This document shows positions 1-48,515 of a stretch of DNA of 48,515 nucleotides, piece by piece. The translations under genes were made by a program, and so were the position numbers. Numbering within the stretch: position 1 is the first letter of the stretch; each line of letters begins with the position of its first letter. The stretch is from Pseudomonadota bacterium (GTDB lineage: Bacteria > Planctomycetota > UBA8108 > UBA1146): assembly GCA_017859655.1 (NCBI GenBank), contig JAFMMO010000002.1:1-48515 (forward strand), given 5' to 3'. Below the pieces are notes generated by a model. The model made no database searches and had not been told where the DNA came from. It saw nothing but the letters and a program-made list of their open reading frames with translations.

Positions 1-612
1 GACGCGGACACGGGCCGGTGCCTCGCCGAGGCCGCCGCTCACGATCTCGGTGCCGCGCTCTCCCTCGACGATCCCGACCTCGCATCCCTCCGGGCACGGA
101 GCGCGTGGCTCGCGACGCAATGTCCGGAGCTCGGGCTCCCCCACCTGGATGACGAGGCGCTCGCCCGGCTCCTCCCCGAGCTCTGCGCGGGCCGGCGCTC
201 CTTCGCGGAGCTGCGGCGGGCCCCCCTCGTCGACTTCGTCCGCGGCCTGCTCGAAGCGGATCAGTGGCGCGCCCTCGAGCGAGGTGCTCCGGAGCGGATC
301 GAAGTCCCGAGCGGCAGCCGGATCCGCATCGACTACTCCCCGGATCGACCCCCGATCCTCGCGGTCCGCATCCAGGAGATCTTCGGCTGGACCGAGACGC
401 CTCGCCTCGCGGAGGGGCGCGCCCCTCTCCTTCTGCACCTCCTCGCGCCGAACCACCGCCCCCAGCAGGTCACGGATGATCTCCGGAGCTTCTGGGAGAA
501 CACCTATCCCGTGGTGCGCAAGGAGCTCCGTCGTCGCTATCCACGGCACGCGTGGCCGGAAGACCCCTGGACCGCGCAGGCGGAGAAGCGACCGCGGCGT
601 CGCGGAGGATGA
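1..612 (+). CDS. hrpB: ATP-dependent helicase HrpB, C-terminal fragment (5' end lies outside the window)
   Basis: Frame 1 is open from the window edge to TGA at 610-612. It is absent from the ORF track because it has no start codon in the window. The translation ...GSRIRIDYSPDRPPILAVRIQEIFGWTETPRLAEGRAPLLLHLLAPNHRPQQVTDDLRSFWENTYPVVRKELRRRYPRHAWPEDP matches the conserved HrpB C-terminal domain by eye. Confidence 0.8.
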   Translation, partial: DADTGRCLAEAAAHDLGAALSLDDPDLASLRARSAWLATQCPELGLPHLDDEALARLLPELCAGRRSFAELRRAPLVDFVRGLLEADQWRALERGAPERIEVPSGSRIRIDYSPDRPPILAVRIQEIFGWTETPRLAEGRAPLLLHLLAPNHRPQQVTDDLRSFWENTYPVVRKELRRRYPRHAWPEDPWTAQAEKRPRRRGG

Positions 613-615
613 TGC

Positions 616-1356
616 TCAGCCCCGCTCCTCCGGAGGCGCGGCCTCGCGTCCGCGTCGGTGGATGCGACCGGCCACGACCGCCTGAACCAGATTCCCCGCT
701 CCCCAGGTGAGCAGCAGCAGGGAGAGGACTCCGTAGATCCCGAGTCCGCCGGGGAGCGTGGCGAGGAGGAGCTCGAGGCCGCCGGGGCGTCGGGGGAGCT
801 CGGTCAGAGAGACGCCCGCCCCCCGCGCGACGAGGTGAAGCACGACCGCGAGGAGGAGCACCCAGCGACAGTTCCGGGCCTGGCGGTGGACCCGATCCGC
901 GGGGGAGCGTTTCGGGGTGGGCCCGGCCGGTGCTCTCATCCGCTCGGCGACGAGGGAGACGAAGCCACAGAGGGACCACGCGAAGAGAAGGGAGAGGAGG
1001 AGCGACACGCCCTCGATCCCCGTACGGACCGCGACGAGCCCGGGATCTCCCCGACCCTCGAGGGGGACAAGCCAGAGCGGAAGAGAGCAGACGAGGAGCG
1101 CACGAGCGAGCGCGAGCAGGGTCGCGAGATCGGGGTGCACTGCACGAAGATCGCGGAGAGCCCGCAGCGTGACCCACCACCCGCACCAGTCGGGAACGAG
1201 GGAGAGCTCGAGCCCGACCGTGGGGAGAGCGACGGAGGAATCGAGCAGGACCAGGATGAGGCCGTAGGAGATCCGCCGCAGGCGCGCGATTCCTTCGATC
1301 GTGGCGAGTCTCGACCAGTCGATGGACTCCGAGCTTCTGTCGTTCCTGACTGTCAT
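616..1356 (-). CDS. Hypothetical polytopic membrane protein
   Basis: 246-aa ORF with several hydrophobic helices (ISYGLILVLLDSSVALPTVGL, GVSLLLSLLFAWSLCGFVSLV, WVLLLAVVLHLV, GIYGVLSLLLLTWGAG). The overlapping + strand ORF (658..1491) is charged low-complexity sequence. No family recognised. Confidence 0.55.
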   Translation of the reverse strand: MTVRNDRSSESIDWSRLATIEGIARLRRISYGLILVLLDSSVALPTVGLELSLVPDWCGWWVTLRALRDLRAVHPDLATLLALARALLVCSLPLWLVPLEGRGDPGLVAVRTGIEGVSLLLSLLFAWSLCGFVSLVAERMRAPAGPTPKRSPADRVHRQARNCRWVLLLAVVLHLVARGAGVSLTELPRRPGGLELLLATLPGGLGIYGVLSLLLLTWGAGNLVQAVVAGRIHRRGREAAPPEERG

Positions 1357-1549
1357 GTCACAGGGCTCTCCACCTCGGTGATCCGCGCGCTCCCCGGGGA
1401 GGTGCAGTGCAGGTCAGTTCGGTCGCAAAGGACCGGCCCTTCGAGACATCTTCGCGGAGAAAGTACTTGGGCGGCTCCGGAGACAGGATAGTCTCTCCGT
1501 TGCACACACCTCATGGGTCGTTGCGACAAGGATCTTTGCTCACGGAACC

Positions 1550-1619
1550 CTGCGACGCGCTATTTTGCGTCCCGCCATGAGCGGTGCTCTACACCGGCAC
1601 AGAAGATAGCGCGTCGCAG
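1550..1619. repeat. Perfect 14-bp inverted repeat (CTGCGACGCGCTAT / ATAGCGCGTCGCAG) with a 42-nt spacer that contains a nested 5-bp hairpin
   Basis: Read directly: arms at 1550-1563 and 1606-1619. The stem can extend to 17 bp with one G-T wobble. The nested hairpin is CGGTG(1582-1586)/CACCG(1592-1596). It lies in a 330-nt non-coding gap downstream of the ABC-F gene. Confidence 0.8.
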
Positions 1620-1687
1620 CGACCCAGTTTTCTCCCCCTCGAACAGACCGCCCCTCGCTCCTCCCCCGGCCCCTCATCATCGGCCCT

Positions 1688-3565
1688 TCACTCGAGGTCG
1701 GAGAGCCGCTCCTCGAACTCCGCGCTCAGGCGATCGTGCTCGGTCTGCGCCTCCTCGAGCCGCGCGAACATCCTCTCCTCCTCACGCTTCGCCTGATGGA
1801 GGTCGCTCGAGAACATCGTGATCTTCCCGCTCTCCTGCTCGTTCGAAGCCTCGATGAGCTTCTGGGTGAGCACGGAGATCTCCTCCTCGAGCGCGGTGAT
1901 GCGCTGCTCGCAGGTCTCGATCTCCTGCGCGAGCGGCTTGAGGAGGCGGGAGCGCTCGGAGATGAGCGCGGCGCGCTCCCTCCGAAGCTCCTTCCGGCTG
2001 GTCCGCTTCCGGCTGCGATCGGGGGCCTCCGAGGTCGCGGTCGCCCCTCCCTGCGGGCCGCGGTCGGTCGCCGCCTCCTCCAGCCAGCCGATCCGGTCGA
2101 GGAAGTCCTGGTAGCCCCCCTCGTGGACCCGGACCTGCCCGCCATCAAAGACGACGAGTCGATTGCAGAGGCGATGGAGCATCTGCTCGGAGTGAGTGAC
2201 GAGGATCACCGTCCCGGGGAACTCCTCGATGGCATCGGTGAGGGCCTCCGTCGAGGGGAGGTCGAGGTGGTTCGTCGGCTCATCGAGGAGGAGCAGGTTC
2301 GCGGGGGTCGCGAGGACCTTGCCGAGGAGCACCCGGGCCCGCTCCCCTCCGGAGAGGACGTCGATCCGCTTCTCGGCGAGCTCGCCGCTGAACATCATCA
2401 GGCCGCAGATCCCCCGCGCTTCGGTCCTCGTCATGTCGACGCGGACCGACTGGATCTCCTCCTCGACCGTCTTCCCCTTCCGCAGGCGATCGACGTTGCT
2501 CTGACCGAAGTAGGCCATCTGGTGGTTCACATGGAGCTTCACCTGGCCGCTCTGGGGGATGAGCTCGCCGGCGATGGTGCGCAGGAGCGTCGACTTCCCC
2601 CGGCCGTTCGGACCGATGATGCCGATCCGGTCTCCCGCCTCCATCGTCATGACGAGATCCTTGAAGAGGTGGTCATCCGCCTCGTAGGCGAAGGTCGTCT
2701 CCTCGAGCTCGACCGCCCACTTGCCGTTGAAGGGAGCGGGGGTGAAGGCGAAGTCGAGGGTCTGGATCTCCTCGAGCTTGTCGAGCTGGCTCCGCTTCTG
2801 GATCTGCTTCAGCCGCGACTGCGCCTGGCTCGCGCGACGCGCCTTCGCGCGGAACTTCTCGACGAACCGCATCTCCTGCTTGAACTTCCGCTCCTCGTTG
2901 ACGCGGGTCTTCTCGTGGAGCTCCTCCTCCTGCTCGATCTGGGCGAAGACCTTCTCCGTGCCCCCGGAGAACTTCCGCAGCTGCCGGCGGTGGATCGCGA
3001 GGGTGTGCGTGGTGACCGCATCCATGAAGTCCCGGTCGTGGGTGATGAGGATCATGGTGTTGCGCCACCCCCGGAGGAAGCCGCGCAGCCAGCGGAGACT
3101 CACGATGTCGAGGTAGTTGTTCGGCTCATCGAGGAGGAGGAGATCGGGCTCCCCGAGAAGACACTTGGCGAGGTTGAGGCGGACCTGAAAGCCGCCGCTC
3201 AGCTCCTGCGGCGACATCCGGAACGCCTCCAGGGAGAAGCCCAGCCCGTGGAGCGCGGCCTCCGCCCGGTGAACCTCCAGATAGCCATCCTCATGGAGCT
3301 CGAGGCCCTCGCAGGCCTCATCGAGGACCGTCTCCCGGGTGAAGCGCAGATGCTGGGAGAGGTGTCCGACCTTGCAGTGCTTCGGGAGGATGATCTCCCC
3401 GGCATCCGGAGAGTCCTCCCCGAGGATGAACTTGAAGAGGGTCGACTTCCCGTGCCCGTTCAGGCCGATGAGCCCGACGCGCTCCCCCTTCTCGACGAGG
3501 GTCGATGCATCCTCGAAGAGGCCCTGCCCTCCGTAGGACTTCGTCAGGTTGCGCACTTCGAGCAT
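1688..3565 (-). CDS. ABC-F family ATPase (two ABC domains, no TM domain, C-terminal coiled coil)
   Basis: Two Walker A motifs (GLNGHGKST, GPNGRGKST) and two ABC signatures (LSGGFQ, LSGGER), followed by DEPTNHLD. The C-terminal tail is E/R-rich and helical. The ORF extends to ATG 3604, but ATG 3565 (MLEVRNLTKSYGG) has a GGAG 7 nt upstream and gives a canonical N-terminus. Confidence 0.9.
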   Translation of the reverse strand: MLEVRNLTKSYGGQGLFEDASTLVEKGERVGLIGLNGHGKSTLFKFILGEDSPDAGEIILPKHCKVGHLSQHLRFTRETVLDEACEGLELHEDGYLEVHRAEAALHGLGFSLEAFRMSPQELSGGFQVRLNLAKCLLGEPDLLLLDEPNNYLDIVSLRWLRGFLRGWRNTMILITHDRDFMDAVTTHTLAIHRRQLRKFSGGTEKVFAQIEQEEELHEKTRVNEERKFKQEMRFVEKFRAKARRASQAQSRLKQIQKRSQLDKLEEIQTLDFAFTPAPFNGKWAVELEETTFAYEADDHLFKDLVMTMEAGDRIGIIGPNGRGKSTLLRTIAGELIPQSGQVKLHVNHQMAYFGQSNVDRLRKGKTVEEEIQSVRVDMTRTEARGICGLMMFSGELAEKRIDVLSGGERARVLLGKVLATPANLLLLDEPTNHLDLPSTEALTDAIEEFPGTVILVTHSEQMLHRLCNRLVVFDGGQVRVHEGGYQDFLDRIGWLEEAATDRGPQGGATATSEAPDRSRKRTSRKELRRERAALISERSRLLKPLAQEIETCEQRITALEEEISVLTQKLIEASNEQESGKITMFSSDLHQAKREEERMFARLEEAQTEHDRLSAEFEERLSDLE

Positions 3566-3658
3566 GAGGGACTCCGCGGGGGGTGGGACGACCGGCGACC
3601 GCATCGCACGACATCGGGGCGCCGAGGTCGAGAGATCCTCGGGCGAATCCGAGGCTCC

Positions 3659-4258
3659 TCACCGGCCGGCGGAAGGGGTGCCGATCCGCCGCGCATCCAC
3701 CCGCATCGAGAGGAACTCCGCCCCGTCCCGATCGACGGAGTACATCGAGAGCACGAGGTGGTCCTGGGAGAGGCGATGCTCCACCAGACGGTAGGGGACC
3801 TCGCGACCGAGGATCGGATCGGTCATCGTTCCCGAGAGGGTCAGGGTCGAGCCCTCTCTCGTCCCCCGGAGCGTCGTCACGCCGGTCCCGAGGCTGTCGA
3901 TCCACGTCGAGTGATGCCGATCGAGGACCTCGTCGTGCCCGCTCAGGAACATCCCCTCGTACTCGAGCCCCATCAGCTCTCCCTCGACGCGCTCGATCAC
4001 GAGGCCCCCCCACAGGGCGGCCTCGACCCGGGTCCGGCCCCGGCCGCGACCCGGCTCGGCCCCCAGCCCGGCGTGGGACTCGCTCGTGAACTCCCACTCC
4101 CCCACCTTGGCGAGCAGCCACGCACGCTCGGCCGCCGCGCGGGACGGGCTCTTCGGAGGAGACTCCCCGGGCCCCGTCGGTCCGAGGAGCGCGAACCCCG
4201 CGACGGCGAGGATGAGGATCGTGCGGAGAATCGTCTGCCGGAGCGGGGACATCTGCAT
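3659..4258 (-). CDS. Secreted DUF1579-family protein
   Basis: Signal-like N-terminus (LRTILILAVAGFALLG). The core (...GGLVIERVEGELMG..YEGMFLSGHD......HSTWIDSLGTGVTTLRGT.EGSTLTLSGT...) is paralogous to the next gene and matches the DUF1579 pattern by eye. Confidence 0.7.
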   Translation of the reverse strand: MQMSPLRQTILRTILILAVAGFALLGPTGPGESPPKSPSRAAAERAWLLAKVGEWEFTSESHAGLGAEPGRGRGRTRVEAALWGGLVIERVEGELMGLEYEGMFLSGHDEVLDRHHSTWIDSLGTGVTTLRGTREGSTLTLSGTMTDPILGREVPYRLVEHRLSQDHLVLSMYSVDRDGAEFLSMRVDARRIGTPSAGR

Positions 4259-4360
4259 GAAGTACCGAGCCGTCCTTGCGCGGGGAACCGGCCCCGCACC
4301 GGGTCAGGGCCCGGAGGGCGCGGTGCGCCGCGACCTCCGGAACCCGCCGGGAGCACCGTC

Positions 4361-4951
4361 CTACTGCGCGGTCTCGCGCGCGTAGGACAGCTTCATGTTC
4401 CGGAACTCCTGACCGTCCGGACCCTTCATGAACATCTCGAGGGTGAAGTGATCGTCGTCGATCGTCTTCATCACCATTCGCATCGGGACCGAGCCTCCCT
4501 GCGCGGCGTCGGTCGTGTTGCCGGCGTAGGTGATGGTGTCCCCCTTGCGCGTCCCGTCCATCTGGGTCACCCCGGTGCCCCAGGTGTCGAACCAGGTCGC
4601 GTGGTAGATCTTCCGCGCGTTGTCGTAGCCGCTCACGCCCATCCCCTCGGTGGGCATCCCCATCATCATTCCCTGCATTCGCTCGATGAAGTAGCGTCCG
4701 CCGAGGGTCGACTCGATGGTGCTGGTCGAGGTCCCCTTCTCGGGGGGGAGAGCGGGGTCCATCCAGAACTCCGACTCGATCTTCCACTTGCCGACCATCC
4801 CGGCCATCTCCTGATGGACCTTCCCGGGCAGCATGTACTCCATCCACTTCTTCTGCATCTCGTCCGCGCCGCCGTCCTGGAGAGCCGCCTGCCCCACCAG
4901 CGCCAGACCCAGGACCAGGATCGCGGTCCCGGCGATTCGCACTCCTCGCAT
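4361..4951 (-). CDS. Secreted DUF1579-family protein (tandem paralog)
   Basis: Signal peptide MRGVRIAGTAILVLGLALVGQAA. The core (GKWKIESEFW...GGRYFIERMQG...GMGVSGYDNARKIYHATWFDTWGTGVTQMDGTRKGDTITYAG) is typical of DUF1579. Confidence 0.75.
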   Translation of the reverse strand: MRGVRIAGTAILVLGLALVGQAALQDGGADEMQKKWMEYMLPGKVHQEMAGMVGKWKIESEFWMDPALPPEKGTSTSTIESTLGGRYFIERMQGMMMGMPTEGMGVSGYDNARKIYHATWFDTWGTGVTQMDGTRKGDTITYAGNTTDAAQGGSVPMRMVMKTIDDDHFTLEMFMKGPDGQEFRNMKLSYARETAQ

Positions 4952-5167
4952 CGGAGCTCCTCTCGTTCATCGTCGTCCCCCGACCGCGAACCCGCACCTC
5001 GCGAGCTCCACGGCCGTCCTTGCGAGCCCGGGGGGACCCCTCAGTCTGCGGCAAGTCGGGATCGCGGTCGAGGTGCTGCCGCGAAGTCCGACAGGATCCC
5101 GGGACTACAGCCGCCGGGGAGGATGGGGCATAGTGTGCGGGTCCGTTCCCCCTGCGAAGGAGACCCC

Positions 5168-6487
5168 ATGATCCGAATCTGCGTCCCTCCACTGGCCCTC
5201 GCGCTCCTGCTCGTGACCACGACCTTCACATCCCCCCCTCCTCTCGAGGCGACCGGCCCGGCCCCGATCGGCGGCTGGACCACCCTCTTCGATGGGACAT
5301 CCGTCGAAGCGTGGCGGGGGTTCAAGAAGGACGCCTTCCCGGCGAAGGGATGGACGGTCGAGGATGGGTGGCTCCGCGTGGAGAAGGGCGGCGGCGGGGG
5401 GGACATCGTCACCCGGGCCCTCTATCAGGACTTCGACCTCAGCTTCGAGTGGAAGTGCGCGCCCGGTGCGAACTCGGGAGTGATGTTCGGAGTCTCGGAG
5501 CGGGAGAGCGCGCCCTGGGTCGCCGGCCCCGAGTTCCAGATCCTCGATGACGGCGACCTCGCCGCGGACTCCGACATCTCCGCCGGCGCCCTCTACGCCC
5601 TCGCCTCCCCGCGAGGGAAGAAGCTCAAGCCGGCCGGGGAGGTGAACCACGGCCGGATCGTCGTCGCCGGCGACCGCATCGAGCACTACGTCAACGGCGT
5701 TCAGGTCCTCTCCGTCCGCTGGGGCTCGGAGGATTGGAAGAAGCGGGTCGCCGAGAGCAAGTTCGGCGCGATGCCGCCGTTCGGCACGGTCCGCAACGGC
5801 CCGATCTGCCTGCAGGACCACGGAGACGATGTCTGGTTCCGGAACATCCGCATCCGTCGGCTCCGTCCGGAGGAGGTCTCCCTCGCCGGGGGGAGGGATC
5901 CGATCCGTCTCCTCGACGGTCAGGGCCTCGGCGCGTGGAGCCACTTCCTCCGCGGCGAAGGTGCGGCGATGGAGGACACCTGGAAGGTCGAGGACGGGGT
6001 GGTGATCTGCAGCGGCACGCCCGCCGGCTACCTCAAGACGAAGGAGCAGTACACCAACTACCTCCTCGTGGTCGAGTGGCGCTGGAGCCCCACCACAAAG
6101 AAGGCGGGGAACTCCGGGGTCCTGCTCCGCCAGATCGAGGATGACAAGGTCTGGCCCCGCTGCGTCGAGGCCCAGCTGATGTCGGAGCGAGCCGGAGACT
6201 TCTACAACATCGGTGAGTTTCCCATGCGCGGAGATCCGGAGCGCACGAAGGGTCGACACACCGCGCACACCCACTCGAACGAGTACCCGGTCGGAGAGTG
6301 GAACCGCTACGATATCCTCGTCTCGGGAGATCGCGTCGAGCTCCATGTGAACGGGCAGCTCCTGAATGTCGCCACGGAGGTGCTCGAGGTGCCGGGTCAC
6401 ATCTGCCTGCAGAGCGAGGGGACCGAGATCCACTTCCGCACCGTCGACCTCTACCCGATCCCGAGCGCCGGCGCCGGCGAGCCCTAG
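5168..6487 (+). CDS. Secreted protein with two DUF1080 (3-keto-disaccharide hydrolase-like) domains
   Basis: This is the real gene at the 3' end of the chimeric 1736..6487 ORF. ATG 5168 follows GAAGGAGACCCC. Signal peptide MIRICVPPLALALLLVTT. There are two copies of the DUF1080 pattern: W..LFDG.S...W.......GW.VEDG.L and NSG...R..EFQILDD...ICLQDHGDDVWFRNIRIR, then ...ICLQSEGTEIHFRTVDL. Confidence 0.85.
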   Translation: MIRICVPPLALALLLVTTTFTSPPPLEATGPAPIGGWTTLFDGTSVEAWRGFKKDAFPAKGWTVEDGWLRVEKGGGGGDIVTRALYQDFDLSFEWKCAPGANSGVMFGVSERESAPWVAGPEFQILDDGDLAADSDISAGALYALASPRGKKLKPAGEVNHGRIVVAGDRIEHYVNGVQVLSVRWGSEDWKKRVAESKFGAMPPFGTVRNGPICLQDHGDDVWFRNIRIRRLRPEEVSLAGGRDPIRLLDGQGLGAWSHFLRGEGAAMEDTWKVEDGVVICSGTPAGYLKTKEQYTNYLLVVEWRWSPTTKKAGNSGVLLRQIEDDKVWPRCVEAQLMSERAGDFYNIGEFPMRGDPERTKGRHTAHTHSNEYPVGEWNRYDILVSGDRVELHVNGQLLNVATEVLEVPGHICLQSEGTEIHFRTVDLYPIPSAGAGEP

Positions 6488-6581
6488 GACGACGGAGTCC
6501 GACACGAAGAGCGCCGGGCGACCGGAGGCGCGACCGAGAGAGAGGACCTCCGCTCCCCGCCATCGGGGGGCGGGGGTCCCT

Positions 6582-7031
6582 TCACATCCGGGAGTCGGGG
6601 AGAGAGACGACCCAGTAGAGGAGGAGGGCCGCCCGCAGGATCCAGGCGGCGGTCCGGAGCGCATTGGTACGGACGAGTCGCCGGATCACCTCGTGATCGG
6701 AGCCGTCCCGCTGCAGGAGGTCGTGGCACGGGACCTGGAGGAACATCGTCGAGAGCCAGACGATCTTCACGAGGACGAGCCCGACGATGGCGAGCGCGAG
6801 CTGCGGGGTCCCGAGGGCGGCGAGGAGCGCGCCGGCCGTTCCGATCGCCTCCCCGAACATCAGGGGAGCGACGATCGGCGTGACCCGACGCACATACCGG
6901 GAGTGATAGCGGGGGAAGCCCTCGCGGTCGATCTCGGCGAGCAGCGGGTAGTGCGCCCACTGCACGAAGGCGATCAACCCGGCGAGGGGAAGGGTCGTGG
7001 CGAGCTGGAGGACGAGCCAGGGATCGGACAC
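6582..7031 (-). CDS. Small integral membrane protein, DUF1772-like
   Basis: 149 aa with four hydrophobic helices. The N-terminal sequence LAGLIAFVQWAHYPLL....F..YH..Y resembles the DUF1772 (anthrone-oxygenase-like) family. The GTG start lies 3 nt after the upstream stop codon, which suggests translational coupling. Confidence 0.5.
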   Translation of the reverse strand: MSDPWLVLQLATTLPLAGLIAFVQWAHYPLLAEIDREGFPRYHSRYVRRVTPIVAPLMFGEAIGTAGALLAALGTPQLALAIVGLVLVKIVWLSTMFLQVPCHDLLQRDGSDHEVIRRLVRTNALRTAAWILRAALLLYWVVSLPDSRM

Positions 7032-7034
7032 GCC

Positions 7035-7916
7035 TCAGTCCGACGGAGTCGGCTCCGCCTCGTGGAGGAAGACCTCCCGCGCCCCGGGCGCGGCGGGAGT
7101 CGGCTCCGCCGCCGGCGCGACCCGGCGGATCGGGATCTGCGCCTCGATCCAGCGGTTGCGCGGGGGCACGTTGGGGCCGTTGTAGTAGAGACCTCGCGGC
7201 GGGCCGGCGATTTCCCAGCCGTCCAGCTTCGCGGCCCACGCCTTCAGCTCCTCGAGGCGGGGGATCGCCTGACCGGTCCCCACTCCCCCTTGGATTCCGA
7301 TGGCGAGCACGACGACCGCGGGGCGATCGACCACGGTGACATACCCCGCCTCCCCGGCCTCTCCCATGTCGGGAGTGCGGTAGAGGAAGGACATCGTCCA
7401 CCCGATCTCCTCATCGGTCTCGGAAGGAGCGTAGTCCATCTCGACCGGGGAGGTCATGGCGATCTCTCGCTCCTGAATGTGCTGAAAGAGCCGGAAGAAG
7501 GCGAAGTTCGAGGCCAGCTCCGGGCGTCGGTCCCCGCTGACCTCCGCGCGACGGGCGGAGGGGTAGTGCTTCACCTCGATCACCCCGGGGACAGTGGGTG
7601 GGGGGTAGCCCGCGGGAAGGGCGGTGTCGATCCGACACGCCCCCGCCGTGTAGAAGTCGGATCCCCCCGCGACGAGCTCGGCGAGCGGCTCCCCTCCAAC
7701 GCGGACCGAGGTCCCGACCGCCGGCGCCTCCGCCAGAGCCGCCGGCTCGGATGCGGCGACGACGATCACCTGCCGCTCGGCAGGGGGGGAGGGATCCCCA
7801 TCCGCTTCCTCCAGGGGAGTGGCGAGGACGGACGCGACACAGACACCGAGGACACCAAAGAGGAGTTGTAGGGCAAAGGTGGCGGGGATGGTGAACCGTC
7901 GGCTTGAGTCTCGCAC
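7035..7916 (-). CDS. SOUL heme-binding family protein with an N-terminal membrane anchor or signal and a Pro/Ala-rich linker
   Basis: GTG start. Hydrophobic N-terminus FALQLLFGVLGVCVASVLA. The C-terminal ~190 aa (IEVKHYPSARRAEV...FFRLFQHIQ...IAMTSPVEM.......MSFLY....G.........V.....PAVVVLAIGIQG....WEIAGPPRGLYYNGPNVPPRNRWIEAQIPI) fits the SOUL/HBP fold pattern. Confidence 0.7.
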   Translation of the reverse strand: MRDSSRRFTIPATFALQLLFGVLGVCVASVLATPLEEADGDPSPPAERQVIVVAASEPAALAEAPAVGTSVRVGGEPLAELVAGGSDFYTAGACRIDTALPAGYPPPTVPGVIEVKHYPSARRAEVSGDRRPELASNFAFFRLFQHIQEREIAMTSPVEMDYAPSETDEEIGWTMSFLYRTPDMGEAGEAGYVTVVDRPAVVVLAIGIQGGVGTGQAIPRLEELKAWAAKLDGWEIAGPPRGLYYNGPNVPPRNRWIEAQIPIRRVAPAAEPTPAAPGAREVFLHEAEPTPSD

Positions 7917-8086
7917 GGATGGGGTCCCTTCTGTGGGGGGTTGGAGGGAGTTTCGCCCCCCTTGAATCCCCGGATTCGGAAGTCCGCGATTCCTGGGGGG
8001 GCCGGGCCTCTCGAAAAGGACACACCGCGCTTTCGACGCCGTATCATGCGGGAAATCGCTGATCCCGCCCCCCGGAAGGAGCCCCC

Positions 8087-9307
8087 ATGTCGACGCTGTC
8101 CACCGGACCCTCCCTGCCTGGAAACGCCGTGATCGCCCAGTCGGGCGGACCGACCGCGGTGATCAACCAGTCCCTCGTCGGCTGCATCGAGGCGCTCCGG
8201 GAGTTCTCCGACATCGGGCGGATCTACGGCGCCCGCCACGCCGTGGCCGGAATGGTCGCCGACGACTTCGTCGACCTGACCGAGACCCCCGACCGCACCC
8301 TCGCTCGGGTGGCCGCGACCCCCTCCTCCGCCCTCGGCACCTCCCGGGACAAGCCGGACGAGGCCTACTGCGAGCGGATCTTCGAGCGGCTCGCCGCCCG
8401 CGAGATCCGTCACTTCTTCTACATCGGCGGCAACGACTCCTCTGACACCTGCCGGATCGTCAGCGAGGTGGCCCGAGCCCGGGGCTACGAGCTGCGCGCC
8501 TTCCACATCCCGAAGACGATCGACAACGATCTGGTGAAGAACGATCACACCCCGGGCTTCGGCTCCGCCGCCCGGTTCGTCGCCTGTGCCCTCATGGGGG
8601 ACTCCCTCGACAACGCCGCCCTCCCGGGGATCAAGATCGATGTGATCATGGGCCGCCACGCGGGCTTCCTCACCGCGGCGAGCCTCCTCGCCCGCACTCC
8701 GGCCGGGAGCGGCCCCCACCTCATCTATGTCCCGGAGGCCACCTTCGACCTGGATCGCTTCGTCGCGGATGTCGACCGGATCTACACCCGGGAGGGGCGC
8801 TGCGTCATCGCCGTCTCGGAGGGGATCCACGATGAGAGCGGCACGCCGATCGCGGCTCGCATCGCGGAGCAGCTCACCGGCGAGGTCGAGGTCGATGCCC
8901 ATGGGAACGTGCAGCTCTCCGGGAGCGGAGCCCTGGGAGACCACCTCGCGAACCTGATCAAGAGTCGGCTGGGGAAGAAGCTCCGGGTGCGCTCCGACAC
9001 CTTCGGCTACCTCCAGCGCTCCTTCGCGGGGTGCGTCAGCCCCTCCGATGCCACCGAGGCGCGGGAGGCGGGCCGCGCCGCAGGCCGCGCCGCCGCGGAT
9101 GGCCTCCTCGAGGCGAGCATCACGATCGAGCGGACCTCGTCCGATCCCTACTCCGTCGCCTACACTCCGGTCCGATTGTCGGAAGTTGCGCGCAAGACCC
9201 GCACGCTGGAGCCGAAATACATAGTGGACGGGTGCGACATCGCCGAGGAGTTCCGCGGCTATCTGGCACCCCTGGTCGGTGACCTCCCGGTGGTGGAGGG
9301 GCTCTGA
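8087..9307 (+). CDS. pfp: 6-phosphofructokinase family protein, probably pyrophosphate-dependent (PPi-PFK)
   Basis: RBS GGAAGGAG. PFK motifs SGGPTAVIN, FFYIGGNDSSDT and HIPKTIDNDL are present. The Lys in PKTIDND and the acidic residue in GG-N-D-S (where ATP-PFKs have GGDGS) are the classical PPi-type discriminators. Confidence 0.8.
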   Translation: MSTLSTGPSLPGNAVIAQSGGPTAVINQSLVGCIEALREFSDIGRIYGARHAVAGMVADDFVDLTETPDRTLARVAATPSSALGTSRDKPDEAYCERIFERLAAREIRHFFYIGGNDSSDTCRIVSEVARARGYELRAFHIPKTIDNDLVKNDHTPGFGSAARFVACALMGDSLDNAALPGIKIDVIMGRHAGFLTAASLLARTPAGSGPHLIYVPEATFDLDRFVADVDRIYTREGRCVIAVSEGIHDESGTPIAARIAEQLTGEVEVDAHGNVQLSGSGALGDHLANLIKSRLGKKLRVRSDTFGYLQRSFAGCVSPSDATEAREAGRAAGRAAADGLLEASITIERTSSDPYSVAYTPVRLSEVARKTRTLEPKYIVDGCDIAEEFRGYLAPLVGDLPVVEGL

Positions 9308-9388
9308 GTCCCTTCAGCGAATGCGCTTCGGATCTCACTCCCGCGGGGGAGCGGGCCGGACTCCGGGAAAACCGGGGATGAAGGTGCG

Positions 9389-11596
9389 ATGAGCAGGGAA
9401 GACGGCCACCTTCGCGCCTCGGAGCCCCAGGAGGAAGAGAGCCCTCCGGGCCGAGACCGTCCCGTGGTCTCCGCCCGACCCGGACGGTGGAGCGGCCCCG
9501 ATCGCGAGCCTCCGCTCGAGGATCCCGCCCTCTTCATCAACCGGGAGCTGAGCCTCCTCGAGTTCAACGACCGGGTGCTCCAGCTCGCCCGCGACGAGAG
9601 CAACCCGCTCCTCGAGCGGCTCCGGTTCCTCACGATCTCGACCAGTAACCTCGACGAGTTCTTCGAGATCCGGGTCGCAGGGGTGATCGAGCACCTCGCC
9701 TATGACGTCGCCCTCCAGAGCGCGGATGGCCTGACCCCCCGAGCCCTCCTCGCCCAGATCTCGGAGCGGACCCACGCCCTCGTCGAGGAGCAGTATCGGG
9801 TCCTGAATGAGGAGATCCTCCCCGAGCTGGAGGAGGAGGGGATTCACCTCCTCCGCCGCAGCCACTGGACCCCTGAGCAGACGCGCTGGATCGCGGACTA
9901 CTTCGAGCGGGAGGTCCTGCCCATCCTCACGCCGGTCGGGCTCGATCCCGCGCATCCTTTCCCGAGGATCGCGAACAAGACCCTGAACTTCATCGTCTCC
10001 CTGCAGGGGAAGGATGCCTTCGGTCGGCTGAGTCGGGCCGCCGTGGTCCAGGCGCCGCGCCTTCTGCCCCGGGTCATCGCGCTGCCGCCGCGCCCGCACT
10101 CCCGCGATCGCGACTTCGTGCTTCTCTCCTCCGTGATCCACGCCAATGTGGACGCGCTCTTCCCCGGCATGGTCGTGGAGAGCTGCAGCCAGTTCCGTGT
10201 CACGAGAAACTCGGACCTCTTCGTGGACGAAGAGGAGGTCGACGACCTCCTGAACGCTCTCAAGGGACAGCTCGACCGGCGACGCTTCGCGGTCCCCGCC
10301 CGCCTCGAGGTCGCGGAGAACTGTCCGAAGGACATGGAGGAGTTCCTGCTCCATCAGTTCGAGCTCGGCGAGTCCGACCTGTACCGCGTCAACGGACCGG
10401 TCAACCTCCACCGGCTCGGCGAGCTCCACTCGCTCATCGATCGCCCCGACCTGAAGTACCGCTCCTTCCTCCCCGGCACCCCGCGGGCGCTGGAGGAGGG
10501 AACGGTGTTCTCGGCGATCCGTCGGGGAGACATCCTCCTGCATCATCCGTATCAGTCCTTCGCGCCGGTCATCGAGATGATCCGCGCCGCGGCGACCGAC
10601 CCGCAGGTCCTCGCCATCAAGCAGACGATCTACCGGACCGGGACCGACTCGGAGCTGCTGGAGCCCCTCGTCGAGGCGGCGAAGGCGGGCAAGGAGGTGA
10701 CGGCGGTCATCGAGCTGCGGGCGCGCTTCGATGAGGCCGCGAACATCGAGATCGCCACCCGACTCCAGGAGGCGGGCGCGAAGGTGGTCTACGGGGTCTT
10801 CGGCTACAAGTCCCACGCGAAGATGCTGCTCATCGTCCGCCGCGAGGGCGAGGAGCTGCGGCGCTACGTCCACCTCGGCACCGGCAACTACCACCCCGGC
10901 ACGGCCCGCGCCTACACCGACTTCGGCTACCTGAGCTGCGACCCCGATCTCGGCGCTGATGTCCACGAGCTCTTCCAGCAGCTGACCGGTCTCGGTCAGG
11001 CGACCGGTCTGCGGACCCTCGTCCAGTCCCCCTTCCGCCTCCATGACGAGATGCTCGGCCGGATCCGTGGCGAGATCGAGGCGGCGGAGGCGGGCGAGCC
11101 GGCTCGGATCATCGCGCGAATGAACTCCCTGATCGAGCCGCAGATCATCCGCGAGCTCTATCGCGCCTCACGCGCCGGCGTCGAGATCGACCTGATCGTC
11201 CGCGGTCCCTGCGCCCTGCGCCCCGGAGTCCCCGGGGTGTCGGAGAACATCCGCGTCCGCTCGATCCTCGGGCGCTTCCTCGAGCACAGCCGGGTCTTCG
11301 GCTTCCACGCCGGGGGCGAGGAGGTGGTCTACCTCTCCAGCGCGGACTGGATGCCGCGGAACTTCTTCCGGCGCGTGGAGATCGCCTTCCCGATCCGGGA
11401 GCCGAGGCTCAAGCGACGCGTCCTCGAGGAGAGCCTCCTCCTGTACCTGCAGGACTCGCGGGATGCCTGGGAGTTGACCTCGGATGGGAGCTACCTCCGA
11501 GTCGGAGAGCCAAAGGTCGGTGAGGCGCGGTCGGAGCCCGCTTCGTCCCAGCAGGGCCTGCTCGAGCTCCTCCAGGACAGCGCCGGAGCCTCCTAG
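9389..11596 (+). CDS. ppk1: Polyphosphate kinase 1
   Basis: Hallmark PPK1 N-terminus FINRELSLLEFNDRVLQLA...NPLLERLRFLTISTSNLDEFFEIRV. Also the catalytic His region (GYKSHAKMLLIVRRE) and HLGTGNYHP...YTD. An in-frame GTG at 9464 is an alternative start. Confidence 0.95.
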   Translation: MSREDGHLRASEPQEEESPPGRDRPVVSARPGRWSGPDREPPLEDPALFINRELSLLEFNDRVLQLARDESNPLLERLRFLTISTSNLDEFFEIRVAGVIEHLAYDVALQSADGLTPRALLAQISERTHALVEEQYRVLNEEILPELEEEGIHLLRRSHWTPEQTRWIADYFEREVLPILTPVGLDPAHPFPRIANKTLNFIVSLQGKDAFGRLSRAAVVQAPRLLPRVIALPPRPHSRDRDFVLLSSVIHANVDALFPGMVVESCSQFRVTRNSDLFVDEEEVDDLLNALKGQLDRRRFAVPARLEVAENCPKDMEEFLLHQFELGESDLYRVNGPVNLHRLGELHSLIDRPDLKYRSFLPGTPRALEEGTVFSAIRRGDILLHHPYQSFAPVIEMIRAAATDPQVLAIKQTIYRTGTDSELLEPLVEAAKAGKEVTAVIELRARFDEAANIEIATRLQEAGAKVVYGVFGYKSHAKMLLIVRREGEELRRYVHLGTGNYHPGTARAYTDFGYLSCDPDLGADVHELFQQLTGLGQATGLRTLVQSPFRLHDEMLGRIRGEIEAAEAGEPARIIARMNSLIEPQIIRELYRASRAGVEIDLIVRGPCALRPGVPGVSENIRVRSILGRFLEHSRVFGFHAGGEEVVYLSSADWMPRNFFRRVEIAFPIREPRLKRRVLEESLLLYLQDSRDAWELTSDGSYLRVGEPKVGEARSEPASSQQGLLELLQDSAGAS

Positions 11597-11644
11597 GAAA
11601 CCCCCCGGCCTCCTTCTCCCGCACCGCCGGCTCTCGGACCCTGT

Positions 11645-13141
11645 TCAGGCATCGGCGGCACCGAGCTCCACCGAGACCTCCACGCCCAGGCTCGAGGCCA
11701 GCTCCAGCTCTCTCCGCAGCTCCTCCTCGGTGAGCGGGTGACGGGAGAACCAGCCCGGCGGGAAGCAGAGCTGAAGTGCCTCGCCCTCGACCCGGGGAGC
11801 GAAGGGAAGTCGGGCGTCCTCCACCCTCGCGCGGTGGAAGGAGACCGCGAGTCGGAGGAGGAGGAGGAGCCGATGGGCCTCCGCCTCGGTGAGCATCTCC
11901 GGGAGCTCCATCTCCCGAGTGCGGACCTTGCGCCGATGGAACCGCACCAGAAAGGCGATCGCCTCCTGCTCATCGGTCGAGAAGCCCGGCAGCTCGGAGC
12001 AGCGGATCAGGTACTCCCCGTGGCGCTGGTGCCCACGGTGGGAGATGGAGAGCCCGACCTCGTGGAGACGCGCGGCGAGACGGAGGAGAGCCCCCGCTCC
12101 CGTGTCGAGTCCCCACGCCTCCCGAGCGACCTCGAAGAGCCGGAGCGCCGTGCGCTCGACCCGCGCCGCCTGGGCGAGATCCACCTCGAATCGTCCCTGG
12201 AACTGGGCGATGGTGGCCTCGCGGACATCCCCGCTCCCATCCCGACCGACCAGGTCGGTCAGGATCCCCTCCCTCAGGCCACCGGGGGTCGCGGTGAGCT
12301 CCCCCACCTTGCACGCCTTGAAGATGGCGCTGAGGACCGCGATCCCCCCCGCGATCACCGGTCGACGATCCTCGTTCAGCTCCGGGAGCTCGAGGCAGTC
12401 GATCGTCTCCGCCTCGATGAGATGGTCTCTCAGACGGCGGAGTCCGGCCCGGGTGATCGGCTCCCCCGGATCTCCGGTGGAGTGAATCAGTCGCTCGATC
12501 GCGTGGGCGGTCCCGGCGGAGCCGAGCGCGACCGTCCAGCCGAGCTCCCGGAAGCGGGCGGTGTAGGGGCGGAGCTCCACCCGTGCGGCGAGGATCGCCT
12601 GACGGAAGATCTTCTCGGTGAGCCGTCCCTTGCGGAAGTGACGGCGCGTATGGGTCACGCAGCCGAGGGGCAGGCTCTCTGCCAGGAGGATCTTCGAGCC
12701 GTCCGCCACGATCAGCTCCGTGGACCCCCCGCCGATGTCCACGATGAGATGGCGGGCGTCGAGCTGGGGGAGCTGGCTGTGCACGCCGAGGTGGATGAGG
12801 CGCGCCTCCTCGCCACCCGAGATGATCTCGATGCGGTGGCCGAGGGCCGCCTCCGCCCGGCGACGGAAGGAGCGGGCGTTCCGGGCGGAGCGGAAGGTGT
12901 TCGTGCCGACCGCCCGCACCTGATCGGAGGAGAACTCCCTCAGTCGATGCCCGAAGCGGGCGAGGCAATCGAACGCGCGCTGCTGAGTGGCCTCATCGAT
13001 CCGGCCTTCCTCGTCCAGACCGCCAGCGATGCGCACCCGTTCCCGCAGTCGATCGAGGACCTGCGGCGGTCCCCCGTCGCTGCGAGCGATGATCATGTGG
13101 AAGCTGTTCGAGCCGAGATCGACCGCGGCGACGGTCTTCAA
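11645..13141 (-). CDS. ppx: Exopolyphosphatase (Ppx/GppA family)
   Basis: N-terminus MKTVAAVDLGSNSFHMIIAR. ASKHA-fold motifs DIGGGSTEL and LGSAGT, plus a C-terminal HD-like region (AARLHEVGLSISHRGHQRHGEYLI). Confidence 0.9.
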   Translation of the reverse strand: MKTVAAVDLGSNSFHMIIARSDGGPPQVLDRLRERVRIAGGLDEEGRIDEATQQRAFDCLARFGHRLREFSSDQVRAVGTNTFRSARNARSFRRRAEAALGHRIEIISGGEEARLIHLGVHSQLPQLDARHLIVDIGGGSTELIVADGSKILLAESLPLGCVTHTRRHFRKGRLTEKIFRQAILAARVELRPYTARFRELGWTVALGSAGTAHAIERLIHSTGDPGEPITRAGLRRLRDHLIEAETIDCLELPELNEDRRPVIAGGIAVLSAIFKACKVGELTATPGGLREGILTDLVGRDGSGDVREATIAQFQGRFEVDLAQAARVERTALRLFEVAREAWGLDTGAGALLRLAARLHEVGLSISHRGHQRHGEYLIRCSELPGFSTDEQEAIAFLVRFHRRKVRTREMELPEMLTEAEAHRLLLLLRLAVSFHRARVEDARLPFAPRVEGEALQLCFPPGWFSRHPLTEEELRRELELASSLGVEVSVELGAADA

Positions 13142-13168
13142 GCGCGCACCTCCCGGTCGATCCCCGCC

Positions 13169-13663
13169 TCAGTCCCCGGCACGGCCGCGGAGCTGCTTCG
13201 GGGTCTGGAGCCAGAGGAGGGAGCCCGGACCCTCGATTCCGGCCGGACACTCGAGCGCGGCGACCCCCCCCTTCTTCAATCGGGTGAAGGGCTCGGGCGC
13301 GCGGCAGATGTGCGCGATCAGGGCATCAACCTGGGGTGCGTGCCCGCAGAGGAGCGTGTCCTCGTTCGGGGAGCGGGAGAGCTCCGCGATGAGGGCGCGC
13401 GGGTCTTCATCCCCCACCAGGGTGGGGGTGATCTCGACCTCCGGGTGGCGGAGGACCTGGGCGATCACCTCGGCGGTCTGAAACGCCCGGACAAGGGGGC
13501 TCGAGACGATCCGCTCCGGCGCGATGCCGAGGCCCGCGAAGCCGCGCGCCTCGCGCTCCATGCGCTGACGCCCGCGGGGCGTGAGCTCGCGATCCGGATC
13601 CGCGGGGCACTCGGGGTCGTCCCGATCGATCGCGATGGCGTGTCGGACGATCCAGAGATACAC
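13169..13663 (-). CDS. sixA: Histidine phosphatase, SixA-like
   Basis: The ORF track extends to 13909, but GTG 13663 is preceded by AAGGAGA and yields VYLWIVRHAIA...R.LTPRGR....SSPLVRAFQTAE...LLCGHAPQ. That sequence carries the RH.(A/G) catalytic motif of SixA-type phosphohistidine phosphatases. The gene sits 27 nt upstream of ppx on the same strand. Confidence 0.75.
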   Translation of the reverse strand: MYLWIVRHAIAIDRDDPECPADPDRELTPRGRQRMEREARGFAGLGIAPERIVSSPLVRAFQTAEVIAQVLRHPEVEITPTLVGDEDPRALIAELSRSPNEDTLLCGHAPQVDALIAHICRAPEPFTRLKKGGVAALECPAGIEGPGSLLWLQTPKQLRGRAGD

Positions 13664-13866
13664 GGGTCTCTCCTTTCGAGGCTCCTTCGCGAGGGTCGGG
13701 GCCGTCGATCGCTCCTCCGCGCGACCGCGGACCTCGCTCCCCCCACTATGGCGCAATCCCGACCCTCGGTGAAGATCCTGCATCCTCGACCGCCGGAGGG
13801 AGGTGCGGGCGCGTCGAGCGTGTATCATCCTAGGGTGCACCCCGACCGGAGAGGAACGAGGGAGCG

Positions 13867-14823
13867 ATGATCTCCCCACAGCCGCCGAATCCCGAAGGCG
13901 ATCGGGCACCGAACCACCGCCTCGTCTGGCGCCCGACGCCGGTCGTCTCCACCGCCATCCGGGAGACCTTCGAGGAGAGGCTCCGCTTCGCGGAGGGCTG
14001 TCTCGCGCTCGCGGATGAGGACCCGGCCCGGGCGATCCACTCCTACCGCAAGACGATCCGTCGCAGTCGATCCCTGATCCGCCTGCTGCGCGGGGTCATT
14101 CCGAAGGAGTCGCTCCGATCGATCGACTCCGGCCTGAGAGCCGCCGTCCTCCCGACCTCCGGCCTGCGCGATGCTCGCGTGCTCCTCGGGGTCCTGGACG
14201 CGCTCCCCCCGATCGAAGGCTCCGACCCGCTGCGGGAGGCCCTCACCGCCCGCTGGACCCGGAGGGTCGAGGCGATCGAGGAGAGCGGAGAGGAGCGGCA
14301 GGCGCTCATCGCGAGCCAACCCCCTCTCCGACGACTCCCCGGCGAGCTGGAGCGCGCTCTCCCGGCCGATCTCGGCGTCGAGGAGCTGCAGCAGGCCGCC
14401 CGGCGCAGCTATCGCAGGGCGCGTCAGGCCGGTCGCTCCGCGATCAGGGTTCCGGAGGACGAGGGCATCCATCGGGCCCGCAAGCGGATCAAGGAGCTGC
14501 GCTACCAGCTCGAGTGGCTGAGCGGCGTCTCCGACGCCGCGACCCGCGCTCGTCAGAAGCACTGCGCGCGGCTCGCGGGGGAGCTGGGGGAGGTGACCGA
14601 TCTCCTCGTCCTCGAGGATGCGATCCGCGCCGATCTCGAGGTCCTCCGCGGTCTGAAGGCGCGCTCCTTCTGCCAGCGCGTCCGCCGCCGGCTTCTCGCA
14701 CGCTTCGAGGAGGTCACGCTCTCGCTGGAGTCGCTCTTCGCCACGCGGAGCCGGGAGTTCGCCTCGGGAGTGGGAGCGCGGATCCTCTCCGGAGCGGAGC
14801 CCCCTCCCGACGCCGAGACCTAG
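13867..14823 (+). CDS. CHAD domain-containing protein
   Basis: Helical protein with the two conserved CHAD His/Arg-rich segments: IHSYRKTIRRSRSLIRLLRG and IHRARKRIKELRYQLEWL. Confidence 0.75.
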   Translation: MISPQPPNPEGDRAPNHRLVWRPTPVVSTAIRETFEERLRFAEGCLALADEDPARAIHSYRKTIRRSRSLIRLLRGVIPKESLRSIDSGLRAAVLPTSGLRDARVLLGVLDALPPIEGSDPLREALTARWTRRVEAIEESGEERQALIASQPPLRRLPGELERALPADLGVEELQQAARRSYRRARQAGRSAIRVPEDEGIHRARKRIKELRYQLEWLSGVSDAATRARQKHCARLAGELGEVTDLLVLEDAIRADLEVLRGLKARSFCQRVRRRLLARFEEVTLSLESLFATRSREFASGVGARILSGAEPPPDAET

Positions 14824-16544
14824 CGCGCGGAGCCGCGGACGAGGGTCGGCCGAGCGCCGGGGACGAAGCTCCCGTACTTCTCCGTCGTGCCGTCCGGCCA
14901 GAGGACCTCGAGCGAGACGGCGGGAGCGCCGCCGGTGCCGATGTGCACCCGTGGATCGTGGGCGGCGGCGTACCCTCCCCCCGACCCGACGAGTCGGGTG
15001 ATCACCCGCGGCCCCTCCCCGTCCCCGCCGTCGAGGCGCGCCCTCACGATCGTTCCGGAGAGGGAGCGATGTGCGGGATCCCGGAGGGTGATCACGAGCG
15101 CGCCGCCTCGCTTCTGCGCGATGTTCTCGAGAAGGTGCGCCCGCCCCCCGTTGTTCACGATGACGAGGTCGAGGTCTCCATCGTCGTCAAGATCCCCCCG
15201 CAGCACCGCCCGGGCGGATCCGACGGAGGCATCGCTCACCGCCGTCGGGGACACCTCGCGGAACCGGGCCGGAGCGACGCCCCGAAAGAGCTGGTCGGTC
15301 TCCGCGTAGGGGTCCTGACCGGGCTCGTGGGACCCCGTCGTCACGCGCCCGTTCCCCACGAAGAGGTCATCCCGACCATCGTGATCGAAGTCCGCCACCA
15401 CCTGGCCCCAGCCGGTGGACTCGCGGGAAGGTCCGGCGAGGCCGGTCAGGACGGTGGCGTCGGTGAAGCTGCCGCCGTCGTTGCGGTAGAAGGTGTTCGT
15501 CTCGTTGCGAAGATGGGTCAGCAGCAGATCGAGGTCGCCATCCCCCTCCGCATCGAACGCCACGATCCCCATCCCCGCCTCTGCCCGGCCGTTCATGTCG
15601 ACGGCGGCGCCGCGCCGCGTCGCGACCTCCTCGAAGCGAAGACCCTCGGCGGTGCTCCGGTTCAGCCAGAGCTGGTTCGGGTTGCCATCGTTGGCGACCG
15701 CGATGTCCGGACGCCGGTCGCCATCCAGATCGGCGAACACGACGCCCAGGCCGTTTCCGAAGGCGACACGGAGCCCTGCGCGCTCCGAGACATCCTCGAA
15801 GCGAGCGCCTCCCCGGTTGCGGAGGAGGAGATCGGGCGCCGGCGCGCGGTAGTTGTTCGGCGCGCAGTAGTCCCGCGTGCCATCCTCGTTCGTGCAGGGG
15901 AGCTCGCGCTCGGGACTCCAGCGGACATAGTTGGCCGCGAAGATCTCGGGCAGACCATCCCCGTCGAGATCTCCCATCGCCGCGGAGGTCCCGAAGGCGG
16001 CATCGCCGGCCCCGCTCTCCTCGGTGATGTCGGTGAAGCGCCCCTCCCCGTCGTTCCGATAGAGCGTGTTTCGACCGACCCGCGTGATGTAGAGGTCGAC
16101 ATCGCCATCGAGATCGATGTCTCCGGTGCAGACTCCGATCCCGTACCCCACCGCGTCGAGCCCGGAGCCCTCGGTGATGTCGGTGAAGCGCAGCGCTCCG
16201 TCGTTTCGAAAGAGGCGATCGGACGAAGGTGAATCCGGATCGAGGAGGTCCCCCCCCTGGACGAGGAGGAGATCGAGGTCTCCATCCCCATCGACATCGA
16301 GGAGGGCACCGCCGCCCGCGACCGTCTCCGGCAAGTGATACCGCCGCTCCTCCCCGATGCGATGCTCGAAGTCGAGGCCCGCCTCCCGGCTCCGCTCTCG
16401 AAACCAGAGTGAGTCGGCGGGGCCACCGGCGGCGGGTGGAGCGACGGGCGGCGGATGGGAGTCCTCACCACCGCATCCGGAGAGGAGGAGCAGGAGCAGG
16501 GGTCGGAGTGCGATCGGCGCAGGGCCTGATGGTGAACGGCTCAT
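14820..16544 (-). CDS. CRTAC1-family lipoprotein (FG-GAP/VCBS repeats plus an ASPIC/UnbV C-terminal domain)
   Basis: ATG 16544 follows GGAGGAGGGGGA. Lipobox LLLLLSGC. Repeated calcium-loop motifs (DVDGDGDLDLLL, DIDLDGDVDLYI, DLDGDGLPEIFAANY, DLDGDRRPDIAVAN, DAEGDGDLDLLL, DFDHDGRDDLFVGNG, DLDDDGDLDLVIVNNG). UnbV-like tail ...GGGYAAAHDPRVHIG.G.....LEVLWPDG. Confidence 0.8.
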   Translation of the reverse strand: MSRSPSGPAPIALRPLLLLLLSGCGGEDSHPPPVAPPAAGGPADSLWFRERSREAGLDFEHRIGEERRYHLPETVAGGGALLDVDGDGDLDLLLVQGGDLLDPDSPSSDRLFRNDGALRFTDITEGSGLDAVGYGIGVCTGDIDLDGDVDLYITRVGRNTLYRNDGEGRFTDITEESGAGDAAFGTSAAMGDLDGDGLPEIFAANYVRWSPERELPCTNEDGTRDYCAPNNYRAPAPDLLLRNRGGARFEDVSERAGLRVAFGNGLGVVFADLDGDRRPDIAVANDGNPNQLWLNRSTAEGLRFEEVATRRGAAVDMNGRAEAGMGIVAFDAEGDGDLDLLLTHLRNETNTFYRNDGGSFTDATVLTGLAGPSRESTGWGQVVADFDHDGRDDLFVGNGRVTTGSHEPGQDPYAETDQLFRGVAPARFREVSPTAVSDASVGSARAVLRGDLDDDGDLDLVIVNNGGRAHLLENIAQKRGGALVITLRDPAHRSLSGTIVRARLDGGDGEGPRVITRLVGSGGGYAAAHDPRVHIGTGGAPAVSLEVLWPDGTTEKYGSFVPGARPTLVRGSAR

Positions 16545-16765
16545 TCCCCCTCCTCCGGCTCGGATCCGGGGACCGCCGCGCCGACGGTACGCGACCGGAT
16601 CACGAACGAGTCTAGCCGGAGCGCGGGAGCCCTCCCAGCGCACTCCATCCGTCGGCTCGCTTGCCCCTCCCGATCGAAATCCTATGATCCGACCGCACCG
16701 GAACGCAGTGGCAGGTCGAGGTGGCAGCGCGAGGTGGCCGCCTGAAGGGAGAGCGGAGGGACCCG

Positions 16766-17467
16766 ATGCTGAAGCCGATCTTCGCGGTGGTTCTGCTGAT
16801 CCTCCTGGTGGCAGGAATCGGCGCCGCCGTCCTCCATCTCTCCTCCCCGATCTCCACCGTGCCGCTGCTGGTCCTCGACATCTCCGTGGAGCCCCCGACC
16901 CCGACCGCCCGGATCCGATTCGGCGGGGAGTTCATCCCCGCGGATCGGTCGGTCCGACACGAGTGCCGGCTGACCTGGCTCGCTCGGGCGCCTATCTCGG
17001 AGACGCCGCTCCCCTCCCCGATCGAGGACCAGGAGGATGTCGCGACGCTGCATTCCATCGACACGGACCGACTGCTTGACGCGCTCCGCCGCGCCACCGG
17101 AGTCGGCGATGAGCGCGAGTCCGCTCCAAAGGAGATGCTGACCTGGCTCGGCGAGCTGGCGCTCAGGGGCTTCCGCGGATCCGCGCGCGTGGACGGTCGG
17201 GACCGGGAGGTGATCTGGCTGGCCGTCGCGCTCCCCGGCCAGCGGACGCCGTTCGGCCTCGCGATCCTCGCGGACGGAAGCCCCGACCTCGAGGCGCATG
17301 ACGTGACGATCGCCCCTCCGACGACGCCCTCGACCGGCGCGGGACCCCGATGGTCGGAGGGAGTCCTGCGACAGCAGCGGATCGAGCACGTGGTCCGGCT
17401 CCGCTTCCGACCGATCGAGGGATCCGGCGACGACCCCCTCAGGGGGTCCAGACATCGGCGGCCTTGA
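16766..17467 (+). CDS. Hypothetical protein with an N-terminal TM anchor
   Basis: ATG 16766 follows GGAGCGGAGGGA. N-terminal helix MLKPIFAVVLLILLVAGIGAAVL. GC3 is high throughout. No family recognised. The 3' end overlaps the convergent neighbour by 29 nt. Confidence 0.5.
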   Translation: MLKPIFAVVLLILLVAGIGAAVLHLSSPISTVPLLVLDISVEPPTPTARIRFGGEFIPADRSVRHECRLTWLARAPISETPLPSPIEDQEDVATLHSIDTDRLLDALRRATGVGDERESAPKEMLTWLGELALRGFRGSARVDGRDREVIWLAVALPGQRTPFGLAILADGSPDLEAHDVTIAPPTTPSTGAGPRWSEGVLRQQRIEHVVRLRFRPIEGSGDDPLRGSRHRRP

Positions 17468-18344
17468 TCCGCTCGATCGCCTTCTCCGCCCCGTTCCGCG
17501 GGACGCACTCGAGGCCGACATAGTCCCGATAGCCGAGACGCCACGCCTCCTGGAAGACCCGGTTGTAGTGGACCTCCCCGGTCCCCGGCTCGTTGCGGCC
17601 CGGGTGATCGGCGAGCTGGAGATACCCCACCTGGTCGAAGCCATCCCGCAGGCGACCGCAGAGGTCGCCCTCGCTGATCTGCATGTGGTAGAGGTCCCAG
17701 TTGATCTTCACCATCGGCGAATCCACCTCGCGGCAGATCCGGACCGCGTCCACGCTGCCGTAGAGACAGTGCCCCTTGTGATCGACGCGGATGTTCATCG
17801 GCTCCAGGATCAGCATGACGCCGGCATCCTCGACCATGGGCTTCACCCGCCGGAGGCCGGTGATGATCGCGGCGTGCATCTCCTCCGGGGACTTCCCCGG
17901 GATGTCGTTTCCGCCGACCACCGTCATCTTGCGGCAATCGAGCCGCTTCGCGACCTCGATGCCCTCCCTGATCTCCTTCTCGAAGCGGTCGTGGTGGGAC
18001 GGATCGTTGAGCCCCGGCACGAAGCCCCAACCGGTGAACTGGGCGACCTCGATGGAGAGCTCGCGGCAGAGGTCCCGGAGCTCATCGAGCGGCTTGCCCC
18101 GCCAGGGCCAGAACTCGATCGCCGGGAAGCCGGCGGCGTGGGCCTTCCGGACCTTGTCGAGGAAGGGCACCCCCCCCCACCACATCTCCACATTCACGGC
18201 GAAGCGGGTCCGCCCCCAACCAGCTGCGGGCTCATCGGTCGGGGTCGCCCCGAGGGAGGCGGGCAGCGACGCGCCGGCCGCGGCGGCCGCGGTCGAGGCG
18301 AGCCAGGTGCGTCGATCGAGGGGGAAGCGGGGATCGATGGACAT
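17439..18344 (-). CDS. Xylose-isomerase-like TIM-barrel protein (hydroxypyruvate isomerase family) with a Tat signal
   Basis: ATG 18344 follows GGAGG. Twin-arginine signal MSIDPRFPLDRRTWLASTAAAAAGASLPA. The core (RFAVNVEMWW..VPFLDKV..A.AAGF.AIEFW...MLILEPMN...DHKG.......INWDLYHMQISEGDL....YLQLADHPGRNEPGTGEV.Y......LGY..YVGLEC.P) is Hyi-like. Confidence 0.8.
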   Translation of the reverse strand: MSIDPRFPLDRRTWLASTAAAAAGASLPASLGATPTDEPAAGWGRTRFAVNVEMWWGGVPFLDKVRKAHAAGFPAIEFWPWRGKPLDELRDLCRELSIEVAQFTGWGFVPGLNDPSHHDRFEKEIREGIEVAKRLDCRKMTVVGGNDIPGKSPEEMHAAIITGLRRVKPMVEDAGVMLILEPMNIRVDHKGHCLYGSVDAVRICREVDSPMVKINWDLYHMQISEGDLCGRLRDGFDQVGYLQLADHPGRNEPGTGEVHYNRVFQEAWRLGYRDYVGLECVPRNGAEKAIERIKAADVWTP

Positions 18345-18522
18345 GACACCTCCGTGGGGAAAGGGCCGGGTCGCACCCGGGGCCGCAGGTCGCCGCGCGG
18401 CGCCCTCCCGGGGGCGGTGGGAGAGGGTAACGAGTCGGCGGAGGACGCGGTACCGATCTCTCCCCGGGCGATCCCCCCTTCCGGTACACTCCCGCTCCGC
18501 CCCCCCGGAAGCGAGGCCTTCG

Positions 18523-21006
18523 TTGCTCGGCAGAACCCTCCCCCTCTCCCTCTCTCTCCTGCTCCTCATCGGCTGCGCGCTCCCTCCCGCGCCCGAAACC
18601 CCGGAGCCGAGCGATCCCCTGCGCGCCGCGGTGCAGAGCCTCGAGCGCTGCGAGGGGCTCCTCACCCTTCATGTCGACGCGGCGGAGAACACCGTCCTGC
18701 TGGAGCTCCCGGCCCCCACCGATGCGTCGGGGCGGTGCGCGGAGCTGCTCCTCGTCCACGGCCTGCGCCGCGGGCTCGGCTCCAATCCGGTCGGGCTCGA
18801 CCGCGGCCAGCTCTCCGGCGCCGAGCTCCTCGTCATCCGGCGGCGGGGCAGGCAGGTCCTGTTCGAGCGACCGAACCTCCGGTTCCGCGCGGGCCAGCCC
18901 GACCCGGCCGCGCGCCGAGCGGTGGAGGAATCCTTCGCGACCTCGGTCATCTGGGGAACCGAGGTCCGGGTGATCGCCCCCGACGGACGCTCCCTCGTCG
19001 ATCTCGGCCCCCTCCTCGTCAGTGATCGCCACGGGATCGCCGATCAGCTCTCCCGCAGCAGCGGCTCGACCTACCGCCTCGACCCGGCACGGAGCGCGGT
19101 GACCCTCGAGGCGCTCCGCGCCCTCCCCGCGAACATCGAGCTGGAGGCGAGCCTCACCTTCACCACGGAAGGCAGCCCCGGCCGGGAGATCTCGGGGACG
19201 GCGCCGGATGGGCGCGCGGTCACCCTCCTCCAGCACATCTCCCTCATCGAGCTGCCGCCGGCGGGCTACCGACCCCGACTCCACGACCCCCGCTCGGGCA
19301 CCTTCTCGACCGAGACGATCGACCCCACCGCACCCCTCACGGCGCCGACCCGGATCCGCTACGCCGAGCGGCATCGCCTCGCGCCGGGAGAGACCCTGAC
19401 CTACTACGTCGACCGCGGCGCGCCGGAGCCGGTCCGCAGCGCGCTGCTCACCGGCGCGGGGTGGTGGGCGGAGGCGTTCGAGGCCGCGGGGCTCCCCGGC
19501 GCGTTTCGCGTCGAGCTCCTCCCCGAGGATGTCGACCCCCTCGATGTCCGCTACTCCGTGATCCAGTGGGTGCACCGCGAGACCCGCGGCTGGTCCTACG
19601 GCACCAGCATCACCGACCCGCGAACGGGGGAGATCCTCAAGGGTCATGTGACCCTCGGCTCCCTCCGCGTGCGGCAGGACCGCCTCCTCTTCGAGGGTCT
19701 CCTGGGGGTGGAGAGCACGGGGACGGGAACCCCGGGCGATCCGATCGAGATCAGCCTCGCGCGGATTCGGCAGCTCGCCGCTCACGAGGTGGGGCACACC
19801 CTCGGCCTCGCCCACAATTTCGCGGGGAGCGCGCGCGAGCGGGCCTCGGTGATGGACTATCCCCCTCCTCGCGTCCGGGTCGCCGAGGATGGCTCCCTCG
19901 ACCTCTCCGACGCCTACGGCGTGGGAGTCGGCGAGTGGGATCGCCACGCGATCCGCTGGCTCTACGGCGCCCACGGCGTGGACGCGGCGGGGAGGATCGA
20001 CGAGGAGGAGGAGCGCCGCCAGCTCCGCGCCATCCTCGATGAGGGGATCGCGGGCGGCCTCCTCTACCTCTCCGATGCGGATGCCCGCTCGCCGGGGGCG
20101 AGCGATCCGCGCGCCAGCCTCTGGGACGATGGATCCGATGCGGTCGCGGGCCTCGAGGGCGCGCTGGCCGTCCGGCGGATCGCGCTCTCCCGGTTCGGCC
20201 CGGGGAACCTCCCGGAGGGCCGACCGCGGACCGAGCTCCAGGAGGTGTTCACCCCGGTCTACCTCCACCATCGATACGCCCTCGAGGCCGCGGTGAAGAC
20301 GATCGCCGGCGTGGAGTACGGGCACGGCGTCCGGGGGGATGCGATGCCACCCCCCCGAGTGATCCCCCGGGATCGTCAGGAGCGTGCGCTCTCCGCGGTC
20401 CTCCAGACCATGACTCCGGAGTTCCTCCGGGTTCCCCCGGGGCTCCTCCCCCTCCTCGTCCCCGCCACCCCCGGCTCTGCCCGCAGCGTCGAACGGCTCC
20501 CCGGCGCGACCGCACCGATGTTCGATCCTCTCGCCGCGGCGCGCGTCGCCGCCACCCTCTCCGTGGACCTCCTCCTCGACGAGGCCCGCCTCGCCCGACT
20601 GGTCAATCAGGGGCTCACGAGCCCCGGGCAGCTCACGATCGAGGATCTCCTCCGCCGGCTGACCGAGACCTTCCAGTCGAAGGAGGAGGAGCGGGAGGCC
20701 TGGATCGCGGGGATCGATGCGGCGGTGGAGCGGGTCATCCTCGATCGGCTGATGGCGCGAGCCGGCTCGGCGACGGTGACGGCGGAGGTGCGCACCGCGA
20801 TCGATGCCATCCTCGGCGAGCTGCTCGCCCGCCTCGGCCCACCCTACGAGGGGCGCCAGCTCCGCTACGACAACGGGCATCGCGCGCAGATCCTGCGCGA
20901 TCTGGAGCGACATCTCGCGCGCGCCCCCGTGGAGCGCAGCGGACTCAACCCTGCGCCGCCCCCGCCCCCCGGCAGCCCGATCGGCTGCGGGTGCGATCGA
21001 TACTGA
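18523..21006 (+). CDS. Zinc-dependent metalloprotease lipoprotein (DUF5117/DUF4953-type, HEXXH)
   Basis: An in-frame TTG at 18523 gives MLGRTLPLSLSLLLLIGC, which contains a lipobox. Catalytic motif AAHEVGHTLGLAHNF followed by SVMDYPPP. About 827 aa. Confidence 0.8.
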   Translation: MLGRTLPLSLSLLLLIGCALPPAPETPEPSDPLRAAVQSLERCEGLLTLHVDAAENTVLLELPAPTDASGRCAELLLVHGLRRGLGSNPVGLDRGQLSGAELLVIRRRGRQVLFERPNLRFRAGQPDPAARRAVEESFATSVIWGTEVRVIAPDGRSLVDLGPLLVSDRHGIADQLSRSSGSTYRLDPARSAVTLEALRALPANIELEASLTFTTEGSPGREISGTAPDGRAVTLLQHISLIELPPAGYRPRLHDPRSGTFSTETIDPTAPLTAPTRIRYAERHRLAPGETLTYYVDRGAPEPVRSALLTGAGWWAEAFEAAGLPGAFRVELLPEDVDPLDVRYSVIQWVHRETRGWSYGTSITDPRTGEILKGHVTLGSLRVRQDRLLFEGLLGVESTGTGTPGDPIEISLARIRQLAAHEVGHTLGLAHNFAGSARERASVMDYPPPRVRVAEDGSLDLSDAYGVGVGEWDRHAIRWLYGAHGVDAAGRIDEEEERRQLRAILDEGIAGGLLYLSDADARSPGASDPRASLWDDGSDAVAGLEGALAVRRIALSRFGPGNLPEGRPRTELQEVFTPVYLHHRYALEAAVKTIAGVEYGHGVRGDAMPPPRVIPRDRQERALSAVLQTMTPEFLRVPPGLLPLLVPATPGSARSVERLPGATAPMFDPLAAARVAATLSVDLLLDEARLARLVNQGLTSPGQLTIEDLLRRLTETFQSKEEEREAWIAGIDAAVERVILDRLMARAGSATVTAEVRTAIDAILGELLARLGPPYEGRQLRYDNGHRAQILRDLERHLARAPVERSGLNPAPPPPPGSPIGCGCDRY

Positions 21007-21066
21007 GATCCGGAGGGACCGGACGCGGGGAGCGGTGATCGCGCGGGGGTCGGCGGTCCGTGCGGA

Positions 21067-21852
21067 TCAGAGCTCGTAGGAGTGACCCGCCTCCATGACG
21101 ACGACATCACCCACCCCCGCGTCGTCGAGCTCGCGGGTGATCTCGTCCCGGTGCGTCGCCTTGAGATGAACCGCGAAGAAGGTGGGATCACCGGCGAACT
21201 GGGCGATCTCCTCCGCGAAGAGTCGCGGCGTCAGATGCATCGAAGCATCCGCGAGCCAGAGCAGCTTCTCGGGGAAGCTCGCTTCGAGGACGACTGCCTT
21301 GAGGTGGGGCACGGCGTTCGCTGCCTCGCGCAGGGCGGCGCAGGGAGCGGTATCGGTCGCGATCAGCACCGCGCTCCGCCCATCGTCGACCAGGAAACCG
21401 AAGGTGGGGACGATGTGCTCCACCGGAATCGGGGTGACCTGCACCCCATCGATCTCCACGGGGCGCCCCGCCTCGAGGCGCTGCAGATCGAGGAGGCGCA
21501 CCGGACCCTGCTCCGAGATGCGGATGAAGTCGGGCCAGGTGCGGTCGTTGAAGATGTCCTCGCGGAGCGCGGCCTCCGTCTCGGCCCCCGCATGGACGCA
21601 GACTCCCTCCGGATGCTCGCCGAAGACATTGTCGAGGAGCATCGGCAGGCTCGCGATGTGGTCGATGTGCGAGTGGGACAGGAAGAGATGCCGGATCGCC
21701 CGCTGCACCTCGAGGTCGGCATGAAAGCCGATCGAACCCGCATCAAGGCAGATGGAGTCGTTGATGCGGATCGAGGTGAGGTACTGAGAGACCGACGCGG
21801 AGGCCGCGGCGGTGCCGCCCCCCACCGCGGAGGGAACCAGCTCGACCTTCAT
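21067..21852 (-). CDS. MBL-fold hydrolase resembling class II 3',5'-cyclic-nucleotide phosphodiesterase
   Basis: ATG 21852 follows GGGGAGG. The motif LSHSHIDHIASLPMLLDN is close to the class II PDE signature H-x-H-L-D-H-[LIVM]-x-[GS]. An upstream ICLDAGS motif is also present. The adjacent gene encodes a cNMP-binding-domain protein. Confidence 0.6.
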   Translation of the reverse strand: MKVELVPSAVGGGTAAASASVSQYLTSIRINDSICLDAGSIGFHADLEVQRAIRHLFLSHSHIDHIASLPMLLDNVFGEHPEGVCVHAGAETEAALREDIFNDRTWPDFIRISEQGPVRLLDLQRLEAGRPVEIDGVQVTPIPVEHIVPTFGFLVDDGRSAVLIATDTAPCAALREAANAVPHLKAVVLEASFPEKLLWLADASMHLTPRLFAEEIAQFAGDPTFFAVHLKATHRDEITRELDDAGVGDVVVMEAGHSYEL

Positions 21853-21922
21853 CGTGACGCCTCCCCTCTCGCCCAAACCGGGAATCGCGCTCGCAACGAC
21901 GGACCGCGGGACGGGGTCCGCC

Positions 21923-22363
21923 TCAGGACACGAGCCGATCATCGACCTTCGCGAGCCGACGAGCCAGCATCCCCGCGATGTTGTAGGTCATGCGCAGGGC
22001 CACCATGTCGTTCCGATCGAGGAGACCGTGGAAGACCGAGCCGGAGAAACGCTTGAGCCGGCCGGGCTCGCGGCAGATCACCGTCGCAGCGGCGCTCGAC
22101 TGATCGAAGAGAGACATCTCGCCGAAGAAGGAGAGCTCTTCGAGGCGGGCAAGGACGCTCTCCGCGCCGTCGGCGGCGTGGACGACCTCGAAGACTCCCG
22201 CGCCGATCACATAGAGGCCCTCCCCCGACTTGCCCTGCTCGATGATCACCTGCCCCGGCTCGGTCGGGACATCCTCGGCGTCCCGAAGGATCCGCGCGAT
22301 CTCCTGCGCCTCGAGCCCGTGGAACAGGGGGACGGTCGGGAACTTCTCGATGTGCTCTTCCAT
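21923..22363 (-). CDS. Stand-alone cyclic nucleotide-binding (CAP/CRP effector) domain protein
   Basis: ATG 22363 follows AGGAGA. The sequence VPLFHGLEAQEIARIL......PGQVIIEQGKSGEGLYVIGAGVFEV......LSFFGEMSLF...SAAATV is a typical cNMP-binding beta-barrel. There is no DNA-binding or other output domain (146 aa). Confidence 0.8.
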   Translation of the reverse strand: MEEHIEKFPTVPLFHGLEAQEIARILRDAEDVPTEPGQVIIEQGKSGEGLYVIGAGVFEVVHAADGAESVLARLEELSFFGEMSLFDQSSAAATVICREPGRLKRFSGSVFHGLLDRNDMVALRMTYNIAGMLARRLAKVDDRLVS

Positions 22364-22563
22364 GAGTCGATCTCCTGGGCGGGCGAACGGGGTTGGGCCG
22401 CGGACGGAGCTGCGGCGCACCTGTGGACGATGGGCGTCTCCGGGCGGGGTGAGGACACTCTGTGGCAGGTCACGCTACCGGAGGGAGCCGGGGGCTGCAA
22501 CGCCCCGGACTCGACCCTTCTCCGGTCTTCTGGGGTATGCTGCTCGTCATGGAGGATCCAGCG

Positions 22564-22974
22564 ATGGCCCAGCCTTCGGAGCGTCGTCTCTTCGTCGTCG
22601 GAGATCGCGTGCTCGTGACCCCCGAGAAGGGGGAAGAGCGGACGCGGGTCGGTCTCTATCTGCCCGCGACCGCCGTGGAGAGCGCCCCGGTCCAGGGGGG
22701 TCGCATCGTGGAGGTCGGACCCGGGACACCGGTGCCGAGCCCTTCGGATGTGCACGAGGAGCCCTGGAAGATCGGTGAGCCCCGAGCCCAGTATGTGCCG
22801 CTCGAGGCGAAGCCGGGCGACTTCGCGCTCTTCCTGCGCAAGGCCGCGATCGAGGTGCAGTTCGACGGGACCGACTACCTCATCGTCCCTCACGGGGCGA
22901 TTCTCCTTCTCGTGCGTGAACCCGCCATCGCCGAAGAGAGTCCCGAGTTCGATCCTGCTGACTTCGATCTCTGA
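22564..22974 (+). CDS. GroES (Cpn10)-like co-chaperonin family protein, orphan
   Basis: ATG 22564 follows GGAGGA. RLFVVGDRVLVTPEKGEERTRVGLYLPATAVESAPVQGGRIVEVGPG ... PLEAKPGDFALF....IEVQFDGTDYLIVPHGAILLLV parallels the GroES pattern (PLGDRVLV......T.GGI.LP......P..G.V.AVG.G....P..VK.GD.VLF......E....G.EYLI....DILA.I). It carries an insertion and an acidic C-terminal tail. No groEL is adjacent. Confidence 0.6.
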   Translation: MAQPSERRLFVVGDRVLVTPEKGEERTRVGLYLPATAVESAPVQGGRIVEVGPGTPVPSPSDVHEEPWKIGEPRAQYVPLEAKPGDFALFLRKAAIEVQFDGTDYLIVPHGAILLLVREPAIAEESPEFDPADFDL

Positions 22975-23286
22975 TCTGACTCAGATGACTCGCGTACATT
23001 CGAATCAGCACATGTGATCATTGATGCCTAGCCCAAGCCTGATGAATCAGTAAGGTTGGGATCAGCGGATCCGTCTTCGTGGGACTTAGGGCGCGACTAT
23101 TCATCGTGCCCGGGACGCTTCCGACCGTGAAACGATATGCATCACCTCAAGGAACCGCCGGCGAGCGGTTTCAGCGGTGATCCATCGGACCATGTGTGGA
23201 CCGTCCGATCGGTATTCGCTTCCGACTCAGCTGCAATTTGGTGCGAGTCCTCCGGAATCTATCTACCGGGGGAGAAGGAGTGAAGT

Positions 23287-26200
23287 ATGAGGACCCCTGT
23301 CGTATCGGGTCGCAAGACCCTCATCTGGATGCTGCTGACGCTTCTGCTCGGCGGAACCCTGCATGCCATCGATGTCCCCGTGTCGATCGACTTCGACCTG
23401 GAGAACCGCGAGGCGGGCTCCCTGATCGAGTCGGTCAACGGAACCAATGACGGAACCGCGCTCGTGGGTCCGATCGGTGTTCGAGGGACGCGCCCCGGCG
23501 ACGCCCGGAACGCCGCGGTCCTCCACCACTCGGCCCTCAGCTCCGGTCCGGCGAGCGATCTCGGCACCCCGAACCAGGCGTTCGGCGGGGTCGGAGTCGG
23601 AGTCGGCGGAACGCTGGGTGCCGCGTACGCGAACCAGAGCGACCTCGGGCGTATCCTCGTGATCGCCGACAACCTCGTCGATGCCAACGGCGATGGTCTG
23701 ATCGACCAGACGAACGACTCGAGCCTTCAGCAGCTCGAGTTCGAGTTCGACTTTCGGACGATCACCGCTCCCTTCGTTCCCCATGACATTCGCGTGCTCA
23801 GTCTCAAGGTGATCGACACGGAGGGTCCCAGCCCGGGATCGATCCAGATCTTCGATGCCCTCGGGAACCTGATCAGCGCGACCCCCATCGTGACCACCGG
23901 CAACAACGGGGTCGCCACCCAGTGGCTCGGAACCCCGGGTCTCGGGGTCGCGGGCGCAGCGACGATGAAGGTGATCCTGAACGGGTCGGCCGCGATCGAT
24001 GACATCGACTTCGAGATGTCGTCCGCGCCGCCCCCGTCCTGCGACATCTCCAGCCCCGGCGCCGATCATGTCGATGTCGAGGTCGGCGAGCTGCTGAGTT
24101 TCAACCTCTCCGCCATGAGCCACGAGGATGACCTCCTCGTCGAGGCCCTCCTGATGCCGACCGGCTCGTCCAGCACGCCCGGACTCCCCGCCGGAACGAC
24201 GGAGGAGGATCTGGAGCTCGAGTTCACGGTCAACTGGACCCCGACCGCGGACCAGATCGGCGACCACGAGTTCCTCTTCCAGAGCAGCGACTCCCTCGGC
24301 CAGTCCTCCACCTGCGGAGTGCTCGTCACCGTCTACTGCAATCTCTCGATCCCGCCGTTCGGGCAGCCGCTCTCGAAGACCATCTGCGAAGGCGAATCGG
24401 TCTACCTCTCCGCCTCCCCCCTCGTGACCCAGCCGGCCACCTACCAGTGGCAGAAGGACGGCGTCTCGATTCCCGGCGCGAACACCACCAACCTGACCCT
24501 GACCGCGCTCGGCACCGGCGACGCGGGTGACTACACCCTCGTCATCACCAACCCCTGCGGGACCCTCACGAGCCAGGCGGCCACGGTCACCGTCAAGTCG
24601 CCTCCTTCCATCGATCAGCACCCCTCGGACGTCACCACCTGCGAGGGCACGGATGCGACCTTCTCGGTCGTCGCCTCCGGGACGAGCTCCCTCTACTACC
24701 AGTGGAAGAAGGACGGCTCATCGATCTCCGGGGCGAACTCCTCGACGCTCACCCTCTACGCGGTCGACTCGAGCGACGCGGGCAGCTACTCGGTCACGGT
24801 CACGAACGACTGCGGCCACGCCACCTCCTATCCGGCGCAGCTGACGGTCCGCCACCCGCCCAGCATCTCCTCAAGCCCCGAGTCGCGGACGCACTGCGTG
24901 GGAGAGTCCACCACCTTCCATGTCTCCGCCTACGGGAGTGACCCGCTCTTCTATCAGTGGAAGAAGGACGGCAACTCGATCTCCGGCGCGAACTCCTCGA
25001 GCTACACGATCAGCTCGGTCTCGACCTCGGACGCCGGCAGCTACACCGTGACCGTCACGAACGACTGCGGGTCCGCGACCTCCTACGGCGCGGACCTCAC
25101 GGTGCGGACCCCCCCGTCGATCGACTCACACCCGAGCGATCAGACCCTCTGCGAGGGTCAGGCGATCCAGCTCACCGTCTCCGCGAGCGGCAGCTACTCC
25201 CTCCACTATCAGTGGAAGAAGGACGGGACGCCGATCTACGGAGCGACAAGCTCCACCCTGACGATCATCAACGCCACCGCGTCTGACTCCGGCCTCTACA
25301 CCGTCAAGGTCTCGAACGACTGCGGAAACGAGACCTCCTACGGCGCCACTGTCGAGGTGCGCGTCGCCCCCGAGATCACGACGCACCCGATGGACCAGAC
25401 CCTCTGCGAGGGTGAGACCCTGACCCTGACCGGTGCGGCGAGCGGCAGCCACCCGCTCCACTATCAGTGGAAGCGGAACGGGAGTCCGATCCCGGGAGCG
25501 AACAGCGCGACCTACACCGTCTCCTCCGCCCAGGCGAGCGACTCCGGCTACTACACCCTCCACGTCTCCAACGACTGCGGGGATGCCCAGAGCTACGCGG
25601 CCGATGTCGAGGTCCGCATCGCCCCGACCATCACGGATCATCCGTCGAGCAAGACCCTCTGCGAGGGACAGATGCTGACACTGACCGCCTCGGCCAGCGG
25701 CAGCGAGCCGCTCCACTACCAGTGGCGGAAGAACGGAGCCGATCTCCCCGGGGAGAACAGCCCGAACCTGATGATCATGGCCGTCGCGACCAGCGACGCC
25801 GGCTCCTACACGCTCCACGTCTCGAACGACTGCGGCACCGCCGAGTCGTCCGCGGCCGTCGTCGTCGTGCGCGTCGCTCCGACGATCACCTCGCAGCCGA
25901 CCGGCCAGACCCTCTGCGAGGGGGAGAGCCTCCTCCTCTCGATCTCGGCCACGGGCAGCGAGCCCCTGCACTACCAGTGGCACCTCGACGGAGCCCCGAT
26001 CCCGGGAGCGACGAGCTCGACCTACATGGTCTCCTCCGTGACCACGGCCGATGACGGCGTCTACACCGCCTCCGTCACCAACGACTGCGGCAGCGAGACC
26101 AGCGCTCCCGCCGATGTCGTGATCCGGGTCGCCCCGACGATCTCCCAGGACCCGGTCGGCGGCCTGCTCTGCGAGGGCGACACCCTCACCCTGAGCGTGA

Positions 26201-28497
26201 CCGCGGAGGGGAGCGCGCCCCTCACCTACCAGTGGGCCCGGGACGGATTGCCGCTCGACGCATCCGCGAACCCGAGCGCGGCGACCGCGCTCCTCATCAT
26301 CCCGAACACCCTCGCCTCCGACAGCGGGACCTACACCGTCACCGTGACGAACAACTGCGGCTCCGCCACCTCGGCGGGCGCCTCGGTCACGGTGCGCACC
26401 GCCCCCGAGATCACCACCCAGCCGATGGACCAGATCCTCTGCGAGGGTGAGACGATCAACCTGATGGTCGTCTCCTCCGGCACGGCGCCCCTCAGCTACC
26501 AGTGGTGGAAGGATGGGGCTCCGATCTCCGGCGCGACCTCGGCGATGCTCTCCATCCCGGGCGCCCTCGCCGCGGACTCCGGGAGCTACTTCGTGGTCGT
26601 CACGAACGTCTGCGGAACCGACACGAGCGCGGCGGCCGAGGTCACCGTCCGGGTCGCCCCGACGATCACCACCCAGCCTCTCGATCAGACCCTCTGCCTC
26701 GACGATGCCCTGGTGCTCACCGCCGCCGCCGCGGGGACCCTCCCGATCTCCTACCAGTGGGCGAAGGACGGCGCGGATCTCCCAGGCGAGACCGCCTCGA
26801 CCCTGACGATCACCTCGGTGACCGTCGCCGACGCGGGCGTCTACACGGTGACCGCCACGAACGCCTGTGGCTCGGCCACGAGCAACCCGGCGACCGTGGT
26901 CGTCCGGGAGCCGCCCACGATCACCTCCGACCCGACGAACCAGTCGATCTGCCTCGGCGAGACCGCGACCTTCTCCGTCACTGCGACCGGCACGCCGCCG
27001 CTCGAGTACCAGTGGCGGAAGAACAGCGTGGAGCTCCCCGGCGAGACCGCCTCGACCATCGTGATCACTTCGGTCGCGGTCTCGGATGGCGGCGTCTACG
27101 ACTGCGTCGTGACGAACATGTGCGGGACCGAGACGAGCCGGGGCGCGAGCCTCAACGTGCTCCTCCCGCCGACGATCACGGCCCAGCCTCAGGGCGCGGA
27201 TCTCTGCCTGGGTGACGACTACACCCTCGCCGTGACCGCGACCGGCACCGACCCGCTCTCCTACCAGTGGAGGAAGAACGGCGCGGACATCCCGGGGGCG
27301 ACCGGCTCCCAGCTCGTGCTCCTCGACGTCGACACGACCGACAGCGGCAGCTACACCGTCCTCGTCTCGAACCTCTGCGGGGATGCGGTGAGCATGGCCG
27401 CGATCCTGAATGTCCGCACCCCGCGGACGATCACCAGCCAGCCGGTCGGCGGCACGATCTGCCTCGGCGACTCGCTGAGCCTCTCCGTCGCGGTCGACGG
27501 CACCGGGCCGATCAGCTACCAGTGGGCCCTCGACGGAGTCCCGATCCCGGGCGCCACGAGCAGCACCTACTCGGTGGCGGCGGTCGACCTCGCCGATGCG
27601 GGCAACTACACCGTGATGGCGACCAACGTCTGCGGGACCGTGACGAGCATGCCGGCGACGGTGGTGGTCGCGGAGCCCCCGACGATCACCCTCGACTCCC
27701 CCACCGCGGTCACCCTCTGCACGGGCGAGTCGACGACCCTCTCCGCCACCGTCACGGGTTTCGATCCGATCAACCTGACCTGGACCCTCAACGGAGTGCC
27801 GATCCCCGGCGCCGGAGCGTCCAGCTTCACGATCACGAACGCGACCCCGGCCGACGCGGGCACCTACCAGCTCCTCGCCGACAACCTCTGCGGCACCGAT
27901 CAGAGCCCGCCGATCGAGATCACCGTGCGCGTGCCGCCGACGATCACCTCGCAGCCGACCGGTGACGACGAGACCTGCCCCGACGAGGGGATCGACTTCA
28001 CCTTCACCGTCGGCGCGACCGGCAGCGGCCCGCTCTCCTACCAGTGGTTCTTCAACGGCGCTCCGATCAGCGGCGCCAACTCGAGCAGCTACACGATCTT
28101 CAACGTGGTCGAGGATGACTACGGCGCCTACACCGTCGAGGTCTCGAACGACTGCGGCTCGGTGACCAGCCAGACCGCGCTCCTCGAGGACCCCGCCTTC
28201 GGCATCTGCGAGACCCCGTTCGAGCGGGGCGACTGCAACGCCGACGGCCACATGGACATGGCGGACGGGATCTACATCATGCGCTTCAGCTTCCAGGGCT
28301 TCGCGCCCCCGGGATGCCTCGACGCGTGCGATCACAACGACGACGGGCTCGTCGATGTGGCGGACTCGATCTGGGCGCTGACCTACATCTTCCTCGGCGG
28401 GAACGCGCCGCTCGCGCCCTTCGGAGCCTGTGGCTTCGACGAGACGCTCGACGAGGTCGACTGTGAGTTCTTCCCGCCGTGCGAGACCGCCCCCTGA
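23287..28497 (+). CDS. Giant secreted protein (1736 aa): N-terminal region of about 340 aa, 15 tandem Ig-like repeats, and a C-terminal dockerin-like calcium-loop module
   Basis: ATG follows GGAGAAGGAG. Signal peptide MRTPVVSGRKTLIWMLLTLLLGGTLHA. Repeat consensus: PP.I...P.D.TLCEG..L.L.V.A.GS.PL.YQW.K.G..I.GA.SS.Y.I.....SD.G.YTV.V.N.CG...S..A.V.VR. The C-terminus has two D-x-N-x-D-G loops (DCNADGHMD, DHNDDGLVD). Confidence 0.9.
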   Translation: MRTPVVSGRKTLIWMLLTLLLGGTLHAIDVPVSIDFDLENREAGSLIESVNGTNDGTALVGPIGVRGTRPGDARNAAVLHHSALSSGPASDLGTPNQAFGGVGVGVGGTLGAAYANQSDLGRILVIADNLVDANGDGLIDQTNDSSLQQLEFEFDFRTITAPFVPHDIRVLSLKVIDTEGPSPGSIQIFDALGNLISATPIVTTGNNGVATQWLGTPGLGVAGAATMKVILNGSAAIDDIDFEMSSAPPPSCDISSPGADHVDVEVGELLSFNLSAMSHEDDLLVEALLMPTGSSSTPGLPAGTTEEDLELEFTVNWTPTADQIGDHEFLFQSSDSLGQSSTCGVLVTVYCNLSIPPFGQPLSKTICEGESVYLSASPLVTQPATYQWQKDGVSIPGANTTNLTLTALGTGDAGDYTLVITNPCGTLTSQAATVTVKSPPSIDQHPSDVTTCEGTDATFSVVASGTSSLYYQWKKDGSSISGANSSTLTLYAVDSSDAGSYSVTVTNDCGHATSYPAQLTVRHPPSISSSPESRTHCVGESTTFHVSAYGSDPLFYQWKKDGNSISGANSSSYTISSVSTSDAGSYTVTVTNDCGSATSYGADLTVRTPPSIDSHPSDQTLCEGQAIQLTVSASGSYSLHYQWKKDGTPIYGATSSTLTIINATASDSGLYTVKVSNDCGNETSYGATVEVRVAPEITTHPMDQTLCEGETLTLTGAASGSHPLHYQWKRNGSPIPGANSATYTVSSAQASDSGYYTLHVSNDCGDAQSYAADVEVRIAPTITDHPSSKTLCEGQMLTLTASASGSEPLHYQWRKNGADLPGENSPNLMIMAVATSDAGSYTLHVSNDCGTAESSAAVVVVRVAPTITSQPTGQTLCEGESLLLSISATGSEPLHYQWHLDGAPIPGATSSTYMVSSVTTADDGVYTASVTNDCGSETSAPADVVIRVAPTISQDPVGGLLCEGDTLTLSVTAEGSAPLTYQWARDGLPLDASANPSAATALLIIPNTLASDSGTYTVTVTNNCGSATSAGASVTVRTAPEITTQPMDQILCEGETINLMVVSSGTAPLSYQWWKDGAPISGATSAMLSIPGALAADSGSYFVVVTNVCGTDTSAAAEVTVRVAPTITTQPLDQTLCLDDALVLTAAAAGTLPISYQWAKDGADLPGETASTLTITSVTVADAGVYTVTATNACGSATSNPATVVVREPPTITSDPTNQSICLGETATFSVTATGTPPLEYQWRKNSVELPGETASTIVITSVAVSDGGVYDCVVTNMCGTETSRGASLNVLLPPTITAQPQGADLCLGDDYTLAVTATGTDPLSYQWRKNGADIPGATGSQLVLLDVDTTDSGSYTVLVSNLCGDAVSMAAILNVRTPRTITSQPVGGTICLGDSLSLSVAVDGTGPISYQWALDGVPIPGATSSTYSVAAVDLADAGNYTVMATNVCGTVTSMPATVVVAEPPTITLDSPTAVTLCTGESTTLSATVTGFDPINLTWTLNGVPIPGAGASSFTITNATPADAGTYQLLADNLCGTDQSPPIEITVRVPPTITSQPTGDDETCPDEGIDFTFTVGATGSGPLSYQWFFNGAPISGANSSSYTIFNVVEDDYGAYTVEVSNDCGSVTSQTALLEDPAFGICETPFERGDCNADGHMDMADGIYIMRFSFQGFAPPGCLDACDHNDDGLVDVADSIWALTYIFLGGNAPLAPFGACGFDETLDEVDCEFFPPCETAP
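24340..28190 (+). repeat. 15 tandem coding repeats, period 255 nt (85 aa), encoding Ig-like domains
   Basis: The Y-Q-W codon triplet starts at 24442, 24697, 24952, 25207, 25462, 25717, 25972, 26227, 26497, 26752, 27007, 27262, 27517, (LTW) 27775 and 28039. Eleven of the fourteen intervals are exactly 255 nt; the other three are 270, 258 and 264. Array boundaries are approximate. Confidence 0.85.
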
Positions 28498-28522
28498 TCA
28501 ACTCTCGAGCATGGATGCGATA

Positions 28523-28564
28523 CGCCCCTCCCACCCTCACGGGCGGGGGGGGCGTTCTGCTTTT
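28523..28564 (+). terminator. Putative intrinsic terminator of the giant gene
   Basis: It lies 26 nt after the stop codon. CGCCCCTCCC (28523-28532) pairs with GGGGGGGGCG (28545-28554) with one G-U wobble. The 12-nt loop can form a further CCC/GGG stem. A T-rich tail TTCTGCTTTT follows at 28555-28564. Confidence 0.55.
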
Positions 28565-28588
28565 CCAGGGGAGAGCCCGGGGTTCCGG

Positions 28589-29473
28589 TCAGCTCTCGAG
28601 AGGGCGGATCCAGATGTTCCGGAAGCGGACCGGATTCCCGTGGTCCTGCAGGCGGATCGGGCCCTCGGTCGAGGGGGCCGCATAGCTCGGAAGGGCGCGA
28701 TGGCGGGTGTCTCCCTGGATCGGGACATCGTGATGGAGCAGGACCCCGTTGTGGAAGACGGTCACCCGCGCGGGCTCGGTCACCGCCCCCTTGTCATCGA
28801 GGCGAGGTGTGTGGAACACGATGTCGTAGGACTGCCACTCCCCGGGCGGACGGGACGCGTTCACCAGGGGGGGCTTCTGTCCGTAGATCGCCCCGCACTG
28901 CCCGTCGGGGTAGGTCGGGTTCTTCCAGGAGTCGAGCAGCTGGACCTCGTAGCGCCCCATGAAGAAGACGCCGCTGTTCCCTCGCCCCTGCGAGCTCCCC
29001 TTCACCTCCGGCGGCGTGCGGAACTCGAGGTGGAGCTGGACATCGCCGAAGGAGTCGCGGGTGGTGATGTCCCCTGTCCCGTTCACCTCCATCGCCCCCT
29101 CGACCAACCTCCACCCGGCCGCATCATCCCGTCCGGTCCACTGGGAGAGGTCGTTCCCATCGAATAGGATCCGCGCGTCGCTCGGAGCCGCCCCCGGGGA
29201 CGGAAGCTGAGGGTGGTCACCCACCAGCACCATCGTCGGCTGGGGGCGACGACCGTCGTGGACATGCCACTGCGTCCCCGGAAGGACGGGAGTGTCGGTG
29301 TAGCCGACCTCGGGGACGACGAGAGGGGCGGTGGTCTTCGCAATCGAGCCCTCGATGGCCGAAGCCTCGACCTGGCCGGCGACCTCGGGCGAAGGAGTCT
29401 CGGGGAGACCGCCGCAACCGACGAGCCCGAGAATCAGCAGACACGAGGCGGACCGGGTGAGGGTGATCGACAT
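28589..29473 (-). CDS. DUF1080 (3-keto-disaccharide hydrolase-like) lipoprotein
   Basis: ATG 29473 follows AAGGAG. Lipobox LILGLVGC. The core is ILFDGNDLSQWTG......W.LVEGAMEV......T...FGD.QLHLEFR....NSGVFFMGRYEVQLLD......IRLQDHGNPVRFRNIWIRPL. Confidence 0.85.
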   Translation of the reverse strand: MSITLTRSASCLLILGLVGCGGLPETPSPEVAGQVEASAIEGSIAKTTAPLVVPEVGYTDTPVLPGTQWHVHDGRRPQPTMVLVGDHPQLPSPGAAPSDARILFDGNDLSQWTGRDDAAGWRLVEGAMEVNGTGDITTRDSFGDVQLHLEFRTPPEVKGSSQGRGNSGVFFMGRYEVQLLDSWKNPTYPDGQCGAIYGQKPPLVNASRPPGEWQSYDIVFHTPRLDDKGAVTEPARVTVFHNGVLLHHDVPIQGDTRHRALPSYAAPSTEGPIRLQDHGNPVRFRNIWIRPLES

Positions 29474-29566
29474 GGGGGGCGCTCCTTTCGGGGGTCGTCG
29501 CATGGTCCCCCACCCTTGCGCCCACTTCAACGGTTCGCCTCCGAGGAGAGACGCAAGGAGCAGGAG

Positions 29567-30067
29567 ATGCCCGACCGGCCGTCACAAGGCAGGGAGCTGA
29601 TCGAGGCGCGGGGACTCATGGCTCACCCGGAGGGAGGCTACTATCGCGAGGTCCACCACAGCTCCCTGAGCGTGTCCCACCCCAGCCGGGAGGTGACCAC
29701 CCCCCGGCCCGCCTCCACGATGATCGAGTTCCTGCTCCTCGCGGGTGAGCCGAGCCGATGGCACCGGGTGAGAACCGAGGAGATCTGGATCCACCTCGCC
29801 GGTGCCCCGCTCACCCACGAGCGCGTGGATGAGGGGCTCCGGGAGCATCAAGGCACGACGTTGGGCCCCGTCCAGGGGGGCTCGCGATCCCATCTCCTGA
29901 TCCCGGGTGGATACTGGCAGGCGGCGCACACCTCAGGTGAGTTCACCCTCAGCGCCTGCATCGTCGCGCCCGGGTTCGAGTTCGAGGACTTCACCCTGTT
30001 GCGCGACGAGCCCGAGCTGGTGGTGAGATTCCGGGAGCGCTTCCCCGAGCGGTCGGAGCTCCTCTAG
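29567..30067 (+). CDS. Cupin-fold protein, DUF985 family
   Basis: ATG 29567 follows AAGGAGCAGGAG. LIEARGLMAHPEGGYYREVHHS...S.IEFLL..G..S.WHRV...EIW.H..G.PL...............L.IPGGYWQAA......TLSACIVAPGFEFEDFTL is the DUF985 pattern. Confidence 0.7.
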   Translation: MPDRPSQGRELIEARGLMAHPEGGYYREVHHSSLSVSHPSREVTTPRPASTMIEFLLLAGEPSRWHRVRTEEIWIHLAGAPLTHERVDEGLREHQGTTLGPVQGGSRSHLLIPGGYWQAAHTSGEFTLSACIVAPGFEFEDFTLLRDEPELVVRFRERFPERSELL

Positions 30068-30888
30068 TCGCGGCGCAGCCAGACCATCTGTCCGGTCCAC
30101 CGCTGCTTGAGCTCCTCCAGCGGCAGCAGACCCCGGCCGCTCGCCGGATCCGCGATGGAGACCTCCCGACCGTCGACGCCGAGGACCACGACCCAGTGAT
30201 CGAGACCGGGTCGCTGGCTCAGTGTGACCGCCACCGGGGCGCCCTGGGAGAGGAGCTGCGGCAGGGTCGCCCGGCTGACCACCGGGGTCCACCGATACCC
30301 GACGAGCCGCAGACGCAGACCACGGATGAGCCGAAGCTCGTCGGTGCCCCGCAGAGAGCTCGACCAGCAGAGCCGGGCCATCTCCTCCTCGGTGCTCGGG
30401 ACGCCGTGGTGATGAAGAAGGGTCACGGCGGCGGCCGGCCCACAGGAGTAATCACTGGTCTGCCGACAGACCCCATCCCGACCGACGACTCCCCCGAGCA
30501 GACCGTAGTCCTCGACCGCGGTGGCGAGGAGATGGTCCGCGCCGAATCCCCAGACCCAGAGGGACACCCCGATCAGGAGTCCGTGCGCGACCCGTGAGCG
30601 AACTCGCGGCGCCGCCATGGCGAAGAGCGCGATCGAGAACGGGGTCGCCCAGAAGGTCCTCAGGAGCGCGTAGCTCTCGGGGGAGAGCGCCCCGATGGCG
30701 ATCAGCCGATACTCGATCTGCGGAGCGAAGACGAGGAGCGCCCGCAGCAGGATGGGGATGAGGCAGAGACCGATGACGAGGAGGGTCACGCGGCGGCTCT
30801 CCGGTCGAACCCGCCAACCGACATAGAGGGCGAAGGTGAAGCAGAGCACTCCGAGAATGGAGAAGAGCCAGCGATCCGACAATTCCAT
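30064..30888 (-). CDS. Polytopic membrane protein with a C-terminal C39-type cysteine peptidase domain (no ABC transporter module)
   Basis: ATG 30888 follows GGAGAGGAG. About 5 N-terminal TM helices. Then CRQTSDYSCGPAAAVTLLHHHGV (oxyanion Gln plus catalytic Cys motif Q-x5-C-G) and LDHWVVVLGVDGREVSIADPASG (the catalytic His and the Asp of the DP motif). Confidence 0.7.
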   Translation of the reverse strand: MELSDRWLFSILGVLCFTFALYVGWRVRPESRRVTLLVIGLCLIPILLRALLVFAPQIEYRLIAIGALSPESYALLRTFWATPFSIALFAMAAPRVRSRVAHGLLIGVSLWVWGFGADHLLATAVEDYGLLGGVVGRDGVCRQTSDYSCGPAAAVTLLHHHGVPSTEEEMARLCWSSSLRGTDELRLIRGLRLRLVGYRWTPVVSRATLPQLLSQGAPVAVTLSQRPGLDHWVVVLGVDGREVSIADPASGRGLLPLEELKQRWTGQMVWLRRD

Positions 30889-31207
30889 CCTGCGTGCTCC
30901 TCTCCGCCCGGCCCGGAGCGGATTGACCGACCTCGCCCGCTCCGAAGACCCCCTCTCATCCAGTCTACGATGGAGATCCCCGAGAGAGCGTCGGCGCCGA
31001 GCTCCCCTCACGCCAGAAGTCCTGCCTCACCTGCAGGTTCTCCCTTTCATCCGGTCTTTCCTGACACTCATGGAGAGGGTGCGCGGCGCGATTGTCGAGA
31101 CGGTACTCTCGGACGAGAGAGGGTCGACAAGCGTCTGCGGCAGGGGAACACCTTTCATCTGTGCGTGAGCCCTCCACCCGTATCCGAGCTCATACCGAAG
31201 GACCAAG

Positions 31208-32500
31208 TTGGCAACCCAGCGTGCCTTTACGATCATCCTGTTCCTTCTCGTCACGACATCGGCGCTGCCCGGTCAGGTGGGCCATGCGCTCCGCGTGATC
31301 GGGGCCAGCGGTCCTTCCGGCGCCACCTGCGAGGGATCGGTGACCATCGATACGCAGACCGAGCTGGTCGGCTGGAACTTCAGTCTCTGCACCACACCGG
31401 GGGAGCTCCGGATCCTGAGCACGATGGATGGAAGCGCTCTCTCCATGACTCTCAACGGCTCGGCTCCCTTCTTCGTCAACAGTGACATTGACGAGGCCGG
31501 AGCGGGGCTGACCTATGGCCTGATTCTCGACGGACTCGGGACCCTGGCCCCCCTCTCTCCCGGGAGTGATCTGGAGATCCTCCGCCTTCTCGTACGCCTC
31601 GATGGACCCCCGGGCTCCACCGCCCCGATGGCGATCTGCGACCTCGGGAACCCTCCGAACCCACCCCTTTTCGTCCCGCCGGGCGGGAGTCAGGAGTTCA
31701 CGCCGGTGACGCAGGACGGCACCTTCACGATCTCCGCTGCAGCCTCCGCGACCCTCCGCGGGGGAGAGACCACGGCGAGCGGTCTCCAGGCCCTCCTCCC
31801 GATCCTGCTCACCCTTGAGGGGAGCGACGGCGTCAAGGGGCTCAGCTTCGGACTCGCACTGGATCCGACGAAACTCATGGCCCAGAGCCTCGAGGTCGGA
31901 GCCGCGCTGCAGGCGATCTCCGGAGGCACCGGGCCCCAGTTCTTCCTGCCCAACCTCGAGCCGATCGGCGGCGGGGGAGTCACGCTGGCCGTCATCATGG
32001 GAACGAACCCGACGCCCGCCCTCCTCTCTCCCGGCGTCGACCTCGAGATCGCTCAGCTCGCGGTGAACATCGCCCTGGGAGCCGTCGGCGAGGCGGTGCC
32101 CGTGAGCTTCTCGAGTCTGCTCGGCGATCCCCCTGTCGCGACGGAGATCGAGGTGAGCGGTCCCCAGGGTGACCTTCTCCTCGAGCCGCAGGTCGCCCCC
32201 GGCCTGATCCATGTGCCCCCTCCACGCTTCAGAAGGGGCGATGCCAACGGAGATGGTCTCTTCAATCTCATGGATGCGATCGACCTCCTCGAGTCGATCT
32301 TCCTGAGCCCGACACCGCCGAGCTGCGGGGATCGACTCGATGTCAATGACGACGGAGCCCTCGGCATCCTGGACGCGGTCGCGCTCCTCACCTGGCTCTA
32401 CCTGAACGGACCCCCGCCGGGGAGCCCCCACCTCGACTGCGGGGAGGATCCCACGCCGGACATCCTCGGCTGCAATCCCGCGGGCAGCTCCTGCCCCTGA
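31208..32500 (+). CDS. Secreted protein with two cohesin-like domains and a C-terminal dockerin-like module
   Basis: TTG start follows GAAGGA. Signal peptide (M)ATQRAFTIILFLLVTTSALPGQ. Two beta-sandwich-like regions carry cohesin-type landmarks (LVGWNFSLC....L.ILS...; VKGLSFGLALDPTKLMAQSLEVGAAL....GVTLAVIMG.....L.PGVDLEIAQLAVNI....GEAVPVSFSS......V..GLIHV). The C-terminal 90 aa is homologous to the tail of the giant protein (RRGDANGDG...DVNDDG...). Confidence 0.6.
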   Translation: MATQRAFTIILFLLVTTSALPGQVGHALRVIGASGPSGATCEGSVTIDTQTELVGWNFSLCTTPGELRILSTMDGSALSMTLNGSAPFFVNSDIDEAGAGLTYGLILDGLGTLAPLSPGSDLEILRLLVRLDGPPGSTAPMAICDLGNPPNPPLFVPPGGSQEFTPVTQDGTFTISAAASATLRGGETTASGLQALLPILLTLEGSDGVKGLSFGLALDPTKLMAQSLEVGAALQAISGGTGPQFFLPNLEPIGGGGVTLAVIMGTNPTPALLSPGVDLEIAQLAVNIALGAVGEAVPVSFSSLLGDPPVATEIEVSGPQGDLLLEPQVAPGLIHVPPPRFRRGDANGDGLFNLMDAIDLLESIFLSPTPPSCGDRLDVNDDGALGILDAVALLTWLYLNGPPPGSPHLDCGEDPTPDILGCNPAGSSCP

Positions 32501-32519
32501 GAAGACGACGCAATGCCGA

Positions 32520-33023
32520 TCACTGCCTGAGCGGGCGCCGGAGAATCGCGGTGCGCTCGACGAGCCCCTCTCCTCCCCCCGCCCGGTAGGGGACCCCGAA
32601 CGTGACCGTGAGGGTGAGAACCTCCGCCCCCCGCTCCACCGAGAAGTCGGTGATCCCGACTCCCAGCGTCTCGCCATTGTGGAGGAGTCGATCCCCAGCG
32701 CGGGTGATCGACCGCTCGCTCCCGAGCACCGCGGCTCCCGACTCCCACCCGGTCACGACCCGATAGCGGAGCCCCTCCCCGGCGCTCGCCTCGATCGAGT
32801 CCGGGTCCGCGAACTCGAGCTCCTGATGGAGTCGGTCCACGGTGCGCAGCACTCGCGCGTCCGCCTCGGCGCCGGCGGTCATCTCCGCCATCACCACCTC
32901 GGAGGAGGTGAAGATCTGGAGGAGGACGAATCCGATCGTCGACATGACGGCGACCACGACCATGACCTCGACGAGGGTGAAGCCTCGCTCGTCTGAAACT
33001 CCCGGTCTGGTTCTGATGACCAT
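32520..33023 (-). CDS. Prepilin-type (type IV pilin / T2SS pseudopilin-like) protein
   Basis: ATG 33023 follows GGAAGGAG. Classical class III signal: 14-aa basic leader MVIRTRPGVSDERG, then FTLVEVMVVVAVMSTIGFVLL (G-F-T-L-x-E motif). Confidence 0.75.
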   Translation of the reverse strand: MVIRTRPGVSDERGFTLVEVMVVVAVMSTIGFVLLQIFTSSEVVMAEMTAGAEADARVLRTVDRLHQELEFADPDSIEASAGEGLRYRVVTGWESGAAVLGSERSITRAGDRLLHNGETLGVGITDFSVERGAEVLTLTVTFGVPYRAGGGEGLVERTAILRRPLRQ

Positions 33024-33127
33024 TGAACGCTCCTTCCCGGCCCCCCCCCGGAGACCCTCATGTGATCCGGACTCGACGCCGCGCGAAGTCCTCGTGGCTC
33101 GACTCCCCCCTGCACCACGGCGAGGAC

Positions 33128-34504
33128 TCAGGGCCCGGCCTGCGTCCGGGCCCGATGCTCGCGCCAGCGGGCGGCGACTTCGTAGTCGCCGGTCGTCCCC
33201 ATCTCCCGACCGTCGATGCTCTCGTCGATGAGGAACTTGGGCTCGCTCCCGAGGAGCGCGGCGCTCCGCACGACGGCGGAGCCGTACCACTCGCTCGACC
33301 CACCCACGAGGAGCGGTCGGCGTGGCGCCGCGAGGCGGGCGAACACCGACGAGCCTCCCTGCGACGCGATCGCGCCGCTCTCCCCCACGCCGAGGATGCG
33401 CGAGTAGCCCGAGGCCCACGGATCGCTCAGCTCCCGCCCGAAGGAGGAGGCTCCCTGGACGACGAGCCCGCTCCCCGCGCCAAGCACCGTCATCACCCCG
33501 TGCTCCGTGCCTCCCGCATCGATCCGGACCGTCGAGCCGGAGTCGACGCTCAGGCCCGTCGCACCGCTCACGACGAGAGTGATCGGACCAGTGGATGTGT
33601 CGAGGGTCAGCACGGCCCCCGAGGTGACGGAGACATCGCGAAGATGGTAGACACCGGCGCCGAGCCGATGGGTCCCACCGGAGAGCAGCAGGTCACCGTG
33701 GTTCATCGGGCCGGGCACCGGGCTCCAGTCGGACCCGAAGGCATCTTCGAGCAGGGCGTTGTCGTTGTTCGCGATCGCCTCCGCTATGAACGCCGGCGCC
33801 AGCTCCTCAAAGGGGTCGACCTCCGTCTCCTCGCCTTCCTCCTCGATCGAACCCGTCACATTCGAGGGACCGAAGGTGGAGACCCATCCGGAGGCGTTCA
33901 CATCCCCCTGCACGAGCGCGGTCCCGGTGAGCTCGACGCTCCCGTTCGCCCAGACCGATCCGCTGTCTCCCGGAGAGGCGATGCCGACCGCGGGGTCGTA
34001 GCTCCCGAAGACGCTGGCTCCGTTCATCACGAGGAGGTCCTCCGCCGGGTCCCCGATCCCGGTGAGGACCAGGCCGTGGGGGAGCCGGAAGATCACCGGC
34101 TGGAGGACCGCACCAAGCGCGAAGGACACACCATCGGCTTCCGCGCGGATCCCGACCCGCCACGCCTCGGTCTCCTCCACCCGCGTCGCGGAGAGAAGCT
34201 CCACCGTCTCCCCCCCCATCGCACACGGAGCGTGAGGCGCGGGTCGAAGGACGAAGTGGTCGGGATCCGTCTCGAGCCGGAGCTGCTGGAGCCCGAGGGC
34301 GGAGTTCGCGGCGAGAGCCGCCCGATGGAAGCGATGGGAGTTCACCGCGGAGCGATGCATCGCCAGATGGGTCATCTGGATGACCATGCACATCGAGCCG
34401 ATCGCCACGATCAGCACGAGCGTCGGAAGGAGAACCGAGCCCCGACGGAGATCGGTGCGGTCGAAGCGATCACGGGACGCGGAGAACACGGGGGACACGA
34501 ACAT
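33128..34504 (-). CDS. Large minor-pilin/PilX-like protein (hydrophobic PilX-type N-terminal helix, Gly/Ser/Val-rich beta-rich C-terminal region)
   Basis: ATG 34504 follows GAGGAGG. The N-terminus RRGSVLLPTLVLIVAIGSMCMVI resembles the PilX_N helix. The rest is G/S/V/T-rich (NGSVELTGTALVQGDVNASGWV, SGAVLTLDTSTGPITLVVSGATGLSVDSGSTVRIDAGG). It sits between two prepilin genes. Confidence 0.45.
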   Translation of the reverse strand: MFVSPVFSASRDRFDRTDLRRGSVLLPTLVLIVAIGSMCMVIQMTHLAMHRSAVNSHRFHRAALAANSALGLQQLRLETDPDHFVLRPAPHAPCAMGGETVELLSATRVEETEAWRVGIRAEADGVSFALGAVLQPVIFRLPHGLVLTGIGDPAEDLLVMNGASVFGSYDPAVGIASPGDSGSVWANGSVELTGTALVQGDVNASGWVSTFGPSNVTGSIEEEGEETEVDPFEELAPAFIAEAIANNDNALLEDAFGSDWSPVPGPMNHGDLLLSGGTHRLGAGVYHLRDVSVTSGAVLTLDTSTGPITLVVSGATGLSVDSGSTVRIDAGGTEHGVMTVLGAGSGLVVQGASSFGRELSDPWASGYSRILGVGESGAIASQGGSSVFARLAAPRRPLLVGGSSEWYGSAVVRSAALLGSEPKFLIDESIDGREMGTTGDYEVAARWREHRARTQAGP

Positions 34505-34562
34505 GCAGCCTCCTCGAGCGATGGGGATGGAGAACCGGGTGAGAGCGGTCGAGGCGAACCGA

Positions 34563-35126
34563 TCAGGGACGCAGGAGGCAGTTCACGATCGCGTCGGAGA
34601 CCCCCGGCTCCCGGGGATGGCGGATGGTGATCCGGACCGGCAGCACCCGCGGGGCATCGCACTCCCCCTCCTCGATCGCGCCACTCCCATCGAGGTCGAG
34701 GCCGATGGCGCCGGTGCCGAAGTCGGCGGGCACCTCGCTCTCCACCGTCCACACCTCGATCGTCCCGCTCGCCACGGCCTGAGCGGAGACCCCCGTGTGC
34801 ACCGAGCCGGCGGAGTCGAACCAGAGGCTCTCCCCCTCCCCACCCGGACCATGGAGCGTGAGGAGCTCGGCGAGCTCGAGGGTCTGGAGATGCGTGATCA
34901 CGCTCTGGGCGTGCACCGACTTCCGGATCTCGCTGAGGCGCTGATCGCCGAGGCGGATGGTCGAGCTGAGGGTTCCCCCCAGCGCGACGAGGCCGACCGA
35001 GATCAGGGAGATGGCGATCATCACCTCGATCAGCGTGAAGCCGGCGCGGGGGTCGGAGTGAGGCGCGTGGAGACGGGACGGGAGGCGGGTCCCCCCCACG
35101 GGGGGATGGGCAGAGGTTCCGAGCAA
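34563..35126 (-). CDS. Prepilin-type (pseudopilin-like) protein
   Basis: Contains ...DPRAG-FTLIEVMIAISLISVGLVALGG, the prepilin cleavage/methylation motif. The start is uncertain. TTG 35126 is preceded by AGGAAGGA and gives a 29-aa leader. GTG 35099 gives a 20-aa leader. The ORF is open back to 35315. Confidence 0.7.
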   Translation of the reverse strand: MLGTSAHPPVGGTRLPSRLHAPHSDPRAGFTLIEVMIAISLISVGLVALGGTLSSTIRLGDQRLSEIRKSVHAQSVITHLQTLELAELLTLHGPGGEGESLWFDSAGSVHTGVSAQAVASGTIEVWTVESEVPADFGTGAIGLDLDGSGAIEEGECDAPRVLPVRITIRHPREPGVSDAIVNCLLRP

Positions 35127-35383
35127 GCAGCGTCCTTCCTGCGTGGTGAGCGACGCTCGCACCTCGCATCGATCCGACCGCGCGCGCGGAAGGGACTCGA
35201 ACGGAGTGGAGCGGGCAGGAAGACGGGACTCCTCAGGTTGAGAGTTCCATCCGATCGGCGATCGTGCCACCGGAATCCCGGGTCCCGAAGTTGCAGGAGG
35301 GGAGGCTCCCATCACCCGCCGGCGGAGAAGGGAGCGGGAGGCTGGGAGGCGGAGCGTGTCGCGGTACGCGACGCGCGAGAGGA

Positions 35384-36991
35384 CTACTCCAGCTCGATGC
35401 CGAAGAGCTCCAGGACCTCACCGGTCTGTCGCCGGTACTCGGTCATCGCCTTGAGAAGCTGCACGGAGGACTGCACCTCGGCGGTCTGTGCCTCCAGCAG
35501 ATCGTTCTGGATCTGCAGCACCTGGTAGCTCGTCGAGAGCCCCACGGTCAGGCGACGCTTCTCTCCGTCGAGCTGCTCCGTCCGCAAGCGCGTGGCCGCC
35601 TGGGTCGTGAGAACCCGCTGTTGGGCGCTGCGAACGCCGCGCACCGCCTGGGTCACTCCCAGGACGATCCCGTTCACGGTGCGCTCGCGCTGAAGGCGTG
35701 CGCTCGAGCGATCGAGGTCCGCCTGCTCCCGGCGACCGATCGCCGCCTGGTTTCCGAAGGGGATTTCGAGGACGAGGCCGAGGGACCAGTCGTAGTAGGT
35801 GCCGGAGCCGAGCTCGCCGTACGCGCCGCCGAGGTCTCCCTCAAGACCGCTGTTCGACCAGGTCCCCACGAGATCGAGCCTCGGCTGCACATCATCCTCG
35901 GCGCGGCGGAAGACATCCTCCGCGTTCAGGATCGCGAGCGCGCTCTGCTCGATCTCGGGGCGGTTCGCGAGGGCCTGCTCGACCGATTCCTCGACGGAGA
36001 GGCTGACCGACTCGAGGTCCGGCTCGGTCACCGGGACGAGATCGATCTCCACCAGCAGCGGACTGCCGAGGCGCCGATAGCGCGGTGCGTTGATGAGATC
36101 GAGGAGCGTATCCTGCGCGTTCTCTCGCGCATTCCGCGCATCGATGATGCCGCCGCGCTGCGTCTCGACGTTCGCCTCGGCATCGATCACATCGAGCTCG
36201 GTGCCGGTGCCCACCTGCTGCTTGCGGCGGTTGATCTCGAGGAGCTCGGTCGCCTCGACGAGGGCCTGCTCCTTCACCTCGAGATCCTTGCGGGCGAAGA
36301 GGAGATCCCAGTAGGCATTGCCCACCGCGACGAGGGTGTCCTCCACCCGGCGACGCAGCTCGAGGCGCGAGATGGCGGTGTTGCGACTCGCGATGCGGAG
36401 GTCGGCGAGGACCGAGTCCTCACCGAAGGAGCGCAGCAGGGGCTGGGTCAGCTGGAGCTCGATGTCGGAGTTGTAGCGGGGGTTCAGGCTGAAGATGCTC
36501 GAGTCCGGGTTGTCCCCCCGCGAGCCGCGGGTTGTGAGCGAGTAGGTCGCTCCGGTCTCGAGGAGACCGCTCACGCCGAGGTTCCAGTTGTCGGAGTCGA
36601 AGCTGTTCACCGCGATCGTCGAAGTCGACGAGCCGAAGTCCAGGAAGCTCACCGACGGCTGACGGAACCGCGAGATCGTGTATCCGGTCCGGAAGAGAGG
36701 ATCGAACGCGGCATCCGCGATTCGGACATCCCGCAGGCTCCGCTCCTCCGCGACGCGCTCGATCTGCAGGTCGAGGTTGTGAGCGAAGGCGAGACGGATC
36801 GCCTCCTCGAGCGTCAGCTCCAGCTGGCGTCGCTCCCCCGCTTCGACCGACGACTCGGGAGCGGCGGTGCTCGAGGCGGTCGCGCTCCCCGATCCCCCGC
36901 CGTCCTGACCGGAGAGCGGAAGACTCGTCGACAGGACCAGGAGAGCGAGCGCGGTGAGCGGGCGGCGGCAGGGACGGAGGTTCGATCGCAT
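35384..36991 (-). CDS. TolC-family outer-membrane channel protein
   Basis: ATG 36991 follows GAGGAAG; the ORF is open to GTG 37006. Signal peptide RPLTALALLVLSTSLPLSG. LTLEEAIRLAFAHNLDLQIERVAEERSLRDVRIADAAFDP and a second half (...VDEIEERI.. / LQIQNDLLEAQTAEVQSSVQLLKA) are typical of the duplicated OEP repeat. Confidence 0.85.
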   Translation of the reverse strand: MRSNLRPCRRPLTALALLVLSTSLPLSGQDGGGSGSATASSTAAPESSVEAGERRQLELTLEEAIRLAFAHNLDLQIERVAEERSLRDVRIADAAFDPLFRTGYTISRFRQPSVSFLDFGSSTSTIAVNSFDSDNWNLGVSGLLETGATYSLTTRGSRGDNPDSSIFSLNPRYNSDIELQLTQPLLRSFGEDSVLADLRIASRNTAISRLELRRRVEDTLVAVGNAYWDLLFARKDLEVKEQALVEATELLEINRRKQQVGTGTELDVIDAEANVETQRGGIIDARNARENAQDTLLDLINAPRYRRLGSPLLVEIDLVPVTEPDLESVSLSVEESVEQALANRPEIEQSALAILNAEDVFRRAEDDVQPRLDLVGTWSNSGLEGDLGGAYGELGSGTYYDWSLGLVLEIPFGNQAAIGRREQADLDRSSARLQRERTVNGIVLGVTQAVRGVRSAQQRVLTTQAATRLRTEQLDGEKRRLTVGLSTSYQVLQIQNDLLEAQTAEVQSSVQLLKAMTEYRRQTGEVLELFGIELE

Positions 36992-37122
36992 CGGGGGCTT
37001 CCTCACGAGCCACCGGACCCCCGATCCTCCGGAGGGGAGCGATCGCCGAGATCCGGGATTCGCCGATGATCATAGCAGGAGGCCGCCCGGCGAGGGTGGA
37101 ATCGAGTTCGCGGGCCGACGAC

Positions 37123-37902
37123 CTAGCGCACCTCATCCGCGGAGGTCTGCGGCGTCTCGCCACCGCGTGGCTTCACCGCCGCGGCGAGCCGCGGCGCCTG
37201 ATGAAAGGCGACGAGCAGCAGGAGGGTGAGGACTCCGAGGAGGATGAAGAGGGAGAAGCCGCTCCAGACCCCGGGCAGGAGGAACCGCTCGATGAACCAG
37301 CCGCGAGAGAGGAAGGAGAAGCGCACTCCCAGCCAGGTGAGGCTGGTGGCGAGGGCGAGCAGCCCCCCCCACCCCCAGAGCGCGGCGAGCAGCTCCCGAC
37401 TGTTGATTCCGGACGCGAGCGAGAAGGTGAAGAGCAGATACAGCGTGAAGAGGGTGAGCGGACTCCCCCACCCGATCGAGCCGATGGCAGAGGGAAGGCC
37501 GGTGACCCAGGCCCCCAGCGTCTCGCCGAGAGGGTCTCCCCCCGTGATGATGGTGGGCAGGTCGAGCCCGCTCTCGGCGAGCTTCGGCAATCCGAGGTGC
37601 GCGACGAGGATCGCCACGGAGAAGGTCAGGACGAGCCGAATCGCCAGACTGATCGGTGCCCCGATGCGGCGCACCGGGCAGCGCCCGGTCGTGAGGAAGG
37701 GAGACCCGGCCTCGAAGGGGCGCACCCCGCCGATCGGGGTGGCGGTGACGAGACAGGCGATGACCCGGATCCCGGCCTCGAGGAGAAGACCAGGGAAGCA
37801 GATGAGCTTCCCGAGACGACGCTGGAGAAGATCGAGGCGCAGCGCTCCGATCCCCCACAACAGCATTGTCCCGAGGGCGATCCAGAGGAGTGTGTCCGAC
37901 AT
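37123..37902 (-). CDS. Hypothetical polytopic membrane protein
   Basis: ATG 37902 follows GGTGGAGG. About 6 hydrophobic helices (LLWIALGTMLLWGIGAL, IRLVLTFSVAILVAHLG, PLTLFTLYLLFTFSLA, GWGGLLALATSLTWLGV, GFSLFILLGVLTLLLLVAF). No family recognised. Confidence 0.55.
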   Translation of the reverse strand: MSDTLLWIALGTMLLWGIGALRLDLLQRRLGKLICFPGLLLEAGIRVIACLVTATPIGGVRPFEAGSPFLTTGRCPVRRIGAPISLAIRLVLTFSVAILVAHLGLPKLAESGLDLPTIITGGDPLGETLGAWVTGLPSAIGSIGWGSPLTLFTLYLLFTFSLASGINSRELLAALWGWGGLLALATSLTWLGVRFSFLSRGWFIERFLLPGVWSGFSLFILLGVLTLLLLVAFHQAPRLAAAVKPRGGETPQTSADEVR

Positions 37903-37946
37903 GGCCGGCCTCCACCCGCCGAAGGACGGGCGGGACCTAAATGGTT

Positions 37947-38837
37947 CTACGACAACAGTTTACGGCGAATCCGCTCGAAGTCCTCGAGGTTGTAGTACTC
38001 GAGGCTGATCCGTCCGCGCTTCCCGCCCCGGATCTCCACCTTGGTCCCGAGCGCTCGAGAGAGCTCCTCTTCCTGGGAGACGATCGCTGGGTCCTTCTTT
38101 CGCTCGGATCGGCCCGGGCTCCCCCCCGAGGTGACGGGCGAAACCCGCTCCCCTTTCCGCTGTCGGATCTCCTGATCGAGCCGCCGCACCGTCCAGCCTT
38201 CGTCAACCGCCTGCTGGAAGACCGAGATCCTCTCCTCCCCCTCCTCCAGGGAGAGGAGGAGCTTCGCATGACCCGCCGAGACGCGGGCCGAAGCGAGGGC
38301 GTCCCGGATCGGCTGCTCCAACTCCAAGAAGCGAAGGAAGTTCGCGATGCTGGACCGCTTCTTCCCCAGTCGCTCCGCGAGCTGCTCCTGGGTCCACTCG
38401 TTCTTCTTCTGCAGCTGGCGGTAGGCGAGCGCGACCTCGACCGGGTTCAGATCCTCCCGCTGGATGTTCTCGATGAGGGCGAGGGTCAAGAGCCGCTCCG
38501 GCTCGATCGACTGCACCACCACCGGGACCTTCTCAAGCCCCGCCGCAAGCGAGGCCCGGAGGCGCCGCTCGCCCGCGACGAGCTCATAGCCACCCGCCTC
38601 GTCGATCCGGACCACGAGAGGCTGGAGAATCCCCTCGTTCTTGATCGAAGCGGAGAGCTCACGAAGCGCCTGCTCATCGAAGTGGGTTCGCGGCTGGGCC
38701 CGGTTGACCCGGATCTGGCTCGGATCCAGGTGTCGGATCTCGGGACCGCCCGGTGTCGACTCCGCCGGCGCAGGGGTGGACTCTTCCGTCTTCCGAATCA
38801 GGGAGTCGAGTCCCCGACCGAGCTTACGCGTGGTCAT
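37947..38837 (-). CDS. parB: Chromosome partitioning protein ParB (Spo0J)
   Basis: (M)TTRKLGRGLDSLI, LVAGERRLRA and LIENIQREDLNPVE, plus a helix-turn-helix region (TQEQLAERLGKKRSSIANFLR). ATG 38837 overlaps the parA stop by 14 nt; the ORF is open to 38858. Confidence 0.9.
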   Translation of the reverse strand: MTTRKLGRGLDSLIRKTEESTPAPAESTPGGPEIRHLDPSQIRVNRAQPRTHFDEQALRELSASIKNEGILQPLVVRIDEAGGYELVAGERRLRASLAAGLEKVPVVVQSIEPERLLTLALIENIQREDLNPVEVALAYRQLQKKNEWTQEQLAERLGKKRSSIANFLRFLELEQPIRDALASARVSAGHAKLLLSLEEGEERISVFQQAVDEGWTVRRLDQEIRQRKGERVSPVTSGGSPGRSERKKDPAIVSQEEELSRALGTKVEIRGGKRGRISLEYYNLEDFERIRRKLLS

Positions 38838-39585
38838 GTGCGAGGATCTCCTTCGCAAGGTTCAGGTAGGCCCAGGCCCCTCGGGAGCGAGGAGCGTATC
38901 CACTTGCAGCCGTCCCATGGCTCGCGGCTTCCGCCAAGGCGATGTCTCGGGGTATGATAGTCTGTAATGCCTTATCGGGAAAGTACTTACGGACCTCCTC
39001 CACCACCTCCACGGAGAGTTCAAAACTCTCCGAGAAGAGGGTCAACAGGATCCCTGTGACCTCCAGCGGGATCGCTCGTCCCGCATTCGCGCGCCCGATC
39101 GTCTCGAGCATCTGGGTCAGCCCCTCCATGGCGAAGTACTCACATTGCACGGGGATGATGACGCCATCGGCCCAGGCAAGAGCAAGGGAGGTCAGCGGAC
39201 CCAAGGTGGGCGGGCTGTCGATGACCACGAAGTCCCAATCCCCCGCGAGCAGCTGCGCTCGGAGCTCCGTGACGCGCGAGCTCCGCAGGGTGAAGGACTC
39301 GAAGCTCTCCCGGGCTCGGCTGGGAGAAGTGAGGACTTGAAGTCGGTCCACCTCGGGCGCGGGGCGCGCGAGAGAGGACCAATCGGCCGATCCCGTCCAC
39401 AGTTCTCCGAGGGGGTCCGCAACAGGTGGCTCGACCGAGAGACCCGAGGTTGCATTCCCCTGGGGGTCGAGATCGATCAGGAGGGTCCGTTGGCCGGCGA
39501 GAGCCAGATAAGCCCCCAGATGGACAGCGGTGGTGGTCTTCCCCACCCCGCCCTTTTGGCTGGCGATCGCAAGGATGCGCGTCAT
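38824..39585 (-). CDS. parA: Chromosome partitioning ATPase ParA (Soj)
   Basis: ATG 39585 follows GAGAGGAGA. Deviant Walker A motif MTRILAIASQKGGVGKTTTAVHLG. Also LLIDLDPQGNAT and VIDSPPTLG. Confidence 0.92.
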   Translation of the reverse strand: MTRILAIASQKGGVGKTTTAVHLGAYLALAGQRTLLIDLDPQGNATSGLSVEPPVADPLGELWTGSADWSSLARPAPEVDRLQVLTSPSRARESFESFTLRSSRVTELRAQLLAGDWDFVVIDSPPTLGPLTSLALAWADGVIIPVQCEYFAMEGLTQMLETIGRANAGRAIPLEVTGILLTLFSESFELSVEVVEEVRKYFPDKALQTIIPRDIALAEAASHGTAASGYAPRSRGAWAYLNLAKEILAHDHA

Positions 39586-39653
39586 CGGGGCCTTGATCTC
39601 CTCTCGGGCGCACAAAGTAGCGACCCCCCCACCGATCGGCAAGGGTTCGCGGG

Positions 39654-39669
39654 TGTTCCACGGGGAACA
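39654..39669. promoter_or_regulatory. parS: parS site (ParB-binding palindrome), variant TGTTCCACGGGGAACA
   Basis: 13 of 16 positions match the canonical parS TGTTTCACGTGAAACA. The arm change T5>C / A12>G is symmetric, so the palindromic arms TGTTCC/GGAACA are preserved. The site is 69 nt upstream of the parA start. Confidence 0.75.
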
Positions 39670-39741
39670 TCCGCTCGGGGCGTCCCCCCCTCCGTCCGCG
39701 TCACCAACTCTGGATCGCTCGAGCCACGCCGTGAATCGCGG

Positions 39742-39757
39742 TGTTCCACGAGGAACA
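39742..39757. promoter_or_regulatory. parS: parS site, variant TGTTCCACGAGGAACA
   Basis: Second copy, 88 nt from the first, with the same arms TGTTCC/GGAACA. It lies in the parA / metallophosphoesterase divergent intergenic region. Confidence 0.75.
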
Positions 39758-39877
39758 ATCGAGGAGGGAGAGCGGTTCACCCCAGCTCTTGAGCGCACTT
39801 CCCATTCCGGAGCGGACTCCTTAGAATCTCGCGGGCAAAGCCCTCAATCAGCGTGTTTTCGCCCACGGGAGGCTCTC

Positions 39878-40606
39878 TTGGCGCAAATCGCGGTCATCTC
39901 CGACATCCACGGCAACCTCGAGGCCCTGGAGCAGGTCCTCAAGACGATTGATGAAGCGGGGGTCGATCGGATCTTCTGCCTCGGTGATGTCGTCGGCTAT
40001 GGCCCAGACCCCGGACCCTGCGTCGAGCGCGTCGCCGAGCGCTGCGTGAAGGCCATCGCAGGGAACCATGAGTACGCGGTGCTGGGGCGGATCAACACCG
40101 ACTACTTCAACCCCCTCGCCCGCCAAGCGACCCACTGGACACGCGATGTTCTCAGTGAGGCGCAGAAGGAACAGATCGGTGCCTACCCACTCACGCATGT
40201 GGAGGGCCCCTGCACCTTCGTCCACGGGACCCTCGATGCGCCCGATCTCTTCGACTACATCCAGACCAGCTACGAGGCGCACCTCTCCTTGGAGTGTCTT
40301 GAGACGCGGGTCTGCTTCATCGGGCACTCACATGTCCCGATCGTCTTTCTCCAACGCGAGGGAGCCATCGAGTTCACGACGGATCCGATCGTCGACCTCC
40401 GACCCTGCGAGAAGTCGATAGTGAATGTCGGGAGTGTGGGACAGCCTCGAGACGGGAACCCGGACGCATGCTTCGTCCTCTACGACCTCGAAACGGAGCA
40501 GGCGGAGGTCCGCCGCGTCCCCTATGACCTGGCCGCGACCCAGTCGAAGATCATCGCTGCGGGGCTTCCCGAGTTTCTTGCGGAGCGCCTCGCCACAGGG
40601 AGATAG
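39878..40606 (+). CDS. Metallophosphoesterase (calcineurin-like, YfcE/MJ0936-type)
   Basis: TTG 39878 follows GGGAGG. (M)AQIAVISDIHGNLEAL...RIFCLGDVVGYGP...IAGNHE...VHGT...IGHSHVP...NVGSVGQPRD contains all metallophosphoesterase motifs (DxH, GD, GNHE, H, GH). Confidence 0.8.
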   Translation: MAQIAVISDIHGNLEALEQVLKTIDEAGVDRIFCLGDVVGYGPDPGPCVERVAERCVKAIAGNHEYAVLGRINTDYFNPLARQATHWTRDVLSEAQKEQIGAYPLTHVEGPCTFVHGTLDAPDLFDYIQTSYEAHLSLECLETRVCFIGHSHVPIVFLQREGAIEFTTDPIVDLRPCEKSIVNVGSVGQPRDGNPDACFVLYDLETEQAEVRRVPYDLAATQSKIIAAGLPEFLAERLATGR

Positions 40607-40809
40607 GGGAGGGGACCCCCTCGCATCGGCATCGCAGCGAGCCGGCGGCTCAGTGGGGGGGCGAGGGGAGACGATCAGACTTAGGATCTGAAACAGAGAG
40701 CGCTCGCAGTCCGCGCCTGAAGAGGCAGGCGCCCACAAGCGAACCAGCCTAAGCCTATATCAATAAACGACTTAGGGATTGGGCGGGCTCGAGAGAGCGC
40801 CCAGAGGAC

Positions 40810-41106
40810 TCAGTCCTTCGAGGTTCCATCTCCCGAACCGGACGCGGAGTCCGAGGAGCCCTCGATCGAGGGCGATCGGTTCGACTCCACATCGATCTCG
40901 TCCTCAATCCCCTTCACACCCTTCTTGAACTCAACGACCCCGCGACCCATCGAACGCATCACTTCGGGGAGACGCTTCCCGAAGATGAGCAGGGCAATGA
41001 CGAGGATGACCACGAGCTCTCCCCCTTGGGGGAAGCCGATGGCGAGGGGGAAGGCGCTGTGGATCGGGACACTGGCAGCCCCGGCGGCCAGGAATAGTGC
41101 AGGCAT
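40810..41106 (-). CDS. tatA: Twin-arginine translocase subunit TatA/E with a hydrophobic N-terminal extension
   Basis: ATG 41106 follows AGGAGG. Core sequence GGELVVILVIALLIFGKRLPEVMRSMGRGVVEFKKGVKG (TM helix, F-G hinge, amphipathic helix), then an acidic/Ser-rich tail. Confidence 0.8.
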   Translation of the reverse strand: MPALFLAAGAASVPIHSAFPLAIGFPQGGELVVILVIALLIFGKRLPEVMRSMGRGVVEFKKGVKGIEDEIDVESNRSPSIEGSSDSASGSGDGTSKD

Positions 41107-41197
41107 GGAGACCTCCTGAGTGGGCTGAGATTGTAGATCGGCCCTTGGAGAGGTCGCAAGGGTGCCGACCAGATTGCGCGGTGGGGGAGGCGGGGAC

Positions 41198-41812
41198 CTA
41201 ACGGCCCCGCTCGGGCGTGAAGCCGCAGAGGGCGCGACCGATCTCCTGAGCGGCGAGGGTCACCAGCTTGTGCTCCACCTCGTCCCGGTTCTCCTCGAAG
41301 CCGATGACGATGTCCCCGGAAACCGGACTGTCCGGGTACTGGACACGCACACCGGAGGAGTAGCCCCGCTTCCCCGTCACCGTGTCCCAGATCTGATAGC
41401 GGGCGCTGAGACTGCCGGTCCACATCCCCAGCCGCCGGGCGCTGGAGAGCTCCATCTCATCGATTTCGCCGACGATCACGAACTGGGCTCCGACCTTCCG
41501 ACCGTAGGCCAGCCAGTCGACCCGCTCGGAGAGGTCGAGGCGGATCTCCCTCACCACCTCCCGATCGCGGATCGAGTGCAGCCCCTCGCACTCGGCCATG
41601 AGCACGAGCTCGATCGCGCGGGTGAGGTTGTTCCCCATCTTCGACTCTCCGTGCCACTCGTTTCCCTTGCTGAAGGGAACGAGGAGCGCGTCGGAGCTGC
41701 GCACATCGAACTGTGGGGGAACCCGGTCGTCGATCGCCTCGCACCCGAGAAGGAGAGCGAGGATGCCGAGCAGCAGAGTCGAGCGCAGGTGGGGGAGGGG
41801 AGCGGCGATCAT
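41198..41812 (-). CDS. Hypothetical lipoprotein
   Basis: ATG 41812 follows GAAGGAGG. Lipobox LLGILALLLGC. 204 aa. No family recognised. The AQFVIVGEIDEMEL segment is reminiscent of small OM/periplasmic lipoprotein folds. Confidence 0.6.
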   Translation of the reverse strand: MIAAPLPHLRSTLLLGILALLLGCEAIDDRVPPQFDVRSSDALLVPFSKGNEWHGESKMGNNLTRAIELVLMAECEGLHSIRDREVVREIRLDLSERVDWLAYGRKVGAQFVIVGEIDEMELSSARRLGMWTGSLSARYQIWDTVTGKRGYSSGVRVQYPDSPVSGDIVIGFEENRDEVEHKLVTLAAQEIGRALCGFTPERGR

Positions 41813-41872
41813 GGGCCTCCTTCACTTCGGGATCGGTCCACCGGGGAAGATACCTTGGAGTGTTCCGTGGAG

Positions 41873-41888
41873 TGTTCCACGATGGACA
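41873..41888. promoter_or_regulatory. Degenerate parS-like sequence TGTTCCACGATGGACA
   Basis: 14 of 16 positions match the local parS variant. It is preceded by a tandem GGAGTGTTCC (41857-41866 and 41869-41878). It lies between the giant membrane-anchored protein gene and the lipoprotein gene. Confidence 0.3.
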
Positions 41889-41961
41889 GGGGTCGAGGCG
41901 CAGTTTCGAGGCGGTCGGTCACGGAACGGCATCCGGGGAGGGTGATCTCCACCAGACCGGG

Positions 41962-44900
41962 TCACTCCGCGGTGTCGCGCCGATCGAGTCGATCGAAGAG
42001 CCGCAGAGACTCCTCGATGTCCGCCCCGGACCACTGCGAGCCACCCGGGACGGAGCGCACTCGGAAGCTCCGATTGACGAGCCACTCGAGGGAGAGCTCC
42101 CGCTGGGTGAGCGGACGGATCGCCGCCCCCTCCTGAGAGAGGACCTGCACCTTGCTCCGTCCATCTCCCTGGAAGACGAGGGTTCGGGTGCTTCGGCGAT
42201 AGGTCGCGCGATGGCAGACGAGGTGGAACTGCCCTCCCTGGAAGTCGACACCTCCCCAGGAACGCACCTCGCTGATCGGCATGCCGAGGGGGTCTCCCTC
42301 GTCGAGCTCACCTTCCCGCAGGCCGGAGAAGGTCGCGAGCATGTTGTCGGAGTTCATCGTGAAACCGGTGGGGCGATCCGGGTTCTCGGCATCGTCCGGC
42401 GCGAGGCGGATCTCCGCCTTCAGCACATCGACGAAGAGCGCCTCGATCGTGTCGATGCTCCCGGGCACGAGCGTGGTGGGGCGAACGATGAGGATCTCGC
42501 GGGCGATGACCTCGCTGCCGCTGACGCCTCCCTGGGTCAGGGTCTGGAAGCCCCGCCCGTCCGGTGTGTGGATGTGAATGCGATCGCTGTCGACATCCCA
42601 CTCCGCCGTGCTCCCGCGAAACTCGATGAGGCTGTCCCTCTGGGTGAGACGGATCTCATCCGTGGCGACCAGCCGCTCCGGAACCAACTGTCGCTCCGCC
42701 GGGTCGCGGCGGAACCGAAGCGTCATGCGACCGGCCGAGACCTGCCAGGGAAGATGCGCCGAGTCCGGCTCGAGCTCGGGCGCGACCGAGCCCTGATGAA
42801 TCGTCCCGCGCGCTCCTCCCTCGAGGAGGAGGAGCTGGTCGGCGCCTCGATAGACGACATGATCCGCCGAGACCTCATCGTCACCGAACGGAGTTCGGGA
42901 GATGACGCGCTGGGGGCCTCGCCCGCTTCCGAGCCGGAACTCATCCGCGACCGCATCCCAGATCCACTCGTCTCCGACGAGTCGCATCGATCCATCCTCG
43001 ACGGTCAGACCATCGGGTTGATCCGCGCGGACATGCGCGGCGATCACCTCGCCGCTCCGCGCGCCCTTGTCGCTCGCGGCGCCGGCACCCCGAATCTCTG
43101 CGTCCTCGTCCTCTGCGCCCTCGTTGTTCGCCCCCTCGTCGCCCGGACCGACCGCTGCGACCTCGGGAGGGCGGAAGCGAACCTCCGCGGTGTCTCCTCG
43201 AACCACAATGGGGGGGAGGGTCTCCTCTCCATCCTTCGCGGGGCCGAGCCTCTCCCAACGCCCGTTCACCCGACCTCGAGCGAACGCGACCCAGTCGTCG
43301 ATGGAGTACTCGAGCTCCTGCGCCGCGATGTCGGCACGGCCCTCGAGGATCATCCTCTGCTCGCCTTCGCCGCCCGCGATGATGCGGGACCGGGCGCCAT
43401 CCCAGTCGACCTCTCGCGCGAGGAATCGCAGGGTCCGCTCACCGCGATGCTCGAGGAGGAGAGGTGCCGCCTCCGTTCCCCAGCCGCGAATGCGGGAGAG
43501 CTGATGGTCGGCATCGGAAGAGAGCAGGACCCGCTCCGCCTCGAGACGGGTTCGGACCGCGCCGGGCTCCAGCCCCTCCGGGCTCCACCATTGCGCCCAG
43601 CGCTCATCCATCCCGGCCGGGGGCTCGACGAGGTCGACCGCGACCTCTCCCTCGAACTCCAGAACGGTGGAGAGGAGCGACACCCCGATCCTGCGGGCGG
43701 AGCCTCGGTTCCTCCCCTCGATGAACTCGGGGAGTCGATCATCCGCGCCAGGGATGATGCTGACCATCCCCGCCTCGGGGTCGTAGCTCATCTCACCCCC
43801 GAGGACGACCGCGCCATCCTCACGCTGCTCGCGCAGCGTCACGCGATCCCCGGCCGCGGCGACCGCGCGCAGCGACCGCAGGGACTGCTTCCTCGATTCC
43901 GACGAGTAGGTCAGAGTCGCGGTCTGCGCGAGCATCTCCCAGTCGCCGGCGAGCCGCGCATCCCAGCCCTCGGCCGGCGCGTCGCCTTCGCGGGCCGGCG
44001 ACTGCGCGAGCGTGCGACCGCTGAGGCGCGCCCGCACGCCGTTGATGAGTCGGCAGGTCCCGTCGTCGGGACGAAGCCGGGCCGCCCCGGCCGTGACGAC
44101 CCCGAGATCGCCGACGATGCGCACCGCGCCATCGAGGCGCGCCTCGCGATCGCCTCGCGACCACTCCAGTCGATCTCCCTCGACCCGGTAGCTCTCCCCG
44201 AAGCGGATCTGAACCGGCTCCTCACGCTTCTCCGCGACCAGTCGGGTGATCGCTCGCGTCTCGGTGTCGAGCTCGAGGGAGAGGCGCTCGCACCGGAAGT
44301 GATGCGCAGGGAGGTCGACGACCTCCGGGGGATTGAGCGAGGTCTCCTCCGGGACCTGGTAGATGAAGATCGGCCCCTCGATGTTCGCGGTGGAGTTCGC
44401 CGGATCGATGCGCATCGCGCCGAGGCTGAAGAGGTGGACCCGACTCCCCGATCCGCCCTCCGATTCACCCGCCGCGGGCGCACCCTCGAAGCCGAGGATG
44501 CTGCCGGTGGCGTCGCTCGGGAGCGCCACCACGAGTGGCGGGAGGAGCTCGATCGAGCTCAGGCCGGACTGACCCGCGACCTCGGCCTCGAAGCCGCTCT
44601 GGGTCCGCAGGGTCACGGCGGGATAGCGGAGATCGAGGCGCTCCTCTCCGGAGAGCCGGGCGTGGGAGTCATCGTCCCAGACGATCCGACCGTCACGGGT
44701 GACGAACTCGGGGTATCCGGTCTCCATCCCCTTGCCGGTCAGCGCGCCGATGAGCTCGACCTCGCTGGTGCTGCGCGCGCGGGGCGCACCATCCTGCAGG
44801 CCGGCGAGCGCGTCGTAGCGGACCTCCTCGATGGTCAGGAGGAAGCTGTCGACCGGCTCGATCGCATCCCGATCGGAATAGAGCGGCAGCTCCAGCTTCA

Positions 44901-45234
44901 CATCCTCGAAGAGGAACTCCTGCATCTGGGTCCGCATCGTCACATCCATGCGGACGGCGCTCGCGAGCGCCCCCTCGATGAAGAACAGGGGGCGCCCGAG
45001 GTCGTAGTCGGTCTCCTCGGTGCGGAGGAGGTTGCGGATCGGTCCGGTCGCCCCGCCTCCGACGACTCCCTCATCCGCGGGCTCGCCCGGGAGAGGATCC
45101 TCACCGGAGTCGACGAGGTCGACCGCGCCCGGCCCGGCCTTCCCGGGGAACATGGCCCCGAACTGTCCCGAGACGAGGAGGAAGAGCACGAGCCCGATCG
45201 AGAAGACCGCGAGGAAGAAACCGAAGCGTCTCAT
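41962..45234 (-). CDS. Very large (1090 aa) N-terminally membrane-anchored protein, possibly a multi-domain LptC/LptA (OstA)-like protein
   Basis: ATG 45234 follows GGAAGAGGGA and lies 25 nt downstream of the kdsC stop. Single N-terminal TM helix MRRFGFFLAVFSIGLVLFLLV. The rest is soluble and beta-rich with recurring LptA-like segments. The functional call is inferred from synteny and pattern only. Confidence 0.55.
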   Translation of the reverse strand: MRRFGFFLAVFSIGLVLFLLVSGQFGAMFPGKAGPGAVDLVDSGEDPLPGEPADEGVVGGGATGPIRNLLRTEETDYDLGRPLFFIEGALASAVRMDVTMRTQMQEFLFEDVKLELPLYSDRDAIEPVDSFLLTIEEVRYDALAGLQDGAPRARSTSEVELIGALTGKGMETGYPEFVTRDGRIVWDDDSHARLSGEERLDLRYPAVTLRTQSGFEAEVAGQSGLSSIELLPPLVVALPSDATGSILGFEGAPAAGESEGGSGSRVHLFSLGAMRIDPANSTANIEGPIFIYQVPEETSLNPPEVVDLPAHHFRCERLSLELDTETRAITRLVAEKREEPVQIRFGESYRVEGDRLEWSRGDREARLDGAVRIVGDLGVVTAGAARLRPDDGTCRLINGVRARLSGRTLAQSPAREGDAPAEGWDARLAGDWEMLAQTATLTYSSESRKQSLRSLRAVAAAGDRVTLREQREDGAVVLGGEMSYDPEAGMVSIIPGADDRLPEFIEGRNRGSARRIGVSLLSTVLEFEGEVAVDLVEPPAGMDERWAQWWSPEGLEPGAVRTRLEAERVLLSSDADHQLSRIRGWGTEAAPLLLEHRGERTLRFLAREVDWDGARSRIIAGGEGEQRMILEGRADIAAQELEYSIDDWVAFARGRVNGRWERLGPAKDGEETLPPIVVRGDTAEVRFRPPEVAAVGPGDEGANNEGAEDEDAEIRGAGAASDKGARSGEVIAAHVRADQPDGLTVEDGSMRLVGDEWIWDAVADEFRLGSGRGPQRVISRTPFGDDEVSADHVVYRGADQLLLLEGGARGTIHQGSVAPELEPDSAHLPWQVSAGRMTLRFRRDPAERQLVPERLVATDEIRLTQRDSLIEFRGSTAEWDVDSDRIHIHTPDGRGFQTLTQGGVSGSEVIAREILIVRPTTLVPGSIDTIEALFVDVLKAEIRLAPDDAENPDRPTGFTMNSDNMLATFSGLREGELDEGDPLGMPISEVRSWGGVDFQGGQFHLVCHRATYRRSTRTLVFQGDGRSKVQVLSQEGAAIRPLTQRELSLEWLVNRSFRVRSVPGGSQWSGADIEESLRLFDRLDRRDTAE

Positions 45235-45259
45235 CGTCCCTCTTCCGTCACCGTGGTGT

Positions 45260-45805
45260 TCATCCCTGCTCCTGCGCGGAGAGGATCCAGTCGCAGACCT
45301 CGCGGACGGCGCCGGCCCCCCCGGCACGGGTCGTCTCGGCGACCGCTGCGGCCTTCACCTCGGGGATCGCGTTCGCCACCGCGACCGGGAGTCCGACCTC
45401 CGCCATCGCGGAGAGGTCGACGAGGTCATCCCCGACGAAGACGGTGCGCGCCGGATCGACCTGGAGGGACGCCATGATCTCGAGGACCTTCGGACCCTTG
45501 TGCTCGACCCCGGACCAGGCGTGCTCGATTCCCAGCTCGCGGGCCCGGGCCTCGACCACGGCGCTCCGGCGACCGGAGACCAGGGCGACCGGGATTCCCG
45601 CTCTCAGGAGTCGGCGGATCCCCGCCCCATCGGGGACATGAAAGCGCTTCATCTCGTTCCCTTGGCCGTCGAGCCAGATCGAGTTGTCGGTGAGGACCCC
45701 ATCGACATCGAGGATCAGGAGACGAGGCGGGCTCTCCCGAAACGGACCGGGAGCTCGGGCGGAGGGGATGAGGTCGGAGCCCGAAGTCGGCTTTTCTGGG
45801 GACAA
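45260..45805 (-). CDS. kdsC: 3-deoxy-D-manno-octulosonate 8-phosphate phosphatase KdsC (HAD superfamily)
   Basis: LLILDVDGVLTD (DxD nucleophile motif) ... FHV.DG.GIRRL...GI.VA.VSGR.S.....RA.ELGI......V..K......I........VGDDL.DL..M...GL.VAVANA. TTG start follows GGAGGA. Confidence 0.85.
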   Translation of the reverse strand: MSPEKPTSGSDLIPSARAPGPFRESPPRLLILDVDGVLTDNSIWLDGQGNEMKRFHVPDGAGIRRLLRAGIPVALVSGRRSAVVEARARELGIEHAWSGVEHKGPKVLEIMASLQVDPARTVFVGDDLVDLSAMAEVGLPVAVANAIPEVKAAAVAETTRAGGAGAVREVCDWILSAQEQG

Positions 45806-46089
45806 TCTCGTGTTCCTCCGGCGCGGAGGGGCGCTCCACGGGTCGGGGAGAGGGTCCCCCGCGCGGATCCCGGCGGGGCGGATGGACTCAGTTTCGGCGG
45901 GGTCGGTGGGAACGCAAGGGATTCGCGCGCCGCAATGAACTCACCCGAGAGCCGGAAAAGCGCGACCGGGAAACGACATCCGGGATCGAGTCGCCGCCCC
46001 CATCCGTGGTATCCTGCGGGCGCCCTCGGGGGAGGAGACGCTCCGGCGTGCCCCCCGGACGAGGGCGAGCGCGAAGAGGGGTTGAGTCC

Positions 46090-47253
46090 ATGCTTTACGG
46101 TCGAGACGACGAGCCGAGTCGGCCCGCGGACTCCGCGGAGGGGAAACGCCCGCCCCGCGCGGCAGCTCCGGGAACCGAAAAGCCCGTAAACCCCAAATCT
46201 AAAACGCCTTACAATCCAGCCGAGGCCCCCGAGGGATCATCGCCCGACCCGATCCTCGACCGAGGCGGTCTCTCCCTCGGCGGGGGACACGCGGCTGAGG
46301 CCCCCCGGCGCAGGGAAGGGGGGAAGCCCACCCCGCCCGCCCCAGCCGATCGCGGAGTGCTCGCCCCCGAGTCAGAAGTCCATTCACTGTCGGGACTTCC
46401 GACCACGGAGCGATTCACCGCGCCGACCTCGACCGACTCCGGAGCGACCCCCTCGGAGACTCCGGCGACCGCAGGGGAAGCCCTCCCCTCGCATCAGACG
46501 ATCGACCCCGTGTTCCGTCCCGACCTGGAGAGCTTCTCCGGGCCTTTCGAGCTGCTCCTCTACCTGATCCACAAGGACGAGGTGGATATCTTCGACATCC
46601 CGATCGCCGGGATCCTGAAGCAGTTCCTCCAGCATGTCCGGGATCTCGAGGCGAGCGGCAAGCTCGACCTCCAGGAGAGCGGCGAGTACCTCGTCATGGC
46701 CGCCCGCCTGATGGAGATCAAGTCGCGAATGCTCCTGCCGGATGACGCGGAGGAGGAGGAGGACCTGCTCGAGGCGGAGACCGAGGACCCCCGCTGGTCC
46801 CTCGTCCAGCAGCTCCTCGAGTTCAGCGTGATCAAGCAGCGGGCCGAGCTCCTCGAGCGGGCCCACCGCAGCCGCTCCCTCGCCTATGAGCGCCTGCCGG
46901 GGGATCTCCCTCCTCCGGAGCCGGGCAGCCTCGAGCTGCGGGAGACCTCCACCCTCGACCTGCGGGCTGCGTTCCAGCGGGTGCTCGACCTCCTGCGGGA
47001 GCGCGATGCCGTGCGCGTCGTCCCCGGCGAGGAGATCCCGATCGAGGTCGCGATGGCGGGGATTCGCGATCAGCTCCTTGAAGCGGACAACCGTCGGCAG
47101 CCCTTCAGCACCCTCTTCCCGCGGGATCTCGGCCTGCGCGGCCTCATCTCCTACTTCATGGCACTCCTCGAGCTCACGCGCCTTCGTCATCTCCAACTGG
47201 AGCAGAACGATGACTTCGGGGACATCCTGGTGATTCTCCGCGAGGCCGCATGA
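46090..47253 (+). CDS. scpA: Segregation and condensation protein A (ScpA) with a long low-complexity N-terminal extension
   Basis: Core FSGPFELLLYLIHKDEVDIFDIPIAGILKQFLQHV....L....EYLVMAARLMEIKSRMLLP. The start is uncertain. The ORF is open from GTG 46006. ATG 46090 is chosen here. An in-frame GTG at 46510 would give a canonical-length ScpA. Confidence 0.75.
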   Translation: MLYGRDDEPSRPADSAEGKRPPRAAAPGTEKPVNPKSKTPYNPAEAPEGSSPDPILDRGGLSLGGGHAAEAPRRREGGKPTPPAPADRGVLAPESEVHSLSGLPTTERFTAPTSTDSGATPSETPATAGEALPSHQTIDPVFRPDLESFSGPFELLLYLIHKDEVDIFDIPIAGILKQFLQHVRDLEASGKLDLQESGEYLVMAARLMEIKSRMLLPDDAEEEEDLLEAETEDPRWSLVQQLLEFSVIKQRAELLERAHRSRSLAYERLPGDLPPPEPGSLELRETSTLDLRAAFQRVLDLLRERDAVRVVPGEEIPIEVAMAGIRDQLLEADNRRQPFSTLFPRDLGLRGLISYFMALLELTRLRHLQLEQNDDFGDILVILREAA

Positions 47254-48233
47254 GAGTTCTCTTCCTCGGGTCGGGGCCGTTCGGCCTCCCGACCCTCGAG
47301 CGACTCGCCGGGGCGAGTCTCGACCTCGTCGTGGGCACGGTCCCCGATGCTCCGAGCGGCCGGAAGCGACGCCTCGAGCCGACGGTGATCAAGCAACGAG
47401 CCCTCGAGCTCGGCCTCGAAGTCCATGAGGTCGACTCGCTCAAAGGCGGTCGGGGACCGGAGTTCCTCAGGAGTCTCGAGGCGGAGCTCGTGATCACCTG
47501 CGACTTCCGGCTGATCCTCGGCCGGAAGTTCCTGGCCGCCCCAGCGCGGGGCTGCTTCAACCTTCATGGCAGCCTCCTCCCCGCCTGGCGAGGAGCCGCG
47601 CCGGTCGCACGGGGGGTGCTCGCGGGGGACCGAACCTTTGGCGTGACCCTCTACCGAATGGTCCATTCCCTCGATGCGGGCCTCTCGTGGCGATGCGGGA
47701 TCATGTCCCCTCCGAGCCGCCCGGAGACGGGGGCCCTCGAAGACCACCTCTCGCGGGTCGCAGCCGACCTCCTCGAGGAGTGGCTCCCGGTTCTTCGCAG
47801 CGGGAGCGTGCCCCTGACCGATCAGGACGCTACGATGGCCACCTACGCCCCAAAGCTGGAGAAGGGGGAGGGTTGGATCGACTGGGGTCGACCCGCCCGC
47901 AGCATCGAATGTCAGGTGCGAGGGTTGAAGCCCTGGCCCCGGGCCTTCACCGAGTGGGTGAGTGACGCTGACGGTGGCGCCACCCGCATCTTCATCGATC
48001 GGGCCGAGGTGGAGGAGACCTCCGCCGACCCGGCCACCCCCCCGGGAGAGGTCCGCTCCGCGGACGACACCGGGATCCGCGTCGCCTGCGGCGACGGCAC
48101 CGAGACCCTGCGCGTCCTCGACCTCCAGAGGGCGGGGAAACGCTCCCTCACCGCGCAGGAGTTCCTGCGTGGATTCTCCTTTCGAGACGGTCGCTTCCGA
48201 GTGTCGTCTCCCCGAACCGAAGAGGCCTCATGA
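47250..48233 (+). CDS. fmt: Methionyl-tRNA formyltransferase
   Basis: MRVLFLGSGPFGLPTLERL, NLHGSLLPAWRGAAPV and YAPKLEKGEGWIDW are present. The start overlaps the scpA stop (ATGA). Confidence 0.9.
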   Translation: MRVLFLGSGPFGLPTLERLAGASLDLVVGTVPDAPSGRKRRLEPTVIKQRALELGLEVHEVDSLKGGRGPEFLRSLEAELVITCDFRLILGRKFLAAPARGCFNLHGSLLPAWRGAAPVARGVLAGDRTFGVTLYRMVHSLDAGLSWRCGIMSPPSRPETGALEDHLSRVAADLLEEWLPVLRSGSVPLTDQDATMATYAPKLEKGEGWIDWGRPARSIECQVRGLKPWPRAFTEWVSDADGGATRIFIDRAEVEETSADPATPPGEVRSADDTGIRVACGDGTETLRVLDLQRAGKRSLTAQEFLRGFSFRDGRFRVSSPRTEEAS

Positions 48234-48515
48234 CCCCTCCCGCAGACGGAGCCCCCGAGGAGAAGCGTCGCGATCCGGCGATGCCATCGACCTCCCGCGC
48301 TCCCGGAGAGTCGCCCTCCCCGCCCCGGAAGCCGCGACCGAGCGGAGACCGACCCCGCTGGGGGGACCGCCCCCGTCGGGACTCCTTCGATCGCGACCGC
48401 GGACCCCGCCGCGATGATCGCCCGCGCGGCGACCAACGCCGTGACCGCGACGACCGGCCTCGCTGGGGGGACCGCCCCCGTCGGGACTCCTTCGATCGCG
48501 ACCGCGGACCCCGCC
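48230..48515 (+). CDS. Hypothetical Arg/Asp/Pro-rich protein, N-terminal fragment (runs off the window end)
   Basis: ATG 48230 overlaps the fmt stop (ATGA). The frame is open to the window end, which is why it is absent from the ORF track. GC3 is high. Translation: MTPPADGAPEEKRRDPAMPSTSRAPGESPSPPRKPRPSGDRPRWGDRPRRDSFDRDRGPRRDDRPRGDQRRDRDDRPRWGDRPRRDSFDRDRGPR... Confidence 0.5.
   Translation, partial: MTPPADGAPEEKRRDPAMPSTSRAPGESPSPPRKPRPSGDRPRWGDRPRRDSFDRDRGPRRDDRPRGDQRRDRDDRPRWGDRPRRDSFDRDRGPR
48356..48515 (+). repeat. Perfect 55-nt direct repeat (48356-48410 and 48461-48515), 105-nt period, inside the Arg/Asp-rich ORF
   Basis: CGCTGGGGGGACCGCCCCCGTCGGGACTCCTTCGATCGCGACCGCGGACCCCGCC occurs twice, identically. 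The second copy is cut by the window end. Confidence 0.9.

Follow-up and report, generated by a model that had tools for sequence, protein, structure and literature searches.

The PCAT and AMS bacteriocin exporters carry a C39 peptidase domain N-terminal to an ABC transporter (TMD and NBD) and have a GG-leader substrate, and the C39-like domain of HlyB binds its substrate without cleaving it. The signals of the tag-directed sorting systems are either a strictly C-terminal motif with a TM helix and basic residues, or the T9SS CTD beta-sandwich. To our knowledge, no substrate has been assigned to the C39 peptidases that are membrane-anchored and lack an ABC transporter, a large family. FapD, the periplasmic C39 protease of the Pseudomonas Fap amyloid system, is soluble and Sec-exported, is encoded in the fapA-F operon, is needed for the secretion of FapC and would act on a substrate that lacks a canonical GG leader (PMC5557850). 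A hypothetical cohesin/dockerin 'planctosome' has been proposed for freshwater Planctomycetes (PMC6461901), and non-cellulosomal cohesin and dockerin modules were surveyed by Peer et al. 2009, as cited in that paper. None of the papers retrieved in a literature search links a cohesin-dockerin scaffoldin to a membrane C39 peptidase.

Gene layout

The window analysed here is a stretch of 48,515 nucleotides. All five genes of the candidate locus were confirmed at the coordinates first given in an earlier note on this DNA. The features are as follows:

23287..28497, + strand: giant Ig-repeat protein, 1736 aa (Pfam and tail homology)
about 24340-28200, + strand: 15 Ig-like repeats of the giant protein (Pfam)
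28216-28494, + strand: predicted C-terminal dockerin and Cys-rich extension of the giant protein
28589..29530, - strand: DUF1080/3-keto-disaccharide-hydrolase lipoprotein (PF06439, E 8.5e-47)
29567..30067, + strand: Cupin_5 (DUF985) protein, 166 aa (PF06172, E 2.8e-37)
30064..30888, - strand: membrane-anchored C39 cysteine peptidase, 274 aa (PF03412)
about 30514-30888, - strand: four predicted TM helices of the peptidase (residues 5-26, 32-54, 81-95 and 99-122)
about 30067-30501, - strand: C39 domain (residues 130-274)
30889..31207: shared divergent intergenic region, 319 bp
31208..32500, + strand: predicted cohesin-cohesin-dockerin (Coh-Coh-Doc) mini-scaffoldin, 430 aa
31208-31276 (approximate), + strand: Sec signal of the mini-scaffoldin
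31283-31735 (approximate), + strand: predicted cohesin 1
31745-32212 (approximate), + strand: predicted cohesin 2
32228-32407 (approximate), + strand: predicted dockerin of the mini-scaffoldin
32408-32497 (approximate), + strand: Cys-rich extension of the mini-scaffoldin

The DUF1080 protein carries a lipobox (LVGC), the likely start of the cupin gene is at 29567, and, for the peptidase, database proteins begin at MELSDR. The two long spacers described in the earlier note were confirmed to be low in GC (about 0.56 at 22850-23300 and 0.60-0.63 at 30800-31250, vs 0.69 for the whole window). An Rfam search of 22800-32600 returned nothing at E <= 1. The DUF1080 lipoprotein and the cupin are missing from the other loci; they are bystanders and are not kept with the peptidase and scaffoldin genes.

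Cohesins, dockerins and the giant protein

By its predicted fold, the 430-aa protein is a cohesin-cohesin-dockerin mini-scaffoldin. The AF2 model (pLDDT 84.5) has as its best Foldseek matches the ScaA cohesin dyad (3l8q) and CipA Coh-XDoc (4fl4/3kcp), and each predicted cohesin matches known cohesins with a TM-score of about 0.8 (target-length normalised) and an rmsd of 2.7-3.2 A, as expected of the nine-stranded jelly-roll. Dockerin helices are modelled at residues 354-365 and 387-398. In the profile searches suggested by the earlier note, C39 scored above its cut-off and the Ig models had matches; in the 430-aa protein of the window, Dockerin_1 (PF00404) scored 16.3, below its cut-off of 22.9, and Cohesin (PF00963) had no match. 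Across the scaffoldin family, Dockerin_1 matches 9/12 members (best E 7.4e-8) and Cohesin 4/12 (best E 1.1e-11), and a cohesin sequence profile gave a weak match in the PDB (4uyp_A, E 0.004). The assignment of cohesins and dockerin was thus made from family members, the predicted fold and the tail profile against the PDB.

The N-terminus of the scaffoldin is an ordinary-looking Sec signal ending in [G/A]-Q, and the protein showed neither a double-glycine leader nor a conserved GG cleavage site. A conserved GGGG in cohesin 2 was considered as a cleavage site and rejected; it looks structural, since cohesin 1 has glycines at the equivalent position as well, and relatives outside the pair retain the GGGG. 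The protein has no obvious membrane anchor of its own.

The 1736-aa protein has an N-terminal signal-like segment, and the Pfam models Ig_3, I-set and Ig_2 each match 15 stretches of it. As the earlier note had described, it ends in a module of about 90 aa homologous to the one that closes the 430-aa protein (39% identity over 83 aa, E 3e-19). These are the only two such tails in the window. Each comprises two calcium-binding loop and helix segments (DxNxDG...D, twice), and neither has a hydrophobic or TM helix or a basic anchor. Dockerin_1 has no match in the giant protein; the tail profile matches cellulosomal dockerins in the PDB (e.g. 2y3n_B at 1.1e-8). Judged by these sequence matches, the tail appears to be a true dockerin, with two calcium-loop/helix repeats, followed by a Cys-rich extension of about 30 aa.

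The giant protein is probably a cohesin cargo. It was missing from every other orthologous locus examined and does not belong to the conserved peptidase/scaffoldin pair. A comparable arrangement is found in locus L094, where five Coh(n)-Doc genes are followed by a 1680-aa giant bearing the same tail, and in locus L093 a dockerin-bearing lipoprotein shares an operon with a Coh-Coh-Doc gene.

The window resembles the planctosome proposal in that exported proteins of a Planctomycetota genome that is non-cellulolytic carry cohesins and/or dockerins, that an adaptor-type protein joins cohesins to a dockerin, and that the cargo is adhesin- or peptidase-like rather than cellulolytic. It differs in the conserved Cys-rich C-terminal extension of the dockerin, in the compact Coh-Coh-Doc form of the scaffoldin (about 430 aa), and in the strict pairing of one scaffoldin subfamily with a membrane C39 peptidase.

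The peptidase and its divergent partner

Peptidase_C39 (PF03412) scored 46.3 bits on the 274-aa protein (cut-off 22, E 4.7e-12). The AF2 model (pLDDT 79) has the papain-like C39 fold, with Foldseek matches to the peptidase domains of PCAT1, ComA and LahT150 (rmsd 1.7-2.1 A, probability 1.0). Residues Q143, C149, H231 and D247 align with the catalytic Gln, Cys, His and Asp of PCAT1 and are invariant in seven family members. The earlier note had judged the domain apparently intact, and the strict conservation of these residues argues for an active enzyme; the C39 domain is of the double-glycine type. The membrane domain is also well conserved, with W7, C42, R49, P56, W80, P83 and F84 invariant. 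Topology was derived from the positive-inside rule and from an AF2 model whose alignment had 7 sequences. In the resulting four-TM model, lysine and arginine are concentrated in loops 1 and 3; the C39 domain would thus probably face the periplasm, where the exported proteins are, which agrees with the topology that the earlier note had required of a peptidase acting on them.

The fold and catalytic residues are those of the PCAT1, ComA and LahT domains. Unlike the PCAT and AMS enzymes, the window protein has no ABC transporter or NBD, its TM helices come before the peptidase domain and not after it, the domain is predicted to be periplasmic where theirs is cytoplasmic, and no gene for a GG-leader substrate was found. 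The NCBIfam PCAT models scored far below their cut-offs, as did those for FilB, FapD, PA2778 and NHLM. Like FapD, the window peptidase is predicted to act outside the cytoplasm, lacks a fused ABC transporter, lies beside genes for exported proteins of surface assembly and has a candidate substrate without a canonical GG leader. Unlike FapD, it has a membrane anchor of four predicted TM helices at its N-terminus and a cohesin-dockerin protein as its partner, and it is not a FapD orthologue (C39_FapD, NF058616, 22 bits vs a cut-off of 330); no fap genes were found in the window.

A genome scan with the C39 protein as single query had no matches, and the relatives were obtained by an alignment-based scan. 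Neighbouring genes were identified by targeted HMMs together with a gene caller based on GC3, which misses the cupin and a pseudopilin; this replaced an all-vs-all clustering that was swamped by high-GC shadow ORFs. The new finding is a divergent pair of adjacent TM-C39 and Coh-Coh-Doc genes with differing flanks and a conserved spacer motif, present in five independent Planctomycetota lineages (the window and loci L002, L005, L009 and L011/L091). Across the pair loci, identity is 46-64% for the peptidase and 37-64% for the partner, locus GC ranges from 57 to 69%, and the flanks are reshuffled and not common to the five lineages. A reciprocal search from the partner (P0041) reaches the gene adjoining the C39 gene. 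The co-occurrence of gene types predicted in the earlier note therefore holds for the peptidase and the cohesin/dockerin gene, and fails for the giant Ig protein.

All five lineages share a conserved 12-nt motif, (C/A)AGTCTACGATG, in this spacer. The window has a single copy, which lies at 30962-30972 and thus about 74 nt upstream of the start of the C39 gene; on the scaffoldin side, a CGTATCC block precedes the scaffoldin gene. Among 173 loci (about 1.9 Mb), AAGTYTACGATG had 12 matches, 11 of them inside this spacer. Two interpretations of the spacer were discarded. Small ORFs running from the conserved ATG of the motif, as a GG-leader peptide would, are not conserved as peptides, and a regex for a sigma-54 promoter (TGG-N9-TGC) had no match in any of six spacers. 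A sigma-54 activator lies near the C39 gene in L001, L005 and L009 only, and an M28 peptidase in L001, L011 and L091 only; these, and the VWA and ECF neighbours of other lineages, are absent from the window.

Role of the pair

The earlier note had proposed that the tail is a sorting tag, and that the membrane peptidase recognises, cleaves and sorts tagged proteins or attaches them to the surface, as a new system akin to sortase, exosortase or PorU with the cohesin-like protein as partner. The likeness to sortase/LPXTG, exosortase/PEP-CTERM, rhombosortase/GlyGly-CTERM and PorU/T9SS CTD is real in that a membrane cysteine peptidase adjoins exported proteins with a common, mostly C-terminal module: both exported window proteins carry the tail, the C39 domain is probably periplasm-facing, 109/138 tails lie at the extreme C-terminus, and further tail-bearing genes occur no more than 10 kb from the pair in L001, L005, L011 and L091. 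However, the module looks like a folded, calcium-binding dockerin with none of the anchoring features of those signals, and 29/138 tails are N-terminal or internal (e.g. in the L001 257-aa protein and in P0017/P0018). No C39 gene was found in 77 tail-centred metagenome loci (partner orthologues excluded; about 520 kb, 131 tail ORFs), of which 19 span at least 9 kb; linkage is read here at the level of the locus. C39 is likewise absent from clusters L093 and L094 and from the vicinity of P0045 and P0046, distant Coh-Coh-Doc relatives, and in about 20 TM-C39 loci of more distant homologues the neighbouring genes are unrelated. Because the tail is not strictly C-terminal, because tail genes and Coh-Doc clusters occur without C39, because the giant is not a conserved neighbour and because distant TM-C39 genes have other company, this is not a tag-plus-sortase system. 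At locus level the tails behave as generic dockerins, neither strictly C-terminal nor linked to C39 genes, an outcome that the earlier note had itself named as refuting, and the proposal is largely refuted; we consider it highly improbable. A shared C-terminal dockerin should not be taken for a sorting signal.

The simpler alternative given in the same note, a non-cellulosomal cohesin-dockerin scaffold beside an unrelated peptidase, survives in its first half, for the two secreted proteins. Its second half would have the pair persist as inherited synteny while the peptidase processes a GG-leader peptide or another envelope protein. The four-TM C39 family is indeed large (at least 143 clusters at 50% identity, E <= 1e-30), the genes beside its other members vary (a kinase-STAND protein, VIT-VWA, RNase R, an ABC permease), the scaffoldin yielded no cleavage motif, and the M28 peptidase and sigma-54 activator also recur beside C39 in some lineages. 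We nevertheless think it unlikely: the peptidase is not a random neighbour, since the pair persists in five lineages at the identities given with both flanks reshuffled, always divergent and with a motif specific to its spacer, and no conserved small GG-leader ORF, in the spacer or among the neighbours, and no ABC exporter was found near the C39 gene. Less probable still is a role as membrane receptor, in which the scaffoldin dockerin or a cohesin would bind the periplasmic C39 domain as HlyB binds its substrate, proteolysis being secondary or absent. Such a role would suit a scaffoldin with no obvious anchor, some C39-like domains are known to be non-catalytic (3zua, for instance, came up in the Foldseek fold matches), and the conserved membrane domain suggests more than a passive anchor. 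The invariant catalytic residues argue against it, the binding is itself a proposal, and an inner-membrane anchor would hold the scaffold in the periplasm, a poor fit with a 1736-aa adhesin-like cargo.

We favour, with about as much doubt as conviction, a non-cellulosomal cohesin-dockerin surface scaffold in which one scaffoldin subfamily is coupled to a FapD-like periplasmic C39 protease of its own. The 430-aa protein would be an exported mini-scaffoldin whose cohesins bind calcium-dependent dockerins on other exported proteins, the neighbouring Ig-repeat protein being the likely cargo, and whose own dockerin may plug into another cohesin, for self-assembly or anchoring. The peptidase, held by its four-TM anchor with the catalytic domain on the periplasmic face and perhaps co-regulated with the scaffoldin from the shared spacer, would serve as a maturation or release protease for this subfamily or its assembly, much as FapD does for the Fap fibre, with the scaffoldin or its complex as putative substrate. 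Counting against this reading are the scaffoldin sequence, in which no GG leader or cleavage motif was found, the distant Coh-Coh-Doc relatives P0045 and P0046 with no C39 close by, and the distant TM-C39 loci with other neighbours. A stronger version is possible, although we hold it only tentatively: the four-TM C39 might be the obligate processing enzyme of one Coh-Coh-Doc family, and might clip or transpeptidate the scaffoldin near the membrane, licensing export, polymerisation or surface attachment. If this is true, a pathway of cohesin-dockerin assembly would be gated by a protease, and a class of substrates would for the first time be assigned to the large uncharacterised membrane-anchored C39 family, for which the conserved pair, with its small and tractable Coh-Coh-Doc protein, offers a concrete candidate substrate or partner. 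The pair would also bring control by proteolysis into the planctomycete cohesin-dockerin assemblies, which are themselves still hypothetical.

The dockerin variant with a disulfide-rich extension, as defined here from the tails, is abundant in metagenomes. A scan with the narrower alignment A7 (A6 being too divergent), and hence biased to query-like tails, recovered 133 tail ORFs in 79 loci, clustered at up to 7 per 20 kb and co-occurring with cohesin-like genes.

Gene content of the locus

The five open reading frames that the earlier note had placed in this locus, from a giant Ig-repeat protein to a 430-aa scaffoldin, were all confirmed in position. The two intergenic spacers that it had singled out for their low GC were also lower in GC (about 0.56 and 0.60-0.63; window GC, 68.6%).

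Features of the locus and its flanks in the window
14823-16931, minus strand: FG-GAP/ASPIC protein
17791-21006, plus strand: DUF5117/DUF4953 Met-zincin (1071-aa ORF)
22975-23286: spacer upstream of the giant Ig gene, 312 bp, ~56% GC
23287-28497, plus strand: giant protein, 1736 aa; Pfam Ig_3, I-set and Ig_2, 15 stretches matched by each
28589-29530, minus strand: DUF1080 protein (PF06439), lipobox LVGC
likeliest start 29567: Cupin_5 protein (Pfam)
30064-30888, minus strand: TM-C39, membrane cysteine peptidase, 274 aa; Peptidase_C39, 46.3 bits against a cut-off of 22
30962-30972: conserved motif in the spacer between TM-C39 and scaffoldin
31208-32500, plus strand: scaffoldin, 430 aa, N-terminus signal-like
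32520-33419 and 34563-35315, minus strand: two prepilin-type N-methylation-motif proteins
33128-34504, minus strand: DUF7305 protein
35387-37069, minus strand: TolC-like OEP protein

No Rfam match at E <= 1 was found in the spacer 22975-23286. The giant gene is overlapped by very long ORFs in antisense or in other frames, among them one of 1069 aa (25126-28335, minus strand). They are no genes but shadow ORFs of high-GC repeat DNA; shadow ORFs also confounded the first clustering of the neighbour ORFs. The Met-zincin and the FG-GAP/ASPIC protein upstream are of exported types that in other organisms often bear the Cys-extended dockerin described below; here, both are without it. Immediately 3' of the scaffoldin gene and on the other strand lies what looks like a pseudopilin/secretion-like cluster (32520-37069), which could be the export route. 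It is not kept beside the TM-C39/scaffoldin pair in other loci.

The scaffoldin and its dockerin tail

The AlphaFold2 model of the 430-aa protein (pLDDT 84.5) consists of two beta-sandwich domains, the cohesins at residues 26-176 and 180-335, and a helical tail. Its top Foldseek matches were the ScaA type II cohesin dyad (3l8q) and the CipA cohesin-X-dockerin structures (4fl4, 3kcp), and single cohesins aligned with a TM-score of about 0.8 and an rmsd of 2.7-3.2 A. Pfam was weak on the window protein, with Dockerin_1 at 16.3 against a cut-off of 22.9 and no match to Cohesin. Across 12 family members, Dockerin_1 was matched in nine (best E 7.4e-8) and Cohesin in four (best E 1.1e-11). By predicted fold, the protein is a Coh-Coh-Doc mini-scaffoldin, and we hold its cohesin-dockerin identity, taken alone, with high confidence.

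The giant and the scaffoldin have homologous last ~90 residues, as the earlier note had observed (over 83 aa, 39% are identical; E 3e-19), and these are the only two copies of the tail in the 48.5-kb window. A profile built from 11 tails matched cellulosomal type I dockerins in the PDB over profile positions 5-60 (2y3n_B, E 1.1e-8, and many others besides). Since these are genuine cellulosomal dockerins, the tail is assigned as a dockerin. It has two DxNxDG calcium-binding loops with a helix after each, followed by a family-specific extension of ~30 residues. The module as a whole has four conserved cysteines, which in the scaffoldin are C373, C411, C422 and C429.

The N-terminus of the scaffoldin is a normal Sec signal ending in [G/A]-Q in all relatives, whether partnered with a C39 peptidase or not. 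Nearly all signal peptides of the aligned Coh-Doc family end in this way, and the Gln is invariant in a six-sequence alignment (A2; window 31208-31280 and orthologues), which suggests that the mature Coh-Doc proteins may start with pyroglutamate.

A conserved pair of TM-C39 and scaffoldin genes

Full-length relatives of TM-C39 were few in the indexed database (P0001-P0007). A scaffoldin orthologue divergently adjoins the C39 gene in every case for which upstream DNA was at hand: L002, L003, L004 and L012 (P0004), L005 and L006 (P0002), L009 (P0006) and L011. The reciprocal search, started from the cohesin dyad, led to P0041, whose divergent neighbour is a 275-aa C39 protein (L091). The pair occurs in five independent lineages, with the close relatives L011 and L091 counted as one. 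Identity across the paired loci is 46-64% for the C39 protein and 37-64% for its partner, at a locus GC of 57-69%.

A 12-nt motif, AAGTYTACGATG, is conserved in the shared spacer of all lineages, including L002, L005, L009, L011 and L091, where it precedes the C39 start by about 50-170 nt; variants begin CAGTC (window) and AAGCC (L009). Eleven of its 12 exact occurrences among 173 loci fall within the spacer of the pair. On the C39 strand, the motif includes a -10-like TARACT. The other lineages share a second conserved block, CTGACTCT ... TTCTCA-N16-TATCCT, upstream of the scaffoldin gene; in the window this block is rearranged.

The flanking genes are not shared. Other lineages have an ECF sigma factor and a VWA/YfbK protein beyond the scaffoldin gene, and on the C39 side of the pair a sigma-54 activator or an M28 peptidase; no homologues of these four were found in the window. 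The giant Ig protein, the DUF1080 protein and the cupin are in turn absent from the other paired loci. As the flanks are unshared and the spacer motif is common to all lineages, the conserved unit is the TM-C39/scaffoldin pair alone. The linkage of the peptidase proposed in the earlier note holds for the scaffoldin and not for the giant. The M28 peptidase gene lies 3' of the C39 gene in three loci, with a 4-bp overlap in L091, and the sigma-54 activator is convergent to the C39 gene in three lineages (accessory regions: L091 6761-9366; L011 9986-12612; L001 1781-6141; L005 4717-6264; L009 about 1865-3400).

In the AF2 model of TM-C39 (pLDDT 79), the C39 domain (residues 130-274) is predicted well and comes straight after four TM helices (5-26, 32-54, 81-95 and 99-122). 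Its Foldseek matches, at about 2 A, were the PCAT1, ComA and LahT double-glycine peptidase domains. Gln143, Cys149, His231 and Asp247 do not vary within the family and align with the catalytic residues of PCAT1. Lys and Arg are concentrated in the short TM1-TM2 and TM3-TM4 loops, and by the positive-inside rule these loops would be cytoplasmic and the C39 domain periplasmic. The cytoplasmic placement that the earlier note had counted against its own proposal is therefore not the predicted one. The membrane domain has invariant residues of its own (W7, C42, R49, P56, W80, P83 and F84), which suggests that it may be more than an anchor.

The ~270-aa architecture of four TM helices and a C39 domain is that of a large uncharacterised family (P0069-P0217; 143 clusters at 50% identity with E <= 1e-30, and 1280 at E <= 1e-10). 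The more distant members (30-37% identity) have heterogeneous gene contexts, and no cohesin or dockerin neighbours were found in about 15 loci.

Distribution of the tail and the proposed role of the peptidase

The earlier note had proposed that the shared tail is a sorting tag served by TM-C39. The tail is very common in metagenomes (at least 597 pattern matches, at least 494 confirmed), and of the 138 copies in a metagenome sample centred on the tail, 29 lie more than 15 residues before the stop codon. In a 257-aa protein of L001 and in P0017 and P0018, the module directly follows the signal peptide. It is not obligately C-terminal. Linkage to C39 was judged in the best 79 tail loci (528 kb), which hold 133 clearly clustered tail ORFs, up to seven per 20 kb, and cohesin-like domains in nine loci. 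A C39 domain was present in one, L096, where the tail gene is the partner's own orthologue in the P0004 species. Another, L095, is the partner gene of the window species itself, on a contig of 1.9 kb that does not extend as far as the C39 gene. The other 77, 19 of them at least 9 kb long, had no C39. Two Coh-Doc clusters without C39 (L093 and L094, below) and the distant C39 relatives without cohesin or dockerin neighbours also speak against a tag served by the peptidase. The interpretation in the earlier note is partly supported: the sorting-tag system is not borne out, but the linkage of the scaffoldin to the peptidase is real.

That both secreted proteins are parts of a non-cellulosomal cohesin-dockerin network is well supported by homology and fold. 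In the predicted binding, the Coh-Coh-Doc protein would take up two dockerin-bearing proteins, and its own dockerin would fit a further cohesin. Plausible cargoes or adhesins are the Ig-repeat protein and, in L094, an analogous giant. The simplest reading of TM-C39 is that of a dedicated periplasmic protease which is co-regulated with this subfamily of scaffoldins and acts on the scaffoldin or its assembly. FapD offers an analogy: this periplasmic C39 peptidase needs its active-site cysteine to support the secretion of Fap fibres, and the FapD substrate, too, has no canonical GG leader (PMC5557850). Two observations speak against simple leader cleavage of the scaffoldin: its ordinary Sec signal is the same in C39-less relatives, and a search for a conserved GG site peculiar to the paired subfamily found none. 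The scaffoldin or its assembly is therefore a putative substrate of TM-C39. The statement as a whole, network and dedicated protease together, we consider about evenly balanced.

Cohesin and dockerin modules have been reported in Planctomycetes, and a "planctosome" has been proposed (PMC6461901). Literature linking C39 and dockerin was found only in giant-gene surveys, with both domains within very large proteins, and the database names, from Planctomycetota MAGs, are "hypothetical protein" and "cysteine peptidase family C39 domain-containing protein". Neither the conserved pair of TM-C39 and Coh-Coh-Doc genes nor the dockerin variant with its Cys-rich extension therefore appears to have been described before, and neither makes a new category of sorting machinery.

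Two further tail loci carry related arrangements. L093 (7570-9788) has an operon of two genes, the first for a 304-aa lipoprotein that carries a dockerin at its C-terminus and the second, overlapped at its start by 4 bp, for a Coh-Coh-Doc protein (P0045); the operon directly follows a MotA/ExbB-ExbD-TonB cluster and has no C39 gene nearby. In L094 (1-13929), within a 15-kb contig without C39, five tandem Coh(2-3)-Doc genes precede the gene for a giant of 1680 aa (Big_5/FG-GAP/TIG) that bears the same dockerin tail. The window has a smaller version of this arrangement in its giant and scaffoldin.
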